Assembly (NCBI GenBank): GCA_018713425.1 | Contig: DVOT01000246.1 | Coordinates: 1-57,688, forward strand | Reading direction: 5' to 3' | DNA from: Candidatus Ornithocaccomicrobium faecavium | GTDB lineage: Bacteria > Bacillota > Clostridia > Christensenellales > Aristaeellaceae | Length of the DNA stretch: 57,688 nucleotides | Part shown: piece by piece, positions 1-57,688 of the stretch | How the letters are laid out: each line of letters opens with the position of its first letter | How positions within the stretch are numbered: the first letter of the stretch is position 1 | The notes under the pieces: generated by a model | What the model was told of the DNA's origin: nothing | Databases searched by the model: none | What the model saw: only the letters and a program-made list of their open reading frames with translations | Program-made: the position numbers and the translations under genes

Positions 1-442
1 CATTTGGTGGTCGGTGCCCATCGGCTGGTTTTTGGCCGATGTCACGGGCCTTTGCGCCTTGCGCCTGGTGAAGCGCGCTGGACTGGGACGTTGACAAGCT
101 GGTGGACGGGAGAGCAAGCTCTCCCGCCACTGCCATCCTCAATTCGCAATGGTCGTTCCGCGTCGTGCGCAAAGCGCACTAGCGGCCCTCACTTGCTCAT
201 TGGGCTTACTACGGCCTGTTTCCGCCACAGGCGGCGGCCTTCGTGCGCCCCTCTCCAGTTTCCGCTGAAATCCTACGGATTTCCGGGCGCGGAAACTGCA
301 AGGAAGCGTTTTTTGCTCTGGAAAATGGAATTTTCCTCCGCAAAAATCGCCCCGTCCCCGCCGTACACGCCGCCGGGGACGATTGAAACGCGAAAGGGCT
401 TCCGCCCTCTCGCGCTCTCCCATGGGTTCTTTGACAGTCTAC

Positions 443-473
443 GCGGGCTGCCCATGCGGCAGCCCGCATTTTT
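443..473 (+). terminator. intrinsic-terminator-like hairpin in the leader upstream of the YibE/F gene
   Basis: Perfect 10-bp stem gcgggctgcc/ggcagcccgc (443-452 / 458-467), 5-nt loop, then ATTTTT. Lies 50 nt before ATG 526. Confidence 0.55.
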
Positions 474-525
474 GAGAAAACAACGGCCAGCGGCCACTGG
501 CAGGCGCGCGGCCCAGGAGGAAGTT

Positions 526-1671
526 ATGAAAAAAGCCGGCAAGAAATCGACGCTGATCGCCTCCGGCGTGATGCTCGTGGTCTGCGCGCTGCTGTGCCTG
601 ATCCCAGACGCGTATACCAACCCCTCCTCGCTCATCCCGCGCGAACAGGTGCGTATCGAGAGCGTGGACAACACCCAGCTCGCCCCGCTGGGCATCGTGT
701 ATTCCGGTTCGCAAACCTGTGAAGTCACCGTGCTTTCCGGCGAATACGCCGGGGAAACCGCGCTCGCCAGCAACTATCAGAATTCCGCGCTGGACAAGGA
801 CAAGCTCTTCGAGCCGGGCGACACGGCCTACGCCATGGTGCAGATGGGCGCGAACGGCCTGATGGTCACGCTCATCGACCATTCCCGCACAGGCGCGGAG
901 CTGGGGATATTTGCCGCGCTGGCCCTCGCGCTGATCGCGGTGGGCGGCGCCGTGGGCTGCGGCGCGCTGGTTTCGCTGGTTTCCAGCGTGGTCATCGTAT
1001 GGAAACTGCTCATCCCCCTGCTGCTCGATGGTGTGAACCCCATCCTGGCTTCCTTCCTCACCGTGCTGGCGCTCACGGCGGTGATCGATCTGCTGGTGGC
1101 GGGCTGCACGCGCAAGTGCCTGGTGGCGCTCACCGGCTCTTTGCTGGGCACGCTGGTCACCTGCGTCCTCGCCTATGCGTTCACGAACCTGCTCAAGCTG
1201 GACGGCGGCGATACGCCCTACATCGTGCCGCTGCTGGCGCAGACTTCCATGACCATCGACCCCCGCGCGCTGTTCATCGGCATGGTCTTCATCGCCAACG
1301 CCGGCGCGCTGATGGATTTGAGCATGGACGTCGCCATCTCCTGTGAGGAAATCGTCTACCACCGCCCAGACATTTCCCGCGTGGAGTTGCTCAAAAGCGG
1401 CATTTCCATTGGCCGCGGCGTGCTGGGCACGCAGACCACCACGCTCATGCTCGCCTATTCAGGCAATTACCTCTCCATGCTGATGTACTTCGCCGGGCAG
1501 GGCACGCCCGTGATGGATATCCTCAACCTCAAATACGTTTCCAGCCAACTGATGAACACACTGGTGGGCAGCTTCGGGCTGGTGGTGGTCGCACCGCTCA
1601 CGGCAATCGCCGCGTCGATCCTGTTCACGCGGCGCGCAAAAGTTGCGCCAGCCGCCAGCGAAGCGCAATAG
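526..1671 (+). CDS. YibE/F family integral membrane protein
   Basis: ATG 526 preceded by AGGAGG (515-520). Polytopic membrane protein with YibE/F-like C-terminal half (ALMDLSMDVAIS, TLMLAYSG). The 5' part of ORF 4..1671 is not protein-like. Confidence 0.7.
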   Translation: MKKAGKKSTLIASGVMLVVCALLCLIPDAYTNPSSLIPREQVRIESVDNTQLAPLGIVYSGSQTCEVTVLSGEYAGETALASNYQNSALDKDKLFEPGDTAYAMVQMGANGLMVTLIDHSRTGAELGIFAALALALIAVGGAVGCGALVSLVSSVVIVWKLLIPLLLDGVNPILASFLTVLALTAVIDLLVAGCTRKCLVALTGSLLGTLVTCVLAYAFTNLLKLDGGDTPYIVPLLAQTSMTIDPRALFIGMVFIANAGALMDLSMDVAISCEEIVYHRPDISRVELLKSGISIGRGVLGTQTTTLMLAYSGNYLSMLMYFAGQGTPVMDILNLKYVSSQLMNTLVGSFGLVVVAPLTAIAASILFTRRAKVAPAASEAQ

Positions 1672-1810
1672 GCCGCCTGAACGCAGCAGCGCCAAAATCC
1701 GCAATACCAGGGATTTTGGCGCTGTTCTATGGGCTTTTGCCGCCGCGAAGCTTGAAAACCAGGCCCCTGTATGCTATACTGCCGCCAGCCACATGGAAGG
1801 GAGATGCATT

Positions 1811-2662
1811 ATGGACGAAGCATGGATGGAAGCACTGCGCGAACTGGGGCTGCAAAACTGCGCCTACACCCTCCTGCAGGAAAAGGACGGCATACGCGTC
1901 GCGCGGGTGTGGCGCCAGGGCGCGCCATACATTATAAAGTTTTTCCAGGCCGCGGATTTTCGCCGGGAAATCGCAAATTACCGGATTTTGGCTGCGCTGG
2001 GCGTGCCCACGCTGAAAGTCCATGCGCAAACGTCCTCCGCGCTGCTCCTGGAAGACGCCGCCCACAGCCCCTTATACCGGCTGGGAACGCCGGAGGATTT
2101 GCGCGATCCCACCGTCGCGCGGCGCATCGCGGACTGGTATCGCCTGCTCCACCAAAAAGGCTATGCCTACGTCGCGCGCCATGGCGCGGATCTATACGAT
2201 GAGACCAGCGTTTTCACCCGGGAAGCGATTGCGCAGATCCAGCAGAAAACCGGCACGCAGGGCGCGCCCGCCTGGAAAGCGCTGGAAGAACGCTTTGCGG
2301 ACATCGTCCAGTTGCTGCAAAGCGTTCCCCAAACGCTAACTTACAACGATTTCTATTTCACCAATCTGGCCGTCGCCAAAGACCTGTCTTCCGCCATGAT
2401 GTTCGATTACAACCTGCTGGGCAGGGGATATGCCTACGCGGATGTGCGCAATGTGACGGTTTCGCTGGAAGAAGAGGCCCGGCAGGCCTTTCTCGCGGCC
2501 TACGGCGCATTGAATCCCCTGGAGGCGCGGCTCGACCGCGTGGTATCCACCGTGGTTACGCTGCATTTTGCCTGCCAACGCAAAACCTTCCCCACCTGGG
2601 CCGCAGCCGAGCTGGAACGCGTTTCCACTTCGCTGGAAAGCGACGTTCTCGCCCTGTTCTAG
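1811..2662 (+). CDS. phosphotransferase enzyme family protein (APH/choline-kinase-like)
   Basis: ATG 1811 after GGAAGGGAG. Kinase-like fold cues: IIKFF lysine region and YNDFYFTNLAV catalytic-loop-like segment. Confidence 0.6.
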   Translation: MDEAWMEALRELGLQNCAYTLLQEKDGIRVARVWRQGAPYIIKFFQAADFRREIANYRILAALGVPTLKVHAQTSSALLLEDAAHSPLYRLGTPEDLRDPTVARRIADWYRLLHQKGYAYVARHGADLYDETSVFTREAIAQIQQKTGTQGAPAWKALEERFADIVQLLQSVPQTLTYNDFYFTNLAVAKDLSSAMMFDYNLLGRGYAYADVRNVTVSLEEEARQAFLAAYGALNPLEARLDRVVSTVVTLHFACQRKTFPTWAAAELERVSTSLESDVLALF

Positions 2663-3411
2663 GGTTTCACCGCGCGGGTCGCCCAGAAGGTGGGGATATT
2701 CAGTTCGTGCAACGGCCCCATGCCGTTGGTATCCTCATACACGTGCGTGAGCGCGAAGCCCGCTTCCAGTTGCCCGCCAATCTGCTCTTCCAGCGTGTGG
2801 GAAAACTGGATGCCATCGTCGTTTTTGAGCGACGCCTCATACAGCGCGGGGTCCTTCAGGGGATTGTATGGCAAACCGCGCTTCACCACGGTTTCATCGT
2901 CGTCAAACAGGTAATTGATGCCGTTATCCAGCCCGCAGAGCAGGACGCCGCCCTTTTTCAGCACCCGGAAGCATTCCCGGAAAATGGGCCTGACCTCCTC
3001 CACATAGCAATTGGACACCGGATGGAAGACGATGTCAAAGCTCGCGTCCGCAAACGGCAGGGGCCGGGTCATATCGCCCTCGATGATGCGCACGCTGTAG
3101 CCTTCCCGTTCGGCCACCATCCGGTCGCTCTCGCACTGGTTGTGCGAATAATCCAGCAGCGTGCAGCGCGCGCCCAGCGCGGCAAAAATAGGAATCTGCT
3201 GCCCGCCCCCGCTGGCAAGGCCCAGGATCTCTTTGCCCGCCAGTTCGCCAAACCATGCGTGCGGCACGGGCCGGGTGGGCGTGAGCAGCACGTCCCAATC
3301 GCCATTTTTCGCGCGCAGCCAGGTTTCGTGGGAGATGGGCTTTCCCCATTCCCAGCCCTCTTCACACCAGCGGCTGATCGCTTTCGCATTCACTTCCTGA
3401 TACCGTTCCAT
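2659..3411 (-). CDS. class I SAM-dependent methyltransferase
   Basis: ATG 3411 after GGGAGG. Motif I ILGLASGGGQQ, then LLDYS and FDIVFHP motifs. Confidence 0.8.
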   Translation of the reverse strand: MERYQEVNAKAISRWCEEGWEWGKPISHETWLRAKNGDWDVLLTPTRPVPHAWFGELAGKEILGLASGGGQQIPIFAALGARCTLLDYSHNQCESDRMVAEREGYSVRIIEGDMTRPLPFADASFDIVFHPVSNCYVEEVRPIFRECFRVLKKGGVLLCGLDNGINYLFDDDETVVKRGLPYNPLKDPALYEASLKNDDGIQFSHTLEEQIGGQLEAGFALTHVYEDTNGMGPLHELNIPTFWATRAVKP

Positions 3412-3432
3412 AGTAACCTCCCGCAAACATTT

Positions 3433-5028
3433 TTATGGTTCAGCATTGCTTGTCCTCGCGCCGCATTTGCCTTCCTCTTTGCCCGCAACGCGCTGAAAGG
3501 CCTCTTCCGCCGGCATGGGCATGGCGAAGAAATACCCCTGCAACAAATCGCAGCGGAGCGCCTGCAGCGCTTTCACCTGCCACTCATGTTCCACGCCCTC
3601 GGCGAGAATGGTGATACCCAGCCTATGTCCCGTGCGGATAATGCCTTCCGTAATCGCCTGGCCCTGTTCTGTGCCCATGTTTTCCACAAATTCCCGGTCG
3701 AGTTTCAAGCCATCCATGGGATATTCCTGCAAATCGCGGAACGCAGCATACCCCATGCCGAAATCATCGAACATGATCTGCACGCCCAATTCCCGCATGG
3801 CGAGGATATTCGCCCGCATCTGCGCCGCGTCTTCCGAACGAATTGTGCCGCTCTCCGTGATTTCAAAGATCAGTTCCCGGCGCGGAAAATCGTATCGTTC
3901 CAAGAGCGCGCGGCAGCGCTCCACCATCTTTTCCCCCGCAAACGTAAGGCGGGAGAGGTTGCAAGTGAGATAAAATTCTTCCTTGCCTGCCTCGTGCAGC
4001 CGCTGCAAGAGCGCGCACGCCTTCTCCAAATTGTACATATCCAACCGGCCGATTCTGTCTTCCCGTTCCAGGAGCGGAATATACCGGCCCGGGTTGAGCA
4101 AACCCTTGGCCGGATGCTGCCAGCGGGAAAGCGCCTCGCCGCCCACAAAGGAAAAGTCCTCCGCGTTCACAAAAAATTGCACATATAGCTGGAATTCCCC
4201 TTGTTCCAGTCCGCGCTCCAGGTCGCTGAGCAGCTCGCGCTCTTCTTCGCAGGCGTAGCACTTGTCCGCTCCGCAAACCCGGGCATACATCCCTTCATTT
4301 CCCGCGCGTATGGCGCACTGCCGCGCGTGGAACAGCGCGCCATTGCAATCGCAACAATCGCGCGAAGCGAGGGGAAACACGCCAATGGTGACATCGCGCC
4401 GGTTGAGCGGCGCGCCCGCGCACTCATAAGCGCGAATTTCATCCAACACATGCAACGCCCATTTGCGCGTGGAAAGCGGGCTTTTCCCCTGGCGCAGCAC
4501 AAAAACATCGCCCGTTTTGCTCAAGCCGATGTCCATATTCCCTACCGCGCGGCGGTGCAGCACATCCGCCACAAAGCGATGAAAGCGCAAGATTTCCCCC
4601 GGGCCGCCAATGCGCTCGATGTGCCCCAATATAAAGTGGAAACACACCACGCAATACGACGCGCGATTGTCCGCGCGCACTTTTGCCTCAAACCGGCGCC
4701 GGAACCCTTCCTGATTCAAAAAACCTGTGCGAACATCCGTATACAGCGCCCTGCGCAACGCGCGCCGGCTATTCCGCAGCCAGTAGACGGCGATGCCCAG
4801 CGCGACCAGCGCCGCCATAAGCGCTGCGCTCACGACCGCCAGCGCGGGAAAGGCGCTCGCACACGCCGCTGACTGGCTCTCCACCGGCGCCAAAATTGCC
4901 TCTTCCGCGGCAGCGGCAGGAGCCACCATGTCCGTCAGCCATTCCCACAGCGCGTTCCAACCCGCTCCCGGGCAATCTCCCTCCGCCGCCAAATCCGCGC
5001 AAAGGGTTTCCACCACAATCTTTTCCAT
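3433..5028 (-). CDS. membrane-anchored c-di-GMP phosphodiesterase (degenerate GGDEF + EAL domains)
   Basis: EAL-domain motifs ELIFEITES, DDFGMGYAAF, LKLDREF, EGVEHEWQ, QGYFF. The GGDEF position reads SKTGDVF (degenerate). One TM segment near the N-terminus. Confidence 0.8.
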   Translation of the reverse strand: MEKIVVETLCADLAAEGDCPGAGWNALWEWLTDMVAPAAAAEEAILAPVESQSAACASAFPALAVVSAALMAALVALGIAVYWLRNSRRALRRALYTDVRTGFLNQEGFRRRFEAKVRADNRASYCVVCFHFILGHIERIGGPGEILRFHRFVADVLHRRAVGNMDIGLSKTGDVFVLRQGKSPLSTRKWALHVLDEIRAYECAGAPLNRRDVTIGVFPLASRDCCDCNGALFHARQCAIRAGNEGMYARVCGADKCYACEEERELLSDLERGLEQGEFQLYVQFFVNAEDFSFVGGEALSRWQHPAKGLLNPGRYIPLLEREDRIGRLDMYNLEKACALLQRLHEAGKEEFYLTCNLSRLTFAGEKMVERCRALLERYDFPRRELIFEITESGTIRSEDAAQMRANILAMRELGVQIMFDDFGMGYAAFRDLQEYPMDGLKLDREFVENMGTEQGQAITEGIIRTGHRLGITILAEGVEHEWQVKALQALRCDLLQGYFFAMPMPAEEAFQRVAGKEEGKCGARTSNAEP

Positions 5029-5239
5029 CGTTTTTATCTATTTTGGTTTTTGTCTTTTCGCGCTTTTTGCGCACTACAAAGCATGGCACGCACCCTTTCT
5101 GTTCGCGCCACGCTTTCCCACTCCCCGCGCTCATAGCAGCACACGCCGCTCTTCCGCACGGGTTACATATAGTATATCACATTATAGAATTGCACGTAAC
5201 ATCAAACCCGTAAACATTCAATAAAAAGGGATAAAACGC

Positions 5240-6583
5240 TCAATCCGCCACATACCGGTTCTTGCCCTGCGCCTTGGCGGCATAGGCGCGCAGATCCGCC
5301 ACATGGGCCAAAGTGTTGTAATCCGTTCCTTCTTCCGGCGCAAAAGCCACGCCAATGCTGCAAGACATGGCATATTTGCCTTCTTCGCTCAGGCGCTCAA
5401 TGCATTCGCACAGCCGCCGCGCGCAATACACCGCCTGATCGCGGCTGTGCAGCTCCGGCAGAAAAACGACAAATTCATCGCCGCCCACGCGGCCGCACAA
5501 ATCTTTTTCCCAGAGCTGATTGCGCAACACCTGCGCCACGCTGCGCAAAAGATCGTCGCCCGCCTGGTGGCCCATCGTATCGTTCACGGTTTTAAAGTTG
5601 TCCAAATCGATAAAGAGCAGCGCGGCCGTTGCGCCCGCTTCCAGCGCGCGCGTAATGCGCTCATAAAGCGCGCCATAATTCAAAATGCCCGTGAGCGAAT
5701 CCCGCTCCGCCAGCAAAAGCGCCTCGCGAAGCGCTTCGCTACGCTGTTTGTTTTCATAATAAACGTCCGTCACGTCCGTGCGCACCAGCAGAATCATCTG
5801 CGCATCCCGGTCGTAATAGCGGTATTCCAGGCGCTTGCGCGTGTAACCACGGCCTTCCTCCATTACGCCCGCGGTAAAAGCATGCACGCCTTTTTTCTCC
5901 AATTGTTCCAACACGCGGCCGATGCGCATTTCCCGAATCGTCATCTCCTGATCTTCGGGTACCACAAAATTGCGCGCGTATTCCACCAACGCCGCGTCGT
6001 AATCATCGCACACCGTGGGCGGCAAAGGCGTGCCCGCCGTGTTGCCGCTGAACATCACATAGCTGTTTTTCCGAGCGTTGAGATAAATAAAATAATCGCA
6101 CGTGCTGTACACATACAGATCAATGATGCTACGCAGCAAATGTTCCTCATTGTTTTGCCGCACAAAAATGTAGGCGTATGCGCTGCCGTCTTCCCGCCGC
6201 CGGGCGCTCGCCGTGATTGTGAGCCAATTGGTAGTGACGCCCTTTTTATAAGACACGTCCAGCGAAAAGATGCCGTTCGCCGAATCCGCCGCGGCCAGCA
6301 GCGCCGTGGTGGAAAATTTTTCGCAAACTTTGTCGCGGCCTTCTTCGGTGAGGATGCGGCCATACTGGCGCAAATATTCTTCCCACCGCATGCTCGTGTT
6401 CGTTTTTTCCGGAAAATCGCGGCTTTGCAAAATGTATACGTCGTCCTGCACGAGATCCACCTGTAATACCGCGTAAAACATCTCGTTCAAGGCGCCAGTC
6501 AACTCATTGTGATGATCTCGTGCCGCTTTCTGTCCGTCCAACGCCTTCGCCGCTCCTTTCCCCGAAAAATTGTCCCTACACAA
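5240..6583 (-). CDS. diguanylate cyclase (GGDEF domain) with N-terminal sensor region
   Basis: GRVGGDEFVV active-site motif and DLDNFKTVND. Start uncertain: TTG at 6583, alternative ATG at 6481. Confidence 0.8.
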   Translation of the reverse strand: MCRDNFSGKGAAKALDGQKAARDHHNELTGALNEMFYAVLQVDLVQDDVYILQSRDFPEKTNTSMRWEEYLRQYGRILTEEGRDKVCEKFSTTALLAAADSANGIFSLDVSYKKGVTTNWLTITASARRREDGSAYAYIFVRQNNEEHLLRSIIDLYVYSTCDYFIYLNARKNSYVMFSGNTAGTPLPPTVCDDYDAALVEYARNFVVPEDQEMTIREMRIGRVLEQLEKKGVHAFTAGVMEEGRGYTRKRLEYRYYDRDAQMILLVRTDVTDVYYENKQRSEALREALLLAERDSLTGILNYGALYERITRALEAGATAALLFIDLDNFKTVNDTMGHQAGDDLLRSVAQVLRNQLWEKDLCGRVGGDEFVVFLPELHSRDQAVYCARRLCECIERLSEEGKYAMSCSIGVAFAPEEGTDYNTLAHVADLRAYAAKAQGKNRYVAD

Positions 6584-6927
6584 AAATCTATGCTACACCG
6601 TACAGTTCACATTATAAAGCGTATTTATTTTAACACAATGGCGAGTGGCTTGCAACAAAAAAAGCGATAAGTTTCTCACCGCCCAAGGCCAAATTCCCAT
6701 AATTTTCCAACGCTATATAGCGTCAATATCAACAATCCATATCACGCTATTCCAAAATTCAAACCAAAAAAAATAACATATTTTCAATTCAATTCCTTCG
6801 TGAATGTGCATTTTCTCTTTTTTGCCCAAAAATCTGCGAAATGCCATTCTTTCCCAAAGCTATGTTCGAAAGTCAAAACTGCAGCGCGAGAAAAGCCAAG
6901 CTATTATCCGCAATTTTTCCAAATCTG

Positions 6928-6956
6928 TTGACATATTCAGGGAAAAATGGTATGAT
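6928..6956 (+). promoter_or_regulatory. sigma-70-type promoter for the GH2 gene
   Basis: TTGACA (6928-6933), 17-nt spacer, TGgTATGAT extended -10 (6948-6956). Confidence 0.6.
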
Positions 6957-7005
6957 TTTTATGCGGAACTTTCACAATTCTTTGGCAAATCAGGAGGTTG
7001 AGGCG

Positions 7006-9246
7006 ATGCGAAACACAGTTGCTCTGGTATCGGCCCGCTTTGCCAAGCCCGGCCAACCATTTGAAAGCGTTGCGCTTCCACACACTTGGAACGCTCTGGA
7101 TGGGCAGGATGGCGGCATGGACTATTTCCGCGGCGCTTGCACCTATGAAATTGCCCTACCGCCGCCTACAGAAGGAAAGCGCCAATTCATTGAATTTGCG
7201 GCGGCAAATCACGAAGCGGAGGTCTTTCTCAATGGCGTGCGGCTGGGCGCGCACCGCGGCGGGTTTTCCACTTTCCGCTTCGAGCTCACGGCCCATATGC
7301 GGCGCGCAGACAATATGCTCACCGTGAAGGCGGACAACGACGCGCCCGATACCTATCCACAAAACGCAGATTTCACCTTTTTTGGCGGGCTCTACCGGCC
7401 CATATCCTTCATCGAAGTTGCGCCGGCACACTTCGATCTGCTAAAAAGCGGCAGCGCCGGCGTTTTTGTCACGCCTGTGGTCACGGGGCGTACGCGCGTC
7501 GACGCGTTCCCCGTGGATGCGGCGGGATGCACGGTGCGCGTGCGCCTGCGGGACGCGGCGGGAAACGAAGTCGCTACGGCGCAAGCTCCGGCGGAGCCGC
7601 ATACCGTGCTGGAAATGCTGGTGGAACGCCCCGCGCTGTGGAACGGCCCTGGCGCGGCGCGCCTGTACACGGCCTCCGTCAGCCTGGAAAAGGACGGCGT
7701 GACGCTGGATTGCGTAGAGCAACGGTACGGCTACCGGAGTTTCCACGTCGATCCCGAGCGCGGCTTTTTCCTCAATGGCGTCCGCCATCCGTTGCACGGC
7801 GTTTGCCGGCATCAGGACCGGCAGGATATGGGCTGGGCCATCGGCGAAAAAGAACACCGCGAAGATATGGCATGGATCCGCCGCATGGGCGCGAACAGCA
7901 TCCGGCTGGCGCATTACCAGCACAGCCAGGTGTTTTACGACCTGTGCGATGAAAGCGGCTTGGTCGTATGGGCGGAAATCCCCTATATCAGTCGTCATAT
8001 CCCCGGCGAAGTCGCGCGGGAAAACACGCTTTCCCAGATGCGCGAGCTGATTGCGCAAAACTATCACCATCCATCGATCTGCTTCTGGGGCATTGGCAAT
8101 GAGCTGACCATGGGCGGCGAGAGCGAAGAACTCTATCAGAATCTTTGCGCGCTCAACGCGCTGGCCAAGGAGCTGGATCCTTCGCGCCTGACCACGATGG
8201 CGCACCTGTCCATGGTGAAGCCCGAAAGCCCGCACAGCACCATCACGGACGTGCAGGCGTACAACATCTACCTAGGCTGGTACGGCGGCGAAATCGCCGA
8301 TAACGGGCCATTTCTCGACCATCTGCACCAGCGGCAGCCAGATCGCCCCATCGCTGTGAGCGAATACGGCGCGGACGCGCTCCTCTCCTGGCACAGCGCC
8401 GAACCCAAAAACCACGATTACACGGAGGAATACCAGGCGCTATACCACGAGGGCATGCTCAAGACCTTTGCCAGCCGTCCTTGGCTGTGGGCGACCTATG
8501 AATGGAATATGTTCGATTTCGCCGCTGACGCCCGGGATGAGGGCGGCTGCCGCGGGCGGAACAACAAGGGGCTCGTCACCTACGACCGCAAAACTTGCAA
8601 GGACGCCTTCTTTATCTACCAGGCCTACTGGACGCAGGAACCCATGGTGCGCCTGTGCGGTCGCCGGTTTGCCAAGCGCGCGCCCGGCCAACGGGATGTG
8701 AAAGTCTACAGCAATTGCGCCAGCGTGGCGCTTTGGCTCAATGGCGCGCCGCTCGCCACCCTGCAACCCGTGGATCATGTGTGCGTTTTCCGGAATGTGC
8801 CGCTGCAAAGCGGCGAAAACCAACTGGTCGCCATCGCGGACGGTGCGCGGGACGAAATGACGCTCTTCGGCGTAAACGAACCCTGCGCGGAATACGATTT
8901 GCCCGCAGACAGCATCGTGGCCGGGAACTGGTTCGATGAAGAATCCGGCGAACCGCTCGTTTTGCACTATCCCGCGGGGCGGTTCAGCATCCGCGATGCC
9001 CTGGGCGCGCTGATGGACGCGCCCGGCGGTGAAGCGATGCTTGAGGAAATCCGCGCCTTGATCGCGCCGCCCGCCAACGCGCCAAAGCGGCCCGGCTTTT
9101 CGGAAAAAGATTTGTGGAAAATGGTGCGCGGCATGAGCATTTTGCAAGTTATCCGCATGACCCGCGCAAAGATCACGCCCGCCCAACTCGTGGCCCTCAA
9201 CCAGCGGCTGAACGCGCTGGAAAAACCTGCGGCAGACGCGGAATAA
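7006..9246 (+). CDS. glycoside hydrolase family 2 protein (beta-galactosidase/glucuronidase-like)
   Basis: ATG 7006 after AGGAGG (6992-6997). GH2 motifs NSIRLAHYQHS, WGIGNELT (acid/base) and VSEYG (nucleophile). Confidence 0.85.
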   Translation: MRNTVALVSARFAKPGQPFESVALPHTWNALDGQDGGMDYFRGACTYEIALPPPTEGKRQFIEFAAANHEAEVFLNGVRLGAHRGGFSTFRFELTAHMRRADNMLTVKADNDAPDTYPQNADFTFFGGLYRPISFIEVAPAHFDLLKSGSAGVFVTPVVTGRTRVDAFPVDAAGCTVRVRLRDAAGNEVATAQAPAEPHTVLEMLVERPALWNGPGAARLYTASVSLEKDGVTLDCVEQRYGYRSFHVDPERGFFLNGVRHPLHGVCRHQDRQDMGWAIGEKEHREDMAWIRRMGANSIRLAHYQHSQVFYDLCDESGLVVWAEIPYISRHIPGEVARENTLSQMRELIAQNYHHPSICFWGIGNELTMGGESEELYQNLCALNALAKELDPSRLTTMAHLSMVKPESPHSTITDVQAYNIYLGWYGGEIADNGPFLDHLHQRQPDRPIAVSEYGADALLSWHSAEPKNHDYTEEYQALYHEGMLKTFASRPWLWATYEWNMFDFAADARDEGGCRGRNNKGLVTYDRKTCKDAFFIYQAYWTQEPMVRLCGRRFAKRAPGQRDVKVYSNCASVALWLNGAPLATLQPVDHVCVFRNVPLQSGENQLVAIADGARDEMTLFGVNEPCAEYDLPADSIVAGNWFDEESGEPLVLHYPAGRFSIRDALGALMDAPGGEAMLEEIRALIAPPANAPKRPGFSEKDLWKMVRGMSILQVIRMTRAKITPAQLVALNQRLNALEKPAADAE

Positions 9247-9260
9247 AAGAAGCGGAGCAA

Positions 9261-9294
9261 AAATCCCCGTTCGCCATGCGGCAAACGGGGATTT
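9261..9294. terminator. bidirectional terminator between convergent GH2 and rplL
   Basis: aaatccccgtt / aacggggattt 11-bp stem with a 12-nt loop, flanked by an A-run and a T-run. Confidence 0.6.
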
Positions 9295-9308
9295 GATACG
9301 CGCAAAAC

Positions 9309-9686
9309 TTACTTGATTTCGACAGTCGCGCCCACTTCGGCAAACTTCTTCTTGATTTCCTCGGCGGCTTCCTTGGTGACGCCTTCCTTGAGGGGCTTGG
9401 GAGCGTTGTCGACCAGTTCCTTGGCTTCCTTCAGGCCCAGGCCAGCGACGACTTCGCGCACGACCTTGATGACCTTGATCTTGTCCGCGCCGACTTCCTT
9501 GAGGATCACGTCGAACTCGGTCTTTTCTTCAGCGGGTTCAGCGGCGGCGGCAGCGGCGGGCGCGGCGGCCACGGCGACGGGCGCGGCGGCAGACACACCA
9601 AACTTCTCTTCCAGTTCCTTCACGAGCTCGGCGAGCTCCAGCACGGTCATCGACTCGATGGCAGCAATGATTTCAGCACGATCCAT
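9309..9686 (-). CDS. rplL: 50S ribosomal protein L7/L12
   Basis: ATG 9686 after GGAGGG. Sequence [31 protein letters not shown]...KEAKELVD...VEIK is unmistakable. Confidence 0.97.
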
Positions 9687-9755
9687 GGTATTACCCTCCA
9701 TATTATTCATTGTTCATTTTGTTTTGAGAATGTTTTGGCAATCACGCGGCGCGAA

Positions 9756-10286
9756 TTATTCTTCGCCGCCCTTTTGCTTCCTCACCGCTTCGATCGCGTA
9801 CACCAGCGAACGCAGCGTTGCAGACAGCACGCCCACAAAGTTCGTGATCGGCGCATTCAGGCTGCCCATCATCTTCGCGATGAGGACCTCCTTCGGCGGC
9901 AGATCGGCCAGCGCCTGCGCGCCCGCCGCATCCAGCGTCTGCTTGTCGATCACGGCGCACTTGAGTTCCATCTTCTTGGTCTTCTTGATGAAGTCCGAGA
10001 GGATCTTGGCCGGGGACGCGGGATCCTTGTGGCCAAACGCCACGGCGGTGGGGCCCTTCAGGTAAGAATCCAGACCTTCGATGCCCAGTTCCTTCGCGGC
10101 CAGCTCGATCATGGTGTTCTTCAGAACCACATACTCAACGCCCGCCTTGCGGCACTCGTTGCGCAGCTCCGTAACTTCCGCCACCGTCAATCCGCGATAA
10201 TCGACAAACACTGCGGAATGCGCAGATTCAAACTTCTCTTTGATTTGCGCAACGATGACTTTCTTTTGCTCAAAATTGTTGGACAT
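9756..10286 (-). CDS. rplJ: 50S ribosomal protein L10
   Basis: ATG 10286 after AGGAGG. KVIVAQIKEKF...VFVDYRGLTVAEVTELR is typical of L10. Lies immediately upstream of rplL. Confidence 0.95.
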   Translation of the reverse strand: MSNNFEQKKVIVAQIKEKFESAHSAVFVDYRGLTVAEVTELRNECRKAGVEYVVLKNTMIELAAKELGIEGLDSYLKGPTAVAFGHKDPASPAKILSDFIKKTKKMELKCAVIDKQTLDAAGAQALADLPPKEVLIAKMMGSLNAPITNFVGVLSATLRSLVYAIEAVRKQKGGEE

Positions 10287-10448
10287 GGTTATAAGCACCT
10301 CCTTGCCGTCCAGCTTAACGGCATATAAAACGCCCTGCGCATGGCGCAAGGCGATGAAACAATCCAAGACCTTAACGCCTCGGCGGGCAGCCCACAGGCT
10401 TTACGCGCATCCGCGCCCGCTGTCTATGGCACAGTGTTTTACAGCACG
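10287..10448 (-). promoter_or_regulatory. rplJ 5' UTR, probable L10-leader autoregulatory RNA
   Basis: ~160-nt GC-rich structured leader between the promoter and the rplJ RBS. Position matches the Firmicute L10 leader. The fold was not verified. Confidence 0.45.
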
Positions 10449-10454
10449 AAATGT

Positions 10455-10483
10455 ATTGTAGCACCAGACGGCCCTGAAGTCAA
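10455..10483 (-). promoter_or_regulatory. rplJL operon promoter
   Basis: Minus strand TTGACT (10483-10478), 17-nt spacer, TACAAT (10460-10455). Confidence 0.6.
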
Positions 10484-10568
10484 GTAAATTCTTATGCAGG
10501 CGCGTTTGCGGCATTTGCATACAAGTGAAAAACGTATCTGAATACGCATGTGATAGCAAATTTTTTGC

Positions 10569-12139
10569 CTAGTTTTTTGGAACTTTCGGATAGATTTCAA
10601 GCTGCATTTTTTGGCCTAATTCCTTTACGCGCCCGCATTTTTCACTTTTTATGTAAACCACTTTTTCAATCACGCTTTTCAGCATCACATTTTTCCCCGC
10701 TGGCGTTTGAGCTTTTTCGTACAGCGCCAGTACATCGCGTATTTTTGGGGCCTGCATCCTGATCGCTTCATTCATCGGCGGGTTTTTATTTTCCAGCGCC
10801 GCGAGCGCCACCTTTGCAGCTTCCGCGCGTTCGGTTAGGATTTGTTCGCGTTCCAGATATGTTACAGGGCTATAAACACCTTGTTCCAGCAGATCGCGCA
10901 GACGGTTTAACTGATTCCCGATGGTTTCCAGTTCCTTTTCCAGCGCCGCTCGCATCCCGTCGCTTTCATGAACATCCTCGGGCTGCGCTTCAATCCGTTC
11001 TGCATCGATTTCATTAACCCATTGTTTCAATGTTTCCAAAATCGCGGATTCTACCGATTTCAAATATGCGCCGGAAGATTCGCAGTATTGATTCGGGCAC
11101 ATTAGCAAATCGTGATCGCTTGTGTATTTATTCCGCTGCATATGCAGCGACGCACCGCACATGCCGCACACCACGATTCCGGCTAGCGGATTTACCAGCG
11201 GCACTCTTCGCGGATTCCTGCATTTTCTGTTTTGCAAAATTTCCTGCTGAACAGATTCAAACATTTTTTCACTTATAATCGCTTCATGCCGTCCGTCGCA
11301 AATGATTTGCTGCCCGTTGTAGCGGTTAACCCTTTTCCGTTCGCCATTTTTGATTTCCGTTTCCGTGGAATGCCTACCCCACGTGACTTTACCGGTGTAC
11401 ACGGGATTTTTTAGCATCTGCAATATTGTTTCCGCGCCCCACTTTGATTTTTCCCTGGGCCGGATTCCCATTTCCGTTAGGCGCGCGGCGATTTTCGAGC
11501 AGCCCAATTCCTCGCCATTTTCTCCGCGTAAATACCATTCAAAGATCTGCCGCACCACCGCAGCTTCTTCCAGCGCGATTTCAAGCATCCAGCCCTTTTC
11601 GTTTTCCAGCTTTTTCCGCTTGTACCCGTACGGCGGTTTGCTGCCGATATACAACCCTGCCAGCACGCTGGAAATCCTGCCCGTCTGCATGCGGCGCTTG
11701 ATTTGTGCGTATTCCCTGCGCGCGAAAAACAGTTTCAATTCAAAAAATTCCTCGTCGCTGGGGTCGGCGGGGTCGTAGGTTTTGTATGGCGTGATGATTT
11801 TTGTGCCGCTATATGCAATCGTCTGCATGATGATGCCCTGATCGATGCTGTGTCCCCACGCGCCAGCCTATCAACATCCACGCACAGGATTGCGCCATAT
11901 ATGCCAGCTTCTACCGCGCGCAACAGGCGCTGCATTTCTGGCCGCGCAGAAATTGTATCGCCAGATACGATTTCGCGGTAAATATCCTTATCAGCGATTA
12001 CGATTTTCATTTTTTTCGCCAGAGCCATCAACGTATCAAAATGGCGCGACAACGTCGCGCCCTGCCCCATTTTTTCCGCTTCCACATCCGCCCGCGAGCG
12101 GCGGATATACATCGCGCATCGCATTTTGTTCCACCCCAT
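10569..12139 (-). pseudogene. large serine recombinase, interrupted by a frameshift near 11847-11853
   Basis: The N-terminal resolvase domain (YIRRSRADVEAE...VDVDRLARGD) is in one frame. The recombinase and zinc-ribbon domains (IDQGIIMQTIAYSGTKIITP...CGMCGASL) are in another. The frames join if one nucleotide is added in ggggacaCAGCatcgat. Confidence 0.75.
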
Positions 12140-12151
12140 AAAAAGCGTTGA

Positions 12152-12334
12152 TTATTGCTGTTCGTCGTTAGCCTTTGCGTGCAGCCTTGAATGAATCACG
12201 AATCCCAGTCCGCTTAGTAAAGAAGAAATTGCGCTAAACAGTAAAATTAGCCCCGCGTCGGACGACGATAGGCCCAGCGCCATAAAAAGCTCTACGCCAG
12301 CCACGACTAGTAATATAATCCCGATTGCCAACAT
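12152..12334 (-). CDS. small membrane protein (2 TM)
   Basis: 60-aa hydrophobic ORF. Its ATG overlaps the upstream stop (TAATG). Confidence 0.5.
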   Translation of the reverse strand: MLAIGIILLVVAGVELFMALGLSSSDAGLILLFSAISSLLSGLGFVIHSRLHAKANDEQQ

Positions 12335-12717
12335 TATGCGTCCCTCCTACGCTGATTTGGCAGCCGTTTCGGCTGTTTGTACTGTGTGAAAATGGAGATT
12401 AGATTAATCACCGCGATGATGCAGGCCATCCAGCCCCAAACAATCAAATCGGTAAAAATGCCGTGCATCGTGATTCCGATTAGCCACGCCAGCGCGTATA
12501 CTATCATTGCAGCGATTGCGCCGCCCTTGTTTTTGCGCGCTGCAATCATGATGATGCCGCCGCACATGATTAGAAATGCCACTATCGTTCCAGCCGAACC
12601 GCTCGTGCCGCCCTCACCCATCATTGCATCCCCGATTCCCGCCGCGCAGGACTGGAACATCACGAACAGTGATAGCACGATTGATATGATTCCTAGCACC
12701 AGTTTCGCAGTTTTCAT
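12334..12717 (-). CDS. membrane protein (about 4 TM), function unknown
   Basis: ATG 12717 after GGAGGAAAATGGA. Hydrophobic segments throughout. Confidence 0.6.
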   Translation of the reverse strand: MKTAKLVLGIISIVLSLFVMFQSCAAGIGDAMMGEGGTSGSAGTIVAFLIMCGGIIMIAARKNKGGAIAAMIVYALAWLIGITMHGIFTDLIVWGWMACIIAVINLISIFTQYKQPKRLPNQRRRDA

Positions 12718-12823
12718 TCCATTTTCCTCCATCCATTTTTACATTGTTAGCCACGATTTTACCACGCTTTCGTGCGGATTTCAACGAATTTTGGATTAAG
12801 GCGGCGGGTTTCGCCGCCAAAAT

Positions 12824-13027
12824 CTACTTCTTCCCAGCACAACGCTCTACTTCCACCGCCAGAACCGCATCCACCGCACGCTTTCCAAAATCATCAAGCT
12901 TTCGATAATTAGTTATTGTATCATATTCTTTTGATGTTAATTCCACCTTCTTATTTAACGAAAATGCCGAATCCACCGAGACGCCGTACATATCGCACAA
13001 CATAAACAATGTCTGCGAGTCCTGCAT
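12824..13027 (-). pseudogene. C-terminal fragment of an XRE-family HTH regulator
   Basis: Begins inside the HTH (QTLFMLCDMYGVSVDSAF), followed by the NYRKLDDFGKRAVD tail typical of clostridial XRE proteins. The N-terminal helices are missing at the island edge. Confidence 0.45.
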
Positions 13028-13037
13028 GCAGGTTGCC

Positions 13038-14033
13038 TCAAATAAAAGGCCTGCGGTCGAGCACCAGGCGCAGGGGAACGGTGGTTTCGATTTCGCCCGG
13101 CAGCGCCTGCGCAAGTTCCGCCAGCGCGCAGGATGCGCCAAAGAGCATGTGCAAATCGTTCCATTCCGCGTCCGTCTGCCAATCGAGCGCCGCCAGCCAA
13201 TCCACGTACGCGCGGGCAAACGCCTGGAGTTGCGCCTTTCCCTCGGCAAAGCGCTGCGGCGCCTGGCGCAGCGCGCGATTCAGACAAAACACCCAATCGA
13301 TTTCCATAAAACCAACCATGCGGCCAAAGCGCTCGCCCAGCGCATGATCCTTATACAGTTCTATGCAGGTGTCCACCAACTTGGCGGCATAAGGAATGGG
13401 CCGGTGCGCGCTTTCGTGGTTGAAAATATAATGGAACCAGCCGTACAAATGGTGCGCCGCGGGCGCTTTTTGCGCGTCCACCGCCCCGCGCAAGCTCATA
13501 CCCCACTTGGGATCGCAGTGTTCGCGCAGCCAGGCGAAATACGCGTTCTGCCAGGCGGCATCCGCTTCCCCGGCGATGGTCAGCGCGGCAAACACGCCCG
13601 CGCCCTGGTGCGATTGCGGCCAGGGATTGCCCAGCCAATCCAGCCCTTCCAGCAGGGCAAACAGCCCTTCGCGCGTGCGGTATGGCGCCAGCGCGGCGAG
13701 CGGATGGGCGGGGCGCTGATCGAACAACTCCAGCGCGGCCACGCAATGCGCGGTGGTGTGCAGCGGATGGTGCGTCGGCTCGCAAAACAGGCCGGTATCC
13801 GCCGCCTGCATGCCCTGCAGGGTCGCAACCCATTTGGCGCGCGCCTGCGGTTCGCGCACAAACGCGCCGATGGTATACAGCAGGTTGGCCGCGTCCGCGC
13901 AACCGTATTCGTTGGGCGTGCAGTCGCGTTCGTTCGTGCCATTTTTATATAGCCAACGCGCATAAGCGCCTTCGCTGAGGCGATGGCTTTCCACGGTTTG
14001 GGCAATGCGCTCCAACAAAAAATCCAATTGCAT
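13038..14033 (-). CDS. hypothetical protein (helical-repeat-like)
   Basis: ATG 14033 after GAGGGGG. 331 aa with host-like GC and no motif I can name. Confidence 0.6.
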   Translation of the reverse strand: MQLDFLLERIAQTVESHRLSEGAYARWLYKNGTNERDCTPNEYGCADAANLLYTIGAFVREPQARAKWVATLQGMQAADTGLFCEPTHHPLHTTAHCVAALELFDQRPAHPLAALAPYRTREGLFALLEGLDWLGNPWPQSHQGAGVFAALTIAGEADAAWQNAYFAWLREHCDPKWGMSLRGAVDAQKAPAAHHLYGWFHYIFNHESAHRPIPYAAKLVDTCIELYKDHALGERFGRMVGFMEIDWVFCLNRALRQAPQRFAEGKAQLQAFARAYVDWLAALDWQTDAEWNDLHMLFGASCALAELAQALPGEIETTVPLRLVLDRRPFI

Positions 14034-14044
14034 GGGATGCCCCC

Positions 14045-14809
14045 TCACTTTCGCGCCTTTTCTTCGCGGTGCATGGTCACTTCGCCCGCGCACAGCGCGT
14101 GCAGCGCGCCCTTCTCATCGCGCACGAGCAATTCGCCCGCCGCGCCAATGCCCTCGGCGCGCGCATGCCGCCACACGCCTTTTTCGCAATAATCGATCTC
14201 GCGGCCCAGCAAAATGGAACGCGCGCGATATTCTTCCAGCAGCGCCTCACTGGGGTTCAAAGCGTCGCGCAGCAAATTCTGATAAATGCGGCCCGCCAGC
14301 GCGTCGCGCTCCACGCCGCCCAGCGCGCCAGCAATGCCGCGCAATTCCTCGGGCAGCGCGCCTTCCGCCAGATTCACGCCAATCCCCACCACCGCGCCGC
14401 GCGCGCCGCCGGGCGACGTTACCGCCTCGGCCAGAATACCGCAAATCTTTTTCTCTCCCAGCAGCAGGTCGTTCACCCATTTGATGCCAGGACGGTAGGG
14501 CGTGCACGCCTCGATTGCCTCGCACGTGGCCACCGCGGCCGCAATGGTCAACCGTTCCAACGCGGCCCCATCCGGCCAGAGGATCACCGTCATATAGAGT
14601 CCCGCGTCCGCCGGAGAGGCGAAGGTACGGCCCAGCCGCCCACGCCCTGCGGTTTGTCCGGCGGCGATGACCAGCGCTCCCTGCGCAGCCCCCGCACGCG
14701 CCCAGGCCTTTGCGCGCGCGTTGGTGGAATCGATTGCGCGATAGGCTTCGATCTCTTGCGCGCCGGTCAGCGCGCGCAACCTTGCGGCCCAGGTGGAATC
14801 CTTACACAT
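14045..14809 (-). CDS. birA: biotin--[acetyl-CoA-carboxylase] ligase
   Basis: GRGRLGRTFASP biotin-binding loop and KWVNDLLLGEKKICGILAE. No N-terminal HTH (class I). Confidence 0.85.
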   Translation of the reverse strand: MCKDSTWAARLRALTGAQEIEAYRAIDSTNARAKAWARAGAAQGALVIAAGQTAGRGRLGRTFASPADAGLYMTVILWPDGAALERLTIAAAVATCEAIEACTPYRPGIKWVNDLLLGEKKICGILAEAVTSPGGARGAVVGIGVNLAEGALPEELRGIAGALGGVERDALAGRIYQNLLRDALNPSEALLEEYRARSILLGREIDYCEKGVWRHARAEGIGAAGELLVRDEKGALHALCAGEVTMHREEKARK

Positions 14810-15239
14810 CGCGGATCATCTGCACATATGGCAAATTCTCATAACCCAGCCGCCGATACAGGGCGATGGCGCGCACGTTCTCGGGTTCCACTTCCAGGCG
14901 GAAACGGCGCGCATCGCGATTTTCCTCGGTTACCTGGCGGAAAAACTCGCTGCCCAACCCGCGCGAACGGAATTCCGCGCGGATGTACAATTCCTCCAGC
15001 CACACCACCGGCCCGCCCGCTTCGTGCGAATACGAACGGGCGGTGAGCCCATATCCGGCAACCGCGCCATCGCACTCGATCAAATAGCCGGAAATATACG
15101 CCTGGGAACGCATCATTTCCGCAAACGCATCCGTGTGGTAGGCATCGGGCACATCATGCAACACCGCGTCCGACGCATAAAATTCGCGCGTGAGCGCGAG
15201 AAAAATTTCCCGGTCATCCCGGGTTATTTTGCGCACCAT
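14802..15239 (-). CDS. GNAT family N-acetyltransferase
   Basis: ATG 15239 after GAGGAG. Acetyl-CoA-binding motif A region RSRGLGSEFF. The stop overlaps the birA start. Confidence 0.8.
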   Translation of the reverse strand: MVRKITRDDREIFLALTREFYASDAVLHDVPDAYHTDAFAEMMRSQAYISGYLIECDGAVAGYGLTARSYSHEAGGPVVWLEELYIRAEFRSRGLGSEFFRQVTEENRDARRFRLEVEPENVRAIALYRRLGYENLPYVQMIRDV

Positions 15240-15280
15240 ATTTTTTACTCCTCGCGACCAAACTTCTCTTAAAATGCAAA

Positions 15281-15316
15281 TATAGCGCAAGATTTCTTCG
15301 GTAATCTTGCGCTATA
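15281..15316 (-). terminator. original host terminator of the tRNA-Thr/tRNA-Pro operon, now separated from it by the prophage
   Basis: Stem tatagcgcaagatt / aatcttgcgctata with an 8-nt loop. Lies directly 3' of the displaced tRNA-Pro 3' fragment. Confidence 0.55.
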
Positions 15317-15364
15317 TTTTGGTCGAGGTGACAGGATTTGAACCTGCGACCTTTTGGTCCCGAA
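15312..15364. repeat. left att site: displaced 3' portion of tRNA-Pro(CGG)
   Basis: 53/53 identity with 51578-51630. Covers the tRNA from the anticodon loop to CCA, plus 8 nt downstream. Confidence 0.9.
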
Positions 15365-15485
15365 GGCCATTCGGTTTCCCTGTACCAACAAGCGCAAAAA
15401 TGCACGCCGCTATTGCCTTTGCGGTGGCCTGAAACTTCGCGCCCGACCAGCCGACTTACTCCCGAAAAATTCTTTCCATGGGGAT

Positions 15486-15496
15486 TTCCCCCAATT
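15486..15496. repeat. TTCCCCCAATT motif, candidate arm-type integrase site (left arm)
   Basis: The same 11-mer occurs twice in tandem next to the right att site (51479-51500). Confidence 0.35.
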
Positions 15497-16123
15497 CCAC
15501 TTTAGTTTATACCCATTGCAGCCCGTAGAAAAGCACGGGTATATTCAAAGTATCTGTAATTTCTGTAAAGCCTGTAAAGCATGGTTTTCTTTCTTTAATA
15601 TGCCTAAAAGCGTCTATCCTTACACTTTAATTCAATAACTGTAAAGGAATAAAATAAAGTGTAAATGGAGAAGATACCCACCCCCTAAAATCTGAAGCCC
15701 CGTGCTGTCAACGCCTAAGCCTCTTCCGGTGTCGAATCCCCTTATACGGAAGATCGCGGGCAGGGGGGATAGGGTTCTTCGCCCGTCTGTTTTCGGCAAA
15801 ATCCTGCCGCGCAAAACAATTTCACAGCGTCCCCATAGGGCAAAAATTTTCACCGCTTTCTTATTTCCGCGTTGCCCGCTCCCTCTATTGTCCGCGCTCT
15901 CCCTCCGGGTGCGGCCGTTCAATGACCATGCGCCTTCGCTGCTGCCGCCCGTCATATAGCCCTCTGTGTGGCCTTTGGACGCGGCCGGAAGCTGGCAAGG
16001 CATTCCCATCGTCCCACCGTCGCGCCCGTCCTGCCCGCTTCTACGCGCCCGCCTACGGCGTTTTTGCTGGCAGTCAAGTGCATTTCCCCGTCCGGCTCGC
16101 AGAAAAACGCCGTACAGGGGCGC

Positions 16124-16164
16124 AAAAAAAGCGGCGCTATCCCCGGTTTCCCAAGGATAGCGCC
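16124..16164 (-). terminator. intrinsic terminator ending the lysis operon
   Basis: 10-bp stem ggcgctatcc / ggatagcgcc followed, on the minus strand, by TTTTTTT (16124-16130). Confidence 0.7.
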
Positions 16165-16177
16165 CTCTGGTAGGTCT

Positions 16178-16396
16178 TTAGTTCTGTTCTTCCTGCACTT
16201 CCGGCAGGCCTGCAATGCTGGTCAGCAGCGACAGGATGCCGGCCAGCGCCGCCGCACTGGCGACCATGCCCCAGTTAACTTCGCCCAGTACCACGCTGGA
16301 GCCGATTGTCGCAACGGCAGTCTGGGCGACCGTCTTGACCGCCCGCACGCCCGCAGCTTTGATCCAGCTTTTCCAATAGCTCGCGCCCTTGTTCAT
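16178..16396 (-). CDS. phage holin (phi LC3 / LL-H-like)
   Basis: 72 aa. [15 protein letters not shown] motif, TM segments and a charged C-terminus. GGGAGGG lies 7 nt upstream of ATG 16396. Confidence 0.7.
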
Positions 16397-16415
16397 ATGC
16401 ATTCCCTCCCTTCGC

Positions 16416-16736
16416 TCATTGCAGCCCTGCCCGCGTCAGGGCATACGTTATGATCGCGGTGACGATGATCTTGATGGCCGTACTCACCGCGTTTTCCCAA
16501 CGCCGCGCCGGCCTGCCCTTGATTTCCTCGATGTCGCCCGTCAGCGCGTCCACCTTGTTGCTGGTCGATTTCTGTTCGTGCGCAAGCAGTTCGACGTTTG
16601 TGGCCAGCTTATGCACACTTTCCGCGATGGCCTTCGCCTCGCCGATCTGGTTAAACATGGTCTTGATCTGCTCTGTGTGGCGCGTCACCCTCTCGTCGAG
16701 GGCGACGTACTTTTGCGTCAGTTCTTCACTGTTCAA
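16416..16736 (-). CDS. XhlA-like lysis-associated protein
   Basis: Coiled-coil N-terminus plus a single C-terminal TM ([19 protein letters not shown]). Sits between endolysin and holin. TTG start after GGAGGTGG. Confidence 0.6.
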
Positions 16737-17736
16737 CGTCCACCACCTCCGCGTACTTATTGCTCACCCATGCCGTGCCGTCGCCCACGGCGATGCAGTG
16801 CCAGCCGTTGCGTGCGGTGGCGATATGCGCGTACCGCTCGCCCGCATGGACGATCGTCAATACGCCGTAGCCGGTCGCCGGCCCCTTCCGAGCATTGACG
16901 CTGCCGCCGGTGATGACGACGGCCGGTTCGCCGCTCTCTGGCGCGCCCGGCGTTTCCTCTTCGTCGGTCTCGCCCTCTGCGGCGCTCACGGCTTCCATCA
17001 GCGCCGCGTGCGTCAGCGGGCCATACTCGCCGTCGGCTTCCAGCTTGTGGTCGCGCTGGAAGGCCTTGACCGCCGCTTCTGTCTCCGCGCCATACTCGCC
17101 ATCGGTGCCGTATGCTGGCAGCGCGTAGCCCAGCGCGATCAGCTGTGCTTGCAGTTCCCGCACGTCAATGCCGGCGCAGCCTCGCTTCAGCAGTCGTTCG
17201 CCCAGCGTGCCGGCGATCTCCGCGCCGCTGCCCTCCCCGCCGGTGATCCAGCGAATGGCCATAAAGTAGCGGCGCGACTTGCTGGCCCGGCTGGCGCAGT
17301 AGGCGCGCACGTCCTTGATGGTCGGCCCGGTGCCGCTTCCGTGCCCTGCGCACTTGCCGTTGCCGATGTACATTTCAACGTGCCCCACGTCGAGCGCGTG
17401 GCCGCTGTTGCCTTTGAAATACAGGCAGTCGCCGGGCAGAAGGTTGTTTTCGTTTGGATAGCAGCCGTCGGTCTGGTCTACGATTGCGCCGTTCGCGCGG
17501 TTCTTGATCTGCGCGTTGGTGTTGCTGCCGATGTTGATGCCGGCCACGGCGCGGATCGCGGCGGCGACGGCCGCGGAACAGTCCGAAAAGCCCGCCTGCG
17601 TTGTGTTGCCGACGATGTTGTCCGGGTATCCGAAGAAATACGTGCGCTTCGCGCCCTGCGTGTAGCTGTTCTTCTTCTGGCGGCTCCGCATCAGCTGCGC
17701 AGCCTGCGCGCGCATCGCCTCATAGTCCTTTGCCAT
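16726..17736 (-). CDS. endolysin: NlpC/P60-type peptidase + PG_binding_1 + SH3 domains
   Basis: DCSAAV...HVEMYIG Cys/His peptidase cues. LQAQLIALGY...AVKAFQRDHKL peptidoglycan-binding repeat. C-terminal SH3-like VNARKGP...WVSNKY. Alternative start at 17745. Confidence 0.8.
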   Translation of the reverse strand: MAKDYEAMRAQAAQLMRSRQKKNSYTQGAKRTYFFGYPDNIVGNTTQAGFSDCSAAVAAAIRAVAGINIGSNTNAQIKNRANGAIVDQTDGCYPNENNLLPGDCLYFKGNSGHALDVGHVEMYIGNGKCAGHGSGTGPTIKDVRAYCASRASKSRRYFMAIRWITGGEGSGAEIAGTLGERLLKRGCAGIDVRELQAQLIALGYALPAYGTDGEYGAETEAAVKAFQRDHKLEADGEYGPLTHAALMEAVSAAEGETDEEETPGAPESGEPAVVITGGSVNARKGPATGYGVLTIVHAGERYAHIATARNGWHCIAVGDGTAWVSNKYAEVVDVEQ

Positions 17737-17750
17737 GTCGATCATTCCTT

Positions 17751-17918
17751 TCAAATGTTCCGCTCAATCTCGCGCAGCAGCGCCCCGCGCTGCCGTTCGA
17801 TTTCTCCATCGCTGGTTTCGATGCCGTGTTCCGCCAAAAGGCTGGCCTGCCGGCGAATGATCTGCTGCGCCCTGTCCAGCAGATCGCACAGCCGGCAGAT
17901 GAGTTCAAGGTTGCTCAT
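17751..17918 (-). CDS. small phage protein (55 aa), unannotated in the ORF track
   Basis: GGGAGGAAGTGAGG then ATG 17918. Sequence MSNLELICRLCDLLDRAQQIIRRQ... Its stop lies next to the endolysin start. Confidence 0.45.
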   Translation of the reverse strand: MSNLELICRLCDLLDRAQQIIRRQASLLAEHGIETSDGEIERQRGALLREIERNI

Positions 17919-17921
17919 GCC

Positions 17922-18014
17922 TCACTTCCTCCCGTTTGCCGATAGCAGTGCCGCCATCAGAATACCTGCAAATATGCAGACAGGGATAATCCAAATCAGA
18001 TGCAGCGCGTTCAT
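17922..18014 (-). CDS. 30-aa single-TM micro-protein
   Basis: The ATG overlaps the upstream stop (ATGA). Sequence MNALHLIWIIPVCIFAGILMAALLSANGRK. Confidence 0.4.
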   Translation of the reverse strand: MNALHLIWIIPVCIFAGILMAALLSANGRK

Positions 18015-18424
18015 GGCGCGAATTCCTCTGCCTCTGCGTCTGCTGCCTCGCTGCCCGGCGCGCTCGGCCAGACGATGCTGAAGGGGAATCCGTCCTGTTC
18101 CGGCAGGTTTCTGAGCGCCTGCCGGTACTGCGCCCATTCGCCGATCAGCGCCTCGCCCAGGGCCTTGAGAAAGCCCAGCCAGGCGGTAAAAGTGCTCCCA
18201 CTCGGCGCAACCAGCCCCAGCCGGTCGAGCGCGACTTCCGCGTCGCTGTCTTTCAGCAGGCGGTTGCGGATGCTGCGCGCCAGCGCGGCGGCGGTCTCTT
18301 CGTCCTGGGCTTCGATCGCCAGGTTCAGCGCCACGCGCTGCACGTCGGGCATTTCGGAGCGCTGCCGGTCGGCGATGGCCTCCATGCGGGCCTGGCGCAG
18401 GCTGTCGTTCGTCGTGATGCTCAT
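18011..18424 (-). CDS. hypothetical phage protein (possible fibre chaperone, XkdW-like position)
   Basis: AAGGAGGG then ATG 18424. The start overlaps the RT stop. Acidic C-terminus. Confidence 0.55.
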   Translation of the reverse strand: MSITTNDSLRQARMEAIADRQRSEMPDVQRVALNLAIEAQDEETAAALARSIRNRLLKDSDAEVALDRLGLVAPSGSTFTAWLGFLKALGEALIGEWAQYRQALRNLPEQDGFPFSIVWPSAPGSEAADAEAEEFAP

Positions 18425-19758
18425 TGTATCCCTCCTTTGATGTCGTCGAGGATCGCCGCGAACCATTTATCCATGCTCCGCAGCAGTTCGCGGGTATTCC
18501 CGCACGCCATGTGCGCGCGCCATCCGGCATAGTGGCGGCGCAGGCTGTCAAGGTCGGCGTTACCCGCTGCCACTCGCCGGCCCATGCGCTTCAGCCGGCG
18601 CTTTTCAGCGGCGGCAATGCCCGGCGCGGCCCGCAAAATCACCTTGCCCGTGGGCGTCAGCCGGAAATGCCAGCGCAGGAAAATGAATCCCTTGCGCAGC
18701 CGGATGAATTGCGATTTCGGGTTTAATTCCAGCCCCAGCGCGTCGAGGCGTTCAGCGATGCCGCGCACGGCGCGCCGCAGTCTTTCGGGATCGGGGTCGT
18801 AAAGGATAAAGTCGTCCATGTAGCGCGCATACACGGCGACGCGCGCTTCTTCCTTTGCGTAGTGATCCACGGCGTTCAGTTGCGCAAGCTGTACCAGTTG
18901 CGATATTTGGCTGCCCAGTCCGATGCCGCGGCCATCGCCATGCAGCGCTTCGTCCATGATGGCGGCCCGATCTTCCTGCGAAAGCCCCGGCGTGCGGCGT
19001 ACTGCCTGCGCGATTTGCCGCTCGCGTTCGCGCAGGATTCCGTCGCGCTCGCCTTCCGGGCGCAGCGGCAGGCTTTCCCGCTCGACGCGGGCGTCGGTGA
19101 TCGCTCTGGCGGCTTTTGCGGCGGCAGGCGTCGGCGCGCCCACGGCGATCAGGCGCGCTTCCCACCATTCTTCGCCGAAACTCTCCACTACGGCGCAGAA
19201 GAACGCCGCCAGCCGGTCGCTGGCCACAGCCTTGCGCAGCGTCGCCTTGGCGACGCTGAAGCGGCTTGTGGGGAAATACTTGCGAACGTCTCCCTTGTAG
19301 ATGAGCGCATCGGCTTGAAACGGGCCGACGTCTTCGACGCGGCAGCCTGCCGCCCGCGCGCGTTCCCGGCGCTGGGCGCGATAGACGCGCCGCAGCCAGT
19401 ATTTCATCCGCTCAATGGCGAAGTCCACGCCTTTGCCGATCTGGCAAGCGCCGTTGTCATGGATGAAGGATCGCGTCAGGATCGGGTAAAGAATATTGTC
19501 GCACGCGCTGCGCTGCGCATGGCGGTCGCGGATGCGCGTTGCCGTGATCGACCGCGGCTTGGGCCGGGTGATGGAAAAGCGCATGTAACGCTGTATTTTG
19601 TAGCGCCCGGCCTTCAGATCGGCGCGCAGACGGGCGCTGTTTTCCAGCCCGTCGCTACGGTAGACGGCGGTTCCGTCCTTCCACATGGTGCCAGCGCAGC
19701 ACTTCTTCAGCGCCCGGTACAGGTTGCGCAGCTTAATCGCTTCCTCGAATTGATCCAT
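18421..19758 (-). CDS. DGR reverse transcriptase
   Basis: GIGLGSQISQL (DGR-type [ILV]GxxxSQ motif), YMDDF catalytic motif, GDVRKYFPT and CQIGKG. Probable start ATG 19758 (MDQFEEAIKLRNLY). The ORF is open to 19881. Confidence 0.85.
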   Translation of the reverse strand: MDQFEEAIKLRNLYRALKKCCAGTMWKDGTAVYRSDGLENSARLRADLKAGRYKIQRYMRFSITRPKPRSITATRIRDRHAQRSACDNILYPILTRSFIHDNGACQIGKGVDFAIERMKYWLRRVYRAQRRERARAAGCRVEDVGPFQADALIYKGDVRKYFPTSRFSVAKATLRKAVASDRLAAFFCAVVESFGEEWWEARLIAVGAPTPAAAKAARAITDARVERESLPLRPEGERDGILRERERQIAQAVRRTPGLSQEDRAAIMDEALHGDGRGIGLGSQISQLVQLAQLNAVDHYAKEEARVAVYARYMDDFILYDPDPERLRRAVRGIAERLDALGLELNPKSQFIRLRKGFIFLRWHFRLTPTGKVILRAAPGIAAAEKRRLKRMGRRVAAGNADLDSLRRHYAGWRAHMACGNTRELLRSMDKWFAAILDDIKGGIQ

Positions 19759-19941
19759 AAAAAGGCCGCCGTGATAGCGGGAACGCGCCTTGCAGCGCGC
19801 CCGCATCGGCGGCAGTTGTTCCCCCTTTTCTCGGGGCAGGGCAAACGCCTCCTTGCACTTCGCGGCGCTGTTTTCGGGCATTGCTCTGCATTTGTCAAAA
19901 GCATCTTGGCGAATGCCTTACTCGAATGACGGGCCATTGAA

Positions 19942-20066
19942 GCAAGCCGCCGCCAGCCCGTACCCGTTGTTCGCGTTGTTGTTATTCAAAGCCCCCGAAG
20001 GGTTCACGTTGCGAACGTTGTTGGCGTTCCACGGGTTAGGCGACCGCAGCCACCAGTAACGGGCGG
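19942..20066 (-). repeat. DGR template repeat (TR)
   Basis: 125 bp matching VR except at 12 positions. All 12 are A in TR on the minus strand. Contains the run AAT AAC AAC AAC GCG AAC AAC. Confidence 0.9.
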
Positions 20067-20093
20067 GGACAGACAGGCGTTTCCCTGTTCTCA

Positions 20094-20672
20094 TTATGGG
20101 GCCATGCCCGCGCCTCTGGGCGGTTTGGCTGGCCCGCGATCGGGACTTCGGCCGGCGGCGCGCTTGGCGTCGCTGGCCATCAGCCCTTCAATGAGACCTT
20201 TTTCGCGCACGGCCATGTCGAAGAAAATTTCAAAGATGCGGTCGATGTCGTCCTGTGACAAGACCTTGCGGCCGCCGCGGTGCTTGCGCTTGTGCGGCGT
20301 GGCGGTGGACTGCTGCGGCGCTTCGACCGACGGTGACGCCTGCTTCACCGCGTTAAAGCCGCGAAGCATCATTTCGTATTTGATGCTCAACAGCACCTTC
20401 ATTTCCGTCAGGTGGTCGAGCGCGCGGCGCAGCAGCGCTTCGCGCTCCGCAAACTGGGCGGGATCGGCAAGATCGCGCCGTGCGTTCGCCTGTTTCGCGC
20501 AGGTCAGCACGCCTTTCGCCGCCGTCCACAGATCGCCGGTCACGATCCAGCGCTCGCGCCGCGTAAAAAGCCGTTCGTCCTTGCACCATTTCAACGTCCA
20601 CGCCGCCAGTCTTGTGGCCAGCGTGATGTATTCGGCTTTGCTGGCCTGCCGCAAATATGCGGGTACCGCCAT
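20094..20672 (-). CDS. accessory variability determinant-like protein (Avd position), with extra C-terminal region
   Basis: Lies between the target gene and TR. The first ~110 aa are helical and basic. Assignment is by position rather than by motif. Confidence 0.45.
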   Translation of the reverse strand: MAVPAYLRQASKAEYITLATRLAAWTLKWCKDERLFTRRERWIVTGDLWTAAKGVLTCAKQANARRDLADPAQFAEREALLRRALDHLTEMKVLLSIKYEMMLRGFNAVKQASPSVEAPQQSTATPHKRKHRGGRKVLSQDDIDRIFEIFFDMAVREKGLIEGLMASDAKRAAGRSPDRGPAKPPRGAGMAP

Positions 20673-20723
20673 ATCGTTGCCCCCTTGACGCGCCTATCGG
20701 CGCGGATGGTCGATGGGCTGCAT

Positions 20724-20746
20724 CTGTGCGCGGCCGTAACGCACAG
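20724..20746. promoter_or_regulatory. hairpin immediately 3' of the target gene/VR
   Basis: 7-bp inverted repeat ctgtgcg / cgcacag with a 9-nt loop. Lies 13-35 nt beyond the stop codon (20759-20761). Confidence 0.4.
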
Positions 20747-20758
20747 TGCGGCCCGGTA

Positions 20759-21967
20759 TCAGTAGATGACGCAAGCCGCCGCCAGCCCGTACCCGCCGCT
20801 CGCGTCGCCGCCATTCAAAGCCCCCGAAGGGTTCACGTAGCGAACGTTGCTGGCGCTCCACGGGTAAGGCGACCGCAGCCACCAGTAACGGGCGGTTGTC
20901 GGGCTTGCGATGTCGTATTTGATCTTGTCGGTTTCGCTGGCCCCGTCGTAGTAGGGCAGCACGCTGCCTTCGCTGATGCTGTTTTCGGGGCCATAGCCCA
21001 TTTCAACGCGGCTGGGCAGCCAAAAGCGGTCGCGCGTGGTGTAGGTGCCCGTGATCGTGCCGTTTACGTCGTAGACGGTGTTGTAGGCCGTCACGTTGTC
21101 CACGGGGCCGACGGCGGCAAGAAAATCCGCGTCCAGCCCGTTCAGGAAGCCGGGCTGGTTGGCGTAGTTCGGTTTCAGGTCAAAGATGGTCTGTTTTGTC
21201 CACCATGCGTTCGCGGCCGCGTCGCTGTTGAGCCACTGCCGGGCCGCGCTCTCGCCCCAGTGGTTCGAACCGTAGGCGCGGCGCATGACGGAATTAAACT
21301 TGCCTACCGTGTCCACGATGTCGCCCTGCGCGTTGCTGGCCGTGCCCAAGCTGGTGCCGCCGCTCCCGGCAGTGACGGTCAGGTTGCCTTCGATCTGGTT
21401 GCCGCTTGCATCGTAGGTCGTCACGACGCCGGACGTGATGTTCTCCGGCTTGTAGTTCGCCGTGTCTTCGTACCAGTTGCCGACCTTGTTGTGCGTCCAT
21501 CCGCCGCCGGCGGGGATCGGCTCGGTGGTCGTAAATTGATAGGTACCGTCTTCTTCTGTCCGTCCGCTGTTGCCGCCCTTGTACAGCGTGAAGTTGTACG
21601 TTCCCGCGGGCAGGGCGCTTTCGCCCGTGTTGGCCCACAGCATTTCCGAAGCGTCGATCATGCGCCCGTAGATGCAGGCGTGCATCAACAACGTCATGGT
21701 GGGTGCGCTGTCGTCGCCCGGCTTTTTGTGCTGGTTGTGGGCTACGACGTCCCATTCAATGGATGTGTAGGACGAATGGGCGGACGTCAGGCGCGCGCCC
21801 ACGGGGAACGCCTTCGGCCCCAGCCCGTTGCGCACGATCTGCTGCACGGATTCCCAGCTTTCGATGTTCGCCGCGCTGCCCGCCTGCGCGATGGCAATCA
21901 GCCCCAGCGCGTCGGCGATCCGCCGGCCCGTTTCGTCTAAGATGATCGGTTTTGTGATTTCGCTCAT
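20759..21967 (-). CDS. DGR target protein, probable receptor-binding tail fibre/tip protein
   Basis: AGGAGGAGG then ATG 21967, overlapping the upstream stop (ATGA). 402 aa with the VR at the extreme C-terminus. The upstream 278 aa of ORF 20759..22801 is an Arg/Gly-rich artefact. Confidence 0.8.
   Translation of the reverse strand: MSEITKPIILDETGRRIADALGLIAIAQAGSAANIESWESVQQIVRNGLGPKAFPVGARLTSAHSSYTSIEWDVVAHNQHKKPGDDSAPTMTLLMHACIYGRMIDASEMLWANTGESALPAGTYNFTLYKGGNSGRTEEDGTYQFTTTEPIPAGGGWTHNKVGNWYEDTANYKPENITSGVVTTYDASGNQIEGNLTVTAGSGGTSLGTASNAQGDIVDTVGKFNSVMRRAYGSNHWGESAARQWLNSDAAANAWWTKQTIFDLKPNYANQPGFLNGLDADFLAAVGPVDNVTAYNTVYDVNGTITGTYTTRDRFWLPSRVEMGYGPENSISEGSVLPYYDGASETDKIKYDIASPTTARYWWLRSPYPWSASNVRYVNPSGALNGGDASGGYGLAAACVIY
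20771..20895 (-). repeat. DGR variable repeat (VR)
   Basis: Last 125 coding nt of the target gene, ending 9 nt (three codons) before the stop codon. Encodes ARYWWLRSPYPWSASNVRYVNPSGALNGGDASGGYGLAAAC. Confidence 0.9.
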
Positions 21968-22740
21968 GTTGCCTCCTCCTGTTCGTTGTAGGTCACGCAC
22001 AGCGCGCCGTCTACCACGCTGATGCCCAGCGCGGCCCGTTCGTTTTCGGCGGCTACGCGCTGCTGTTCCGCGCTCACGCGGCCCTGCTCGGCAGTCACGC
22101 GGCCTTGCTCGGCGGTTGCGCGGTCGGTCTCCGCCTCTACGCGGTCGTCCTCTGCGTTCACGCGGGCAGTCTCCGCCTCTTCGCGGTCGTCCTCGGCATT
22201 CGCGCGGGCGGTCTCCGCGGTCACGCGCCCCTGTTCTGCGGTCACACGCCCCTGTTCGGCGCTCGCGCGGGCGCTTTCGGCGCTGGAAATGTCGTCTTCC
22301 AGCTGCTCCATGCTGGCAATCTGCGCCAGCAGATCGTCCAACGAAGGGATGACGTTGCCCGGGTCGATGATGCTGTCCGTCAGCACGTTTCGCACGGGCA
22401 GGATCAGCGCCGCCAGCGTCACCTTCGCGCCCGTGCTGACAGACAGGCGCAGCACCGCCTTCACGTCGCCTTCCTGCGCATAGCACGCCTGCGCCAGTAC
22501 CACGCTGGCCACGTTGCCGGTCATGCTGCCCTGCACGGCCACGGTGTTGCCGTCCGGCCGCACGAAGTACCCCGTCACGCTGCCGGTGACTTGCGCCGCC
22601 TCGCCGCCGTCCAGCACGGTCACGCGCCATGTGTGGGCGTTGTTGTCCCCGCAAAGCATCAGCGCGTTCGGCCATACCTGCGGGGCCTGCGCGCCGCGTT
22701 GCAGGTCGATTTCCTGCTCGATCAGCCAGTTGTTGGCCAT
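21964..22740 (-). CDS. baseplate upper protein (BppU-like) with coiled-coil repeat stalk
   Basis: The N-terminal domain resembles BppU_N (WRVTVLDGGEA...GYFVRPDG). The C-terminus carries AExxRVxAE octad repeats. Confidence 0.55.
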   Translation of the reverse strand: MANNWLIEQEIDLQRGAQAPQVWPNALMLCGDNNAHTWRVTVLDGGEAAQVTGSVTGYFVRPDGNTVAVQGSMTGNVASVVLAQACYAQEGDVKAVLRLSVSTGAKVTLAALILPVRNVLTDSIIDPGNVIPSLDDLLAQIASMEQLEDDISSAESARASAEQGRVTAEQGRVTAETARANAEDDREEAETARVNAEDDRVEAETDRATAEQGRVTAEQGRVSAEQQRVAAENERAALGISVVDGALCVTYNEQEEAT

Positions 22741-22769
22741 GGTTTCCTCCTTCCTCGCTGGTCGCGTTC

Positions 22770-25241
22770 CTAGTAGTCGCCGCCGCCCACGCTTTGCACA
22801 AACGCCTGCACGAACAGATTCGCTTCGATGCGCGTCAGCCCGTTGGGCACGATTTCGATTTCATGCCACGTTCCGCGCGTGATCTTGCCGTCGTCGTCCT
22901 TTTCCAGATAGGCAACGATGTCCATCTCGCTGTCCGTCAGCGCGGAAGCGGGCACCACGTTGCCGTCCACCTTCAGCGTCACGCTGCTGGCCGTGTCGCC
23001 CTCGTAGATGCCGTAGACGATCTCATGCGTGTGGTCGGCCAGCGTTAGGTCGTGCGTGTGGGCCGGGATGTTCACACTGTGCGTATGGCTTGGTGTCTCG
23101 AAAACGTGGCTGTGCGCCGGGATGGCGATGTCCTGCGCCGGGATCGTGACCACGCAAACCACGTTGTGCATGTGGCTGAAATTGTGGTAGTGCTGCATGC
23201 TGTGCGTATGCGCGGGAACCGTGTGGGTGTGTTCCATGCCGTGCGTGTGCGCGGCCATGCGGTGGTTGTGTTCGCCGCCCGTCGATGTGCTGCCCCCGCC
23301 CGCGTCGGTCGTATAGATGCGCGAACCGCCGCCGTTGGTGACGGCGTTCCCCGTCAGCCCGCCGCCCGCGGAATTGGTCGTCAGCGATGTGCTGCCGGTA
23401 GTGCCGGTGCCCGAATATCCCGTGTTGCCGCTGATGCTCACATTGTGGGTCGCGTTCGCGCTTACACCGCCCGTTATCGTAGACGTACCCGGATCGCTGA
23501 TGCGGTGATAGTGCCCGTTCGCCAACGAATCGCTGCCGGAAAAACTGTGCCGGTGGCTGGGGCCGCTGTGCGAATGGCTGTCGATGCTGTGCGTATGGCT
23601 GGGGCCGTAATGGAAGTGCCCCATGCCGTGATTGTGGTCGGAAATGGTGTGGCTATGCCCGCCGGCGCTGAGCGTGGTAATCATGCTGTTGCTCGAATCC
23701 GTGGTCAGCAGGCTGCTGTTTCCCGTTTCGCCGCTCCCACCGCTGCCGGTCGTGGACATGGAATCGCCTCCGACGCCCAGCGCGTAGCCGGTGTTGCCGC
23801 TTGTGCTGCCGCTGTGCCCGGACTGTGAAGGCCCCGTCGCCGCCGTGGTGGTGACGACCTTCTGCTCGATCGTCTGCGCATACGCGCCGCCGCTGTTGCT
23901 CGTTCGCTCGCTGCCTCCCCCTGATGAGCTAGTCTGCGTGCTGGCCCCGCCGCTGGACGTGGTGGTGGCCGTCGCGCCGCCCGCTGCCGCGCCCGTCTCA
24001 TAGGCCCGGAAGGCTTCCATCTGCCACGACAGCAGCATTTGATTAATGCGCACGCATCCGCTGGGCACATAAACGCGCATCTTTGCCGGGTGCTGCGCGT
24101 CGGCATTGTCGGCGTACTGCTGACTGTACAGGTTCGTCGCCCCTTGGCTGTACAGTTCGCTGATGCCCATGCGGTCGGCCAGCGTGTTGATGCTGTCCGC
24201 CGCGTCGCGTGGCGCGTTGGCGATGGTGATGTCGATTTCGCCCGGCCTGCCGCGCACGTCGCTTTTGGCGATGGACACGATCCGCGCGTCGAAGTCGATT
24301 CCGTGTTCGCCGTCCAGCACGCGCACCAGCTTGCCGGGCATGTGCTTGTCCCATTCCTGCCCAGTCAGGCGCGTCAGATCGACAGCCGACGCCGTATAGC
24401 TGATATACGGGTTTTTCAGGCGATTCAGCAGCGCGACGCCGCGCGCCTTCAGCGTGGCGGCGTCTTCGATGCGCGTGTCCGCGTAGACGCTGCTCTTCAC
24501 GCCCCACACGTTCTTCGTGTCCGCGTCGATGTAGGGCACGCCGCCGTTGATGTCGCGGATCGTCAGCTGGTTCACGCCCTCGCCGTAGCCCAGCATGTAC
24601 AGCCGCGTCACCAGCGTGCTGGCGTCCATTTCCTTTTCCACCTCGACCATGTTCCGGCGGTAGTGGATGCCGCAGCCGGGCGTGGTGTCCGCGTGCTTCA
24701 GGCTCACCGTCCACGGCGATGCGCTCGTGTCGAACACCCATGTGTATTCGTCCGTCAGCACGTTGCCCAGCGACAGAAGCGCCGAAAGCAGCGACGTGTT
24801 TTCAAACTTGTAGGCAAACTGATCGCTGTATTCGCACTCGCCCAAAACCCAGCGTTCCGTATGCTGCTGGTCGAGAATATACTGGATCACCTGCGCCGTG
24901 GTCACGCCCGGCCCGCCGATCTCATGGTAGCCGAACAGCACGTCGTCCAGCAGCGTGGCCATGACGTGTTCCAAGCTGTACGTCTTCACCCCGCCGGCTG
25001 CCGTCTCTTCGCCGGAAGGCATCCCGATGATGCGATACAGGCCCGTGTCCCGCGCGCCGTCCGGCAGATGCACCAGATTGTGCGCTTGGCACAGGCTGTT
25101 CTTCGGATCACCGCTGGGCAGCGTGAAGGACGCCGTCCACAGGTCATTGTGAACCAGATTGTAGGCGACCTCGCCCGCGTTCTCCAAGACGCCCAGCATC
25201 TCGCCGTCCTGATTGTAGACGGTTACATATTCGCAGTTCAT
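22770..25241 (-). CDS. tail-associated protein (Tal; prophage endopeptidase-tail family N-terminus) with His-rich C-terminal half
   Basis: AGGAGG then ATG 25241. Follows Dit. 17 HxH motifs in two blocks separated by Gly/Ser/Thr linkers. Confidence 0.7.
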   Translation of the reverse strand: MNCEYVTVYNQDGEMLGVLENAGEVAYNLVHNDLWTASFTLPSGDPKNSLCQAHNLVHLPDGARDTGLYRIIGMPSGEETAAGGVKTYSLEHVMATLLDDVLFGYHEIGGPGVTTAQVIQYILDQQHTERWVLGECEYSDQFAYKFENTSLLSALLSLGNVLTDEYTWVFDTSASPWTVSLKHADTTPGCGIHYRRNMVEVEKEMDASTLVTRLYMLGYGEGVNQLTIRDINGGVPYIDADTKNVWGVKSSVYADTRIEDAATLKARGVALLNRLKNPYISYTASAVDLTRLTGQEWDKHMPGKLVRVLDGEHGIDFDARIVSIAKSDVRGRPGEIDITIANAPRDAADSINTLADRMGISELYSQGATNLYSQQYADNADAQHPAKMRVYVPSGCVRINQMLLSWQMEAFRAYETGAAAGGATATTTSSGGASTQTSSSGGGSERTSNSGGAYAQTIEQKVVTTTAATGPSQSGHSGSTSGNTGYALGVGGDSMSTTGSGGSGETGNSSLLTTDSSNSMITTLSAGGHSHTISDHNHGMGHFHYGPSHTHSIDSHSHSGPSHRHSFSGSDSLANGHYHRISDPGTSTITGGVSANATHNVSISGNTGYSGTGTTGSTSLTTNSAGGGLTGNAVTNGGGSRIYTTDAGGGSTSTGGEHNHRMAAHTHGMEHTHTVPAHTHSMQHYHNFSHMHNVVCVVTIPAQDIAIPAHSHVFETPSHTHSVNIPAHTHDLTLADHTHEIVYGIYEGDTASSVTLKVDGNVVPASALTDSEMDIVAYLEKDDDGKITRGTWHEIEIVPNGLTRIEANLFVQAFVQSVGGGDY

Positions 25242-25253
25242 GTTTGCCGCCTC

Positions 25254-25526
25254 CTAGCGGCGCGACGGCCGTTCCAACACGCCGTCCGGCGGCGCGTCCA
25301 CAGGCTCCACATGGCCGCCGTCAATGATCTCCGCTATGGCGTATAGTTCGTTGGCCTGCCGCGCGGACTGCACCGCCAGCACGGCCATGGCGCAGCCGCC
25401 GGGCGTGTTCCACGCGCATTCGGACAGGCAACGCGCGCCGCGCATGGGGCAGTACGGTGTCGTTGGCCTTGCCGGTCTTGCCGGCGGGTCATGCCGCTTG
25501 CCTAGCTGTGTTTTGGATGGTAGCAT
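25254..25526 (-). CDS. hypothetical phage protein (Cys-containing, 90 aa)
   Basis: GGGAGG lies 8 nt upstream of ATG 25526. Sits between Dit and Tal. Confidence 0.4.
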   Translation of the reverse strand: MLPSKTQLGKRHDPPARPARPTTPYCPMRGARCLSECAWNTPGGCAMAVLAVQSARQANELYAIAEIIDGGHVEPVDAPPDGVLERPSRR

Positions 25527-25528
25527 GC

Positions 25529-26320
25529 TCAAAACCTCCCTCTCGCCTTGATGGTGATCTTTGCGCCCTTTGTGCCGCTGCCGTAGGCCAGCGTCGCGCT
25601 GATGCTCTGCGGCCCGTGCCGGGCGGTCAGATAGTCGAAGCGCGCCGCATAGGGCAGCGCGTTTTCGCCGTCTGAAAATGCCGCTCCGATGGGCGGCTCC
25701 ATGTCGATGAGCAGCGCATCGCCCGACGCGATGTTCATGCCGGAAAGCTGCACGGCGTTTCCGCCTGCCGTCAGCGTTACGCCGGTGATCGGCGCTGCGC
25801 CTGTGTTCAGCACTTCCGCGCGGATCGGCGCGGGCGCGCCGGTCGCCAGCACGAAGTTGACCTGCGCGCTGGTGCCGCTGGTCGTCGCGCTTGCCGTCGT
25901 TTCGTCGAGCGCGTAGGCATAGGGCTGCGCCGTGAAGGTCACGTCCAGCCCGCCGTCGATCCAGTCCGAAAAGCCCCAGTTCAGTTCGTCGTCCACGCTT
26001 GCCATGTAATAGCGCAGCGGCTCATAGTCGAATATAAGCCGCTGCCGCCCGTTCGTCAGCCATGCCGCGATGCGCCGAAGCTGCTGCTGCGCCGCCGCCT
26101 GCGAAGGCGGATCGCGCAGGAAGAACAGCGTGCCGTCAAATTCCAGCGTTTCGGGCAGGTCGCCGGGCATCAGGATCGTGCCCGGCGTGCCGGAAATATC
26201 GTATTCGTTCCGACGGATTTTGGGTGCGATCGTGTGCCCTTTGTTTTCCACATAGATGCAGCCAAAGTCCCGCAGGCAGTGCAGTCCGCCGAAGGAAAAG
26301 TTGATCTCGTTCAGGTTCAA
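25529..26320 (-). CDS. distal tail protein (Dit, siphovirus tail component)
   Basis: Position after the tape measure. The N-terminus (NFSFGGLHCLRDFG...ISGTPG) is typical of the Sipho_tail family. Start is probably TTG 26320 after GGGGAG. The ORF is open to 26338. Confidence 0.7.
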   Translation of the reverse strand: MNLNEINFSFGGLHCLRDFGCIYVENKGHTIAPKIRRNEYDISGTPGTILMPGDLPETLEFDGTLFFLRDPPSQAAAQQQLRRIAAWLTNGRQRLIFDYEPLRYYMASVDDELNWGFSDWIDGGLDVTFTAQPYAYALDETTASATTSGTSAQVNFVLATGAPAPIRAEVLNTGAAPITGVTLTAGGNAVQLSGMNIASGDALLIDMEPPIGAAFSDGENALPYAARFDYLTARHGPQSISATLAYGSGTKGAKITIKARGRF

Positions 26321-26330
26321 GGCTATCTCC

Positions 26331-26379
26331 CCAATCAAAAGGCACCCTGCCCTTTCGGGTGGGTGCCTTGGTCGGTTTG
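26331..26379 (-). repeat. hairpin-plus-RBS cassette, copy 1
   Basis: ~50 bp, ~90% identical to 38076-38125. On the minus strand: GCACCCACCC-GAAA-GGGCAGGGTGC, a T-run, then TTGATTGG + SD. Confidence 0.7.
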
Positions 26380-26383
26380 CTGA

Positions 26384-26608
26384 TTATGCGCTGGCGCGCA
26401 TCTGCATCAAGGTGCTGGTGGCTTCGTCCAGTTCCGCGCGGGTGTTCTGCAAGGCCTTGCGGATCATGCCCAGCGCGTCGTCGATGTATTCGCCGTTCGC
26501 CATGTGCTGCGCGCCCATCTGCATGATCTCGATGCAGGCGCACAGCCCCTTCAGGGTGTTGTCTACGTCTTCCAGCGCGTTGACCGCGCGCATACGGATT
26601 TCATTCAT
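26384..26608 (-). CDS. 74-aa acidic helical protein of unknown function (cassette effector)
   Basis: AAGGAGG 7 nt before ATG 26608. No motif I recognise. Confidence 0.6.
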   Translation of the reverse strand: MNEIRMRAVNALEDVDNTLKGLCACIEIMQMGAQHMANGEYIDDALGMIRKALQNTRAELDEATSTLMQMRASA

Positions 26609-26635
26609 CGTTCTGCCTCCTTCTGGCTTTCGGGG

Positions 26636-26664
26636 TTGACCTTTCGGGGCAGGTATGATAAAAT
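26636..26664 (+). promoter_or_regulatory. strong plus-strand promoter inside the minus-strand cassette
   Basis: TTGACC (26636-26641), 17-nt spacer, TGaTAAAAT extended -10 (26656-26664). Confidence 0.55.
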
Positions 26665-26670
26665 TTACTT

Positions 26671-26741
26671 GCCGGTCGAAAGGTCGGTGCCTGGGGTTTC
26701 GGTGTTGCTTGCTGGGGCAACCGAAACCCTATTTTTCTTTT
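26671..26741 (+). ncRNA. candidate ~70-nt antisense sRNA
   Basis: Predicted TSS ~26671. Terminator stem gggtttcggtgttgc / gcaaccgaaaccc (26694-26729), then TATTTTTCTTTT. No ORF. Antisense to the RHH 3' end and the intercistronic region. Confidence 0.4.
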
Positions 26742-26896
26742 AGCCCCGCATAGACTTGTTCCACGCCGCGGCGCAAGACCTCTGCTTTGGACAGGTTGAG
26801 CCGTTCCATGCAATAGTTTAACTTCCGAACGGTCTCTGCGTCCATGCGTGCGCTTACTTGCGTCCCTTTGGGATTTTCTATCTTGGGGCGTCCCAT
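26729..26896 (-). CDS. ribbon-helix-helix (Arc/CopG-type) DNA-binding protein
   Basis: MGRPKIENPKGTQVSARMDAETVRKLNYCMERLNLSKAEVLRRGVE matches the RHH beta-alpha-alpha pattern. Start ambiguous: in-frame GTG 26917, ATC or ATT nearer the GAGGTG SD. Confidence 0.65.
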   Translation of the reverse strand: MGRPKIENPKGTQVSARMDAETVRKLNYCMERLNLSKAEVLRRGVEQVYAGLKEK

Positions 26897-26920
26897 TTTG
26901 GCGCTAATGATTAACACCTC

Positions 26921-26963
26921 ACTTTCTGACTGTCATTATATAACATGACAGTCAGAAAGTCAA
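26921..26963 (-). promoter_or_regulatory. consensus promoter embedded in a 16-bp-arm inverted repeat (operator)
   Basis: Minus strand TTGACT (26963-26958), 17-nt spacer, TATAAT (26940-26935). Arms actttctgactgtcat (26921-26936) and atgacagtcagaaagt (26945-26960). Confidence 0.65.
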
Positions 26964-26973
26964 CCCCCAATTT

Positions 26974-26999
26974 CAAAAGCGTCTGCGCAGACGCTTTTG
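26974..26999. repeat. palindrome caaaagcgtctgcgcagacgcttttg, copy A
   Basis: Perfect palindrome AAAAGCGTCTGC|GCAGACGCTTTT, 10 nt after the tape-measure stop. Confidence 0.9.
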
Positions 27000-27009
27000 C
27001 GCCGCTTCA

Positions 27010-30000
27010 TCAGGCCAGCACCATGCGCGCGGCCCTGCCCGTGGCGCTCTTGGCGGCGCGCCGGTAGGTGGCCCGGCTCACGACCGGCTCAATGGTTTCG
27101 CCCACCGTCCGCCCGTCCATCGTAATGACAGTGCGGTCAATGCCCTTGCGAATAAAGCTGTTGGCCACGGCGTCGCCCAGCCGGTCGTAGTCGATCTCCG
27201 GCGCGGAAATGCTCGGGTAGGCCCGGCCGCCCTGCGCCGTCTCTTCGGCGGCCATGGCGCTCAGGCGGTTTGCGGCGCGAAGCACCTGATCCATGCCGCG
27301 CTCGATGCCTTCGGCAAAGCCTTGGTCGTAATATTCGCCGATTTCGGCCATGCGCTTGGACGGCGACGCGATGCCCAGCTCGCGCTTGGCCGCGTTGTAG
27401 GCGCTGCGCGCCGCCGATCTGGCCGCGCTCTGGATGGTGCTGGAGCCGTTGCGGATGCCGCGCGCCACGCCCTGCGCGATGGCGGTGCCGATCGACGTAA
27501 ATTTGCTGCCGCCGCTGCCCACAGCGCCCCACAGCGCGGAAGACGCGCTGCTGGCCAGGCTGCGGGCGGCGCTGGAAACGCTGCCGCTCTGGCCGCTGAT
27601 GCCTGCTTGAATGCCCTGCGCCAGCGCCGCGCCGATGCTGCGACCGTTGGTTGCGCTCAATTCGCGCTTGGCCGCGTCATGCGCGCTCTTGGTGGTCTGC
27701 GTCGTCGTGCTCACAAGCGCGCTTTTCGCATTTTGCACGGCCTGCCGCAGCCCGGTCATAAAGTCTTCGCCGATCTCGCCGCCGGCCGTGTTGTTCAGAA
27801 TTTCGGCTGCGGCCGCCAGCGCGTCTTCGGCAACGACGTCCACGGCGGCGTTGACGGTTTCGCTGCCGCCCGTGATGCCGGTGGCCATTTCTTCCACAGC
27901 CGCTTCGTAGGCGGCGTTTGCCACGGTGGTGATGGCCGTCTGCACGGCTTCAGTGTTGGAATTGTTGGAGCTGATGCCGTCGGCGATGGCTTTGCAGACA
28001 GCCGCGCCGATGTCCTTAAACTTCGCAGCCGTTTCTTCGCCCCAGCCCATAAAGCCGGTGCCTGACACGCCGAAAGCCGCGTTCAGCGCCGTCGCTACGG
28101 CGTTGAATACCGCGGATGCCCCGCTGCTGAATGCACTTTCCGTAACAGCATTCAAGCCGTCGTTCAGTCCCTTGGCGACGCCTTCGCCGAACGCCTTGGT
28201 CTTGGAAGAAGCGCCGCCGTCGTCGGTAATGCCCAGCGCTGCCTTCAAGCCGGCAAGCATCTTCTCGCCCAAGTCCGAACCGGCCGTTTCGACCGTGGCT
28301 TGTTTGGAATTTGCGCCGTCTGCCAAACTCTGGCCTACGGTTTCACCAGCTTTTTTCGCGTCGGCGTCTTCGTCGGATTCCCATAGGCCGCTCAACCAGT
28401 CGCCTAAGCCGCCGATTGCATCGCCGACGCCCTCCAAAAGGTTGCCGATGCCGTCGCCGATACTGCCAAGGCCATCGACAATAGAATTGATGGCGTTCAT
28501 GCCGGTGTTCAGGCCGTTCGCTATGGTCGAACCGATGCCGTCCCAGTCGATGCCGTCAATGGCCGCCTGCGCTGCCGTAAAGCCCGCGGAGAGAAATTCT
28601 CCACTAACGTCTACAAGATCGTTGAAAGCGCTGCCGATCGTCTCGCCGATGCCCGCCCAGTCGATGGCTTCGATGGTGCTTTGCGCTGCCTCAAAGCCGC
28701 CGGAAAGGAACGCGCCCGTAACGTCCACGATGCCGTTGAAGGCGTCGCCGATGGTGGAGCCAAGGGAAGTCCAGTCGATGGCCTCAATGGCTGCTTTGCC
28801 TGCCTCGAAGCCGCCGGAAAGGAATGCACCCGTAACGTCCACGATGCCGTTAAAAGCGTTGCCGATGGTGGTGCCAAGGGATGTCCAGTCGATGGCTTCA
28901 ATGGCTGCCTTGCCTGCCTCGAAGCCGCCGGAAAGGAACGCGCCCGTAACGTCTACAATGCCGTTGAAGGCGTTGCCGATGGTGGTGCCAAGCGTTCCCC
29001 AGTCTATGAGCGCGATTGCGTTCCTGCCCGCCTCAAACGCGCCGGACAGGAACGTCCCTGCGGTATCAATAACGCCTGTAACGCCGCTTAGCACAGCGCT
29101 GCCGACGCTGCCCCAGTCGATAGATGTTACTGCATCCTTGCCGGCAGAAAAAAGCCCGGACAGGAACCCGCCGCCTGTGTCGATCGCGCTGGTGACGCCG
29201 GAAAGAATATTGCTGCCGATGCTGTCATATTCCACGCCAGCAGCCGCGTCCCGCCCTCCTGTGAACAGACTGGATAGCCAATTCCCCGCCGTGTCCAGAA
29301 GCCCGGTCGCACCGCTCATGATCGCGGAACCGATGCTGGAAAAGTCGATTCCGGCCACTTCGTCACGGCCCCCAGTGAATAGCCCTATCAGGCTTTCGCC
29401 AATGCCGCCCAGCCCGGAAAGGATGGAGTTAAGCAGCGTGCCCCCCAGTTCTCCCCAGTCTACATTCGTCAGGCCGTCCCAAATAGCACTGATGATTTCA
29501 GGCAGCCGTTCCAGCAGCTTGGGGATGGCCTCGACCAGACCCGCGGCAAGCTGCACCATCATTTCCGCCGCTGCCGGGATCAATTCGGGCAGCGCGCTGA
29601 TAATGCCGTCTATCAGCCCCAGTAAAATATCTACGCCGGCATTCAGCAGTGTTGGAAGATTGTCGGTCAGGAAGTCTGCCACATTCGCCACGATGTTCGT
29701 GGCCAGTTCAGCCAACGGTGCGGCATTTGCTGCTATGGAGTTCACTACGCTTCGCAAAAGTCCCATAGCGGCGGGCAGGATCGCGTCCACCAGTGCCGGC
29801 AGCGCCTCCACCACTACGGCCACGGCTGCGTCCAGCATTTCCGTAATGGTGTCCATGTTCTCGCTCAAAAGCGTTTCGATGGTGCCGATGCCCTCCATCA
29901 GGGCATCGGCGACGGCCTCGCCGATGATCTTGACGTCTTCCGGCTGGAAGCCGTCGGCCAAAGCGTCGTCGATGGTGGAAAGCGCATCCACCAGCAGGCT

Positions 30001-31419
30001 TTGCATGTCCTGCGCCAGCGGCAGAAACTCGTTCACGATCTTGCGGCGCACGCCTTCCAGCGCGCTGGACGCATCGTTATAGCGCACGTCATTGATCTGC
30101 GACAGCGCATCGGTGGACAGGTCGCCGCCCTCCGCGATGCTGGCAAGGATCGGAAGCGCCTGTTCGCCCAAGTCCTCGAATTGCGTGCCGAACAGCGCCA
30201 CGGCCAGCTGGTTGCGTTCCAGCGGGTCTTCCACGGCTTGCAGCGCGTTCACCACTTGCAGGAAGGCGGCGCGCGCCTGCGGCCCGCCTTCGGCCAGTTC
30301 TGCGCTCACATAGGATGCGCGCAGGCCCAGCGCCTCGAAGGCTTCCTTGGTCGTGTCGCTGCCGTCGATTGCGCGGATCGAAAATTCCTTGACCGCGTCG
30401 CCCACTTTGTCGATCTGGAAAACGCCGTTCTCCGCGCCCGCGATGAGCGTCTGCATCATGTCGTCGGCGGTCAAGCCCATTTCGGCGTACTTCGGCGCGT
30501 ACTCGCTCAATACGTCCAGCAGATCGCCGTTGCGGTTCGCGCCGTTCTGTGCGCCCACGGCGATCAGGTTATAAGCCTGCTGCGCCGAAATGCCGAATTT
30601 GTTCATCAGGGCGGATGCCGCGCGGCTGCTCTCGGAAAAGTCCATGCCGAACGTGTCGCGCAGCAGATAGCCGCTTTCGGTGGCCTTGCGCAGTTCGTCG
30701 CCCATCAGGCCGGTGTTCGTGCGTGTGGTGGCCAGCGCTTCGTTGACGTCGGAAATGCTGTCCCCGAAATTGTTGCGGTACACCTCTTGCGCGATGCCGC
30801 CCAATTCTTCGAGTTCCTGCCCCGTCGCGCCCGTCTGCGCGGACAGCTGGTTCGTCGCCTGCTGATAGTCCGTGCCCAGCTGCACGACCTCTTTTGCGCC
30901 CGCCAGCGCCGCAGCGGCCAGCGCTGCGATGGCAGCAGCGGCAGCTTCCAGCCCGGCCTTCATCGCGCCGCCCGCGATGTCGCCGGCCGCGCTCATGGCG
31001 TCGGCCATGCCGTCGGTGGCGCTGTCGGCCTGCTGGGTCGCGTCGGCCAGCGCCGCCATGTTTTGGTCGTTTTCCTTGATTTCGTTCCCGACCTTGTTCA
31101 TCGCGTTGGCTGCGCGATTCAGGGCGATTTGCAGGTTTTCCGCCTGCTGGCTGTTCTCGCCGTACTCTGCCTTCGCCTTGTTCAGCTGTTCGGCGATCAG
31201 CTTCACCTTTTCGGCGTGTGCATCGTACACGCTTTGCAGGCTGCTGGCCTTGGCCCGCATGGCCTCCATGCTGTCGGCCTGGTCGCCGAAGGCGCTGTTT
31301 GTCGCGGCCATTTCGGTGTTCAGCATCGTCAGCCGCCGGCCGATGTCTTGCAGTGCTTTTTTGTATTCCTTGTCGCCCAGCACGCTGACTCTTGTGCTGA
31401 TGCCTTCGCTGCTTGGCAT
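27010..31419 (-). CDS. tail tape measure protein
   Basis: 1469 aa, Ala/Gly-rich and helical. N-terminal coiled coil, internal 35-aa repeats. Position after the chaperone genes. Confidence 0.9.
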   Translation of the reverse strand: MPSSEGISTRVSVLGDKEYKKALQDIGRRLTMLNTEMAATNSAFGDQADSMEAMRAKASSLQSVYDAHAEKVKLIAEQLNKAKAEYGENSQQAENLQIALNRAANAMNKVGNEIKENDQNMAALADATQQADSATDGMADAMSAAGDIAGGAMKAGLEAAAAAIAALAAAALAGAKEVVQLGTDYQQATNQLSAQTGATGQELEELGGIAQEVYRNNFGDSISDVNEALATTRTNTGLMGDELRKATESGYLLRDTFGMDFSESSRAASALMNKFGISAQQAYNLIAVGAQNGANRNGDLLDVLSEYAPKYAEMGLTADDMMQTLIAGAENGVFQIDKVGDAVKEFSIRAIDGSDTTKEAFEALGLRASYVSAELAEGGPQARAAFLQVVNALQAVEDPLERNQLAVALFGTQFEDLGEQALPILASIAEGGDLSTDALSQINDVRYNDASSALEGVRRKIVNEFLPLAQDMQSLLVDALSTIDDALADGFQPEDVKIIGEAVADALMEGIGTIETLLSENMDTITEMLDAAVAVVVEALPALVDAILPAAMGLLRSVVNSIAANAAPLAELATNIVANVADFLTDNLPTLLNAGVDILLGLIDGIISALPELIPAAAEMMVQLAAGLVEAIPKLLERLPEIISAIWDGLTNVDWGELGGTLLNSILSGLGGIGESLIGLFTGGRDEVAGIDFSSIGSAIMSGATGLLDTAGNWLSSLFTGGRDAAAGVEYDSIGSNILSGVTSAIDTGGGFLSGLFSAGKDAVTSIDWGSVGSAVLSGVTGVIDTAGTFLSGAFEAGRNAIALIDWGTLGTTIGNAFNGIVDVTGAFLSGGFEAGKAAIEAIDWTSLGTTIGNAFNGIVDVTGAFLSGGFEAGKAAIEAIDWTSLGSTIGDAFNGIVDVTGAFLSGGFEAAQSTIEAIDWAGIGETIGSAFNDLVDVSGEFLSAGFTAAQAAIDGIDWDGIGSTIANGLNTGMNAINSIVDGLGSIGDGIGNLLEGVGDAIGGLGDWLSGLWESDEDADAKKAGETVGQSLADGANSKQATVETAGSDLGEKMLAGLKAALGITDDGGASSKTKAFGEGVAKGLNDGLNAVTESAFSSGASAVFNAVATALNAAFGVSGTGFMGWGEETAAKFKDIGAAVCKAIADGISSNNSNTEAVQTAITTVANAAYEAAVEEMATGITGGSETVNAAVDVVAEDALAAAAEILNNTAGGEIGEDFMTGLRQAVQNAKSALVSTTTQTTKSAHDAAKRELSATNGRSIGAALAQGIQAGISGQSGSVSSAARSLASSASSALWGAVGSGGSKFTSIGTAIAQGVARGIRNGSSTIQSAARSAARSAYNAAKRELGIASPSKRMAEIGEYYDQGFAEGIERGMDQVLRAANRLSAMAAEETAQGGRAYPSISAPEIDYDRLGDAVANSFIRKGIDRTVITMDGRTVGETIEPVVSRATYRRAAKSATGRAARMVLA
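28520..29390 (-). repeat. in-frame ~105-bp (35-aa) tandem repeats inside the tape measure gene
   Basis: About 9 units of the form xIDWxxxGxxIxxxxxGxxDxxGxFLSGxFxAxxxA. Two adjacent units are nearly identical. Confidence 0.8.
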
Positions 31420-31462
31420 GTTCTCACCTCACATTCGCCCTTGCGTATCGCGGGCCAGAAAA

Positions 31463-31485
31463 GCGCCCGTCGTATCGGCGGGCGC
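31463..31485 (-). terminator. terminator-like hairpin between chaperone and tape-measure genes
   Basis: gcgcccg / cgggcgc stem, followed by TTTTC on the minus strand. Confidence 0.4.
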
Positions 31486-31520
31486 AAAATTTCAAATTTG
31501 ATGAATAGCCAGCATACGAC

Positions 31521-31544
31521 AAAAGCGCCCGCGCGGGCGCTTTT
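31521..31544. repeat. perfect 24-bp palindrome aaaagcgcccgcgcgggcgctttt
   Basis: Same AAAAGCG...CGCTTTT design as the four-copy palindrome, with a different core. Lies 4 nt after the frameshift-product stop. Confidence 0.8.
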
Positions 31545-31547
31545 GAT

Positions 31548-32158
31548 TTATCTCGGAATCCTGTTTAGCCGTTGCCCCCGCGGCGCTGCGCCCGCGGTTG
31601 CCTGTCCGCGCTGCGCGCGATTTCCCTTGCCGGTGCTGGCCGCCGGCTTGCGCGCAGTCTTCGCGCATTCGTAGATTTCATAAATCGCGCGCGGGCTGGC
31701 GTCCCAAAAAGCTTCCGCCGTCAACCCGCAGTCCAGCGCGCGATACAGCAGCCACGCCCACGGGAAGCCGCTTTCCGCCGGGGCGGCTTCTAAGGGTTTT
31801 CGTTGCCGCCGCTGTCCTTCGGCAGCGCGTCCACTACGCCCTGCACGATGATCTCCCGAATGCCTTCAATGGAATCCAGCTTGAACAGATTGTCGAAGGT
31901 TTCCCAGTCCATTTCCGCGCCGCCGGCAATAAGCGCGCCGTAAAAGACAGCCATCACGGCTTTGTACTTGAAGTTCGCCAGCGCCTTCAAAATTTCGGTA
32001 TAGCCCACGTCGCGGCCGTAGACCTGTTCGTACACGTCTTCCGCCACGCGGGCGGCGCGGTTGGTAAAGGCCAGCTTGTAGCGCGTTCCGTCGAGCGTGA
32101 TAAACTGAATTGGCGCGCTTACGTCGCGCGCGCGCTGCTGTTTTTGCATATTTTCCAT
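31548..32158 (-). CDS. tail assembly chaperone frameshift product (gpGT-like), -1 shift at A_AAC_CCT (31799-31793)
   Basis: The slippery X_XXY_YYZ heptamer lies immediately before the zero-frame TAG. The -1 frame stays open for 83 further codons with protein-like sequence (FPWAWLLYRALDCGLTAEAFWDASPRAIYEIYE). Confidence 0.6.
31790..32158 (-). CDS. tail assembly chaperone (gpG-like)
   Basis: GGAGGG then ATG 32158. 122 aa, between the major tail and tape-measure genes. Confidence 0.7.
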   Translation of the reverse strand: MENMQKQQRARDVSAPIQFITLDGTRYKLAFTNRAARVAEDVYEQVYGRDVGYTEILKALANFKYKAVMAVFYGALIAGGAEMDWETFDNLFKLDSIEGIREIIVQGVVDALPKDSGGNENP

Positions 32159-32275
32159 GTCAGCCCTCCGTTTTTTGCCTTGTCATAGCCGCGATCAGGC
32201 CGCTGCGGCGCTCTGGTTTGCAGTGCGATCGCGGGATTCCTTCGGGGCGGCGTTTGCCGCCCCGTTCCCGAATGG

Positions 32276-32857
32276 TCACGCGGCCTCGGTTTCTTCGTAG
32301 ACTTCCGTAAACCAGCCGGCTTCCACGCCAGCGCCGATGCCTTCGGCTGCCGTGTCCACCACAGCGGCCAGCGCATCGTCGTTCATGCGGCGGATAAACA
32401 CGCCTTCGATGGTGGGCGTCTGGTATTCGATGGCGTCGGCGTCCGTCTTCGCGGTCTTGGTCGGCTCGCTGAACGTGCCCTTGTAGAGCCACCACAATTC
32501 TTTGCTGTCGTCGTCCAGCGTGCAGGCAAAGCCGATCGCCACATACGGCGGCTTGTTCCCACCCTTTATGATCTGCACGCCGTTGGAATCCTCTTTGCGG
32601 CCCAGCAGTTCAGCAAGTACCGCGTGCGGAATCTTGTCTACGTTCAGGCTGACGGTATAGGTATCAACGCGCTTCACATTTCGCACAGTGGCGTTGCTGG
32701 CGTGCATCTTACCTTCCCGGTAGGCCGGCGTGACCGTCACTTCGATGGACTTTGCCAGCACCTTCGGCGTGTCGTAGGTCGGTGCGGTCGTGCTGGTTTC
32801 TTCGGTCGTCATGGGCGCATAGTAAATGTCAAGTATGCCGTAAAAATATCCTTCCAT
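32276..32857 (-). CDS. major tail protein
   Basis: AGGAGG then ATG 32857. 193 aa at the canonical position. A GC hairpin (32243-32262) follows the stop. Confidence 0.75.
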   Translation of the reverse strand: MEGYFYGILDIYYAPMTTEETSTTAPTYDTPKVLAKSIEVTVTPAYREGKMHASNATVRNVKRVDTYTVSLNVDKIPHAVLAELLGRKEDSNGVQIIKGGNKPPYVAIGFACTLDDDSKELWWLYKGTFSEPTKTAKTDADAIEYQTPTIEGVFIRRMNDDALAAVVDTAAEGIGAGVEAGWFTEVYEETEAA

Positions 32858-32876
32858 GGTTGTGCCTCCTGTCGCT

Positions 32877-33221
32877 TCAGTCTAGGCTTTCCACCCATTC
32901 GCAGGTCGCTGCGATGTGGTGATAGCCTGTGTCCGTCTCATACATGTCGGGGCCATAGCTGTACACGCGCACGCCGGCGGCACGCAACATGGCGATGGCC
33001 TTGTGGAAAATGGTTTGATGGGTGCCGTCGTCGCACTTGGAAAAGATATGCACCTGCACCGTGTGATGTAGCCTGCTTGGCTGGTTGCTGGCGTACCCGG
33101 TGAACGTCCCCAGCACTTCGTTGAAGGTGGCATACGTTTCATGCTTGCCGCCCGCCGGCTCTTTGCTCACAGGGCAGGGCAGCGGCAGAAGCGTCGCCTG
33201 AAAAAACTGGTCGTAGGTCAC
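32877..33221 (-). CDS. tail terminator-like protein
   Basis: GTG start after GGGGTG. Assigned by position between the gp10-family and major tail genes. Confidence 0.5.
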   Translation of the reverse strand: MTYDQFFQATLLPLPCPVSKEPAGGKHETYATFNEVLGTFTGYASNQPSRLHHTVQVHIFSKCDDGTHQTIFHKAIAMLRAAGVRVYSYGPDMYETDTGYHHIAATCEWVESLD

Positions 33222-33225
33222 TTCG

Positions 33226-33630
33226 TCACCCCATTTGCTTGTCCAGTTCCTTTTGCATCGCTTCCAGCGCTTCCCCTTCCGCGGCCCGCACGGTGGGATG
33301 GAACCAGCCCAGCGGCGCTTTTTGCGTTCGGCCGTAGCTTCGGCCGTATTCCAAGATGTTGCCGATCTTCGCCAGCGGCTCGCCGGTCGCCGGATGGTTG
33401 CCCACGGGCTTCACTTCGCAATAGTATCCATCCGCCGCGTTGTACTTGACGGCGCTGGGCTTGATGCTGTCGCGCAGCGCGCCGGTGTCCACGGGCGCTT
33501 TGTCCTTCAGCTTTTCGGCCACGATCTTGCCGCCGGCCTTCACTGCGCGCTTGATCGCGCCATCGCTGGCCGTGGCTGCCCGCTGAAACTTGGCGATGGT
33601 CGCTTCCATGCCTTTGACCTCGAAGCCCAT
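33226..33630 (-). CDS. HK97 gp10 family tail-completion protein
   Basis: Typical N-terminus GFEVKGMEATIAKFQRA...KRAVKAGGKIV. Gene order also fits. Confidence 0.65.
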   Translation of the reverse strand: MGFEVKGMEATIAKFQRAATASDGAIKRAVKAGGKIVAEKLKDKAPVDTGALRDSIKPSAVKYNAADGYYCEVKPVGNHPATGEPLAKIGNILEYGRSYGRTQKAPLGWFHPTVRAAEGEALEAMQKELDKQMG

Positions 33631-33631
33631 G

Positions 33632-33961
33632 TTATACGCCCTCCCCGCGGATCAGGCGCGTCTTTATGTGCATAAAGTCGCGCTTGTAGCCCAAATGATT
33701 GATCTGTTCAATCTGATAGATCTGTCCGGCGTGGACGATGCGGCATTCGCGGTCGATGCTGTCGCGCCAGCGGATGCCAAACGTCACGGTGTCCTGCGCC
33801 TGATACGCCTGCGCGGCGTAGAAGTCGCGCCCGCTCACGTCGGCCATGCTGGCCCAGCACGTGGCGATAGGCCGCCAGACCGTGCGGCGGTTGCCGCGTT
33901 CGTCGGTCGTCTCTTCCGGTCGCTCGATGGTGATGCGATGCTTCAGGTCGCCTGCTTTCAC
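33632..33961 (-). CDS. head-tail adaptor (head closure) protein
   Basis: LKHRITIERPEETTDERGN...WRPIATCWA matches the phage head-tail joining family pattern. Confidence 0.7.
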   Translation of the reverse strand: MKAGDLKHRITIERPEETTDERGNRRTVWRPIATCWASMADVSGRDFYAAQAYQAQDTVTFGIRWRDSIDRECRIVHAGQIYQIEQINHLGYKRDFMHIKTRLIRGEGV

Positions 33962-34053
33962 TCGCCCGTCACCCCGCTTTCAGCGGCGCGCCGGGTACGC
34001 GGCTGCGGACGGCTGCGCCGTGTCCTCGCCGCTAGTCGCTTTCGCTCCCTCAT
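33958..34053 (-). CDS. possible 31-aa Arg-rich coupled micro-ORF
   Basis: Its ATG overlaps the connector stop (ATGA) and its stop overlaps the adaptor GTG (GTGA). Flanked by 19-bp direct repeats. Confidence 0.25.
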   Translation of the reverse strand: MRERKRLAARTRRSRPQPRTRRAAESGVTGE

Positions 34054-34337
34054 GTTCCACCCGTCACCCCGCTTTCAGTCTTGCGCCGGCGCAGCTGGTG
34101 GACGCTGGCGACGATGAAGGGCGGCACGTTGGCGTTTTCGCCGCCCGCGCCGCGATTGTCGAAAAACCATGCGGCCAGATTGCACACCCAAAAATCATAC
34201 AGTTCATCGCCTTCCCGCGCGGGCACGCCTGCGCGGGCATACCATTGTTCCGCCGCCGCCAGGCACAGGCCAAGCACCTGCGCGTCGGCCTCCGGGTCTG
34301 CGCCTGCGAAGCGGCGCGCCATGTCCATGCTTGGCAC
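34050..34337 (-). CDS. gp6-like head-tail connector protein
   Basis: Only the C-terminal 92-95 codons of ORF 34050..35066 are protein-like (ADPEADAQVLGLCLAAAEQWYARAG). AGGGGG precedes GTG 34337. Confidence 0.55.
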   Translation of the reverse strand: MPSMDMARRFAGADPEADAQVLGLCLAAAEQWYARAGVPAREGDELYDFWVCNLAAWFFDNRGAGGENANVPPFIVASVHQLRRRKTESGVTGGT

Positions 34338-34348
34338 GCTGTCACCCC

Positions 34349-34630
34349 CTAACCGGCGTCGCTCGCCAGCACAGGCATAGCCACGGGCACGCCCAGCGCG
34401 GCGGCCTTCTGGATTTCCTCGCCCATGTAGGCCGCGATGCTCGCGCGCACGGCGGCCATGCTCTCTTCGTCCACGCCTGCGGCGTCGTCCATCGCGTCCA
34501 ACGTAAAGGTCATGCCCTTGCCCGGCCGGATGTGGCAGGATGCGCAGGCCACCGTCTTGCGGGTTCCGTCGTCGTCCACGACGGTGATGTTTGCCGTCGT
34601 CTGCTGGCTGTCGTCGCGGATTACTGCCAT
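34349..34630 (-). CDS. hypothetical phage head-module protein
   Basis: AAGGAG 8 nt before ATG 34630. Lies between the capsid and connector genes. Confidence 0.5.
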   Translation of the reverse strand: MAVIRDDSQQTTANITVVDDDGTRKTVACASCHIRPGKGMTFTLDAMDDAAGVDEESMAAVRASIAAYMGEEIQKAAALGVPVAMPVLASDAG

Positions 34631-34684
34631 GCGGTTCACTCCTTTCCGTCAGGGGCGGCGATACAGCCGCCCCTCGCGCAGCGA

Positions 34685-35944
34685 TCAGGTCGCGGCGATG
34701 AAGATTTCCTTGCGCACGGCGGCCGCCGTGTCGAACGTGCTGACGGCCATGCGGCTGATCCCGCGCACCTCGATGGAATTGGTGCGGAAGGCGTTGCCGC
34801 CGATGTCCGTGGAAACCACTTCGAGCGGCTGGCGCACAAACAGCGTCGCAAACTCCTTGAAGTCGCCCACATAGACGGGGTAGTAGTCGCCCTTCGTCGA
34901 GCCGGTGGTCGACACGGTGCGCGTGGGCAGCAGCGCGTTGGAAACCACGTGCACGCGCCGGCCCTTGAACAGCATGGACGTGGCGCTCGTGGGATCGGGC
35001 TGGAGCAGCGGCCGGCCGTTTTCGTCCTTCTGCATATCCAGGTAATTGAATGCGTCCTGGTTGCACAGTACCACAGCCATGGCGCTGACGGCGGGATCGA
35101 GTTCCTTGTTGAGCGCGCCCTTCAGCGCGTCCACGGCGTTGTCCGTGGCGGCTACCTGCCCCGCGCTCAGCGTGTCCAGCGCGGCCTTCAGCAGCGCGTT
35201 TTCGGTCAGAATCTGCTTCTTGGCAAACCAGCGCGCGAGGTACCCGAACAGGTTGGCCGCTTCGTCGTTCGCCAGCTCGTTGCTCACGGGCACGATCAGG
35301 CCGTAGGTGGTCAGGCTGTACGTCACCTTTGCGAAGGCGGGCTGGTCGTCCTGTGCGATGCCTGCGCTGGGCACCTCGCTGGTCAGCGCGGTCATGCCAG
35401 CCGTGGGCGCGGTGTCCACCACGCGCCAGCCGCTGTTCGAGCTGACGGCTTCGACGTTGAACAGGTCGGCAAGCGGGCTGAAGTCGCGGCGAAGTTCGCG
35501 GATCGTGTTGTCGATGTCTTCCGGCACCAGAAAGCCGCCGTCTTCGCCTGCGGGGCTGCCGCCTGCGATGGTCAGCGCGTCGTAGAGCACCTTGTGCTTT
35601 TCGTCCATCATGGGGCGGCCCGGGCGCGCGCCGCAGCGCACGGCGCTGGCGAAGGCGCGGGCGTATTCGTTGCTCTTCAGGATGTCGCGCAGCGTGCGCT
35701 CCTGCTGGGACGGCGTGCCCTGCGCGCCGGCGGGCAGGCCGTTGGTTTCGGCCTCGTACTGAGCGTTGTAAGCCGCCTGCAAGGCGGCCATGCGCTCGTT
35801 GAGGGCGTTCAGGGCGTCGCGCTGCGTGGTCAGGCTGCCGGTACTGGCGTTGGGGTCTGCCGCAGCGGCAGACAGTGCGGCCGCGGCCGCGCGAATCTGT
35901 CCGCCCAGTTCGCGGATGTTGTTTTGCAGTTCGTTCAGCGTCAT
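34685..35944 (-). CDS. major capsid protein (HK97 fold family)
   Basis: AGGAGG then ATG 35944. N-terminal coiled-coil delta-like region, followed by a capsid-like core. Follows the prohead protease. Confidence 0.85.
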   Translation of the reverse strand: MTLNELQNNIRELGGQIRAAAAALSAAAADPNASTGSLTTQRDALNALNERMAALQAAYNAQYEAETNGLPAGAQGTPSQQERTLRDILKSNEYARAFASAVRCGARPGRPMMDEKHKVLYDALTIAGGSPAGEDGGFLVPEDIDNTIRELRRDFSPLADLFNVEAVSSNSGWRVVDTAPTAGMTALTSEVPSAGIAQDDQPAFAKVTYSLTTYGLIVPVSNELANDEAANLFGYLARWFAKKQILTENALLKAALDTLSAGQVAATDNAVDALKGALNKELDPAVSAMAVVLCNQDAFNYLDMQKDENGRPLLQPDPTSATSMLFKGRRVHVVSNALLPTRTVSTTGSTKGDYYPVYVGDFKEFATLFVRQPLEVVSTDIGGNAFRTNSIEVRGISRMAVSTFDTAAAVRKEIFIAAT

Positions 35945-35963
35945 GGGTTCGTCCTCCTTTTTG

Positions 35964-36824
35964 TCATTCATACAGGGATTCAAAAAATGCGGCCCGCTGC
36001 GCGATCTCCGCGCGAAGGGCGGCGTCCGGGTCGGGCGTCGGATCGGGTGTCGAGGCTGACGGCGGCGCGCTTGCCGCGCCCAGCGGATGCACATGCCCGG
36101 AAACGGGCGCAAGGTGGTGCGTATGTGCCATGCCCTTGGCGATACCTTCGCCGAAGGCCTTGGCCTGCGCCTGTCCGCGCTCGCGCGCCTGCACCATGGC
36201 CAGCACTGCGCTGGCCCCGTAGCGGTTGGCCTGCATCATGCTGCTGGGCAGCGGCTCGCCTTCAGGCGCGGCGGCGGGCAGTTCGTACAGGATGCCGTCC
36301 GCGAAGCCTTCGTCCACGCACTTCTGCGCGTTCATGTAGGTCTCGGCGGCCAGCATGGCCGCGATCTCGTCGCGCGTCTTGCCCGTCTTGGCGGTGTAGG
36401 CGGCGATCAGGCCCTCGCCGATCTCCTTGAGGATGGCGGCCTGGTGCTCCATCTCGCGGTAGTTGCCGGCGGCGTATGTCCAGGGGTCGTGCACCATCAT
36501 GTAGGCGACCGGCGACATGAGCACTTCATCGCCCGCCATGGCGATGACGCTGGCCGCGCTGGCAGCGATGCCGGTGATCTTCACCGTTACGCGGCCTTTA
36601 TGTTCGCGCAGGGCCGTGTAAATCTCCGCTGCCGCGAACACGTCGCCGCCGGGCGAATTGATGTACACAACCACGTCTTTGCACTGGTTAAGCCGCTGCC
36701 GGAATCGCCGGGCGATGATCTGCCCGTTTGGCCCCAGCCAGTCGAAGTCGCTGACGATCTCGCCGTCGATGTGCAGTTCGTCGCCGCCATCCAGTTCGTT
36801 TCGGATAAAGCTGTAAAAACTCAA
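35964..36824 (-). CDS. ClpP-like (S14) prohead maturation protease
   Basis: TTG 36824 after AAGGAGG. INSPGGDVFAA...TGIAASAASVIAMAGD is the serine protease core. Confidence 0.8.
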   Translation of the reverse strand: MSFYSFIRNELDGGDELHIDGEIVSDFDWLGPNGQIIARRFRQRLNQCKDVVVYINSPGGDVFAAAEIYTALREHKGRVTVKITGIAASAASVIAMAGDEVLMSPVAYMMVHDPWTYAAGNYREMEHQAAILKEIGEGLIAAYTAKTGKTRDEIAAMLAAETYMNAQKCVDEGFADGILYELPAAAPEGEPLPSSMMQANRYGASAVLAMVQARERGQAQAKAFGEGIAKGMAHTHHLAPVSGHVHPLGAASAPPSASTPDPTPDPDAALRAEIAQRAAFFESLYE

Positions 36825-38065
36825 GCGTTGGTTCCTCCTTCCTGGGCGTTGCCGCCCGTTTTGTAGTTGAGCAGCATTTCCGGCGTCTGCACCGCGATGC
36901 GCAACGGCAGCAGGTCGCGGCTGGCCATCAGCTCGTTGCCCATTTCGTCGGGCGGCAGGCCTTCGCGCTGGCGCACCTCGTTGATGCGCATCCAGCCGCC
37001 GCGGATGGCCTTCTGGTGCTTCTCCGCCATGGTGGCCGTGTCGGCGCGGGCCAGCGCCTCGATGTCGAAGCGGAACCTGTAGCCCTGCACGTATTCCGCC
37101 GGCGTCAGCAGCTTGCGGTTGAGTTCCTGCTCCCACTGCGCCACGATGGGCATGATCGTCAGCTGCAAAAATTCCTGCATCTGCTGCTCTGCCGTGGAAA
37201 AGCTGGTGTCGCTGTAGTCGCCCAGCATGTGCGGCGGGATGTTGTACACCGTGGCCACGCGGTTGCGCGTGATCCGCTCCACGTCGAGCACCTGCGCGTC
37301 GATGGCGCTTTGGCTGAAGGTGGTGGCCGTCAGGCCGCCTTCCAAAATCACCACGCGCTGGCCGCTCTTTTCGTAGGCGTCCAGGAAGTTTTCGATCACG
37401 GCTTCCCGCTCTTCCTCTCCAAGTCCCGTGTTCGGCACGGTCAGGAAGACGCCGTGGTTCACGCCGTCCAGCTGCGCAAGACTCAGGTCTTTCACCTGCT
37501 TGTCGTAGTCCAGCGTCCCGCGCAGCACGTCGATAGGGCGGATGCCGATCTCGCCGTTTGCGCTCATGTGCCGCACCACGATCAGCTGGCAGCCGGGCAG
37601 GGGAAAGGTCTTGCCGTCGTCCAGCGTCACGGTGTACCACATTTCGCCCGTCTCCGGGTGCCGCCGCGGATGCACGCGCGTCGGGTCGAGGATGTCCAGC
37701 CGGCGGATCGCGCCCAGCTTGTCGGGCACGATCAGGGCGTAGGCGTTGCCCTCCGTGTTCCGAAACGCTTCCATGGTTTGCAAAAACCCGAAGGGCGTGA
37801 AGTTGTCGTTCGGGGCCAGCCCCACCAGCCGCTCAAGCGGGTGTTCCGCTTGCAGCCCGTAGCCCTTGTACAGGTGCAGGGGCATGCTGGCCACGGTGTT
37901 GGAAATGCGGCTCACCGCGGCATAGATCGCCTCGTTCCCGCGCATGGTGTTGTCGGCGCGTGCGCGGTACACGGGCAGCCACCGCCCGGAAACGGGCCGC
38001 TCGCGCACGCGGGGCTTGTCCCTCGCCTTGGCAGAATTCTGGGACTTGGGTCGAAAGGGCCACAT
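36821..38065 (-). CDS. portal protein (HK97 family)
   Basis: GGAGGA then ATG 38065. 414 aa between the terminase and protease genes, with a typical portal sequence. Confidence 0.85.
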   Translation of the reverse strand: MWPFRPKSQNSAKARDKPRVRERPVSGRWLPVYRARADNTMRGNEAIYAAVSRISNTVASMPLHLYKGYGLQAEHPLERLVGLAPNDNFTPFGFLQTMEAFRNTEGNAYALIVPDKLGAIRRLDILDPTRVHPRRHPETGEMWYTVTLDDGKTFPLPGCQLIVVRHMSANGEIGIRPIDVLRGTLDYDKQVKDLSLAQLDGVNHGVFLTVPNTGLGEEEREAVIENFLDAYEKSGQRVVILEGGLTATTFSQSAIDAQVLDVERITRNRVATVYNIPPHMLGDYSDTSFSTAEQQMQEFLQLTIMPIVAQWEQELNRKLLTPAEYVQGYRFRFDIEALARADTATMAEKHQKAIRGGWMRINEVRQREGLPPDEMGNELMASRDLLPLRIAVQTPEMLLNYKTGGNAQEGGTNA

Positions 38066-38075
38066 GGCGTTTCCT

Positions 38076-38125
38076 CCAATCAAAAAGCACCCGTGCCCTT
38101 TCGGGTGGGTGCTGTGGTCGGTCTG
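38076..38125 (-). repeat. hairpin-plus-RBS cassette, copy 2
   Basis: Matches 26331-26379. Here it abuts palindrome copy B directly. Confidence 0.7.
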
Positions 38126-38128
38126 TTT

Positions 38129-38154
38129 CAAAAGCGTCTGCGCAGACGCTTTTG
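38129..38154. repeat. palindrome caaaagcgtctgcgcagacgcttttg, copy B
   Basis: Identical 26-mer, 9 nt after the TerL stop. Confidence 0.9.
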
Positions 38155-38163
38155 CCTTGGGGC

Positions 38164-39906
38164 TTATAGCTTCGGTTTCCGGCGGCGATTTTGGATGTCG
38201 ATGACGCGCACCGCGGGCTTGTGGTAGACCTCGCCCGCCGGGTTCTTCTGCATGTTGATGCAGTGCGCGTCCAGCCAGGCCATGAAGCCGTCGATTTTGC
38301 GGAATTTGTTCCGCTTCGTCGGCATCCAGTTCTGCTTGTCGGCGTGCCTGCGCTCGCCGGATATGCGCACGTTGTCCGTGTACCACAACAGCATCGGGTC
38401 GCGGTTGCTCACCACGCGGCCCGCCAGCAGCAGTTCCTTGATATCCTTCATCGGATCGTTCAGCGTGACCGGCCCCTGCCGCACCACTTCGCAGGCGAAG
38501 CCGCGGCCTTCGAGCATTTGCCGCAGCCGCGTGGCGTTGGCCGGGTCGTAGCCGATGGCCACGATTTCATACTTCTTTGCCTGTTCGCAGAACCATTCGT
38601 ACACGTCTTCCTGGCGAACGTATTCGCCTTCGACGATGGTCAGATGGCCGCGCATGGCCAGGCCGTAGTAGTCGATCTTTTCCTGATCTAGCTCGACCTT
38701 CCTGCGCGGCACCCATGTGTGCAAGAGCACAAACACGCGCCCGTCGTCCAGCGGAAATTCCAGCGCCGCCGCCGTGAAGTCTTCGCGCGTGGACAGGTCG
38801 AATCCGCCGTAGCAGCGCCGCCCCAGCAGGCTTTCCATGTCGATCATGGCGTCGTTGCGCTGGTTGACCTCCGGCTGCACGAATTGCATGTCGTCCGTGT
38901 TGACCGTGATGTTTAACTGCTTGCAGATGAAGTCCGCCCGCTCGCTGGGGATCATTTTCGCCCGCTGCCATTGTTCCTTCAGTTCGTCCATGTGCAGCAG
39001 CACGCCCAGCGAAGGGTTGGCCTTGATCCACTTGCCGCTGTCGTCCGGGTCGTCGCCTTCGTCCATTTCGGCGATGTAGCCAAACATGCGATCCGCCACG
39101 TCTGTGGCCAGCTTGCCTTCCATCGCGTCTGTGAACAGGCCGTAAAAATAGGCCAAAGGCCCGTCGATGACGTTGCCCATGGTCGTGATGTAGATGATGA
39201 GCGGCTGCGACCGCTTGACCACCTTGCGCTTGATGATGTTCGTCAGCTTGAAGTCGCGGTATTCGTGGATTTCGTCGAAGATCGCCATGTGCGGGTTCAG
39301 GCCGTCCAGGCGCTTGCTGTCGCTGGCGCGCGCCTTGATGCTGGCGCTCATGGCGTCGTAGTATACGCCGTCGCGCAGCGGCCGAAAGCGCGGGGCCAGA
39401 TAGCGGCTGGCCTTGATCTGTTCGCGGCATTCGTTGAACACGATGCCCGCCTGCTCCTTCGAGTTGGCCAGCAGGTAGATGTCCGCGCCGCGCTCGCCGT
39501 CCTTGCATGCGCCGTAGGTGGCGTTGCCGGCCAGCATGGTGCTTTTGCCGTTGCCGGTGCCCACCACGATCAGCGCCTCGCGGTACCGGCGCAGGCCCGT
39601 CTTTTTGTCCACCCACCCGTACAAGTTGCCTTCGACGAAGCACTGCCAGGGCAGCAGCGTCATGCGGTCGTAGTTGCCCTTTGTCGGGGCCAGAAACTTT
39701 TCGATGAACGCGCAGGGCCGCTCGGCCTTCGCTTCGTCGAAGCGCCACGGGTAGGCGGGGTCGTTTTGCCTATCCAAATCGTGCAGAAAGCGGCGGCAGG
39801 CCAGCTTTACTTTGTTGCATGCGAGTATTCGGCCTTCGTCCACGTCGTGGGCGTAGCCGTAACATCGCTCAATGGCCGTCCGTCGCTCAGAAGTCGGCGA
39901 ATTCAT
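38164..39906 (-). CDS. terL: terminase large subunit
   Basis: 580 aa. Walker A-like VVGTGNGKST and a C-terminal nuclease region. Follows the small subunit. Confidence 0.9.
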   Translation of the reverse strand: MNSPTSERRTAIERCYGYAHDVDEGRILACNKVKLACRRFLHDLDRQNDPAYPWRFDEAKAERPCAFIEKFLAPTKGNYDRMTLLPWQCFVEGNLYGWVDKKTGLRRYREALIVVGTGNGKSTMLAGNATYGACKDGERGADIYLLANSKEQAGIVFNECREQIKASRYLAPRFRPLRDGVYYDAMSASIKARASDSKRLDGLNPHMAIFDEIHEYRDFKLTNIIKRKVVKRSQPLIIYITTMGNVIDGPLAYFYGLFTDAMEGKLATDVADRMFGYIAEMDEGDDPDDSGKWIKANPSLGVLLHMDELKEQWQRAKMIPSERADFICKQLNITVNTDDMQFVQPEVNQRNDAMIDMESLLGRRCYGGFDLSTREDFTAAALEFPLDDGRVFVLLHTWVPRRKVELDQEKIDYYGLAMRGHLTIVEGEYVRQEDVYEWFCEQAKKYEIVAIGYDPANATRLRQMLEGRGFACEVVRQGPVTLNDPMKDIKELLLAGRVVSNRDPMLLWYTDNVRISGERRHADKQNWMPTKRNKFRKIDGFMAWLDAHCINMQKNPAGEVYHKPAVRVIDIQNRRRKPKL

Positions 39907-40255
39907 CGTCCATCAAAACGGACGCCGCCTTCCTGCTGTTCGGGGTCAGCCGTAATTCGGATAGGTGTTTGCGCTGCTGTTCAGCGTAGGCGCGCACCTG
40001 CGCCACGCTGCGGTTTTCCTGCCAGTATTTTTGCCGGCCGTTGCTGCGCTCCTGGCCGATGCCGCGCTTGGCGATGTCGTCCAAAAGCGATTGCTTGATC
40101 TGCTCTGCCCGCGCGATGTCGGCCACCAGCATCTGGTCGGGGTCGGTCATGCCGCCCTCGCGCTGTTCACAGGCGGCGCACAGCTTTTCGTACATTTCCA
40201 CGGCGGATTCGTGGGTGATTGTCTCCAGGTGCCGCCGCTTCAGCTCTTCGTTCAT
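39887..40255 (-). CDS. terS: terminase small subunit (P27 family)
   Basis: AGGAGG then ATG 40255. C-terminal LRLTPNSRKA is typical of the P27 family. Confidence 0.7.
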   Translation of the reverse strand: MNEELKRRHLETITHESAVEMYEKLCAACEQREGGMTDPDQMLVADIARAEQIKQSLLDDIAKRGIGQERSNGRQKYWQENRSVAQVRAYAEQQRKHLSELRLTPNSRKAASVLMDDEFADF

Positions 40256-40266
40256 GTCCCAGCCTC

Positions 40267-40587
40267 CTATATTTTGATAACGCGCATCCGCGCGACCGGC
40301 TCGGCCTGCCGTCCGCCGCTCTTTGCGCCCTTTTCCGGGTGCCGCCTGTTGTGGCAGGCTTCGCACAGGCTGCGCAGGTTGGAGAGCGTCAGCGCCAGGT
40401 CGGGCCGCTCTTCGATGGGCTGAATGTGATGCACGATCACGGCCCGGCGCGGCTTGACGCCATAGCCCGCGCGAAAGCGATCCATGCAGTCGCAGCACAT
40501 GCCGCCGTCGCGCCGCAGCGCTTCCGCCCGCGCCCGCTTCCAGGCTGCTTTGTGGTAAAACGGATGGCTTTCCTTGCTCTGCGCCAT
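40267..40587 (-). CDS. HNH endonuclease (packaging-associated)
   Basis: AGGAGG then ATG 40587. CCDC...HHIQP...CEACHNRRH is an HNH/zinc motif. Confidence 0.85.
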   Translation of the reverse strand: MAQSKESHPFYHKAAWKRARAEALRRDGGMCCDCMDRFRAGYGVKPRRAVIVHHIQPIEERPDLALTLSNLRSLCEACHNRRHPEKGAKSGGRQAEPVARMRVIKI

Positions 40588-40656
40588 GCCTGCCCGCCTC
40601 CTTTGTACAGACAAGAGCGGGCACCGTCTGGCGTCCGCTCTTTTTTCGACAGTGTA

Positions 40657-40747
40657 ATTATAGCACAGGTTTTCCGCTTCTGCACCTATACAGTAGGCTT
40701 CTTACCCTATACAATGGGCTTCTTACCCTATACTGACCGCTCCTGAC
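40657..40747 (-). promoter_or_regulatory. putative activator-dependent late promoter with 21-bp direct repeats
   Basis: Minus strand TGcTATAAT (-10 at 40662-40657) with a poor -35. Repeats at 40685-40705, 40706-40726 (19/21 to the first) and 40727-40747 (15/21). Confidence 0.45.
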
Positions 40748-40762
40748 CGATACTCTTTCCTA

Positions 40763-41242
40763 TTATCTGTTTGATTTTTGGCCCCCTTCTGGGTACTCGC
40801 GGATATACCAGCATGGCAGCGCGCCGCGCACGGTTTCCTGCGGCAATTCGTCCAGCATCCGCTCGCCCATCGTTTTCAGTTTGCGGATATAGCCCTCTGT
40901 AAACCCCAGCTTGCGCGCGATGGCGGGGATTTTCTGGCGCTTGATGTAAAATTGGTGCAGCACCGCGCTTTCGTTTTCCGGCAGGCAGTCCAGCAGCACG
41001 CAGGCGGCGGCCACTTCCACGCGGCGCGCCTGCTCCCGCCCGCGCAAGTCCGCTTCCAGTTCTGTGATGGCCGCCACGAAAGCGGCGATTTTGTCAGACT
41101 CCGCCGTGCTGCGCCCGCCGCCGGCGTTGATCCGCGGCGTTACGCTTTCGGCGGCCTCGCGCCGCCGCTCGATGCGCTGCCGGATGCGGCGCAAATCCTG
41201 TTCCGCCTCCCGGCAGCGCTGCAAGATCGTGATGGCCCTCAT
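40763..41242 (-). CDS. sigma-70 region-4-like HTH protein, probable late-gene activator
   Basis: LPENESAVLHQFYIKRQKIPAIARKLGFTEGYIRKLKTMGERML resembles sigma region 4. Located just upstream of the packaging genes. Confidence 0.55.
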   Translation of the reverse strand: MRAITILQRCREAEQDLRRIRQRIERRREAAESVTPRINAGGGRSTAESDKIAAFVAAITELEADLRGREQARRVEVAAACVLLDCLPENESAVLHQFYIKRQKIPAIARKLGFTEGYIRKLKTMGERMLDELPQETVRGALPCWYIREYPEGGQKSNR

Positions 41243-41255
41243 TGCGCACCTCCCG

Positions 41256-41282
41256 CAAAAGCGTCTGCGCAGACGCTTTTTG
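41256..41282. repeat. palindrome copy C (one extra T)
   Basis: caaaagcgtctgcgcagacgctttttg. Lies 5 nt after the SSB stop codon and 5 nt before the next RBS. Confidence 0.9.
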
Positions 41283-41287
41283 ATTTG

Positions 41288-41668
41288 TCAGCGGAAGCCT
41301 TCCGGCAGTTCCGCGTCGTCCACTTCGGTAAAGCCTTCTTCGTCACTGTTGCGCCGCGGCGATGAAAGGAATTCCACGGATTCCGCCGTTACTTCCAGCG
41401 ACGCCCGCACGCCGCCGTCATTGCCTGTGTATGCCCGCGCGCTCACCGTGCCGGTCACGGCCACCTTGCGGCCCTTCTCCAAGTAGCGGTTGCAGTTCTC
41501 GCCCAGCCCGCGCCACGCCGTGACGCGGAAGTAGTCGGTTTCGGGGTTCGCGCCTGCGCGTACGCGCCGGTTGACCGCCACGGTGAAATTGCACACGGGC
41601 GTGCCGTCCTGCGTCTGCCGCAGTTCCGGCGCGCGGGTTAGATTTCCGATGATGACAAGTTGATTCAT
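41288..41668 (-). CDS. ssb: single-stranded DNA-binding protein
   Basis: MNQLVIIGNLTRAPELRQTQDGTPVCNFTVAVNRR OB-fold start. Acidic C-terminal tail ending DDAELPEGFR. Confidence 0.9.
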   Translation of the reverse strand: MNQLVIIGNLTRAPELRQTQDGTPVCNFTVAVNRRVRAGANPETDYFRVTAWRGLGENCNRYLEKGRKVAVTGTVSARAYTGNDGGVRASLEVTAESVEFLSSPRRNSDEEGFTEVDDAELPEGFR

Positions 41669-41679
41669 GCTTTCGCCTC

Positions 41680-42171
41680 CTAGATGTACTCCCCATAGTC
41701 GCATTGGATCGCAACGTCCCTGTATTCGCATCCCTGCGCAGAAAATGTTTCCGGCGGGACGATATTCATCAGCGCCCGGCGCAGTTTGCAGCCCTTAGCC
41801 TGCCGGTCGTCTTTCAGGCATACCGCGCATTCGGCTGCCATGGCCGCGTTGATGATCTCGCGCAGGTCGTCTTCGCTGGCGATGATCTGTTCCGGCGTCC
41901 GGGCGGCGGGCTTGAGCCGCACCAAAACTTCCCCATGCGTGCAAAGCCTTTGCATGTACAAAAGCGTCTTGACGGGCAGCGTGTCGTAGATCGCCACCAA
42001 CAAATTGTTTGCCGTAGTCGTCATAAGCCGCCATTGCCGCCAGCCGTTGGGGATCAGCTTCAGCCGCTCCCGCAAAACGTCCTGATGCGCGATCAGCTGG
42101 GCGTCGAGGGCGGAAAGGTATTCAATGATCGCGCGCTCGCGCCCGCTTGCGGGCTGAATCCTTGAGTTCAC
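41680..42171 (-). CDS. hypothetical phage replication-module protein
   Basis: GTG 42171 overlaps the upstream stop (TAGTG). Cys-rich C-terminus. Confidence 0.45.
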   Translation of the reverse strand: MNSRIQPASGRERAIIEYLSALDAQLIAHQDVLRERLKLIPNGWRQWRLMTTTANNLLVAIYDTLPVKTLLYMQRLCTHGEVLVRLKPAARTPEQIIASEDDLREIINAAMAAECAVCLKDDRQAKGCKLRRALMNIVPPETFSAQGCEYRDVAIQCDYGEYI

Positions 42172-42596
42172 TACTTCGCGCCCCCTCTCGCCCGAATGGC
42201 CTTCATGGCCTTGTAGTCGTCCCACATGCGCACCTGTTCCATGGCAACGCTGTATTCGCAGCGCGGCAGGTCGCGCACACTGCTGATACCCGTCGTCAGG
42301 CGCACGGCCCGGCGGATCGCGTTGGCCGCAGCCTTTTCGCAGCCCTCCGCGCGGTACTGGGCGCAGATTTCCGCCGCCCGGCTGCGGATCGCCTCGTGGA
42401 TCGCGTTCGCCTGCGCCGGCGTCACCTTGGTCAGCAGCCGCACTTCGCGTTCCAGCGCCGCCATACGCTCATTGGTGGCGCGCAGCATATCGGCCATGCC
42501 GCGCATGATTTCGCCCATTTGCCCCAGCGTTTGCCGCACGTCGGCAGACAGCGCAGTGGGCGCAGCGCAGGGCTGCATGATCTCGTTGTTCGCCAT
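42171..42596 (-). CDS. hypothetical phage protein
   Basis: GGGGAGGG then ATG 42596. 141 aa. Confidence 0.5.
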   Translation of the reverse strand: MANNEIMQPCAAPTALSADVRQTLGQMGEIMRGMADMLRATNERMAALEREVRLLTKVTPAQANAIHEAIRSRAAEICAQYRAEGCEKAAANAIRRAVRLTTGISSVRDLPRCEYSVAMEQVRMWDDYKAMKAIRARGGAK

Positions 42597-42598
42597 AT

Positions 42599-43579
42599 TC
42601 AGCCCTCCCCGCAGATGACCACGGTTTCCAGCGCGCGGCGCGCGCCGTCCACCCAAGTGCCCACCATATCCACATACTGCCGCATTTGCGCACGTTCTCC
42701 GCTGCCCATCCGCGCCACGTCCGCGCCGATGTGGGGCAGCACGCCCGCCGCGCCGATGAACGCGCGCACCGCCGCCGCCAGATCGCCGGCCCCGAAGGCC
42801 GTCTCGGTCGTTTCGCCTCGCGCTGCCTGCGCCTTCTGGTTCAAAAGTTCCTGCTGGGCCTGTTGCCGCAGTTCCGCTTGCTGTTCCGCGTAGCTTTCGG
42901 CGTCGGCCAGTTCGGCCTTCAGGCGGTCGATCTCGCCTTGGGCTTCGGCGCTGATCCCGCCGGCGGCGTTCTGTTTGGCCTCGTCCAGTTCATCGCGCAG
43001 CTTTTTGATGGCTCGCGCCCGGCTGTTTTCGAGGCTGCGCGCGCGGTCGTCGGCCTCTTGTAGCTTCTGCCGCAGTTCTTGGGCCTCCCGCATCGCCCGT
43101 TCCGCATCGCGGGAATTGGCGGCCGCGCGGGCGGCGGTCTTTTCGTTGATCTCCGCAAGCTGATCGGCGCGCTGCTTTTCGCGCTTCACGGCCTCTTGGA
43201 GTTCCCGCAGGCTCATGTCGTCGGCGACCGCCTTTTCGGCGATGGGTTCCCGCGCTTCTTCTGGCAAAGCCAGAATCGCCTGTATCTTGCTGATCGGCAG
43301 CTTGGCCATGGCGCTGCCCGGCAAAACGCTGCGCGCCGCCTGCATCAGCTTTTGCGCGCTGCGCTCGCTCATGCCGGTGTTTTTGCGCACCCACGTTTCC
43401 CATTGGCCATGAGGCACCAGCCCGGCTTCCTTGGCCTCGTTCAGGCAACGGCCCACTTCCAGCATGTTTTCATAAGCGCCTTGCATGTGGATGGCGATGC
43501 GGTATTCGATGTTTTCCAGTGCGACCGGCGCTGGCTCGGTCTCTTTGATGCAGGTTACTTTCATTTCGTCTCTAAGCAT
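42599..43579 (-). CDS. DUF3102-like protein with long coiled coil
   Basis: LEVGRCLNEAKEAGLVPHGQWETWVRKNTGMSERSAQKLMQ matches the DUF3102 N-terminal pattern. Start uncertain (43588, 43579 or 43564). Confidence 0.55.
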   Translation of the reverse strand: MLRDEMKVTCIKETEPAPVALENIEYRIAIHMQGAYENMLEVGRCLNEAKEAGLVPHGQWETWVRKNTGMSERSAQKLMQAARSVLPGSAMAKLPISKIQAILALPEEAREPIAEKAVADDMSLRELQEAVKREKQRADQLAEINEKTAARAAANSRDAERAMREAQELRQKLQEADDRARSLENSRARAIKKLRDELDEAKQNAAGGISAEAQGEIDRLKAELADAESYAEQQAELRQQAQQELLNQKAQAARGETTETAFGAGDLAAAVRAFIGAAGVLPHIGADVARMGSGERAQMRQYVDMVGTWVDGARRALETVVICGEG

Positions 43580-43874
43580 TTTCTTCAAGCGCTCCCTTCA
43601 TCGTCCTGTAAATCGTACATTTGCCGTATTGCTGGCAACAAAACCGCCGGTAGTGTTCGTTGCGCGCTTCGCCGCTATGGTAGGCCCTCTTTTTCCCGCC
43701 GCAAACCAAGTAATAGCGACCCCGGTAGCTGCTGCGATGCTCGAAGCACGGGCAGCGCGCGCGCAGGCCGTCGCGCGTGGCCCCTCGCGCGCCCTGCTGG
43801 CAGTTGCATGTCTCCCCGATTTCCAGCGGCCGGCCGCACGCGGCACAAACGCGGTCATAGATTTCATGCCGCAT
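43572..43874 (-). CDS. Cys-rich zinc-ribbon-like small protein
   Basis: GGGAGGGG then ATG 43874. Paired CxxC / CxC motifs. Confidence 0.5.
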   Translation of the reverse strand: MRHEIYDRVCAACGRPLEIGETCNCQQGARGATRDGLRARCPCFEHRSSYRGRYYLVCGGKKRAYHSGEARNEHYRRFCCQQYGKCTIYRTMKGALEENA

Positions 43875-43892
43875 CTCTTCACCCCTCCCTTG

Positions 43893-43918
43893 CAAAAGCG
43901 TCTGCGCAGACGCTTTTG
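43893..43918. repeat. palindrome caaaagcgtctgcgcagacgcttttg, copy D
   Basis: Identical 26-mer lying directly between a stop codon (43919) and the next RBS. Confidence 0.9.
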
Positions 43919-44089
43919 CTATTCGCAGTCCATGATCGCGTCGTACAGGTCTTGTGTTCGCTCGCCGGCGTCAAGCCGCTGCTTCAGCGGCAGCAACGTC
44001 AGATGCAGCCCAAAGCTGCCCGCCCACCCAAGGGACACATAAGCGGCGATCAATTCGTTCAGCCATGCTTCTGCGCGCGCCCAGTCCAT
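43919..44089 (-). CDS. small phage protein (56 aa), unannotated in the ORF track
   Basis: GGAAGGGAGG then ATG 44089. Sequence MDWARAEAWLNELIAAYVSLGW... Confidence 0.45.
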   Translation of the reverse strand: MDWARAEAWLNELIAAYVSLGWAGSFGLHLTLLPLKQRLDAGERTQDLYDAIMDCE

Positions 44090-44106
44090 GCGTCTTTCCT
44101 CCCTTC

Positions 44107-46851
44107 CTAAAATGGCAGTTCTTCGTCTTCCACTTCGACAAAGCCGTCCGTGCCCGGCATACCGTCCAGCGGCATTCGCTGTTGTTCCACGGCCGTTCTA
44201 GGCCCGTCGATGTGGATGCGCGGCACCCACAAGAGCCGCTGGCATTTTCCGTCGATCCACTTAGGGCGCGTCGCGCTTGTGCTGGTCGTCGTTTCGGCGG
44301 TCAGCACGCCGTCTTCGCGCATCTGCTTGTACAGCATCTTTGCCGTCAGCGGAAACGCCTGCCCTTGATCGTTGCACAACTTGGCCACCACGCGATAGGC
44401 CACCTGCGGCATCAGATAGTAAAAGTCCGCATCCATATAGCCGATCATTTCGCGTCCGCCGCCACCGCCGCCCCCGCCTTCGCCTGCCGGCGAAGTCAGA
44501 TCGCGCACGCTTGCGCTTTTGCTGGTCAAAAGTTCCGATATGGTGCCCAGAAAGATTTTGCTGGGCCGGTCTTCCTTCATGTCGTCCGATTGCCGCTTGC
44601 TGTTCTGCGTGGCGATCTCCCACGCCTCGCCCAGCATTTCCACGGCCTGTTCGGTTGTGATCGCCTTCACGTCGCGCATGTAGCGCAGCATGCACTGATA
44701 GCCCACCATCATGTGCGCAATGGCTTCGGCGGTGCGCCCGTGCTGGCCCGCCGTCTGCTTCAGCGCCATGGCCCGGTTTTGTACAAAGGCTTCGTGCAGC
44801 ATCTCCGGCAGTTCGTCCACCTGCTTCAGCAGCCATTTGATATAGCCGCGCATGGATTTTTGCAAGTACCCCTGCCGCGCAAGTTCCTGCATCGCCGTCA
44901 AGCTGTCGTTCACGGGAATGTCGTCCTTTCGCACGCTGGTGATATAAAAGCGCGCCATGCCGCTTTCGCCCACGCCCGGCGTGTCCTCGCCGCTGATGAT
45001 CGCCACGCCGCGGGGCGGCATGGCCTCTTGCAGCGTCAGATCGCTTTTCATGCGCCCGCGCTCTGCGCCGTCTCCGAAGGCGCGTGCAAGGCTCTGCGCG
45101 GTCGCCTCCATCTTCTTGCGCTCTTGCAGGCTGGTCACTGGATGATAGTCGTCCACGACGATGGGCATGTCTTTGAGCAAAAACGCCTTCTTGCGGATGA
45201 AGTTTGCCGTGTCGTTGAAGGACGCCGGCAGGCTCTTGCCGGTGAAATTGCCAAAGTGCGAAAGGGCCAGCGCAAGGGCCGTACTCTTGCGCGTGCCAGT
45301 GCCGCCCAGCACGAACAGCGCATAGGCCGGGGCCGCGCCCGTGGCCGCCAGAAACTCGCGCAGCGGGGCCAGAAAAATGGTGCCCAGCAGGGGGACGGCG
45401 ATGTGGTCGGCCATGCACGCCTTCATGGTCAGCGTCGCCAGCGCGCCGTCCATATAGCTGATGTCGTCAAACCCTGCCGCGCCGCTGCCGTCCAGACGGT
45501 AGGCAGACAGGCCGCTGCCCAAGTCCACGGTCACGCCATCCGCGCCGATCGCGCCGCCCTGATACAGATACGCCCACTTTCCGCCGATCTTCCGCCACCC
45601 CGTGTGCGTGTACTCCGTGATGCGCCTCACGGTCATACGGCCCACTTCGTTTATTGCGTAGCGCACTTTGTCCTTCGTCGTGTTCCCCGGCATCACGCTG
45701 GCCGCGAAGTCCCAGTTTTCCGCCACCCAGTTCATGCCGTTAAATTGGCTGGCCTTGATGTGTACGCGCGGCAGCGGCGCGCCGGTCACGCTCCATCCGT
45801 CGATGACCATTTCCTTGCTTTTGTTCACGCCGTCGTCGCGTTCCACCACGGCCACGGGCAGCGCCACGAAGTTGGCCAGCGGCTTCGGCCCGTCCTGCGT
45901 CGCTTGGCAGATGCGCCCGCCGTCCACGCAGTAGCCCAGTATGCGCCCATAGTATTCGGCGGCCGCGTCCCGCTGCATGGCGGCGCTGGCGGCGTAGGGT
46001 TCCGCTTCCCGCATCAGGCGTTCCAACGCAGCCTTGCCCGTCTCTGCACCCATCAGCTTGAAAAAATCCGTGGCGTCGCCCTTCGGCGGCAGCTTTTCGC
46101 ACGCCTTCGTCAGGTCGAGGATGCGCACGCTCTTGGCGACCTTGGACGCAGCCTGCGCGACGGCCTGCGCGTGCGTGCGGCCCACGTCGTCGTTGTCGGG
46201 GATGACATACAAATCTGCGCCTTTCAGACTTTCCGTGTAGTGCCCGGAATGCCATTTGCCCGCGCCCATGGGGTTCGTCGTAGCTGTGTAGCCGATGGCG
46301 GCCATGTTGTCGCAGTCCTTCTCGCCTTCGCACACGAACACGGGTTTGCCTGCTTGGATCGCCGCGCACACTTCCGGCAGGCGGTAGAGTACCAGCCGCA
46401 CGCCTTCCTTCGTGTACTTGTACTCGCCCGGCTTGTCTGGGTCAGGCTGACGAAGACTGAACGTCTTGCCGCCGTCCTCCCGCTCGTACCGGCAGGCTTC
46501 AAACAGCAGCTTGCCGTTTTCGTCCCGGTACGGATAGGCGCAGACGAATTTGCCGCGGGACTTCCGTTCGCTTTTCGCGCTCCCGGCGGGCTTGGGCGGC
46601 GTGGGCTTAGGCGCTGACCGGCGCGGCTGGGCCGGGTCGCGGAACAGATCGCGCATGCTAAGGCCCATAGCTGCCACGACGGAATTGGTGACGCATCCGG
46701 CCTGACACTTCAGCACGATCCCGCGCTCGCCTTCCCGCACGCACAGGCTGGCGGTCTTGTCGTCGTGCGCCGGGCAGCGGCACATGTATTCGCCGCTGGC
46801 GTTCGGCCCGCTGTCTACGTGCAGGCGGGACAGAAATTCATGTAGTTCCAC
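44107..46851 (-). CDS. bifunctional DNA primase/helicase
   Basis: AGGAGG then GTG 46851. CHC2-type CRCPAHDDKTAS, Toprim motifs VCEGEKD and DNDDVGR, Walker A GGTGTRKST. Confidence 0.85.
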   Translation of the reverse strand: MELHEFLSRLHVDSGPNASGEYMCRCPAHDDKTASLCVREGERGIVLKCQAGCVTNSVVAAMGLSMRDLFRDPAQPRRSAPKPTPPKPAGSAKSERKSRGKFVCAYPYRDENGKLLFEACRYEREDGGKTFSLRQPDPDKPGEYKYTKEGVRLVLYRLPEVCAAIQAGKPVFVCEGEKDCDNMAAIGYTATTNPMGAGKWHSGHYTESLKGADLYVIPDNDDVGRTHAQAVAQAASKVAKSVRILDLTKACEKLPPKGDATDFFKLMGAETGKAALERLMREAEPYAASAAMQRDAAAEYYGRILGYCVDGGRICQATQDGPKPLANFVALPVAVVERDDGVNKSKEMVIDGWSVTGAPLPRVHIKASQFNGMNWVAENWDFAASVMPGNTTKDKVRYAINEVGRMTVRRITEYTHTGWRKIGGKWAYLYQGGAIGADGVTVDLGSGLSAYRLDGSGAAGFDDISYMDGALATLTMKACMADHIAVPLLGTIFLAPLREFLAATGAAPAYALFVLGGTGTRKSTALALALSHFGNFTGKSLPASFNDTANFIRKKAFLLKDMPIVVDDYHPVTSLQERKKMEATAQSLARAFGDGAERGRMKSDLTLQEAMPPRGVAIISGEDTPGVGESGMARFYITSVRKDDIPVNDSLTAMQELARQGYLQKSMRGYIKWLLKQVDELPEMLHEAFVQNRAMALKQTAGQHGRTAEAIAHMMVGYQCMLRYMRDVKAITTEQAVEMLGEAWEIATQNSKRQSDDMKEDRPSKIFLGTISELLTSKSASVRDLTSPAGEGGGGGGGGREMIGYMDADFYYLMPQVAYRVVAKLCNDQGQAFPLTAKMLYKQMREDGVLTAETTTSTSATRPKWIDGKCQRLLWVPRIHIDGPRTAVEQQRMPLDGMPGTDGFVEVEDEELPF

Positions 46852-46862
46852 GCGCCTGCCTC

Positions 46863-47198
46863 CTATTCGCCGTCCGTTGTTTTCTTCATGCGCCGCAGGA
46901 TCGCGGCGCGCACGTCGTCCAGATCGAAATAATAGCGCTGTCCCACTTTGCTGTATGGAATCCATCCCTCACGGACGCCCCGCCGGATCGCCGAAGCGGT
47001 CAGCCCGGTTTCCGCGCTCACCGCGTCGATCATAACGCCATCCGGCTTCGATAACACGTCGCGCGCTTCGTCGATGTCCACCAGCATTCGATTGCCCAGC
47101 AACATGACGGATAGCTCGCCGCATCGCACGGCGCGGCGGATGATGGATTCCTTGATGTCCAGTACCGCCGCCGCTTCTCGGATGGTCTTCAGGTTCAC
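46863..47198 (-). CDS. tandem excisionase-type (MerR-like) HTH protein
   Basis: Two copies of the pattern (TIREAAAVLDIKESIIRRAVRCGEL and AVSAETGLTASAIRRGVREGWIPY). Confidence 0.55.
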   Translation of the reverse strand: MNLKTIREAAAVLDIKESIIRRAVRCGELSVMLLGNRMLVDIDEARDVLSKPDGVMIDAVSAETGLTASAIRRGVREGWIPYSKVGQRYYFDLDDVRAAILRRMKKTTDGE

Positions 47199-47201
47199 GG
47201 G

Positions 47202-47513
47202 TCAGCCCCCCAGTTCTGCCTTTACCAGTCGCAGATTTTCCTTGCAGTATCGGATTGCCTTGTTATAGGGCATAGTGCCGACGCATTCGTCGCGCCCGTT
47301 GATTGTCTTGCACACGATCGCTTTGCGCAGCTTTGCGTCAAACTCTATGTATGCCATGCTGGGCAAAGGCGGATTGGCGTAATTCGCACTGCGCAATACG
47401 GCCTGCGCCCGCCATGCGCGCGCCAGATAATCCATGCGCGGATTTCCGGCTGGATGCAGTGCGTACAGTGCGCGCAGCTGATCCGGCGTGTCGATCTGGT
47501 ACCGCTTAATCAT
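47202..47513 (-). CDS. hypothetical early protein
   Basis: 103-aa ORF whose start overlaps the stop region of the upstream gene. Confidence 0.45.
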   Translation of the reverse strand: MIKRYQIDTPDQLRALYALHPAGNPRMDYLARAWRAQAVLRSANYANPPLPSMAYIEFDAKLRKAIVCKTINGRDECVGTMPYNKAIRYCKENLRLVKAELGG

Positions 47514-47997
47514 GGGGCTTCCTCCCTTCGCGCGTCTGTCCCACGGCCTTGTCGATGGCGGCTATCGTCTCTTCCATCACGCGCCGCAGTTCGACGGCCT
47601 TGGCGCGGATCGCCGCGGCGGCGGGCAGTTCGTCGTCGGTTATGTGCCCGTCGCGCGCCACCGCCGCGAAGCGCAGCGCGATTTCCTGCGCGCTCTGGAA
47701 GGCCACGGCCCAGCCCAGGGCCGCCCGCGCCAGCTCGCTGTTTTCCGCGCAGCCGTAGTCCGGCAGCAGCGGGCAGTGCGCGCGGATGTGCGCCGCCTTC
47801 AGGTCGGGGTCGCCGTAGGCTTCCACCATTTTCTGCACCGCGTCACATGGCGGGATCGTGCGCCCGGTTTCGTAGTCGGCCAGCGCTTCGCAGCTTACGA
47901 AGATTTCGCTTGCCGTCCGTTCCCGGCTGGCGAACAGCGAATCGCGCTGCGCCGCCTGCATCCGGGCGCGGTAGTAGATGTTCGTCGGGGCCTTCAT
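47506..47997 (-). CDS. XRE-like HTH early regulator
   Basis: SEIFVSCEALADYETGRTIP is HTH-like. ATGA overlap with the upstream gene. Confidence 0.5.
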   Translation of the reverse strand: MKAPTNIYYRARMQAAQRDSLFASRERTASEIFVSCEALADYETGRTIPPCDAVQKMVEAYGDPDLKAAHIRAHCPLLPDYGCAENSELARAALGWAVAFQSAQEIALRFAAVARDGHITDDELPAAAAIRAKAVELRRVMEETIAAIDKAVGQTREGRKPHD

Positions 47998-48233
47998 GCT
48001 TTGGTCTCCCTTCGATGCGGGCGCGTCACGATCTCAACCGTGCTGCCGTTTTCAAGGCCCATAAGTTCCGGAACCTTCCGCACGGTTACATAGACCGGCG
48101 CTTTGAAATTTCCCATAATATCACCGATGACATTTGCCTTGCATGTATATGCGACAAGGCCGCTGTAAGCATGCTTGTCGGCAGTGTCGTAAAATGCGTA
48201 GAAATATACATTTAATCCTTCCTGCTTGTTCAT
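47994..48233 (-). CDS. hypothetical early protein
   Basis: AGGAGG then ATG 48233. Confidence 0.45.
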   Translation of the reverse strand: MNKQEGLNVYFYAFYDTADKHAYSGLVAYTCKANVIGDIMGNFKAPVYVTVRKVPELMGLENGSTVEIVTRPHRRETKA

Positions 48234-48246
48234 GAAAATCTGCCTC

Positions 48247-48525
48247 CTATCGTTTTGCAATGCGGCGCTTCACTCGGTTGTAGTATTTCTTGCGGACGCG
48301 CAGCTTCTTGGCGCGCGTCATGCAGTGCAGTTCTCTTCGGTTTGCGGCAGCATAGACGCGCGCCGCTTCGGCTGCTTCGATGGCCTGGATGGCGTCCAGC
48401 GCCGGGCCGATCACCTGGGAAAAGGCGTCGGCGATCAGGCCCATCGCTTCGCCTATGGCGTCGAAGAAGTTTGAAACGGCCTCCTGCATCTCCCGGAGTG
48501 CGTTTGTCCAGGCGGTTTCTTCCAT
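48247..48525 (-). CDS. hypothetical first gene of the early (lytic) operon
   Basis: AAGGAGGTGGAGG then ATG 48525. Basic C-terminal tail. Confidence 0.45.
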   Translation of the reverse strand: MEETAWTNALREMQEAVSNFFDAIGEAMGLIADAFSQVIGPALDAIQAIEAAEAARVYAAANRRELHCMTRAKKLRVRKKYYNRVKRRIAKR

Positions 48526-48759
48526 GTCCTCCACCTCCTTTTCATGCCATTGTTGGCGGTTTTCCTGTCGCCTTTCGGTCTTGCAAGACATTGCATTATC
48601 GTGCAGCGCCGTGCAATAATGTATTGTGTACTTGACATTATACGCTTTTTTTTTTTTTGTAAAGACAGAAATTCAATAATGTCCGACATTCGCACAAATT
48701 TAACCGTGCGAAACAAAGCTGTGATAGAATGTCGGAAAGATGAAAAGGGGAGGACGATA

Positions 48760-49272
48760 ATGCCATACAAGAATCGCTTGCGCGCGCTGCGCGAAGAAAA
48801 GGACTTGAAGCAGACGACCGTCGCCGAAGACCTTGGATTGTCGCGCACCACACTGTCCAATTATGAAGCGGGCATGCGGCCGTCGATTGAAAACGCCATT
48901 GCGCTGGCCCAGTATTATCATGTTTCGCTGGACTATATCGTCGGCCTGTCTGCTGAAAGAAATTCTACGGTTGGAGAGTTGACAACGTCGTTTGCGGCGC
49001 TGTCCGGGCTGGCGGTAGATGCTGCGCCCACTGCCAGCGACGTGGCGGCGCTGGTGGACGCTGCGATTCTCTATCAATGCAGCGGCGCGCCATGCGGGGA
49101 ACAGCCGATCAGCGCGTGGCGCGATTTCATGCGCCAGCTGACGGTTTGCCTGAATGCGGCCGCCAAGGGCGATGACGCCGCCTTGATTGATAGCGCAAAC
49201 GCGGCCACAGTGGCCGCGCTGGAAGTCGCAAAAATGCCCGCGCTGTACTACAAAAAGAAGGGGGAATCTTGA
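48760..49272 (+). CDS. CI-like XRE-family repressor
   Basis: AAGGGGAGG then ATG 48760. LRALREEKDLKQTTVAEDLGLSRTTLSNYEAG is an HTH. Divergent from the early operon. Confidence 0.8.
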   Translation: MPYKNRLRALREEKDLKQTTVAEDLGLSRTTLSNYEAGMRPSIENAIALAQYYHVSLDYIVGLSAERNSTVGELTTSFAALSGLAVDAAPTASDVAALVDAAILYQCSGAPCGEQPISAWRDFMRQLTVCLNAAAKGDDAALIDSANAATVAALEVAKMPALYYKKKGES

Positions 49273-49273
49273 C

Positions 49274-50005
49274 ATGAAGAAGCTGCTTGCTCTGTGCCTT
49301 GCTCTGCTGTCCCTCGTTTCTGCTGCCGCTTCGGCAGAAGTGCTTGCCGATGGCTGGCAGGATGCCGGACTGGAAGCATTGCAGCAGGCCCAGCAGGACA
49401 TCGCAAACCGAATCAGCGAATTGCGCGCGGCCTCCGCGCCGGCTGCGGATCGCGTCGAGTTGTCCGGCTCGGGAACGTCCATTCTGACCGACGTTGCGAT
49501 TGATTTTTCGCCAGCCCGTGTTATAATTGAATGCGAAGGGGAGACCAGCGTCGCTTTCACGGGCGGGGATTACGATTACACCTTCAGCGCGTCAAGCTAC
49601 GAACAGGCTTTCTTCGATCAAACGGGCGCCTTCGACCTGCTCATTGAATCGACCGGGCCGTGGGCTGTGACCGTAGAACCGATTGCAGACGGCGGCGCGC
49701 TGCCCATGGAAGGCGCCGGCCCCTTTGTTTCAGACTTCTTCGAGCTTCCCGCGCCGATGATCGTGACGATCACTTCGGATGTCGAAGGAATGGACGCCCT
49801 GCTGACAAACCTCATTGTCGCGCTGTGCCATCAGTATGAGAACATCGAAAGCTGGCAGCAGGAATCGCTTACAAATGAATTGTTGTCGGGCGGAGACACT
49901 TTCAGCGCGGACGTGATCTTGCAGCCGGTGGACGGACGCACGCAGTATTGCTTGTCCGTCAAATGCGAACCCGGCGTCGCATGGTCGATAACGCCAAAGG
50001 GCTGA
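49274..50005 (+). CDS. secreted protein co-transcribed with the repressor
   Basis: Signal peptide MKKLLALCLALLSLVSAAASA|EV. Starts 2 nt after the repressor stop. Confidence 0.6.
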   Translation: MKKLLALCLALLSLVSAAASAEVLADGWQDAGLEALQQAQQDIANRISELRAASAPAADRVELSGSGTSILTDVAIDFSPARVIIECEGETSVAFTGGDYDYTFSASSYEQAFFDQTGAFDLLIESTGPWAVTVEPIADGGALPMEGAGPFVSDFFELPAPMIVTITSDVEGMDALLTNLIVALCHQYENIESWQQESLTNELLSGGDTFSADVILQPVDGRTQYCLSVKCEPGVAWSITPKG

Positions 50006-50180
50006 CCTTACACTTTTTTGGGGTTGCCGTTTACAGATGACGGCCCCCGATTACGCATGGACTGTAACGCCGAAAAGCCTTGTGCCACAAGGCTTTTCGC
50101 GCGTTTTTGGGCGCACTTACAGTTTTACAGCAAAAAATACACATACCCCCACCATGGAATACTTTTCGGAGGTGCGACGC

Positions 50181-51449
50181 ATGGGAACGATTGAAAAGCG
50201 CGGTAAAAATTCGTGGCGCGTCGGCGTGCAGGTGCAGACGGAACGCGGTTGGGAATGGGTGCGCAGAACGATCAAGATGCCGCAAGGAATGAGCGAAGCG
50301 CGCCAGCACAAGGAAGCAGAAAAAGCGCTTGCGCGGCTGATCCTGTCGTTGGACGATGAAGAGTTCGAGCCGCCGCGGCCGCGCTACACGCTGCGCGCCT
50401 TTGCAGAATTGTGGATGGAACAGCACGTCGTCCCGAATCTGGCGGCGGCCACGCAGAAAAACTATCGCCATTTTCTTGACGCGCGAATCCTGCCGGCGCT
50501 GGGCGACATACTGCTGGAAGACCTGACGCCCCTGCGCCTCACGCAGTGGTTGAACGATGTGCGCCGTAGCCCGCGGCGTTCCACGGCCCTGCCGGAAGAC
50601 CAGCTGAAGACGCCGCGCCGCCCCAGCGAAGAAGAGCGCATGGCCAAGGCGAAGCCTGCGGACATGCAGCTGTCTGCGCGCACGGTGCAGCACTACTACG
50701 ATACGCTGGAAGCGATGCTGGAAAAGGCCGTGCAGTGGGACTTGCTGAAGAAAAACCCCATGGACAAAGTGGATCGGCCGATCGCGCGCAAGAAAAAGGT
50801 CAATTATCTCACGGAAGAGCGCGCGGTCGAGTTGCTGCGCTGCCTGCACGATGAGCCGAATATGTGCTATCGCGCCGCCCTGCTGCTGGCGCTGCTCTGC
50901 GGCCTGCGTCTGGGCGAAGTGGGCGCGCTGCGCCTGTCCGATGTGGACTGGGTGCATGGTACCATCGACATAAGCCACGCCCTGAAGTACACGCCGCAGG
51001 CGGGCAGCTTCGAGGGCGCGCCGAAGTCGGAAGCCGGCGAACGCCTGATCTCGCTGCCGGCCAGCATGATGGCCGTACTCCATGAAACGCGCGAATACCA
51101 GCGCGACGCTAAGGCATGGGCCGGCGACGTGTGGGTGGGGGAAGGCTGGATCGTCCACGCTTGGAACGGCGCGCATCTCCACCACGACACGCCCAGCAAG
51201 TGGTTTCGCCGCTTCGCCGATGCTCACGGTTTTGAAGGCGTGCGCTTTCACGACCTGCGGCACACACACGCCACGATCCTGCTGGCAAACAACATAGACG
51301 CCGTGGCCGTGGCTACACGCTTGGGCCACAGCGATGCCACCGTCACGTTGCAGACCTACGCCCACGCGCTGCGCCGCCGCGACGAAGACGCCGCCCGCGC
51401 GATACAAGCCCTTCTTGACAGCGCAGGCAATCCCGAAGGCAAAAACTAA
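50181..51449 (+). CDS. int: tyrosine site-specific integrase
   Basis: GGAGGTG then ATG 50181. RFHDLRHTHAT and LGHSDATVTLQTYAH catalytic motifs. Confidence 0.9.
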   Translation: MGTIEKRGKNSWRVGVQVQTERGWEWVRRTIKMPQGMSEARQHKEAEKALARLILSLDDEEFEPPRPRYTLRAFAELWMEQHVVPNLAAATQKNYRHFLDARILPALGDILLEDLTPLRLTQWLNDVRRSPRRSTALPEDQLKTPRRPSEEERMAKAKPADMQLSARTVQHYYDTLEAMLEKAVQWDLLKKNPMDKVDRPIARKKKVNYLTEERAVELLRCLHDEPNMCYRAALLLALLCGLRLGEVGALRLSDVDWVHGTIDISHALKYTPQAGSFEGAPKSEAGERLISLPASMMAVLHETREYQRDAKAWAGDVWVGEGWIVHAWNGAHLHHDTPSKWFRRFADAHGFEGVRFHDLRHTHATILLANNIDAVAVATRLGHSDATVTLQTYAHALRRRDEDAARAIQALLDSAGNPEGKN

Positions 51450-51478
51450 GGGCGCAAACGCGCCCTCAAAGCCATTCC

Positions 51479-51500
51479 TTCCCCCAATTTTCCCCCAATT
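51479..51500. repeat. tandem TTCCCCCAATT motifs, candidate arm-type integrase sites (right arm)
   Basis: 11-mers at 51479-51489 and 51490-51500. A third copy lies at 15486-15496. Confidence 0.35.
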
Positions 51501-51544
51501 TTCAATCCGTGCTCGGCAAACCCGGAAAAGCCGTGCAAACAGCA

Positions 51545-51579
51545 CAAAAAAGTGCAAGGTTTTCAGAAAACCTTGCACT
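51545..51579 (-). terminator. phage-supplied terminator for the reconstituted tRNA operon
   Basis: 13-bp stem agtgcaaggtttt / aaaaccttgcact with a 3-nt loop, followed by a T-run on the minus strand. Confidence 0.55.
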
Positions 51580-51630
51580 ATATTTTGGTCGAGGTGACAG
51601 GATTTGAACCTGCGACCTTTTGGTCCCGAA
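51578..51630. repeat. right att site (inside the intact tRNA-Pro)
   Basis: 53/53 identity with 15312-15364. Confidence 0.9.
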
Positions 51631-51662
51631 CCAAACGCGCTACCAAACTGCGCTACACCTCG
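51586..51662 (-). tRNA. tRNA-Pro (anticodon CGG)
   Basis: Cloverleaf folded by hand. Acceptor CGAGGTG/CACCTCG, D stem GCGC/GCGC, anticodon stem TTTGG/CCAAA, loop TTCGGGA, T arm GCAGG-TTCAAAT-CCTGT, encoded CCA. Confidence 0.9.
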
Positions 51663-51667
51663 AAAAA

Positions 51668-51743
51668 TGGAGCCAATGAAGGGACTCGAACCCTTGACCT
51701 GCGGTTTACGAAACCGCTGCTCTACCGGCTGAGCTACATTGGC
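51668..51743 (-). tRNA. tRNA-Thr (anticodon CGT)
   Basis: Acceptor GCCAATG/CATTGGC, anticodon stem GCGGT/ACCGC, loop TTCGTAA, T arm AAGGG-TTCGAGT-CCCTT, encoded CCA. Confidence 0.9.
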
Positions 51744-51758
51744 ACGTCACAGAATATT

Positions 51759-51787
51759 ATTATAGCCATATGAGGCCGCTTCGTCAA
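51759..51787 (-). promoter_or_regulatory. tRNA operon promoter
   Basis: Minus strand TTGACG (51787-51782), 17-nt spacer, TATAAT (51764-51759). Lies ~15 nt upstream of tRNA-Thr. Confidence 0.6.
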
Positions 51788-51883
51788 GAGGTATGCACAA
51801 AGTTTAACAATGCAAAAATGGCCCGCGACGGAGGGCGCCGCAGGCCATTTGGGAGGAGGTTGGCACGCATGCCTTGGATGGCG

Positions 51884-52894
51884 CTAATAGGCCTCGTAAA
51901 TCTCGCAATACAACAGATTTCCCGTTTGATACAGAACCACGCTGAGCGAAGCGCCCTGGCCCACATACTGGAAGCGGAAATCGTCGTCGCCATAGTCGAG
52001 CAGAATCGCCTCGTCCGAGGATGCGACATAATTCTGATTGTATTTTTGGCCATAGGTATGCTTTTCGGTGATGCGCACGCAGTCCAAATCCCGGATGGCC
52101 AGATAGATCGTGCTGGCCGTTTGCGCCACGCCACCACCGCGCACACGCGCCCCGCGCCCATTCACGGCCACGCGGTAACCCGTCTGCGCGCTGCGCTCGC
52201 CCACCAAATCGTTGAACGAAAATTCCTGCCCATAGGCCAGGCGCACGCCCGAAATGGCGGAGGCGGCGCGCATCGCGTTGAACTGCTGGTCCTCGCCGCT
52301 GGAAAAGATCGTATACGCGCTGGAAATCAGCGCGCTGGACGGCGTTGACGGCGCGCCATTTCCACCCACCGTCACCGTTACGGACAAGCCGTATTCACTG
52401 GCCTCGGTGTAGAATGTCATCGTGCCCACGCTGTTGAAAAACGCCATGTCCTGCTCGTTGGCATAGTCCACCAGCACGGCGCTGTCGCCATCCACGGCAT
52501 AATTGTCCGCGAACTTATCGCCATAAAAGTGCAATTCGCTGAAATCCGCAATGCCCGCCTGGCGCACTGCCTGATACACCGTGGTGGCCAGCTGTGCCGC
52601 GCCGCCGCCGCGCACGCGCGCGCCGCGCCCGTTTTCCGCCAGCTTATAGCCCCACTGCGCCGTGCGCGGGCCGATCACATCGTTGAACGAGAAGGTTTCA
52701 CCCAACTCCAGCACATACCCGTTCAAGCGGCTGGCCGCCAATGAAACGTTGTATATTTTGTTTTCCGAAGAACCCAACAGCGTGGTATACCCCGAATACG
52801 CGCGCAAACCGCCGTATGCGCTCTGCGCCGAAGCCGGCAGCGCGCCGAGCAAAAGCGCCAACACGAGCGATAGACAAATCAAGCGCTTTTTCAT
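51884..52894 (-). CDS. secreted VanW domain protein (two VanW-like repeats)
   Basis: Signal peptide MKKRLICLSLVLALLLGALPASA. The FSFND..G.R....GY..A.NGRGARVRGGG.AQ pattern occurs twice. Confidence 0.7.
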   Translation of the reverse strand: MKKRLICLSLVLALLLGALPASAQSAYGGLRAYSGYTTLLGSSENKIYNVSLAASRLNGYVLELGETFSFNDVIGPRTAQWGYKLAENGRGARVRGGGAAQLATTVYQAVRQAGIADFSELHFYGDKFADNYAVDGDSAVLVDYANEQDMAFFNSVGTMTFYTEASEYGLSVTVTVGGNGAPSTPSSALISSAYTIFSSGEDQQFNAMRAASAISGVRLAYGQEFSFNDLVGERSAQTGYRVAVNGRGARVRGGGVAQTASTIYLAIRDLDCVRITEKHTYGQKYNQNYVASSDEAILLDYGDDDFRFQYVGQGASLSVVLYQTGNLLYCEIYEAY

Positions 52895-52974
52895 GAAACC
52901 CCTTCCCTTCCCGCTTTTCCTATTAGACGCGCGCGACGCGAGCGCGGTTCCCATCTTCTGCCAAATTCGCGTGA

Positions 52975-53877
52975 TCAAGATATACTCACGGGCACATCCG
53001 TCAACGCCTGCATTTGCGCGCGATACGGTTCCAGCGCTTCGCGCGCTAGGCTGGTGCGCAGCGCATAACCATCCTGGCGACCCAACTGTTCCCGCTTGGA
53101 AAGCCCCAGTGGATGATAGGGTTCCAGTTCGATCCCTGTCACGTGTCTGGCGGTATTCGCCAGCGCCGCAATGGCGGCGAAATGCGCCTCGCGGTCGTTC
53201 ACGCCGGGAATCACCGGGCAGCGCAAGAGCGTTTTCGCGCCCATATTATCCAGCATGCGGAAGTTGTCCAGGATGAGCGCGTTATCCACACCGGTAAACG
53301 CCTGATGCCGCTGCGCGTCGGTTTCCTTGATATCAAACAAAAACAATCGCGTATACGGCGCAATCTCCCGCAAGGTCTGGGGCGAGCCATAGCCGCTGGT
53401 TTCTATGCAAAGGGAAATTCCCCTTTCCTGCAACAACCGCGCCACCGCCAGGGCAAACTCCGGCTGCGCCAGGGGTTCGCCGCCACTGAATGTGGCCCCT
53501 CCCTCTTCCCCATAGAAAGGCATATCCCGCGCGGCGGCATCGGCGGCCTGCTGCGCCGTGTAAGTTTGGCCCAGGATCGCCAGCGCGCCTGTGGGGCAGG
53601 CCGCGGCGCACGCGCCGCAGGCTGTGCACCGTTCTCGCAAAATGACGTGCGCGCCCTGCTGGCTTGTATGCGCACCGGAGGGACACGCCGCCAGACACGC
53701 CCCGCAGCCGATGCATTTTGCGGCCTGGAAGCTCAGCTCGGGCCGTGCGCGATAACCCTCGGGATTGTGGCACCACTGGCACCGCAGCGGGCACCCCTTA
53801 AAGAACAGCGTGGTGCGAATGCCCGGCCCATCGTGCACGGAAAACCGCTGCACATTGAACAGAATTCCCGTTTCCAT
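52975..53877 (-). CDS. glycyl-radical enzyme activating protein (radical SAM)
   Basis: FSVHDGPGIRTTLFFKGCPLRCQWCHNPE CxxxCxxC cluster, plus two ferredoxin-type Cys clusters. Confidence 0.85.
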   Translation of the reverse strand: METGILFNVQRFSVHDGPGIRTTLFFKGCPLRCQWCHNPEGYRARPELSFQAAKCIGCGACLAACPSGAHTSQQGAHVILRERCTACGACAAACPTGALAILGQTYTAQQAADAAARDMPFYGEEGGATFSGGEPLAQPEFALAVARLLQERGISLCIETSGYGSPQTLREIAPYTRLFLFDIKETDAQRHQAFTGVDNALILDNFRMLDNMGAKTLLRCPVIPGVNDREAHFAAIAALANTARHVTGIELEPYHPLGLSKREQLGRQDGYALRTSLAREALEPYRAQMQALTDVPVSIS

Positions 53878-54050
53878 GTGGATTCCGCCCTTTCGCGAAA
53901 TTTCCTGTTTTCCATTATAAGGGCCGAAGCGCAACCTGTCAACCCGGCGAACGGCCGCTTTCGCCCGCAAAAAGCGGCGGAACCGCCCTCACCGGCCACT
54001 GGCCGCATAGAGGCGTTCCGCCGCAAAACCCCTGCGAAAAAATGCTGGAA

Positions 54051-54959
54051 TTAACCCTTGACCGCGCCAATCATCACGCCCTTGACAAAATAGCGCTGCA
54101 AGAACGGATAAATGCATAGCACGGGAACCGTGGTGAGCACGATGGCCGAATACTTGATGGCCTCGGCAAATTCGTTCACCTGGTCGTTTTCCGCCGCAGC
54201 GGAGTTGAGCAAGTTCGAGTTGGCGATCAGCACCGCGCGCAACACGTTCTGAATGGGCAGCTTGTTGTTATCCTGCAAATAGATGGATGCCGGGAACCAA
54301 CTGTTCCAGTGGCCTACGCCGTAATACAAAAGGAGCACGGCGATGGTGGGCATAATCAGCGGCAGGATGATGCGGAAGCAAATCACCAGGTCGTTCGCGC
54401 CGTCGATGTGCGCGGATTCTTCCAAGCTATCGGGCACGGCTTCGATGGCGGTACGGCAGATGATGCTGTTGTACACGCTCATGGCGCCGGGCAAAATCAG
54501 CGCCCACAGCGAATTGTACAGGCCCAGATCGCGCACGTTCAAATACGTGGGGATCATACCGCCGGAGAAGAACATCGTGAACATGATGATGCCCAGCACA
54601 GGCTTTTTGAACATCACGTTTTTCGACGCCAGGAAGTAGCCGCAGAACAGCGTGAGCAAAATGTTGATCGGCAGCGACACCACCAGCACGAAGAGGATAT
54701 TGAGATAGCCGCTCACCAATAGCGGATGGGTGAAAGCCAGCTCATAGGAGCCGACAGTGAAGCCCACCGGCCAGAGAATCGTGCCCGGATGCGCGACCAG
54801 ATAAGAGTTCTCCGTGAACGACGCCACAATCACGTACCACATGGGATACAGCGTCACGATGCAAAGGAGCACCAGAATGAAACCATTGATAAAATCGAAG
54901 ATGCGCTCGCCCGGCGTTTTGCGGAACGCATTGCTGCGCTTTTTGGCCGTTACCTGCAT
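54051..54959 (-). CDS. carbohydrate ABC transporter permease
   Basis: Six-TM MalG/LplC-like permease with EAA-loop region (ESAHIDGANDLVICFRIILP). Confidence 0.85.
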   Translation of the reverse strand: MQVTAKKRSNAFRKTPGERIFDFINGFILVLLCIVTLYPMWYVIVASFTENSYLVAHPGTILWPVGFTVGSYELAFTHPLLVSGYLNILFVLVVSLPINILLTLFCGYFLASKNVMFKKPVLGIIMFTMFFSGGMIPTYLNVRDLGLYNSLWALILPGAMSVYNSIICRTAIEAVPDSLEESAHIDGANDLVICFRIILPLIMPTIAVLLLYYGVGHWNSWFPASIYLQDNNKLPIQNVLRAVLIANSNLLNSAAAENDQVNEFAEAIKYSAIVLTTVPVLCIYPFLQRYFVKGVMIGAVKG

Positions 54960-54974
54960 GATGATACCTCCCCT

Positions 54975-55919
54975 CTAGAACAGCCCGGATTCGGTCGTTT
55001 TGCGGCTGAACCAGTTTGTCAGCAGCAAGAACACGATGTTCACTGCCGTGTTAAACAGGCCGACTGCCGTGGAGAGGGAATACTGTTGCTTTTCCAAGCC
55101 CATGCGGTATGTATAGGTGGAGAACACGTCTGCCACCTCGTACGTGTTGGCCGTGTACAGCAGCAGCACCTTTTCATAACCCACGTTCAGGATGCTGCCC
55201 ATGCGCAGCACGAAGAGGATCATAATCGTGGGCAAGATGCCCGGGATGGTGATGTGCGCGATCTGCTGGAGGCGGTTCGCGCCATCGATGCGCGCGGCTT
55301 CATACTGCTCCTGATCGATGCCGGACAAAGCCGCCAGATAGATGATGGAGTTCCAGCCAATACTCTGCCAAATTCCGGAAATTACGTAGATCGAGCGGAA
55401 CGCTCCGGGATTGATCATCAAATTCTGGCGCGTGCCGCCAAAGAATTCCGCAATATCCGAAAATAAGCCGTTTTCCTGGCAATAGATCTTGATGAGCGAG
55501 CAGGTGACCACCAAAGAGATGAAATACGGCATGTAGGTGATCGTCTGCACGGTGCGTTTGAATTTGGTGTTCGTAACCTCGTTGAGCATCAGCGCCAACA
55601 GAATGGGCGCGGGGAAACCAAAGACGATGCTCAGCGCGCTGAGCAGGAACGTGTTGCGCAGCAGCCGCCAGAAATAGGGATCGGTGAAGAACGTTTCAAA
55701 CCACAGGACGCCTACCCAGTCGCTGCCGAAGATGCCGCGCGTGGTCCGGTAGTTCTTGAAGGCGATGATGAGACCATACATGGGCTTATAGGCGAACAGC
55801 GCGAGATATACCAGCACCGGCAAAATCAGCAGGTACTTGTATTTGTTCATCTTGAAATCCCGCGCGAGCCGCGTTCCCAGCGAATGCTTGTTATAAATCG
55901 AAGGATTTGCCTTTACCAT
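54975..55919 (-). CDS. carbohydrate ABC transporter permease (LplB-like)
   Basis: MalF/LplB-like permease with EAA loop (EAARIDGANRLQQIAHITIP). Confidence 0.85.
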   Translation of the reverse strand: MVKANPSIYNKHSLGTRLARDFKMNKYKYLLILPVLVYLALFAYKPMYGLIIAFKNYRTTRGIFGSDWVGVLWFETFFTDPYFWRLLRNTFLLSALSIVFGFPAPILLALMLNEVTNTKFKRTVQTITYMPYFISLVVTCSLIKIYCQENGLFSDIAEFFGGTRQNLMINPGAFRSIYVISGIWQSIGWNSIIYLAALSGIDQEQYEAARIDGANRLQQIAHITIPGILPTIMILFVLRMGSILNVGYEKVLLLYTANTYEVADVFSTYTYRMGLEKQQYSLSTAVGLFNTAVNIVFLLLTNWFSRKTTESGLF

Positions 55920-56052
55920 GGTTTTATTCCACCCTCGCTTTCGTGCGCGCCCACGGTGGGAACACGCCCGCCTGATATAAAAGGCGGCGGAGAGCGCAGG
56001 ATGCCGCGCATCTCCGCCGCATGAAGATGAACCTATGCCCTAGGATCGAAGA

Positions 56053-57630
56053 TTAACGGGCCACGTAGCGATCGTAGCAATCCTGGCGAATTTCCTTGAT
56101 TTCCTCATAGTTGTGGGACTTGAGGGATTCAAGGTGCGCTTCCCAAGCCGCGTCGTCATCGATATCCTGCGCGCCGGTGAGGAAGTTCGCAAAGCTCTCG
56201 GTGCAATAGGTGCCGATGCTCTGCCCGATGAGGGAAAGCTCGTCGGACTCATCCAGCGTGAAGGTCGCGCCCACCGGCCACTTCCAATAGGAGGTCACAT
56301 CCTCATTGGGATAGAACCAGATGTCATTGGCCGCGATGGCCGCCTCGGAGTTCTTTTCATACAGCAGCTTGGTGGCCTGGATGCAGGTCGCGCCCCAGGT
56401 CGCGCCGCCATACTTGGTGACGGGGTCGGTATCGGTGTCGTTGGCCAACAGTTCCGTGTACTGCGGCTCGCCGTCCTCGCCATACTCCCAGGACACGCCT
56501 TCCTTACCGAAGTTCCAGTAGAGGAAGCCTTCCGCGGTGTACGCGTAGTCGAGCATCTGCAGGCAGAGCTTCATGGTTTCTTCGTCGGCAGAAGTGGTGA
56601 TAACGCCGGTCTGCGTGCCGATGCCCGGGCCGCCGAAGACCATGCTCAGCGTGCCGTCATCGCCGGTGGGATACTGGATGCCCGCCCAAACGGGTTCCTT
56701 GCCATCCGCCACGCGCTCGTTGTTCCAGTTGGTCAACTGACCCATGGAGGTGATGGAGATACCCACCTGGTCGTTGTGCACCTTGGCCTTGATGGAGGTA
56801 TCGTCCAGCGAGAGGCTATCCTGGTCGAGCAGGCCTTCCTCCCACAGCTTGTTCAACCAGGAAACGTAGGTGCGCCATTCGGGCTGCGCCTGCGCCAGGT
56901 CGACCACGCCGTCTTGCACAAACCAGGTTTCATCCGAAGCGCCGAACGCGCCGAACGCGCCGGAGATACCAGTGGACTGGAAGCGGCTCCACGCGAAGGA
57001 GAACTTGGCGCCGTACTTCTCGTTGAACACGCGGATGACGTTTTCGAATTCAGAAACCGTCTTGGGCGCTTCAAGGCCGCACTCTTCCAGCCAGTCCGTG
57101 CGGATGACCGGGCCGAGGTAGGTGTCGTTCCAGCCGCCGTCCTCGCGGAAGAAGCCGAAAGTATAATACTGACCCTCGTCCGTCTTCATCGCGCGGTCAT
57201 AGGCCGGATTGCTCTGCAGGAAGGCATAATAGGCGGGAGCGTATTCCTGGATGTAAGGAGTGAGATCCCAGATGATACCGTCTTCCAGATAGAGGTTCGC
57301 ATCGTTCATCCAGTAGGTCATCATGATGTCCGGCAGGTTGGCGGGATCGGCAAGCAGCGTGTTGGTGAAGACGCTGCCGGTGGAACCCGCGGTGGGAATG
57401 ATCCACTCGATGTTCACGCCGAGCATCTCGCTCAGGCCCGTGTGGAAGGGAGATTCCGTCCAGTCCGCATACTTCTCATGTGGATTCAGGTTGCTTTCCG
57501 CATACCAGGTAATCGTCTTATCCGAATTGAGCGGATAAGTGTCCGCGCCGGAGAGCAAATCCAGTGCGGATGCGGGGATGCAGGCGAGCGCCAGCATAGC
57601 CACAATCGTGAGAGCCAGGAATTTCTTCAT
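56053..57630 (-). CDS. extracellular solute-binding protein (large LplA-type), probable lipoprotein
   Basis: Signal sequence MKKFLALTIVAMLALAC. 525 aa, upstream of the two permeases. Confidence 0.8.
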   Translation of the reverse strand: MKKFLALTIVAMLALACIPASALDLLSGADTYPLNSDKTITWYAESNLNPHEKYADWTESPFHTGLSEMLGVNIEWIIPTAGSTGSVFTNTLLADPANLPDIMMTYWMNDANLYLEDGIIWDLTPYIQEYAPAYYAFLQSNPAYDRAMKTDEGQYYTFGFFREDGGWNDTYLGPVIRTDWLEECGLEAPKTVSEFENVIRVFNEKYGAKFSFAWSRFQSTGISGAFGAFGASDETWFVQDGVVDLAQAQPEWRTYVSWLNKLWEEGLLDQDSLSLDDTSIKAKVHNDQVGISITSMGQLTNWNNERVADGKEPVWAGIQYPTGDDGTLSMVFGGPGIGTQTGVITTSADEETMKLCLQMLDYAYTAEGFLYWNFGKEGVSWEYGEDGEPQYTELLANDTDTDPVTKYGGATWGATCIQATKLLYEKNSEAAIAANDIWFYPNEDVTSYWKWPVGATFTLDESDELSLIGQSIGTYCTESFANFLTGAQDIDDDAAWEAHLESLKSHNYEEIKEIRQDCYDRYVAR

Positions 57631-57688
57631 GCCGAGTCCTCCTTTTATTTTAGGCGCGCCGCTCGCGCGCCCTGGGGCACAAGAAAAA

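Follow-up and report, generated by a model that had tools for sequence, protein, structure and literature searches.

Evidence for a complete BPP-1-type diversity-generating retroelement in a prophage of a gut bacterium

Organization of the locus

Does the reverse transcriptase (RT) encoded beside the tail-fibre and lysis genes of this prophage belong to a complete diversity-generating retroelement (DGR), and which protein would that element diversify? The window (the whole stretch of 57,688 nucleotides analyzed here) contains a siphovirus-like prophage of roughly 36-40 kb from a gut bacterium. Its minus strand carries, in order, a 402-aa target protein with a variable repeat (VR), a 192-aa basic helical protein, a template repeat (TR), a 179-nt spacer and a 445-aa RT. 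The first-pass annotation had described a complete DGR with the layout of Bordetella phage BPP-1 and a spacer of about 180 nt. Every element that it listed was found where it had been placed, and the target(VR)-avd-TR-RT order matches the annotated BPP-1 record. The best explanation is, with high confidence, a complete BPP-1-type DGR (target-avd-TR-RT) that diversifies the tip of its target. The anatomy of the locus, the adenine-only pattern of changes, the family ties of the RT and of the accessory protein (Avd), RNA covariation and hypervariability at the predicted codons directly support this assignment.

The template and variable repeats

A repeat search revealed one direct repeat of 129 nt, with 90% identity between its copies. 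The non-coding TR (19938..20066, minus strand) was delimited by alignment with the VR (20767..20895, minus strand), which encodes aa 359-401, 12 hypervariable codons among them, and has a 125-nt core at 20895-20771. The cognate TR had previously been placed at 20066-19942; the repeat is indeed found there and extends to 19938. The VR is likewise located at the 3' end of the 402-aa gene as proposed, but does not literally form its last 125 coding nt, stopping 5-9 nt short of the last coding base. BLASTN with the TR as query detected no second VR in the window.

Read on the minus strand, the two cores (20066-19942 and 20895-20771) differ at 12 positions, and all 12 mismatches fall on TR adenines (10 A>G and 2 A>T). 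The TR contains 27 adenines in the full repeat, 26 of them in the core; the probability that 12 random positions would all be adenines (26 A in 125 nt) is 5.5e-10. In the VR frame, the TR presents 11 AAC, 1 AAT and 2 TAC codons, and each of the 12 core changes affects the first or second base of an in-frame AAC codon. The sole non-adenine mismatch, T>G at 19941/20770, falls within an adenine-free GC-rich tail, with the 3' end of the repeat 4 nt away.

The same codons vary in nature. Among 43 distinct, near-identical 402-aa proteins from metagenomes, each closely related to the target in the window, the 12 columns with the highest variability coincide exactly with the 12 TR AAC/AAT codons; mean entropy is 2.64 bits in these columns, compared to 0.09 bits elsewhere. 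In a 98%-identical relative (L003), the TR is identical to that of the window and the VR differs at 11 positions, approximately 4x the background divergence. Substitutions in the related loci L001-L007 occurred at TR adenines in 15/15, 12/12, 9/10, 15/17, 7/7 and 16/17 cases, and an adenine-biased TR/VR pair was present in 60 of 75 further, more distant RT loci. Substitutions straying from adenines in related genomes had been named in advance as a sign of ordinary duplication; when the comparison was run, the restriction held in related genomes. Judged from these differences between related genomes, i.e. across copies, the DGR is apparently working in this prophage.

The target protein and its genomic context

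The target gene (20759..21967, minus strand; ATG at 21967, stop at 20759) was defined from the ORF list, Pfam, PHROG and an AF2 model (pLDDT 89). In the protein, a short N-terminal helix is followed by a beta-rich body and, at the C-terminus, by a C-type-lectin-like DUF6273 domain (aa 228-400), with E values of 7.5e-22 for Pfam DUF6273 and 5.5e-43 for phrog_19280. Foldseek with the whole chain recovered neither Mtd nor TvpA, and C-type lectins only as short, weak matches. [quoted passage not shown] It shares this core and the WLR[ST]P core motif with the target and has a structural zinc site of its own; unlike the target, it belongs to a bacterial surface enzyme, is not phage-borne and has no DGR link.

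Upstream of the target are Dit, Tal and a 258-aa tail protein, in an order conserved across relatives. A tail-fibre chaperone and an endolysin are found downstream, and TMP, TerL, a protease and a serine recombinase elsewhere in the prophage. The tail-fibre assembly chaperone (18011..18466, minus strand), which is outside the DGR, directly follows the RT gene and overlaps it by 46 nt; it matches Pfam Phage_tail_APC (9e-13) and several PHROG tail-fibre-assembly families. The 258-aa tail-associated protein (21964..22740, minus strand) contains heptad (21-nt) repeats, and has weak PHROG matches to virion structural and minor tail proteins. Its synteny is conserved, and it is probably a stalk or adaptor for the target. 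The first-pass annotation had placed the target after Dit, Tal and a BppU-like protein: the Dit/Tal position stands, but the "BppU-like" label drew no support from Pfam, where the protein had no match, BppU_N included.

Gene context and domain modularity suggest that the target is a distal tail-fibre or receptor-binding protein; in homologues, this head module is found joined to N-terminal stalks, either collagen-like or of other types. The earlier proposal of a receptor-binding protein in a tropism-switching prophage agrees with these two lines of evidence, and is worded more cautiously here. It is possible, though rather improbable, that the DGR is genuine and its target an accessory adhesin for mucus, glycans or immunoglobulin instead of the host-receptor-binding protein. 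Diversification would then tune environmental attachment and not host range, as proposed for Hoc-like "tentaclin" DGR targets. The DUF6273 part of the target does match phrog_10993, "Hoc-like head decoration" (1.5e-23), but this match is limited to the shared lectin-like domain, and the target has no Ig-like domains. Gut phages, those of Faecalibacterium among them, have DUF6273 targets, some of them Hoc-like (PMC11792537, PMC10743442), the solved homologue is a dispensable domain of a gut-bacterial protease, and the tail-tip placement of the target is indirect. However, the order Dit, Tal, 258-aa protein, target and, further on, tail-fibre chaperone is maintained across relatives, and the collagen-like stalks joined to the head module in homologues are typical of fibres. 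A distal tail-fibre or receptor-binding protein is thus the reading that we prefer.

The VR 3' end and the downstream hairpin

The VR ends in an IMH-like segment (20767..20789, minus strand), read from the sequence as an adenine-free GC-rich run, CGGGCTGGCGGCGGC, then TTGCGTCA. Its IMH*-like counterpart in the TR (19960-19938) is one base apart, with T (19941) in place of G (20770). By analogy with BPP-1, the VR 3' end may function as an IMH. Further downstream, a conserved GC-rich hairpin (20689..20704, minus strand; CGCGCC-GATA-GGCGCG) has a 6-bp stem and a 4-nt G-N-T-A loop. Across the seven related loci that were aligned, the stem does not vary and the loop reads GATA, GGTA or GTTA. Hairpins of phage DGR targets have been described as having a GC stem of 7-10 bp and a GRNA tetraloop, 4-34 nt from the VR (PMC3240598). 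The hairpin in the window fits this pattern with a stem 1 bp shorter, and is located about 62 nt from the VR, beyond that range and farther than in relatives (10-14 nt). This distance results from a lineage-specific insertion of about 44 nt (20714..20757, minus strand), detected by locus alignment between the target stop codon and the hairpin. The insertion, which on folding holds a 7-bp inverted repeat (CTGTGCG...CGCACAG), is shared by the window and L003 only; L001, L002 and L005-L007 do not have it.

By shifting the homing hairpin away from the VR, this insertion might have recently inactivated the present copy, and the VR differences would then record past activity. Loss of DGR function is common in the group, as several relatives carry decayed elements: in L008 the TR and the RT N-terminus are missing, in P0036-P0040 a deletion has fused Avd and RT, and the RT of L005 has an internal gap. 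Nevertheless, all parts are intact here (ORFs, catalytic motifs, TR, RNA and hairpin), and in BPP-1 the VR-hairpin distance alters efficiency, not the integration site (PMC3240598). Moreover, L003 has the insertion and the same TR, yet a different VR, which argues that diversification went on after the insertion. We therefore consider a relic quite unlikely, and favor a DGR that is still working.

The accessory protein

The 192-aa ORF (20094..20672, minus strand; pI 10.1) has no direct Pfam, PHROG or NCBIfam match. Direct assignment to Avd was thus impossible, and a transitive profile search was needed. The resulting family profile retrieved 165 representatives, mostly of 130-145 aa. Among the 43 aligned sequences of the family, 41 match phrog_3206 ("Avd protein of DGR"), 12 match PF22296 (bAvd-like) and 5 match PF05635. 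The gene occupies the same position in relatives. In the AF2 model (pLDDT 75), four long helices form a predicted four-helix bundle, and helices 3 and 4 are separated by a basic insertion of about 33 aa (aa 107-139, KRKHRGGRK) that is disordered. The top structural matches of this model were 2gsc (TM 0.79 relative to that entry) and, with TM 0.69-0.72, three "Avd-like protein" entries of BFVD. Direct hhalign comparison with bAvd found no match, and comparison with the Avd of Roseburia phage Shimadzu gave E 0.0025 and a probability of only 12%. The pI is in the range reported for Avds (9.5 +/- 0.7; PMC5758913). Family position and predicted fold together identify the protein as a divergent Avd with a basic loop insertion. 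The first-pass annotation had recognized a helical, basic ORF in the Avd position, which transitive homology bears out; with no direct family match, the assignment is weaker than originally stated.

The reverse transcriptase

The RT gene (18421..19758, minus strand) was identified from the ORF list, its motifs and its matches to BPP-1 bRT and phrog_1423 (8.7e-75). The ORF list allows 445 aa from an ATG at 19758, or 486 aa from 19881. The shorter form begins with MDQFEE, which is kept in homologues, and has no obvious Shine-Dalgarno sequence; the longer form would overlap the conserved RNA described below. The 445-aa ORF and both motifs noted previously are present, namely motif 4 (LGSQISQ, within GIGLGSQISQL) and motif 5 (YMDD, within YMDDF), and G282, S286 and Q287 of LGxxxSQ are invariant. 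Compared to bRT, the protein has two clade-specific insertions, one of about 20 aa before motif 3 and one of about 85 aa between motifs 3 and 4 (roughly aa 176-262); the bRT match falls in two stretches flanking the latter.

Grouping of the RT with group II intron, retron or Abi enzymes had been raised as evidence against a DGR. When this comparison was run, the RT did not group with any of these and was nearest to bRT. With the single sequence, the best PDB match was bRT (8ub7; E 1.3e-23), followed by a group II RT (2.3e-6); with the family profile, the values were 1.4e-26 for bRT and 7.6e-12 for group II RT. Matches obtained by tblastn against a phage collection include known DGR-carrying phages, at 45.4% identity at best. 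That the repeat is an ordinary duplication beside an unrelated RT (group II intron, retron or Abi/DRT defence) has next to no probability: partial NCBIfam and PADLOC matches to group II and DRT models would speak for it but are far under the family cut-offs and limited to motifs 4-7 of the conserved palm, bRT outscores every other solved relative by about 15 orders of magnitude, intron RNA domains, a maturase or endonuclease domain and a retron msr/msd are all absent, and the adenine-only mismatches, found here and in dozens of relatives, refute it.

A structured RNA spanning the TR end and the spacer

The TR 3' end and the whole TR-RT spacer form a structured RNA element of eight helices (19753..19950, minus strand), as determined from Rfam and a covariance model. 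In one long-range helix, the TR 3' end (19950-19939) is paired to spacer positions 19861-19845, and two 3' helices are located at 19813-19765. Our own covariance model, R1, matches 51 of 85 sources, always on the RT strand and ending near the RT start. Where a TR was also found, the match begins ahead of the TR end by 1-11 nt (usually 7-9), in a fixed register. In the R1 alignment, 90.2% of all cells are paired, compared to 41-50% in slid controls. Double changes occur in 40 of 49 pairs, and covariation is strong across 39 distinct sequences, TR-spacer helix included.

The spacer also matches the Rfam family RT-2 (RF03077), an orphan motif found beside RT genes (Weinberg et al. 2017). This match (19900-19744) covers the full model at 32.1 bits, under the gathering score of 40; E is 6.9e-6 when a stretch of 451 nt is searched and 5.8e-5 for a 3.8-kb stretch. 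Three relatives (L062, L055 and L052) exceed the gathering score at the same position, and L062 and L052 also have an adenine-biased TR/VR pair. Unlike the element described here, the Rfam model lacks the 5' segment involved in pairing with the TR 3' end. The TR 3' end and spacer are thus a covariation-supported RNA overlapping RT-2. Among these RNA motifs, literature ties to a DGR were found for RT-10 only (in BPP-1, PMC5737381).

Proposed mechanism

Transcription would cover the TR and its 3' spacer, and the spacer would fold into the conserved multi-helix RNA, one helix of which joins the adenine-free TR 3' end to the spacer. The RT and the divergent, highly basic Avd may then bind the folded RNA. 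Cis-primed cDNA synthesis, which in BPP-1 needs TR-spacer pairing (PMC6182149), would copy the TR, inserting nucleotides at random opposite adenines but no other bases. The cDNA would replace the VR, anchored at the GC-rich IMH-like 3' end and aided by the GC hairpin with its GNTA loop. We infer complex formation, cis-priming and homing by analogy with BPP-1 biochemistry. As a result, the 12 Asn codons and, less often, two Tyr codons would be rewritten in the C-type-lectin-like tip of the 402-aa protein, corresponding to about 2e15 theoretical protein variants.

Comparison with known DGRs

DGRs of this kind are already known: BPP-1 has one, as do gut phages, including those of Faecalibacterium. 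The window resembles BPP-1 (mtd-avd-TR-brt) in the order and strand of all parts, in a VR at the target 3' end within a C-type-lectin-type variable domain, and in AAC codons whose TR and VR versions differ at adenines only. Both have a GC-rich IMH-like end free of adenine and, after the VR, a GC hairpin whose loop has 4 nt. In both, the Avd is basic, the spacer RNA is structured and pairs with the TR 3' end, the RT contains LGxxxSQ and YMDD, and the cassette adjoins tail-fibre and lysis genes. In contrast, RT identity is only about 32%, the RT of the window being about 105 residues longer through its two insertions, and the Avd has 192 aa (128 aa in BPP-1), a basic loop insertion, and is missed by PF22296. 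The target is a DUF6273 protein without a Foldseek match to Mtd, the spacer RNA is RT-2-like and not RT-10, the hairpin is more distant from the VR, and the host is a Gram-positive gut anaerobe.

The DGRs of the Faecalibacterium prophages and phages Lelie, Roos, Pioen, CP11, FP_Toutatis and FP_Brigit and of Shimadzu come from the same host group, human-gut Oscillospiraceae and Lachnospiraceae. They share DUF6273 targets with the VR at the domain C-terminus (PMC11792537), related RTs (30-38% identity) and Avds that are also missed by Pfam, that of Shimadzu aligning in the same family. No phage record gave a near-DNA match to the window, the best RT identity in the phage collection being 45%. 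Toutatis differs in its order, avd-TR-RT-target, and in its Hoc-like target, and the clade of the window differs in having the long RT and the long-loop Avd.

Anatomy of the element and adenine-specific differences between its repeats

The diversity-generating retroelement (DGR) laid out in the first-pass annotation was reproduced on the minus strand by ORF listing and repeat finding. A 402-aa target ORF (ATG at 21967, stop at 20759) is followed by a 192-aa accessory ORF (20672-20094). A 129-nt direct repeat is present in two copies: the variable repeat (VR, 20895-20767) lies inside the 3' end of the target gene and corresponds to residues 359-401, while the template repeat (TR, 20066-19938) is non-coding. 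A spacer of 179 nt then separates the TR from the reverse transcriptase (RT) ORF, which ends at 18421. BLASTN of the TR revealed no second VR in the window.

With the repeats in register, the 125-nt core contains 12 mismatches, all of them at TR adenines (10 A>G and 2 A>T); the probability that 12 random sites would all be A is 5.5e-10, given 26 A in 125 nt. Over the whole 129-nt repeat, 12 of 13 mismatches are at TR adenines. The sole exception, T/G at 19941/20770, falls within the adenine-free, GC-rich 3' tail, the region where a difference between IMH and IMH* is expected. Read in the VR frame, the TR contains 11 AAC, one AAT and two TAC codons, and every change in the core is located at position 1 or 2 of an in-frame AAC. 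Theoretically, about 2e15 proteins (15^12 x 4^2) could be produced from these codons.

An ordinary duplication, the alternative envisaged in the first-pass annotation, would break this adenine restriction in related genomes. The restriction is borne out there: in loci sharing the accessory gene, the mismatches found at adenine sites numbered 15/15, 12/12, 9/10, 15/17, 7/7 and 16/17, and the same pattern was observed in 60 of the 75 loci fetched with the RT alignment.

Natural variation of the target

More than 1,390 homologues of the target were found. Variation was analyzed in 43 distinct 402-aa sequences, all near the window target. They comprise members of three 90%-identity clusters, whose centres are the window protein and two representatives with 96% identity to it; three more representatives, at 93-95%, complete the set. 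Exactly the 12 AAC/AAT codons of the TR made up the 12 most variable columns, with a mean entropy of 2.64 bits versus 0.09 elsewhere (maximum elsewhere, 1.41 bits). The two TAC codons were less variable; C, F and S were their main replacements, which is what a change at their single adenine should give. A comparison at shorter range is provided by L003, an IMG/VR contig 98% identical to the window over 3.5 kb: the TRs are identical, and the VRs differ at 11 positions, about 4 times the background rate. This codon-confined hypervariability, together with a fixed TR and a variable VR in L003, is indirect evidence suggestive of mutagenic retrohoming. In natural populations, the DGR very probably diversifies a lectin domain that is tail-fibre-like.

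The reverse transcriptase

The RT matched phrog_1423 'reverse transcriptase' (8.7e-75). Its best match in the PDB was bRT, the RT of phage BPP-1 (8ub7), both with the single sequence (1.3e-23, versus 2.3e-6 for a group II RT) and with a family profile (1.4e-26, versus 7.6e-12 for group II, ~1e-6 for RT-Cas1 and ~1e-4 for retron-type RTs). The bRT alignment falls in two stretches. NCBIfam and PADLOC returned partial palm-region matches alone, far under threshold. LGxxxSQ, a hallmark of DGR RTs, is present as LGSQISQ and, like YMDD, is invariant across 32 aligned sequences, among them the RTs of BPP-1, Toutatis and Shimadzu. Affiliation with group II or retron-type RTs, the other outcome considered at first pass, is thus disfavored by the best-match comparison and by these motifs, and the assignment to the DGR type is upheld.

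The alignments also revealed two clade-specific insertions: one of ~20 aa precedes motif 3, and the other, of ~85 aa (about residues 176-262), separates motif 3 from motif 4. Homologues also begin with MDQFEE, the start found here at 19758. A longer 486-aa version was rejected, as its 41-codon upstream extension overlaps a conserved RNA. When the RT was searched by tblastn against a phage collection, 49 records were recovered, none above 45.4% identity, and no near-DNA match was found in that collection. The records included the DGR phages Toutatis, Brigit and Lelie of Faecalibacterium, Shimadzu of Roseburia, and BPP-1, BIP-1 and BMP-1.

The accessory protein is a divergent Avd with a long loop

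The 192-aa ORF occupies the Avd position. Pfam, PHROGs and NCBIfam returned no match to it, lenient E-values included, and nor did PADLOC. A profile of its close family gave only noise against PDB sequences, and hhalign gave a null result with the Avd of BPP-1 and non-significant ones with those of Toutatis and Shimadzu. Close homologues form 41 clusters only, the few named sources being Gemmiger and uncultured Oscillospiraceae assemblies. The protein is basic (pI 10.1), and its AlphaFold (AF2) model (pLDDT 75) consists of four long helices and a basic, disordered loop at residues 107-134 (107-139 by wider limits). Foldseek placed 2gsc first among PDB matches (TM 0.79 to the matched target) and three 'Avd-like protein' entries first in BFVD (TM 0.69-0.72), with E-values of 0.04-0.05, which are not significant.

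The question was settled only when the family profile was run exhaustively with HMMER on 1.84 billion representatives. At E<=1e-3 it matched 165 of them, most of 130-145 aa and aligned over helices 1-3. We aligned 38 sampled remote matches with the window protein, one close homologue (P0015) and the three reference Avds of BPP-1, Toutatis and Shimadzu (n=43). Within this alignment, 41 of the 43 sequences matched phrog_3206 'Avd protein of DGR' (best 5.5e-36), 12 matched PF22296 (bAvd-like) and five PF05635. The aligned sequences have FPKRxRW and ANxI in common, as well as M(S/A)VP at the N-terminal and SDxxR at the C-terminal side. Helices 3 and 4 of the window protein are separated by ~35 inserted residues, which explains the atypical length of the protein (192 versus ~130 aa). 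In every related locus the accessory gene lies between VR and TR. Transitive profile homology, shared motifs and kept position therefore argue that the 192-aa ORF encodes a divergent, long-loop Avd; at the sequence level, this identity is established via intermediate sequences and not by a direct profile match.

A conserved RNA between the template repeat and the RT gene

An Rfam scan placed RT-2 (RF03077), an orphan RNA motif, at 19900-19744 within the spacer, with 32.1 bits, below the gathering score of 40 (E 6.9e-6 for a 451-nt stretch searched and 5.8e-5 for a 3.8-kb stretch). In three more distant loci the motif passes the gathering threshold at the same place (L062, 46.7 bits; L055, 42; L052, 40.9). 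Among such motifs, Weinberg et al. 2017 (PMC5737381) connected just RT-10 with a DGR, that of BPP-1, and speculated that other RT motifs serve DGRs as well. Our literature search found no link between RT-2 and a DGR.

Single-sequence folding of the spacer RNA and of the region downstream of the VR gave z-scores near 0. Because this GC-rich sequence folds no better than its shuffles, we used comparative evidence alone. A covariance model was built from six close relatives, spanning the spacer and the 12 TR nucleotides that precede it. It matched 51 of 85 sources, all on the RT strand and ending close to the RT start; where the TR was also found, it extended 1-11 nt into the match (usually 7-9 nt). 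Among 39 distinct sequences, 90.2% of cells were paired versus 41-50% in slid controls, 40 of 49 pairs showed double changes and the covariation score was 0.41 versus 0.07-0.11 in slid controls, figures somewhat inflated by the fitting of the alignment to the model. One helix joins the 3' end of the TR (19943-19939) to the spacer (19861-19857); it is 98.8% paired, and four of its five pairs are compensatory.

On this comparative evidence, a structured RNA is present 3' of the TR and is predicted to pair with the TR end. In BPP-1, limited TR-spacer pairing puts the priming adenosine Sp A56 beside TR G117 (PMC6182149), and the surrounding RNA wraps bRT-Avd (bioRxiv 10.1101/2023.10.23.563531). 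By analogy, the window RNA may have a cis-priming role. That RT-2 belongs to the TR-RT spacers of DGRs is well supported.

A displaced hairpin downstream of the variable repeat

A GC-rich run free of adenines closes the VR; it contains one TR/VR difference and by analogy appears IMH-like. Downstream of it lies a hairpin with a 6-bp stem (CGCGCC-GATA-GGCGCG, 20704-20689, minus strand). Across seven aligned relatives the stem is invariant and the loop is GATA, GGTA or GTTA; the GTTA loop, seen in one relative, departs from GRNA. Elements made of a GC stem and a GRNA tetraloop promote homing in BPP-1 (PMC3240598), and the window hairpin would fit this type.

In relatives, 10-14 nt separate the stop codon from the hairpin. 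The latter is found ~62 nt from the VR in the window and L003 because both carry a 44-nt insertion (20714-20757, minus strand), present in these two only, between the target stop codon and the hairpin. The insertion has its own 7-bp inverted repeat (CTGTGCG...CGCACAG) and could be a small mobile or terminator-like element. The VRs of the window and L003 differ although both carry the displaced hairpin. In this pair, a natural test case, a ~44-nt shift of the homing hairpin has brought no obvious loss of diversification.

The target protein and its prophage context

Pfam DUF6273 covers residues 228-400 of the target, and the AF2 model reaches a pLDDT of 89. DUF6273 targets of DGRs in gut phages were modelled earlier as C-lec (PMC10743442). 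The Thomasclavelia ramosa IgA protease (9qa6) has a dispensable, lectin-like N-terminal domain to which the target domain is also homologous, and both contain a WLR(S/T)P motif; the authors of that structure describe an enlarged C-type-lectin-like domain (PMC12237041). A 680-aa ORF (22801-20759) was considered as the target gene and rejected, its upstream part being Arg/Gly-rich, out of frame and overlapping the gene of a 258-aa protein. Homologues and a good ribosome-binding site favor the ATG at 21967.

Upstream of the target are Dit (phrog_33), Tal (Prophage_tail) and the 258-aa heptad-repeat tail protein. The 'BppU-like' label first given to the latter is not supported, BppU_N being unmatched. 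The RT is followed by a tail-fibre assembly chaperone (Phage_tail_APC), then by an endolysin. TMP, TerL, a ClpP-type protease and a serine recombinase (10569-11828) were found elsewhere in the prophage, which is flanked by GGDEF and GH2 genes and two tRNAs (tRNA-Pro and tRNA-Thr, 51586-51743). The order Tal, 258-aa protein, target, Avd, TR, RT and chaperone recurs in relatives. Many homologues have the same head module fused to an N-terminal stalk, collagen-like or of another kind, that bears no relation to the 258-aa protein. The first-pass annotation had proposed a receptor-binding target: gene order, synteny and modularity speak for a distal fibre that binds the receptor, without proving either point. 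The idea that the 258-aa protein is the split-off N-terminus of target homologues of 600+ aa was rejected, no similarity being found.

Several other features of this region were recorded. A 21-nt tandem repeat at 22088-22282, within the gene of the 258-aa protein (21964-22740, minus strand), encodes heptads such as AEQGRVT, AETARAN and AEDDREE. These probably form a coiled coil that serves as a stalk, and phages may differ in the number of repeats; 21-nt repeats are also present in the corresponding regions of two related loci (L001 and L002). The C-terminal half of Tal (22770-25241), at about residues 520-760, is very rich in His-x-His or HTH-type repeats, such as HSHTISDHNHGMGHFHYGPSHTHSIDSHSHSGPSHRHS, which appear in L001 (157-410) as 27-nt tandem repeats and may bind metal. 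A 30-aa ORF tail, MNALHLIWIIPVCIFAGILMAALLSANGRK (17922-18014, minus strand), lies between the chaperone gene and a 55-aa ORF plus the endolysin. It contains one hydrophobic helix and could represent a small holin-like protein missed by ORF callers; the 55-aa ORF (17918-17751) has no membrane segment. Finally, contigs of 35.8-36.5 kb carrying the target recur in many independent metagenomes. This suggests a phage genome of ~36 kb, often assembled alone, possibly from free or circular phage DNA. Metagenomes that hold this exact prophage include ERZ28573849 and ERZ27234808. The DGR would belong to a common, recurrently assembled gut prophage.

Decay and variation in related loci

In L008 (6001-6982) the DGR is decayed: target and Avd are kept, while the TR and RT residues 1-312 are lost. 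In proteins of the P0036-P0040 series (P0036 and P0038-P0040), Avd residues 1-70 are joined in frame to an RT that starts at residue 263, and the RT of L005 (6857-7960) lacks residues 123-225. Cassette loss seems frequent in this phage group. A distant relative, L079, has two VRs (658-770 and 1985-2097) matching a single TR, a two-target DGR of the type described for phages nd4, nd12 and Lelie.

Using the VR-to-TR distance as a proxy for Avd length, we found a correlation with RT length that is confounded by phylogeny (Spearman rho 0.56; 49 loci, from L016-L090 and the window). Where the RT is 410 aa or longer, this distance is mostly 635-725 nt; L017 is the one exception.

Comparison with known systems

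DGRs with DUF6273 targets have already been described in Faecalibacterium prophages (PMC11792537), and the present element is not a conceptual advance over these Faecalibacterium-type systems. The long-loop Avd missed by profiles, the long RT, the RT-2 assignment and the displaced hairpin go beyond routine annotation. Besides the displaced hairpin as a test case, two by-products should be useful: an annotation rule for divergent Avds that current Pfam, PHROG and NCBIfam profiles miss, and the placement of the orphan RT-2 in the DGR TR-RT spacer, where covariation backs TR-spacer pairing.

A tentative and rather unlikely extension is that the ribonucleoprotein of the clade with long RTs and long-loop Avds differs in architecture from that of BPP-1, the ~85-aa RT insertion and the basic Avd loop being co-adapted contacts for RT-2-class RNA. 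The co-adaptation part is speculative, since RT length and VR-to-TR distance are loosely correlated and phylogeny confounds the relation. If true, a large group of gut-phage DGRs would use RT-2 as cis-priming RNA.

Altogether, the element is a complete, canonical DGR of the BPP-1 type and, judging from its sequence and those of its relatives, is very probably active. Its layout, that of BPP-1, corresponds to architecture B1 of Wu et al. (PMC5758913).

Follow-up and report, generated by a model that had tools for sequence, protein, structure and literature searches.

To our knowledge, diversity-generating retroelements (DGRs) are the sole natural system of targeted protein hypermutation known in bacteria and phages, and gut viromes are rich in them. 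The prototype, that of Bordetella phage BPP-1, displays the order mtd(VR)-avd-TR-spacer-brt, which, strand included, is also that of the cassette found in the window, i.e., the whole stretch of 57,688 nucleotides analysed in the present study. In both, the gene for a tail-associated target holds the variable repeat (VR) at its 3' end, the template repeat (TR) follows immediately on the accessory gene, differences between TR and VR are restricted to adenines and concentrated in AAC codons, and the repeats share an A-free, GC-rich 3' end, similar to IMH/IMH*, past which they diverge. A small, basic, helical accessory protein and a structured RNA in the spacer between TR and reverse transcriptase (RT) are likewise common to both systems, and 3' of the VR the window has a candidate counterpart of the GC hairpin, its tetraloop of the GRNA type, whereas the target is a DUF6273 protein in the window and Mtd in BPP-1. 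The Roseburia phage Shimadzu (LR596903) resembles the window in cassette order and in the location within the tail module, but was reported to diversify two proteins (PMC11792537), while the window holds one VR only. For the Faecalibacterium prophages Lelie, Roos, Pioen and CP11 and the nd4/nd12 'tentaclins', DUF6273 proteins were described as DGR targets in which the C-terminal end of this domain holds the VR (PMC11792537; PMC10743442). These, too, are temperate phages of gut Clostridia, with RTs 31-34% identical to that of the window, but nucleotide similarity between their DGRs and the window is limited to a TR/VR core of ~100 nt. When the 3.6-kb cassette was compared with the phage collection at the nucleotide level, just matches of ~100 nt to this core were found, in three records.

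The cassette is situated in the tail/lysis module of a prophage integrated at a tRNA-Pro gene (51586-51662), the 3' part of which is overlapped by the right att copy. The att repeats agree at 58 of 59 positions, and its genes include those for integrase, terminase, portal, capsid, tape measure and tail proteins. A GH2 beta-galactosidase gene flanks the prophage; its product had one match at 98% identity, below which came matches of ~62% to assorted Clostridia. All cassette elements (Table 1) lie on the minus strand in the canonical order target(VR)-accessory-TR-spacer-RT, with every component present and intact. The original prediction had read the repeat pair as the mark of a DGR, and this reading is supported by the complete canonical cassette and by an RT whose best solved relative is the BPP-1 RT. 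It is almost certain that the pair belongs to a genuine, functional and recently active DGR in a siphovirus-like, temperate prophage whose host is an uncultured, high-GC member of the gut Clostridia. The element is of a well-known and widely catalogued kind, to which its lineage adds a few twists, namely an insertion of ~34 aa in the Avd-like protein, insertions of ~18 and ~78 aa in the RT, and an RT-2-like spacer that scores below threshold.

Table 1. Position, strand and characteristics of the DGR cassette elements and their host prophage in the window.
Feature	Position	Strand	Characteristics
Host prophage	15306..51630		~36 kb, carries the DGR cassette, 59-nt direct repeat at both ends
DGR reverse transcriptase	18421..19758	-	445 aa from conserved MD(Q/E)F start
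Structured spacer RNA, TR to RT	19759..19941	-	183 nt, five conserved helices
Template repeat (TR)	19942..20066	-	26 adenines, 11 AAC codons in VR frame
Accessory gene, divergent Avd-like	20094..20672	-	192 aa, pI 10.1, four-helix bundle
Hairpin/cruciform candidate, GC-only stem	20689..20704	-	CGCGCC-GATA-GGCGCG, predicted
DGR target gene	20759..21967	-	402 aa; ORF, start ATG 21967, ribosome-binding site
Variable repeat (VR)	20771..20895	-	encodes the target's last 41 residues (359-399 of 402 aa), then VIY-stop
IMH-like, A-free, GC-rich VR 3' end	20771..20789	-	CGGGCTGGCGGCGGCTTGC; seen in sequence

The adenine-specific pattern of the repeat pair is directly evidenced. Aligned with MAFFT on the minus strand, TR and VR gave 125 columns with no gaps and 12 mismatches (coding-strand positions 30, 40, 46, 57, 84, 85, 87, 88, 90, 97, 99 and 100), each of which corresponds to an A in the TR (A>G in ten cases, A>T in two). 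The pair had originally been aligned by eye, and its length, the number of differences and of TR adenines, and the restriction of all differences to adenines are thereby confirmed; the tabulation by TR base proposed as a check returned neither a non-A mismatch nor an indel. With a TR composition of A26 C39 G39 T21, the probability of 12 randomly chosen sites all being A is 5.5e-10. In the frame of the VR the TR contains 11 AAC codons, two of which are unchanged and nine recoded to TAC, AGC, AGC, TAC, GGC, GGC, GAC, AGC and GGC, exactly as predicted, so that the VR peptide reads ARYWWLRSPYPWSASNVRYVNPSGALNGGDASGGYGLAAACVIY*. The other adenine-bearing codons of the TR are one AAT, unchanged, and two TAC. 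Because adenines are thus confined to AAC, AAT and TAC codons, no stop codon can be reached, and the theoretical diversity amounts to up to ~2e15 peptide variants without stops (~4.5e15 at the DNA level). A search of the window with all A masked and three more mismatches permitted per 40-mer detected no further TR-like copy, second VR or remote target.

The repeat finder extended the paired stretches to 129 nt (19938-20066 and 20767-20895), with a single additional mismatch (TR T, VR G) at position 126, right beyond the shared GC-rich end. This end is an identical 19-mer which also closes the TR (19942-19960); past it the two sequences part at once, with GTCATCTAC in the VR and TTCAATGGC in the TR. 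Throughout the clade an A-free, GC-rich end is kept at both repeats. By sequence it resembles IMH/IMH*, and the IMH/IMH* of BPP-1 offers an analogy for its function (PMC5758913). The candidate hairpin is placed 3' of the VR and directly 5' of the ribosome-binding site of the accessory gene, and is invariant across six diverged relatives, with a GATA or GGTA loop. DGR target hairpins were reported to possess a GRNA loop and a stem of 7-10 bp at a distance of 4-34 nt from the VR (Guo et al., 2011; PMC3240598). The GATA loop fits this consensus, whereas the stem has 6 bp (8 bp in BPP-1) and the hairpin is separated from the VR by 66 nt in the lineage of the window compared with 21-23 nt in relatives. 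A second structure, a 7-bp stem with a 9-nt loop in a 45-nt insert right after the stop codon, was rejected as target hairpin and is unconserved in relatives.

The start codon of the target gene is preceded by AGGAGGAGG. The protein is composed of N-terminal helices, a beta-rich body and a C-terminal DUF6273 domain (Pfam PF19789; 78.4 bits, cut-off 23.5; residues 228-400), which bears the VR; PF19789 is present in all full-length target homologs among the matches listed, and the target also matches phrog_19280. Its AF2 model reached a pLDDT of 89.9, and the best BFVD matches were phage DUF6273, tail-collar and receptor-binding proteins. A C-type-lectin fold of the Mtd/TvpA type was unconfirmed for the VR domain in a Foldseek search of the PDB. 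The variants would fall on the presumed ligand-binding face of a tail-associated protein.

The accessory protein is the component for which a different reading retains most weight. Its AF2 model consists of four long helices, the third and fourth of which are joined by a disordered, basic loop of ~34 aa. The protein owes its length of 192 aa, compared with 128 aa in BPP-1, to this loop and a tail. Curated models returned nothing: no match was obtained in Pfam (E up to 10, PF22296 included), NCBIfam or PHROG, nor in Pfam for any of 27 family members, and hhalign against bAvd was not significant. The protein could hence be an unrelated, new DGR accessory factor, a helical bundle without homology to Avd, and in addition to the failed models and the unusual length the Foldseek result can be quoted in favour of this, since four-helix bundles match each other easily and the top five hits, all chains of 2gsc (TM 0.79), had an E of only 0.05. 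Against it stands the comparison of the family profile with the annotated Avd of Shimadzu, which hhalign aligned over the full length with a probability of 98.4% (E 5.5e-15); the Shimadzu protein measures 136 aa and is devoid of the basic loop. Furthermore, 2gsc, a member of PF05635, was the top match not only in the fold search but, independently, also in a search of PDB sequence profiles (E 0.28 only), five of ten remote relatives gave sub-threshold, full-length matches to PF22296 (bAvd) or PF05635 (23S_rRNA_IVP), and the gene occupies the position of avd and encodes a similarly basic product. We therefore regard an origin outside Avd as unlikely, though deserving mention, and class the protein as a putative Avd homolog that is linked to Avd through the Shimadzu protein and the predicted fold only. 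With hhalign, no relation was detected between the family and the ORFs upstream of the RT in nd12 and in Lelie (orf29). Among 50,697 phage records one weak match to the family was found, and one homolog with 61% identity is labelled Gemmiger sp.

The spacer differs in family from that of BPP-1. RF03022 (Phage_DGR RNA), which scored 104.7 bits on BPP-1 as a positive control, had no match in the window between 19600 and 20900 at E up to 1. Instead, Rfam RT-2 (RF03077) aligned over its full model with 19744-19900 at 32.1 bits (E 6e-6; gathering threshold 40), and comprised the conserved blocks GAAAxCAG, AAGGAG and CCGAUGCGG as well as the nested 3' helices. Spacers of relatives scored 33.5, 36.6 and 39.5 bits, all below gathering, whereas the spacer of Shimadzu is a strong RT-2 (144.9 bits) that starts 5 nt past the TR and ends 3 nt before the RT. 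An RNAalifold consensus comprised 41 pairs with 96.8% of cells paired; compensatory changes occurred at eight pairs, a number which none of 500 shuffles reached, and slid controls gave at most three. By sequence, the spacer of the window is a sub-threshold relative of RT-2. This motif was described as an orphan, RT-associated RNA with no tie to DGRs; of the RT motifs, RT-10 alone was connected with BPP-1, and a role of the others in further DGRs was put forward as speculation (Weinberg et al., 2017; PMC5737381).

Relatives of the prophage were collected from ENA and Logan assemblies via the accessory protein. From the repeat pair it had been predicted that mutagenic retrohoming took place at least once in the past. 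This expectation is borne out and exceeded: 18 near-identical copies of the prophage in other metagenomes hold 12 VR alleles, while the TR, covered in 17 of them, is the same as in the window in 16. The comparison of VRs across related prophages, likewise proposed at the outset, gave polymorphism at 23 of 26 TR adenines vs four of 99 non-A sites (Fisher p 5e-18). Hypervariation at adenines is confined to the VR, where pi is 0.093 compared with 0.018 in the remainder of the target gene; three copies (L031, L033 and L034) present 13-15 differences in the VR and none in the remaining 1084 nt of the gene (p 7.5e-16). Directional transfer from TR to VR was observed in L021, since both non-A changes of its TR (C66T and T77C) recur in its own VR. 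Four loci (L008-L011) with near-identical TRs, differing by at most one base (in L009), possess four different VRs. Diverged prophages (54-71% accessory identity) keep the same cassette, with adenine-specific TR/VR mismatches in each, and the adenine bias was seen in five diverged clades. JGI metagenome contigs scanned with the VR-flank pattern for unbiased VR alleles yielded nothing, and genome contigs scanned with the RT yielded one irrelevant fragment (39% identity) in a Cloacimonadota MAG.

These data also bear on whether the window holds a DGR that diversified formerly and is inert now, its VR frozen. L032 and L035 carry exactly the VR allele of the window and L037 departs from it at a single site, and decay does occur in related elements: in L014 and L015 a 1.39-kb deletion took the TR and half of the RT and left an adenine-only 'fossil' VR behind, and in L002, L003, L004 and L006 93 nt of the spacer are missing, with one VR allele in the three of these copies that cover the VR (L002, L003 and L004). 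The window, on the other hand, retains the spacer in full length, its ORFs are intact and no catalytic motif is missing, and relatives with identical TR, spacer and flanks carry the 13-15 VR changes given above, so that the machinery in this exact sequence state must have been active very recently. We consider a frozen element quite improbable. Because L032 and L035 possess the same VR allele as the window, what the sequences demonstrate is DGR activity in its lineage rather than in this individual lysogen.

That the pair is an ordinary duplicated segment, diverged by point mutation or gene conversion without reverse transcription, is hardly conceivable: short direct repeats are frequent in the region and a few non-A differences exist in relatives (T105G, C33T, T77C), but the base-specific statistics of the 12 mismatches already refute it, the adenine bias recurs in the 12 alleles and the five clades, the non-coding copy is invariant where the coding copy is hypervariable, and a DGR-type RT adjoins the pair.

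The RT itself matched phrog_1423 (E 9e-75), and its best phage relatives are the DGR RTs of nd12, Shimadzu, nd4, Lelie and BPP-1; Pfam RVT_1 alone stayed below its cut-off (22.1 vs 29.6 bits). The best solved relative, the BPP-1 enzyme (bRT, PDB 8ub7), aligned in two pieces (E 1.3e-23) at ~29-32% identity. PKPR, KGDxxKYF, GLGSQISQL (LGxxxSQ) and YMDD are conserved in the alignments, and PKPR, [I/L]GxxxSQ and YMDD are common to the RTs of window and BPP-1. The [I/L]GxxxSQ motif is diagnostic of DGR RTs. Two clade-specific insertions of ~18 and ~78 aa, the latter a module between motifs 3 and 4, distinguish the RT of the window from that of BPP-1, and neither is found in Lelie or in Shimadzu, the RT of which is ~38% identical. 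The chance that the RT stems from another retroelement (retron, group II intron or Abi/DRT defence RT), the repeat pair being coincidental, is practically nil: many of its phage relatives are annotated as 'retron-type' and NCBIfam gave weak, partial matches to models of group II RT/maturase, Drt2-5 and retron RTs, but these span the palm motifs only and lie far under the cut-offs (TIGR04416 55.8 vs 300, Drt3a 28 vs 200, retron St85 RT 13.7 vs 235), Rfam detected no group II intron or retron RNA, and bRT as best solved relative, the SQ motif, the TR directly upstream and the Avd homolog all point to a DGR. The ORF stays open up to 19881. As the conserved start has no obvious Shine-Dalgarno sequence and lies behind a terminator-like hairpin with a U-tract, expression of the RT may be low.

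A mechanism can be proposed in which a minus-strand operon would be transcribed across accessory gene, TR and spacer; a sigma-70 promoter scan of the cassette returned none. The structure of the spacer RNA would recruit the RT along with the basic Avd-like bundle protein, and TR RNA would serve as the template for a cDNA into which bases are misincorporated at random opposite its adenines. This cDNA would then take the place of the VR in the 3' portion of the DUF6273 target gene, with a 3' boundary that may be set by the A-free, GC-rich end common to both repeats, probably with help from the downstream GC hairpin. VR variants on the tail-associated protein would enable the phage to re-tune its receptor binding. 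Priming from the spacer, a complex of Avd and RT, the roles of IMH and hairpin, and receptor binding by the target are what we infer by homology with BPP-1.

Conceptually, the DGR of the window adds little, but sequence alone documents it unusually well. One prophage with 12 VR alleles, a copied TR variant, a spacer-deletion lineage and a TR/RT-deletion fossil form a clean natural series against which calls of DGR activity could be tested. The accessory family would define an Avd subfamily which current Pfam, NCBIfam and PHROG models miss, so that an automated pipeline would take a cassette of this type for 'Avd-less'. The orphan RT-2 motif, in turn, is now tied to the TR-RT spacer of Firmicutes-phage DGRs. 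More tentatively, and rather as a doubtful possibility than an expectation, the ~78 and ~18 aa of the RT, the ~34 aa loop of the Avd-like protein and the divergent RT-2 spacer might make up a structurally distinct DGR ribonucleoprotein in this clade. If the insertions co-evolved to grip the spacer, RT-2 would be the priming and scaffold RNA of a large lineage of Firmicutes-phage DGRs, and the natural 93-nt spacer deletion of the L002 type, with one VR in the three copies covering it, would represent a ready-made loss-of-function allele.

The locus is best explained as a canonical diversity-generating retroelement (DGR). Aligned on the minus strand, the template repeat (TR, 19942-20066) and the variable repeat (VR, 20771-20895) at the 3' end of the target gene fill 125 columns with 0 gaps and 12 mismatches, and the TR base is an A at 12 of 12 (A>G at ten, A>T at two), which agrees with the original prediction of a gapless pair differing at template adenines exclusively. 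As TR holds 26 A among 125 bases, the probability that 12 random sites would all fall on A is 5.5e-10. Read in the frame of the target gene (20759-21967), the predicted recoding of nine AAC codons was reproduced in every detail (to TAC, AGC, AGC, TAC, GGC, GGC, GAC, AGC and GGC), and two AAC, one AAT and two TAC codons were left unaltered. A repeat finder extended the pair to 129 nt with a sole added mismatch, T/G at position 126, directly after an A-free GC-rich 19-mer common to TR and VR (CGGGCTGGCGGCGGCTTGC). With adenines masked, no additional TR-like copies were found in the window. The 26 mutable adenines correspond to a DNA repertoire of 4^26 (~4.5e15) and a peptide repertoire of ~15^12 x 4^2, i.e. 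2e15, in which no stop codons are reachable. In gene calls the TR shows up as a 58-aa ORF matching DUF6273 (19890-20066(-) in the window; also in relatives, e.g. 3079-3255 in locus L021), an annotation artefact that stems from its mimicry of the target gene's end.

All relevant cassette genes lie intact on the minus strand, and their order exactly matches the annotated cassette of Bordetella phage BPP-1, mtd(VR)-avd-TR-spacer-brt. The cassette is neighboured by a Prophage_tail protein on one side and by a tail-chaperone-like gene, an endolysin and a holin on the other. Since the right copy of the terminal direct repeat reaches into the 3' portion of tRNA-Pro(cgg), the phage integrated into this tRNA gene.

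Features of the DGR cassette and of the prophage carrying it
Feature	Position	Strand	Remarks
Target gene	20759-21967	-	402 aa; strong ribosome-binding site; DUF6273
Accessory ORF	20094-20672	-	192 aa; 86-nt gap after target gene
TR	19942-20066	-	begins 27 nt past accessory ORF
Spacer	183 nt between TR and RT	-	RT-2-like RNA
Reverse transcriptase (RT)	18421-19758	-	phrog_1423; ORF open to 19881
Prophage	15306-51630, ~36 kb		59-nt direct repeat at both ends
Direct repeat, 59 nt	15306-15364 and 51572-51630		58/59 identical
tRNA-Pro(cgg)	51586-51662	-	3' part overlapped by right direct-repeat copy
Tyrosine integrase	50037-51449	+	within prophage

Repeats of other kinds occur nearby. The gene upstream of the target (21964-22740(-)) carries AEQGRVT-type tandem repeats of 21 nt (7 aa) at 22067-22269, and its product has 258 aa versus 293 aa among near-identical relatives, a difference of one 35-aa block that is suggestive of a coiled-coil stalk with a varying number of repeats beside the DGR target. 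In the Prophage_tail protein (22770-25241(-), 823 aa; 715-888 aa across relatives) short His-rich repeats (HSH, HTH and HNH runs) fill the C-terminal half, and TRF detected arrays (39- and 21-nt periods) in its gene at 23183-23273 and 23554-23607. The host flank displays a ribosomal protein L10 leader (10315-10447(-); RF00557, 63.7 bits) and, nearby, genes for a BirA-like ligase (14045-14809) and a GH2 beta-galactosidase (6841-9246), the nearest named relatives of the latter being just ~60% identical; from this flank the host appears to belong to an uncultured lineage of Clostridia.

Related prophages on other metagenome contigs were reached through the accessory protein, for which 41 homologs, none of them annotated, were found on contigs with the same cassette and the same prophage module. 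In five diverged groups, whose accessory proteins are 54-71% identical to that of the window, the TR/VR pairs are gapless and internal mismatches fall almost all at TR adenines, and four of these loci (L008-L011) possess near-identical TRs (at most one base apart, in L009) and four different VRs. Comparison of the VR across related prophages, which had been suggested alongside the original prediction, bore it out: 18 near-identical copies of the window prophage from different samples hold 12 distinct VR alleles, and of the 17 copies that extend over the TR, 16 have it in the same form as the window. When the target genes available in full (15) are compared, polymorphism affects 23 of the 26 VR adenines versus four of the 99 remaining VR positions (Fisher p 5e-18), with a pairwise diversity of 0.093 in the VR versus 0.018 in the remainder of the gene. 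Hypervariation is thus restricted to the VR, most sharply so in three copies (L031, L033, L034) that differ from the window at 13-15 VR sites and at 0 of 1084 nt outside (p 7.5e-16). The direction of transfer is seen in L021, the sole copy with a TR unlike that of the window (C66T, T77C), whose VR bears the same two non-adenine changes, as predicted by unidirectional copying from TR to VR. These comparisons show that the element was very recently active in the window's lineage; this applies to the lineage and not to the individual lysogen, because the window's VR allele is common to two further copies (L032 and L035). In two other loci (L014 and L015, both 5001-5891) a 1.39-kb deletion, which takes out the TR, leaves the first ~70 accessory codons fused with the RT's C-terminal half. 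The orphan VR left behind differs from the TR of the L008 type at adenines only, and therefore represents a fossil DGR.

The reverse transcriptase matches phrog_1423 (E 9e-75), its nearest solved relative is the DGR reverse transcriptase of BPP-1 (8ub7, E 1.3e-23) and among phages it is closest to the DGR RTs of nd12, the Roseburia phage Shimadzu, nd4, the Faecalibacterium prophage Lelie and BPP-1 (30-45% identity). Identity as a group II, retron or DRT enzyme was rejected, the respective models scoring far under their cut-offs. Alignments with Brt (the BPP-1 enzyme), Lelie, Shimadzu and nd12 retain PKPR (Brt R74), KGDxxKYF with the motif-3 aspartate, YMDD and GLGSQISQL (the [I/L]GxxxSQ motif). 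Two clade-wide insertions, of ~18 aa after motif 2a and ~78 aa between motifs 3 and 4, are without counterpart in these four enzymes; by tblastn they were found in no record of a phage record collection, and every match spanning both RT halves was split in two around them. Relatives start at a conserved MD(Q/E)F, although the ORF of the window is open to 19881. An AAGGAGG in the spacer (19759-19870(-)) is perfectly conserved with no start codon after it in relatives, and the RT start codon itself is without Shine-Dalgarno sequence, directly 3' of a long GC helix and a U-tract that score as terminator-like; judged from these elements, translation of the RT may be attenuated or coupled.

The accessory ORF gave no match in Pfam, NCBIfam or PHROGs. 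In its AlphaFold2 model, built on the family alignment, four long helices are accompanied by a floppy tail and by a disordered loop rich in Lys and Arg (residues 107-134). The first five places among its PDB fold matches are taken by the five chains of 2gsc (target TM 0.79), which was confirmed as a member of PF05635 (23S-rRNA-IVP/Avd superfamily). An exhaustive profile search recovered ~165 remote relatives, mostly of 130-145 aa, and five of the ten scanned presented sub-threshold, full-length matches to PF22296 (bAvd) or PF05635. With these relatives included, the profile again placed 2gsc first among PDB sequences (E 0.28) and aligned over the full length with the annotated Avd of Shimadzu (hhalign 98.4%, E 5.5e-15), relative to which residues ~104-137 of the window protein form an insertion; direct hhalign comparison of the accessory protein with bAvd was not significant. 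The pI of 10.1 (9 to 10 in most family members) may be set beside the 9.5 +/- 0.7 of Avd proteins (Wu et al., PMC5758913). We conclude that the accessory protein is an Avd, divergent and enlarged by a basic loop insertion, from a subfamily that escapes the curated models.

At a relaxed Rfam threshold the spacer matches RF03077 'RT-2 RNA' over its full length at 32.1 bits (E 6e-6), which is under the gathering score of 40; the spacers of relatives reach 33.5-39.5 bits. The RNAalifold consensus of eight diverse spacers contains five main helices, and a pair-count test found 96.8% of cells paired and compensatory changes in eight pairs; none of 500 shuffles was as good, and slid controls gave at most three compensatory pairs. 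In Shimadzu RT-2 scores 144.9 bits and extends from 5 nt past the TR to 3 nt before the RT start codon, whereas the BPP-1 spacer belongs to RF03022 instead (104.7 bits). Only RT-10 was tied to a DGR by Weinberg et al., who speculated on other RT motifs for other DGRs (PMC5737381), and a literature search for the RT-2 assignment found no paper. Four loci (L002, L003, L004, L006) carry a 93-nt deletion (window positions 19834-19926) by which the spacer loses the P2 and P3 helices and half of P4, and the three covering the VR (L002, L003, L004) share a single VR allele, which from three samples is suggestive of an inactivated DGR. The deletion is flanked by CGAG microhomology and joins the TR frame to the RT ORF, from which gene callers derive a 527-aa 'DUF6273 (weak)' protein.

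In the target protein Pfam DUF6273 covers residues 228-400 (78.4 bits), and the VR forms the final 41 codons ahead of VIY-stop. The confident AF2 model (pLDDT 89.9) matched other phage DUF6273 proteins, tail-collar fibres and receptor-binding proteins in BFVD, and by analogy with BPP-1 the protein may bind a receptor. In a PDB fold search significance was reached by the top match alone, the Thomasclavelia ramosa IgA peptidase (9qa6, E 9e-9, 380 columns), a modelled likeness which hints that this peptidase shares the domain pair of phage DUF6273 proteins. As the same search gave no Mtd or TvpA match and weak matches of 30 residues only to C-type lectins, the likeness of DUF6273 to a C-type lectin rests on the literature (PMC10743442). 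DUF6273 DGR targets were already known from Faecalibacterium prophages and phages nd4 and nd12 (PMC11792537, PMC10743442).

Downstream of the VR a GC-only hairpin, CGCGCC-G(A/G)TA-GGCGCG (20689-20704), is invariant in six diverged relatives. Compared with the hairpins of Guo et al. (PMC3240598), in which the GRNA loop consensus is functionally important and the stem measures 7-10 bp, its loop fits GRNA but its stem has 6 bp; a role for it would follow from analogy with BPP-1. Relatives have 21-23 nt between VR and hairpin, and a 45-nt insert extends this to 66 nt in the window's lineage. Present in this lineage only, the insert is situated within 20705-20758(-), between the target stop codon and the GATA hairpin, and holds an inverted repeat of its own (7 bp, 9-nt loop). 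Since VR diversification evidently persists in the window's lineage, the system either tolerates the 66-nt spacing or can do without the hairpin here.

On the model of BPP-1, the operon would be transcribed across accessory gene, TR and spacer, and the structured spacer would serve as assembly site for a complex of RT and Avd-like protein. Priming would likewise proceed as in BPP-1, adenines would be misincorporated against during reverse transcription of the TR, and the cDNA would replace the VR with the shared GC-rich segment as 3' boundary. What sets the window's DGR apart is a spacer of RT-2 type together with the loop in Avd and the pair of RT insertions. Such features are of specialist interest, chiefly for annotation, because pipelines would label such cassettes Avd-less, and they may bear on how DGR ribonucleoproteins vary.

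Follow-up and report, generated by a model that had tools for sequence, protein, structure and literature searches.

A ribbon-helix-helix repressor and predicted antisense RNA cassette in the tail module of a gut Clostridia phage, and its resemblance to the P22 immI region

The ant moron of phage P22 (mnt, arc, sar RNA and ant) resides in the late morphogenetic operon of the phage: Arc, a ribbon-helix-helix (RHH) protein of ~53 amino acids encoded by the first gene, represses its own promoter, whilst a ~69-nt cis-antisense RNA arises from the arc-ant junction and ant is placed under double negative control, with the immI region exhibiting fast turnover among related phages (PMC2629481). A repressor that is cotranscribed with an effector, together with an intergenic countertranscript, is also found in pMV158 (CopG, RNAII, repB) and R1 (CopB, CopA, repA) (PMC4485353, PMC5717011). 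Amongst phage accessory genes, Aca14 is an RHH autorepressor that acts on an inverted repeat over the -10 element of a strong promoter driving small accessory phage genes (PMC13551039). The Gifsy antirepressors and AimX of arbitrium phages, finally, are short proteins that bind and inactivate non-cleavable repressors and are held under tight transcriptional control, by LexA or AimR (PMC3121763; bioRxiv 10.1101/2025.11.23.689978). Here we analyse a small cassette located between the tape-measure and distal tail (Dit) genes of a siphovirus prophage, within a stretch of 57,688 nucleotides (contig DVOT01000246.1 of Candidatus Ornithocaccomicrobium faecavium, hereafter the window).

Layout of the cassette within the tail module

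Within the tape-measure/Dit interval all cassette parts lie on the minus strand, with the exception of the antisense unit on the plus strand (Table 1). An earlier note, made from the window alone, had stated that ~590 bp separate the two tail genes: this value stands as the length of the cassette proper, but the gap from the tape-measure stop to the Dit start amounts to ~670-690 bp. The proposal that these genes are normally adjacent and that the cassette has been inserted between them was borne out by comparison, as the tape-measure stop is found no more than 25 nt from Dit in 9 of 11 informative relatives, and it is due to this abutment that we regard the cassette as an inserted moron. The cassette is also self-contained, as had been suggested, exhibiting its own promoter and a hairpin at each border.

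Table 1. Features of the cassette, in window coordinates
Feature	Position	Strand	Description
Hairpin A	26974-26999	.	26-nt perfect palindrome CAAAAGCGTCTGCGCAGACGCTTTTG, just past the tape-measure stop; left cassette border
Sense promoter	26935-26963	-	TTGACT (26963-26958), 17-nt spacer, TATAAT (26940-26935); 11/12 matches
Predicted operator	26921-26960	.	Perfect 16-nt arms 26921-26936 / 26945-26960, 8 nt between
RHH repressor gene	26729-26908	-	55 aa from ATG 26896; 59 aa if ATT 26908 is used
Spacer	26609-26728		Exactly 120 nt
Predicted cis-antisense RNA	26671-26742	+	~72 nt, two stem-loops and U-tract
Antisense promoter	26636-26664	+	TTGACC, 17-nt spacer, TG-n-TAAAAT (extended -10); 10/12 matches
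Effector mRNA leader	26609-26689	-	Conserved; GGAGG at 26620-26616
74-aa helical-hairpin effector gene (cargo)	26384-26608	-	
Hairpin B	26339-26369	-	Terminator-like stem AAGGCACCC...GGGTGCCTT, then TTTTGATT; right border, abuts Dit start

The repressor unit and the predicted antisense RNA

The consensus promoter within a palindrome of 16-bp arms, as claimed previously, was recovered: the sense promoter is the top promoter-like site in 25000-28500 (9 sites there vs 0.9 expected), and the palindrome extends for 40 bp across the -35 to +1 region, with the -10 element inside it and the -35 element at its edge; its half-site is present at a single locus in the whole window. The -35 and -10 elements are kept in all cassette variants; the inner operator arm changes in sequence with each RHH variant, its position remaining constant. 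The RHH open reading frame, described earlier as a 55-aa MGRPK-type protein, displays a GRP motif and the strand-helix-helix pattern and matches phrog_876 ("transcriptional repressor") with E 3.6e-13, its match to Pfam RHH_1 being weak (E 0.017). Comparison of a profile of 11 family members with solved structures gave SvtR as the best match (2kel, E 5e-4), with SvtR, RHH antitoxins, ParG and CopG all found at E 5e-4 to 0.3, and Arc and Mnt not among the matches up to E 10. All 11 RHH variants are 53-61 amino acids in length and end at most ~10 residues past helix B, with no C-terminal extension.

The effector is not tied to one repressor. In the related locus L011, window positions 26690-26968 are replaced by a non-homologous promoter-operator-RHH-terminator unit, with 97% identity to the window on both flanks and 99% in the effector. 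Other RHH types, that of locus L004 among them, likewise precede the effector: at 77-99% identity, the latter is paired with at least 3 RHH types (including those of L004 and L011), each ~30% identical to the RHH of the window. Since the RHH unit is swapped independently of the effector, with the operator changing along with it, we consider it to act as a regulator and not as an antitoxin; from the sequence and the co-variation of operator and RHH, we infer that the protein binds the 40-bp palindrome and represses its own promoter. The start of the RHH gene in the window is unusual: an ATT codon (26908-26906) stands 7 nt after a GAGGTG ribosome binding site (RBS; 26920-26915), relatives use ATG, GTG or TTG 5-7 nt after GAGGTG, and the first ATG of the window gene (26896) is located 18 nt from this site. 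We have counted this non-canonical start codon against the explanation that we favour below.

The intercistronic region had been reported to contain an opposing promoter and terminator, and both were identified (Table 1). The predicted antisense RNA has at its 5' end a stem-loop capped by a GAAA tetraloop (26671-26688), followed by the stem-loop of the terminator (26692-26731) and a run of U, with a fold of -31 kcal/mol (z -2.8) in the window; the terminator hairpin (26694-26703/26720-26729) is followed by TATTTTTCTTTT, providing a U-tract on the plus strand only. The RNA belongs to no Rfam family, and matches at E values up to 10 over 25500-27800 were limited to microRNAs and snoRNAs that hit the palindrome by chance. 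The antisense unit is present in 10 of 10 sequence-divergent variants, in each case with an extended -10 promoter of 17-nt spacing, and the predicted RNAs of these variants, 71-81 nt long, each fold into two hairpins (z between -3.1 and -5.7) and show a run of 5-9 U after the terminator stem, compared to 0-2 U in the sense direction. The stems were compared position by position in a script, as the MAFFT alignment was out of register. Given that no U-tract follows the hairpin on the sense strand, read-through from the RHH gene into the effector gene is expected, whilst overlap of the terminator with the RHH stop codon leaves the RHH gene itself uncovered by the antisense RNA. The antisense promoter is sited between the antisense RNA gene and the effector RBS. 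The RNA therefore lies upstream of this RBS, which it was correctly predicted to miss, and cannot work in the manner of P22 sar.

The effector leader contains the complement of the antisense 5' stem-loop and also a CUGCCCC stretch that is able to pair with the RBS. It is 93% identical to that of L004 (75/81), with a dS of 0.59 in the adjacent coding region, so that leader conservation exceeds that of synonymous sites; its fold has a z of -4.5. In constrained folds of the window sequence the antisense RNA lowered the mean unpaired probability of the RBS from 0.57 to 0.38, and a drop in accessibility was seen in 8 of 9 variants, albeit as a modest in silico effect. Three candidates were rejected in this region: a sense-strand promoter in the spacer (the scan found none, and the best hand-fitted -35 was poor), a leader peptide coupled to the effector like R1 tap (a frame of the window crosses the spacer to ATGAATGA, but is not retained in L004) and antisense-induced transcription attenuation (there is no sense-strand hairpin with a U-run upstream of the effector RBS).

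The effector family and the cargos of homologous cassettes

The effector agrees with its earlier description as an acidic helical protein with a strong RBS: GGAGG is placed 7 nt before the ATG, the pI is 4.7 and a helical hairpin of two long helices is predicted (pLDDT 85). The dN/dS of 0.05-0.20 indicates purifying selection, and on such sequence criteria the effector is a real gene. It also defines, as judged by homology search, a rare family, with 15 clusters beyond that of the window at 50% identity, 13 of which are 72-77 aa in length; one further match was spurious, being a repeat protein. Homologues were found neither in GTDB (one genome per species) nor, even at E 10, in GenBank phages, amongst which the phage as a whole has no close relative. 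That the protein fits no nameable family was confirmed with Pfam, PHROGs, NCBIfam and PADLOC, none of which gave a significant match, and comparison of all 16 family members with Pfam and PHROGs also gave nothing significant, although 5 of the 16 matched phrog_6301 (unknown function; best E 0.003). Of the remote-homology and structure searches proposed in the earlier note, a sequence-profile search of the PDB gave designed coiled coils and chemoreceptor hairpins only, and Foldseek against PDB and BFVD gave generic helical hairpins, none below E 0.09. Thus, homology and fold searches yielded nothing that ties the 74-aa protein to any antirepressor. A possible metal site at Cys-x-Cys...His was discarded, as these residues are not conserved across the family.

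In 7 of 8 context types the effector sits behind an RHH gene of this kind; in locus L021 there is neither RHH nor antisense unit. The RHH-effector unit occupies four genome positions (between tape-measure and Dit, between Dit and Tal, after the tail chaperone and before HNH/terminase); the effector is found within the tail module in three phage lineages and elsewhere before terminase genes or between TerL and portal. No antirepressor-like gene is located downstream in any of the eight context types, the window included.

The cassette was then sought in IMG/VR by a DNA pattern starting from the promoter, since the RHH alignment is too divergent for a peptide-pattern scan. At least 120 viral loci match the promoter pattern, with at least 88 distinct RHH proteins in cassettes, and a simple DNA signature can be given as TTGACWTT-N26-40-AAAGTGAGGTG ahead of an RHH of the MSPRTGRPK type. 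Among the matches listed, the antisense promoter is present in 75 of 98 RHH-bearing cassettes (controls: 2/98 on the sense strand and 1.1/98 in shuffles), and in 67 of these 75 a hairpin with U-run was found, the median RNA being 70 nt long. Cargo could be identified in 92 cassettes: a large first cargo in 34 and a small first cargo followed by a similar large one in 19, such that 53/92 cassettes contain a cargo of Rha, Bro-N or AntA-type antirepressor clusters. One representative per main cluster was checked by Pfam, affording Phage_pRha (1e-28), Bro-N (5e-24), AntA (3e-16) with ORF6C (2e-25) and Peptidase_M78 (2e-8); the parallel to P22 immI drawn in the earlier note is strengthened by such genes in cassettes of the same architecture. 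The cargo names used here are annotations, and few members of the Rha, Bro-N and AntA groups have been tested. RHH proteins paired with the effector are 46-68% identical to those of large cargos from the Bro-N, Rha or AntA-type clusters.

Antirepressor-type genes are not the sole occupants of the cargo slot: many small proteins of no common kinship are found there too, for example a hydrophobic 54-aa peptide, and 19 of 58 small first cargos have an antirepressor-like gene directly next, often with overlapping stop and start codons. A 219-aa "gene" after the cassette in L026 was dismissed as an arginine-rich junk frame. In cultured Clostridioides difficile and Streptococcus phages, CopG-type RHH genes are likewise followed by annotated antirepressors: phage CDKM15 displays a tape-measure...CopG-Bro-N layout, and phages MismyG and Javan452 a CopG-small protein-antirepressor layout. 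The cassette family is widespread and, apparently, undescribed.

Interpretation of the cassette

Comparison with P22 immI reveals a common architecture, in that an RHH gene comes first with a predicted operator on its own promoter, an antisense RNA is predicted at the gene junction and the whole constitutes a moron. There are also differences: sar covers the ant RBS whereas the predicted cassette RNA pairs with the intercistronic leader only; Mnt is divergent from the ant promoter, whereas no divergent ORF exists upstream of the cassette, where the tape-measure gene ends and hairpin A is located; Ant is a protein of ~300 aa, in contrast to a 74-aa helical hairpin devoid of Bro-N, ANT/KilAC, AntA or Rha domains; no greater similarity of the cassette RHH to Arc than to the rest of the RHH proteins could be detected; and the cassette is found in hosts that are Gram-positive gut anaerobes and in a siphovirus. 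From pMV158, whose CopG is an RHH protein of 45 aa, and from R1, whose antisense target lies upstream of the effector RBS, the cassette differs in its cargo, which is no replication initiator, and in being a phage moron and not a replicon; the spacer also lacks a conserved tap-like leader peptide as in R1. It resembles both in the expected cotranscription of repressor and effector and in the predicted antisense RNA from the intergenic region, R1 in the position of the antisense target, and the RHH of one family member shows a weak Pfam match to RepB-RCR_reg. With Acr-Aca operons and Aca14 the cassette shares a predicted RHH autorepressor, an inverted repeat in a strong promoter and small accessory cargo, but its regulator is first and not last, an antisense RNA is predicted in addition and there is no known anti-defence gene. 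The likeness to the Gifsy antirepressors and AimX lies in short length, tight control and presumed action on a repressor, with control in the cassette predicted to be by RHH and antisense RNA instead.

On the basis of the shared architecture and the antirepressor-type cargos of its relatives, we interpret the cassette as an analogue, for Gram-positive hosts, of the P22 immI ant moron. As a complete reading (an autonomous moron of this type in phages of Gram-positive gut bacteria, with the 74-aa protein as its antirepressor-type product), we judge this to have a somewhat better than even chance of being correct. Besides the start codon of the RHH gene, several results given above weigh against it: homology and fold searches with the 74-aa protein point to no antirepressor, the slot accepts other small proteins, a canonical antirepressor is missing after the effector of the window, the cargo names are annotations, and the calculated effect of the antisense RNA on the RBS is modest. 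A strong sigma-70-type promoter would produce a two-gene transcript, RHH and then the 74-aa protein, and the RHH would switch the operon off by binding to the palindrome over its own promoter. The convergent extended -10 promoter would yield a ~72-nt RNA that is a perfect complement of the intercistronic leader and that would lower effector output relative to RHH, for which three routes can be envisaged: duplex-directed cleavage could part the cistrons, opening the downstream half to 5'-3' decay whilst the RHH half retains a protective 3' hairpin; the convergent promoters could interfere with each other; or the leader stretch that pairs with the effector RBS could be freed. Entry of the DNA into a cell without the cognate RHH would then result in a short burst of effector, with tight silence in the lysogen, and frequent replacement of RHH and operator would allow escape from silencing by the RHH of a resident prophage. 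The 74-aa protein stands in the slot that homologous cassettes fill with Rha, Bro-N, AntA or KilAC antirepressors; by analogy it is most likely a small antirepressor-type switch protein, which would act on a phage repressor by binding. The CI-like repressor of the window (48760-49272) exhibits an HTH_3 domain and no detectable self-cleaving peptidase domain, which fits a prophage needing an antirepressor for induction. More tentatively, and with chances somewhat below even, the cassettes could represent a large undescribed class of modular switches whose halves recombine and in which the 74-aa protein is a new minimal antirepressor. One half would be the RHH with private operator and terminator, whilst the other would unite the cargo with the antisense RNA promoter and 5' hairpin; recombination inside the antisense RNA gene would reshuffle regulatory specificity against cargo, and the 74-aa hairpin would induce or override resident prophages when the resident RHH fails to recognise the incoming cassette.

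The 19 cassettes in which a small cargo precedes a canonical antirepressor indicate that small slot proteins may be accessories instead of antirepressors. The 74-aa hairpin could then modulate a downstream Bro-N/KilAC antirepressor as chaperone, inhibitor or co-factor, and in the window, where it would be an orphan, its target could be an antirepressor or regulator from another locus, or it could do little. The frequency of this order (19/58 small first cargos) and the Streptococcus phages with CopG-small protein-KilAC speak for such a role, as does a match of the family profile to 59-aa first cargos before Bro-N in L100 and L134, which is however weak (E ~1e-3, set of 94). With none of the 8 effector context types providing an antirepressor-like gene downstream, and with the effector under purifying selection on its own, we consider an accessory role unlikely. 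We assign an equally low likelihood to an anti-defence operon, in which the 74-aa protein would be anti-CRISPR-like, the RHH Aca-like and the antisense RNA a means of sharpening the shut-off. The effector is indeed small, acidic, rare and fast-moving, it is found in accessory islands beside toxin-antitoxin genes, its near-consensus promoter carries an inverted repeat over the -10, and swaps of regulator specificity would also help to evade "anti-anti-defence"; Aca14, described in 2026, furthermore provides an example of an RHH Aca whose inverted repeats overlie the -10 (PMC13551039). Against this, the effector matches no known anti-defence or defence family, the regulator-first order is the reverse of that in acr-aca operons, the cargos of homologous cassettes are for the most part from antirepressor families and not known Acr genes, and antisense RNA for acr operons receives no mention in the Aca14 report (PMC13551039).

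A toxin-antitoxin or abortive infection module, with a 74-aa toxin that is curbed in type II fashion by the RHH, or in a type I-like manner by the antisense RNA, and is released upon disturbed transcription or RNA stability, appears improbable to us. Two genes with the RHH first, PhdYefM-ParE, HicAB and HigB-like modules as neighbours, and an unstable antisense RNA opposing a coding mRNA, in keeping with type I logic, are all compatible with this idea. The RHH variants, though, consist of the DNA-binding fold only, lacking a toxin-binding tail in all 11 cases, and are exchanged down to ~30% identity while the effector stays 77-99% identical; the L021 effector does without RHH and antisense unit altogether, type II systems seldom have a spacer of 120 nt, and the effector differs from known toxins in being an acidic, soluble, helical protein and has no PADLOC, Pfam or NCBIfam match. 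Least probable by far is a tail-assembly or structural component merely encoded between tape-measure and Dit: although three phage lineages do have the gene within their tail module, 9 of 11 Dit relatives lack it, and it is found elsewhere before terminase genes or between TerL and portal and comes with its own promoter, repressor and terminators.

Prophages are carried by most gut bacteria, many repressors of anaerobic Firmicutes prophages have no recognisable self-cleaving domain and, to our knowledge, the induction of these prophages is largely unexplained. The cassette points to a testable device for induction and anti-immunity that combines a repressor, a conserved ~70-nt antisense RNA and, in most cases, an antirepressor cargo, spread over at least 120 viral contigs as well as cultured Clostridioides difficile and Streptococcus phages. 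If so, it would take the 40-year-old paradigm of P22 immI across phyla, the RNA acting by another mechanism, supply a conserved phage small RNA absent from Rfam and offer a simple DNA signature for new lysis-lysogeny effectors, the 74-aa family included; the promoter-operator-RHH units would be naturally orthogonal parts that could serve as genetic tools for Clostridia.

The border hairpins also recur beyond the cassette. The 25-nt sequence of hairpin A is present in 4 copies in the window, all intergenic, and a second copy of hairpin B is found beside one of these (38087-38112). Two further observations that speak for insertion concern the TerL/portal junction: in the window, hairpins A and B are paired there in an "empty" state, with no cassette between them, and it is at this very site, between TerL and portal, that L021 carries its orphan effector paralogue, with a hairpin like A upstream.

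Composition and setting of the cassette

The bacterial chromosome segment in the window carries an integrated siphovirus-type prophage, flanked on the left by host genes for EAL and GGDEF proteins and a family 2 glycosidase, and on the right by host genes for a radical-SAM enzyme and ABC permeases. In the CI-like repressor of this prophage a self-cleaving peptidase domain was not detected. All elements that the earlier note had listed between the tape-measure gene and the tail gene Dit were found at the locus, forming a minus-strand cassette (promoter/operator, ribbon-helix-helix (RHH) repressor gene, spacer and a gene for a 74-aa protein, here the effector) with a plus-strand RNA unit in its spacer. 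The sense and antisense promoters of the cassette are the top two promoter-like sites in 3.5 kb, a stretch in which 9 such sites were observed against 0.9 expected.

Features of the prophage and the cassette (window positions)
Feature	Position	Strand	Remarks
Tal	22770-25241	minus	Prophage_tail, 3e-29
Dit	25529-26338	minus	phrog_33, 2e-23
Hairpin B	26339-26369		terminator-like; abuts Dit start
Effector ORF, 74 aa	26384-26608	minus	GGAGG 7 nt ahead of ATG
Spacer	between effector and RHH ORFs		exactly 120 nt
Antisense promoter	26636-26664	plus	TTGACC-17-TAAAAT, TG upstream; in spacer
Antisense terminator hairpin	26694-26729	plus	then TATTTTTCTTTT on plus strand only
RHH ORF, 55 aa	26729-26896	minus	preceded by GAGGTG ribosome-binding site
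Inverted repeat	26921-26936 and 26945-26960		perfect, 16-nt arms; encloses sense promoter region
Sense promoter	26963..26935	minus	TTGACT-17-TATAAT; 11/12 consensus matches
Hairpin A	26974-26999		26-nt perfect palindrome past tape-measure stop
Tape measure	27010-31419	minus	PhageMin_Tail, 1.5e-26
TerL-portal hairpins	A 38129-38154; B 38087-38112	minus	16 nt apart, past TerL; region 38070-38165
Hairpin A copy	41256-41281		between SSB gene and sigma-70-region-4-like gene
Hairpin A copy	43893-43918		past 952-aa primase-like gene
CI-like repressor	48760-49272		HTH_3 domain
Tyrosine integrase	50037-51449		lysogeny module; adjoins both tRNA genes
tRNA-Pro and tRNA-Thr	51586-51743

The RHH protein matches phrog_876 ('transcriptional repressor', 3.6e-13), and its family profile matches the solved RHH protein SvtR (5e-4) and, more weakly, ParG and CopG. 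Its gene is present as had been described, but an ATT (26908-26906) at the usual start-codon position had been overlooked: in the window and the related locus L001 this triplet stands where all other RHH variants have ATG, GTG or TTG 5-7 nt past the ribosome-binding site, and the first ATG in the window lies 18 nt from that site. Translation would start either at a weak ATT codon or at an ATG without a nearby ribosome-binding site; this suggests that the lineage makes unusually little RHH protein.

Elsewhere in the phage region, repeats of ~110-115 bp (~80% alike, around 28530-29050) occur within the tape-measure gene, and the C-terminal half of Tal has extended stretches of Gly/Ser/Thr as well as recurring histidine-rich motifs (HSHTISDHNHGMGHFHYGPSHTHS...). 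A 486-aa ORF (18421-19881, minus strand) has a weak match to reverse transcriptases (RVT_1, E 1.4e-4, under the Pfam cut-off); as the tail-fibre region lies upstream of it, this ORF may belong to a diversity-generating retroelement. Besides the right-end tyrosine integrase, a large serine recombinase (10569-11828) is encoded toward the left of the phage region and may be a component of a second mobile element.

Insertion sites and exchange of the RHH unit

In 9 of the 11 informative Dit relatives from IMG/VR the tape-measure stop lies at most 25 nt from Dit, and in 2 of the 11 a cassette stands between these genes; this bears out the proposal that the cassette was inserted there, and it is a mobile insert. 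The effector family occupies four genome positions: between tape measure and Dit (window, L001, L011, L036), between Dit and the tail gene Tal (L003-L010, L023; once directly past a PhdYefM-ParE pair), past the tail chaperone and adjoining HicAB (L012), and between an HTH-M78 gene and HNH/terminase (L013-L020, L027). An RHH gene of 55-61 aa lies ~110-170 nt upstream in all four, the sole exception being L021, a lone effector paralogue between TerL and portal that stands behind a hairpin resembling A. The packaging regions of L021 and the window are 85-95% identical, and the TerL-portal junction of the window (38087-38154) holds only hairpins A and B, side by side, and thus looks like an empty or vacated cassette site. 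The perfect palindrome of hairpin A (AAAAGCGTCTGCGCAGACGCTTTTG, 25-26 nt) occurs in four copies in the prophage, with none expected by chance; it may serve as a terminator or RNA-processing site, as a protein-binding site, or as a recombination linker for the exchange of morons (independently expressed inserts in phage operons).

The RHH unit is itself exchanged. Both flanks of the cassette in L011 are 97% identical to those of the window and its effector is 99% identical, with window positions 26690-26968 replaced by a non-homologous unit comprising another operator palindrome, RHH and terminator hairpin; in L004 a third RHH type accompanies an effector of 77% and a leader of 93% identity. 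An inverted repeat flanks the -10 element in every variant, its inner sequence being private to each RHH, and the RHH proteins stop right past the second helix. Taken together, the swapping, the private repeats and this early end suggest that the RHH unit behaves as a transcription factor with its own predicted operator and not as a toxin-fitting antitoxin. Two RHH units stand in tandem before one effector in L015 (4440-5390) and L013, the first having its part of the antisense RNA without cargo, and some phages hold two complete cassettes around a HigB-like/HTH-M78 gene pair (L016 2639-2866 and 5001-5387; L027).

The predicted antisense RNA

Common to all 10 sequence-distinct variants is an antisense TTGNNN-17-TGNTANNNT promoter located between the RNA-coding stretch and the ribosome-binding site of the cargo (the gene or genes in the effector's slot). 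The predicted RNAs, 71-81 nt in length, exhibit a 5' stem-loop of 6-9 bp (with a GAAA, GCGA or UUCG tetraloop in 8/10) and a terminator stem whose outer helix of 11-21 bp is wholly different in sequence between RHH types, followed by 5-9 U; fold z-scores are -3.1 to -5.7 and no Rfam family was matched. Read on the sense strand, the terminator hairpin has only 0-2 U behind it, so the RHH-effector transcript should not stop there. The junction at which RHH units are swapped lies between the two hairpins, so that the 3' half of the RNA moves with the RHH, and the 5' half and promoter with the cargo.

Given the position of its promoter, the RNA does not cover the effector ribosome-binding site, as the earlier note had recognised, and is unable to mask it directly. 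The sense leader folds strongly (z -4.5), and its long hairpin sequesters CUGCCCC (in other variants CCUCCU), a stretch able to base-pair with the ribosome-binding site. With the antisense target blocked in silico this pairing formed, and the mean unpaired probability from ribosome-binding site to AUG dropped in 8/9 variants (0.57 to 0.38 in the window), a modest effect. Antisense binding could hence free the leader stretch to pair with the ribosome-binding site. At least as likely are convergent-promoter interference from the antisense promoter and duplex-directed cleavage between the two cistrons, which in Firmicutes would open the effector half to 5'-3' decay, the RHH half retaining its 3' hairpin. 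Its design also resembles that of plasmids pMV158 and R1, in which control by a repressor is combined with a countertranscript (PMC4485353, PMC5717011).

Related cassettes and the role of the effector

Scanning IMG/VR with the promoter signature TTGACWTT-N26-40-AAAGTGAGGTG gave at least 120 loci; among the matches listed, 99 have an MSPRTGRPK-type RHH directly past the ribosome-binding site, and 98 RHH loci with at least 300 nt downstream (at least 88 distinct RHH proteins) were used. The antisense promoter pattern is present in 75/98 of these listed loci, compared to 2/98 for the sense-strand control and an average of 1.1/98 for shuffles, and 67 of the 75 show a hairpin with U-run (median RNA 70 nt). 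Among 92 cassettes from the same matches, 34 have a large first cargo gene, and in 19 more the first gene is small with a comparable large protein encoded directly behind it, giving 53/92 with large cargo of antirepressor-family type; small proteins of many kinds, most of them helical, make up the other cargos. With one representative per cluster, Pfam assigned the large cargos to Phage_pRha (+ORF6N), Bro-N and AntA+ORF6C, and one 151-aa first cargo to M78 peptidase. RHHs paired with the effector are 46-68% identical to RHHs whose large cargos belong to these Bro-N/Rha/AntA-type clusters. Cultured phages share this arrangement: tape measure, SHOCT, CRISPR array, CopG and Bro-N protein in C. 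difficile phage CDKM15, and, within the head module of Streptococcus phages MismyG and Javan452, CopG, an 82-91 aa protein and an annotated antirepressor. By eye, a convergent promoter together with a terminator in antisense orientation can be made out in their spacers; a strict regular expression found no antisense promoter in these three, because the -35 or TG spacing differs.

This shared layout, with antirepressor-family cargo in more than half of the listed cassettes, upholds the parallel drawn with the P22 immunity I 'ant moron', a late-operon insert that combines an RHH autorepressor with an antisense RNA and an antirepressor (PMC2629481). The likeness lies in the predicted RHH autorepressor and antisense RNA and in the late-operon insertion, whereas the present cassettes occur in phages of Gram-positive bacteria and have another RNA target; we found no description in the literature of RHH/antisense/antirepressor units outside P22. 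The cassette is a new form of this known P22-type system, within a large uncharacterised family. Comparison with relatives supports the overall reading of the earlier note and makes the regulatory architecture highly probable.

The effector is counted as a real gene on the basis of dN/dS values of 0.05-0.20 against three relatives. It gave no curated-family match and only generic hairpins in Foldseek and PDB searches, in line with the failure of the earlier note to name a family; its AlphaFold model (pLDDT 85) is a pair of long helices spanning residues 3-33 and 39-73. A word-indexed search returned two clusters only, and an HMM run against the full set of 1.84 billion representatives returned 16 matches, of which 15, counting the window's own cluster, form one family (most members 72-77 aa; D16, L19, R57, A58 and D61 invariant, cysteines variable); the sixteenth, a repeat protein, is spurious.

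As the effector sits in the antirepressor slot of a prophage whose repressor has no detected self-cleaving domain, its most likely role is that of a small antirepressor-type switch protein, for which precedents exist (PMC3121763; bioRxiv 10.1101/2025.11.23.689978), although this is guilt by association with a slot that is not exclusive and we give it at best an even chance. It could possibly be an accessory to a canonical antirepressor instead, since small first cargos often sit ahead of one and the effector profile weakly matches two such cargos (E ~1e-3, set of 94). An anti-defence function would fit the promoter logic and the recently described RHH regulator Aca14 (PMC13551039), but has no direct support. 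The toxin-antitoxin pair raised as an alternative in the earlier note is disfavoured by the minimal RHH, by the independent swapping of RHH unit and effector and by the orphan copy in L021, whilst a structural role is ruled out by the distribution of the family.

In the CDKM15 locus (L161; NC_048643, record 17943-19716) the CRISPR array, just past the tape measure, directly precedes the CopG-Bro-N cassette; on this evidence the accessory island past the tape-measure gene is a recurrent site for conflict-related cargo. A conserved 30-aa ORF (MKKL.KKARRLL.WLTSGYDT..ALQ.GIN), absent from the window, overlaps the effector stop (ATGA) in one subfamily (L012 5231-5323, L036 2354-2446).
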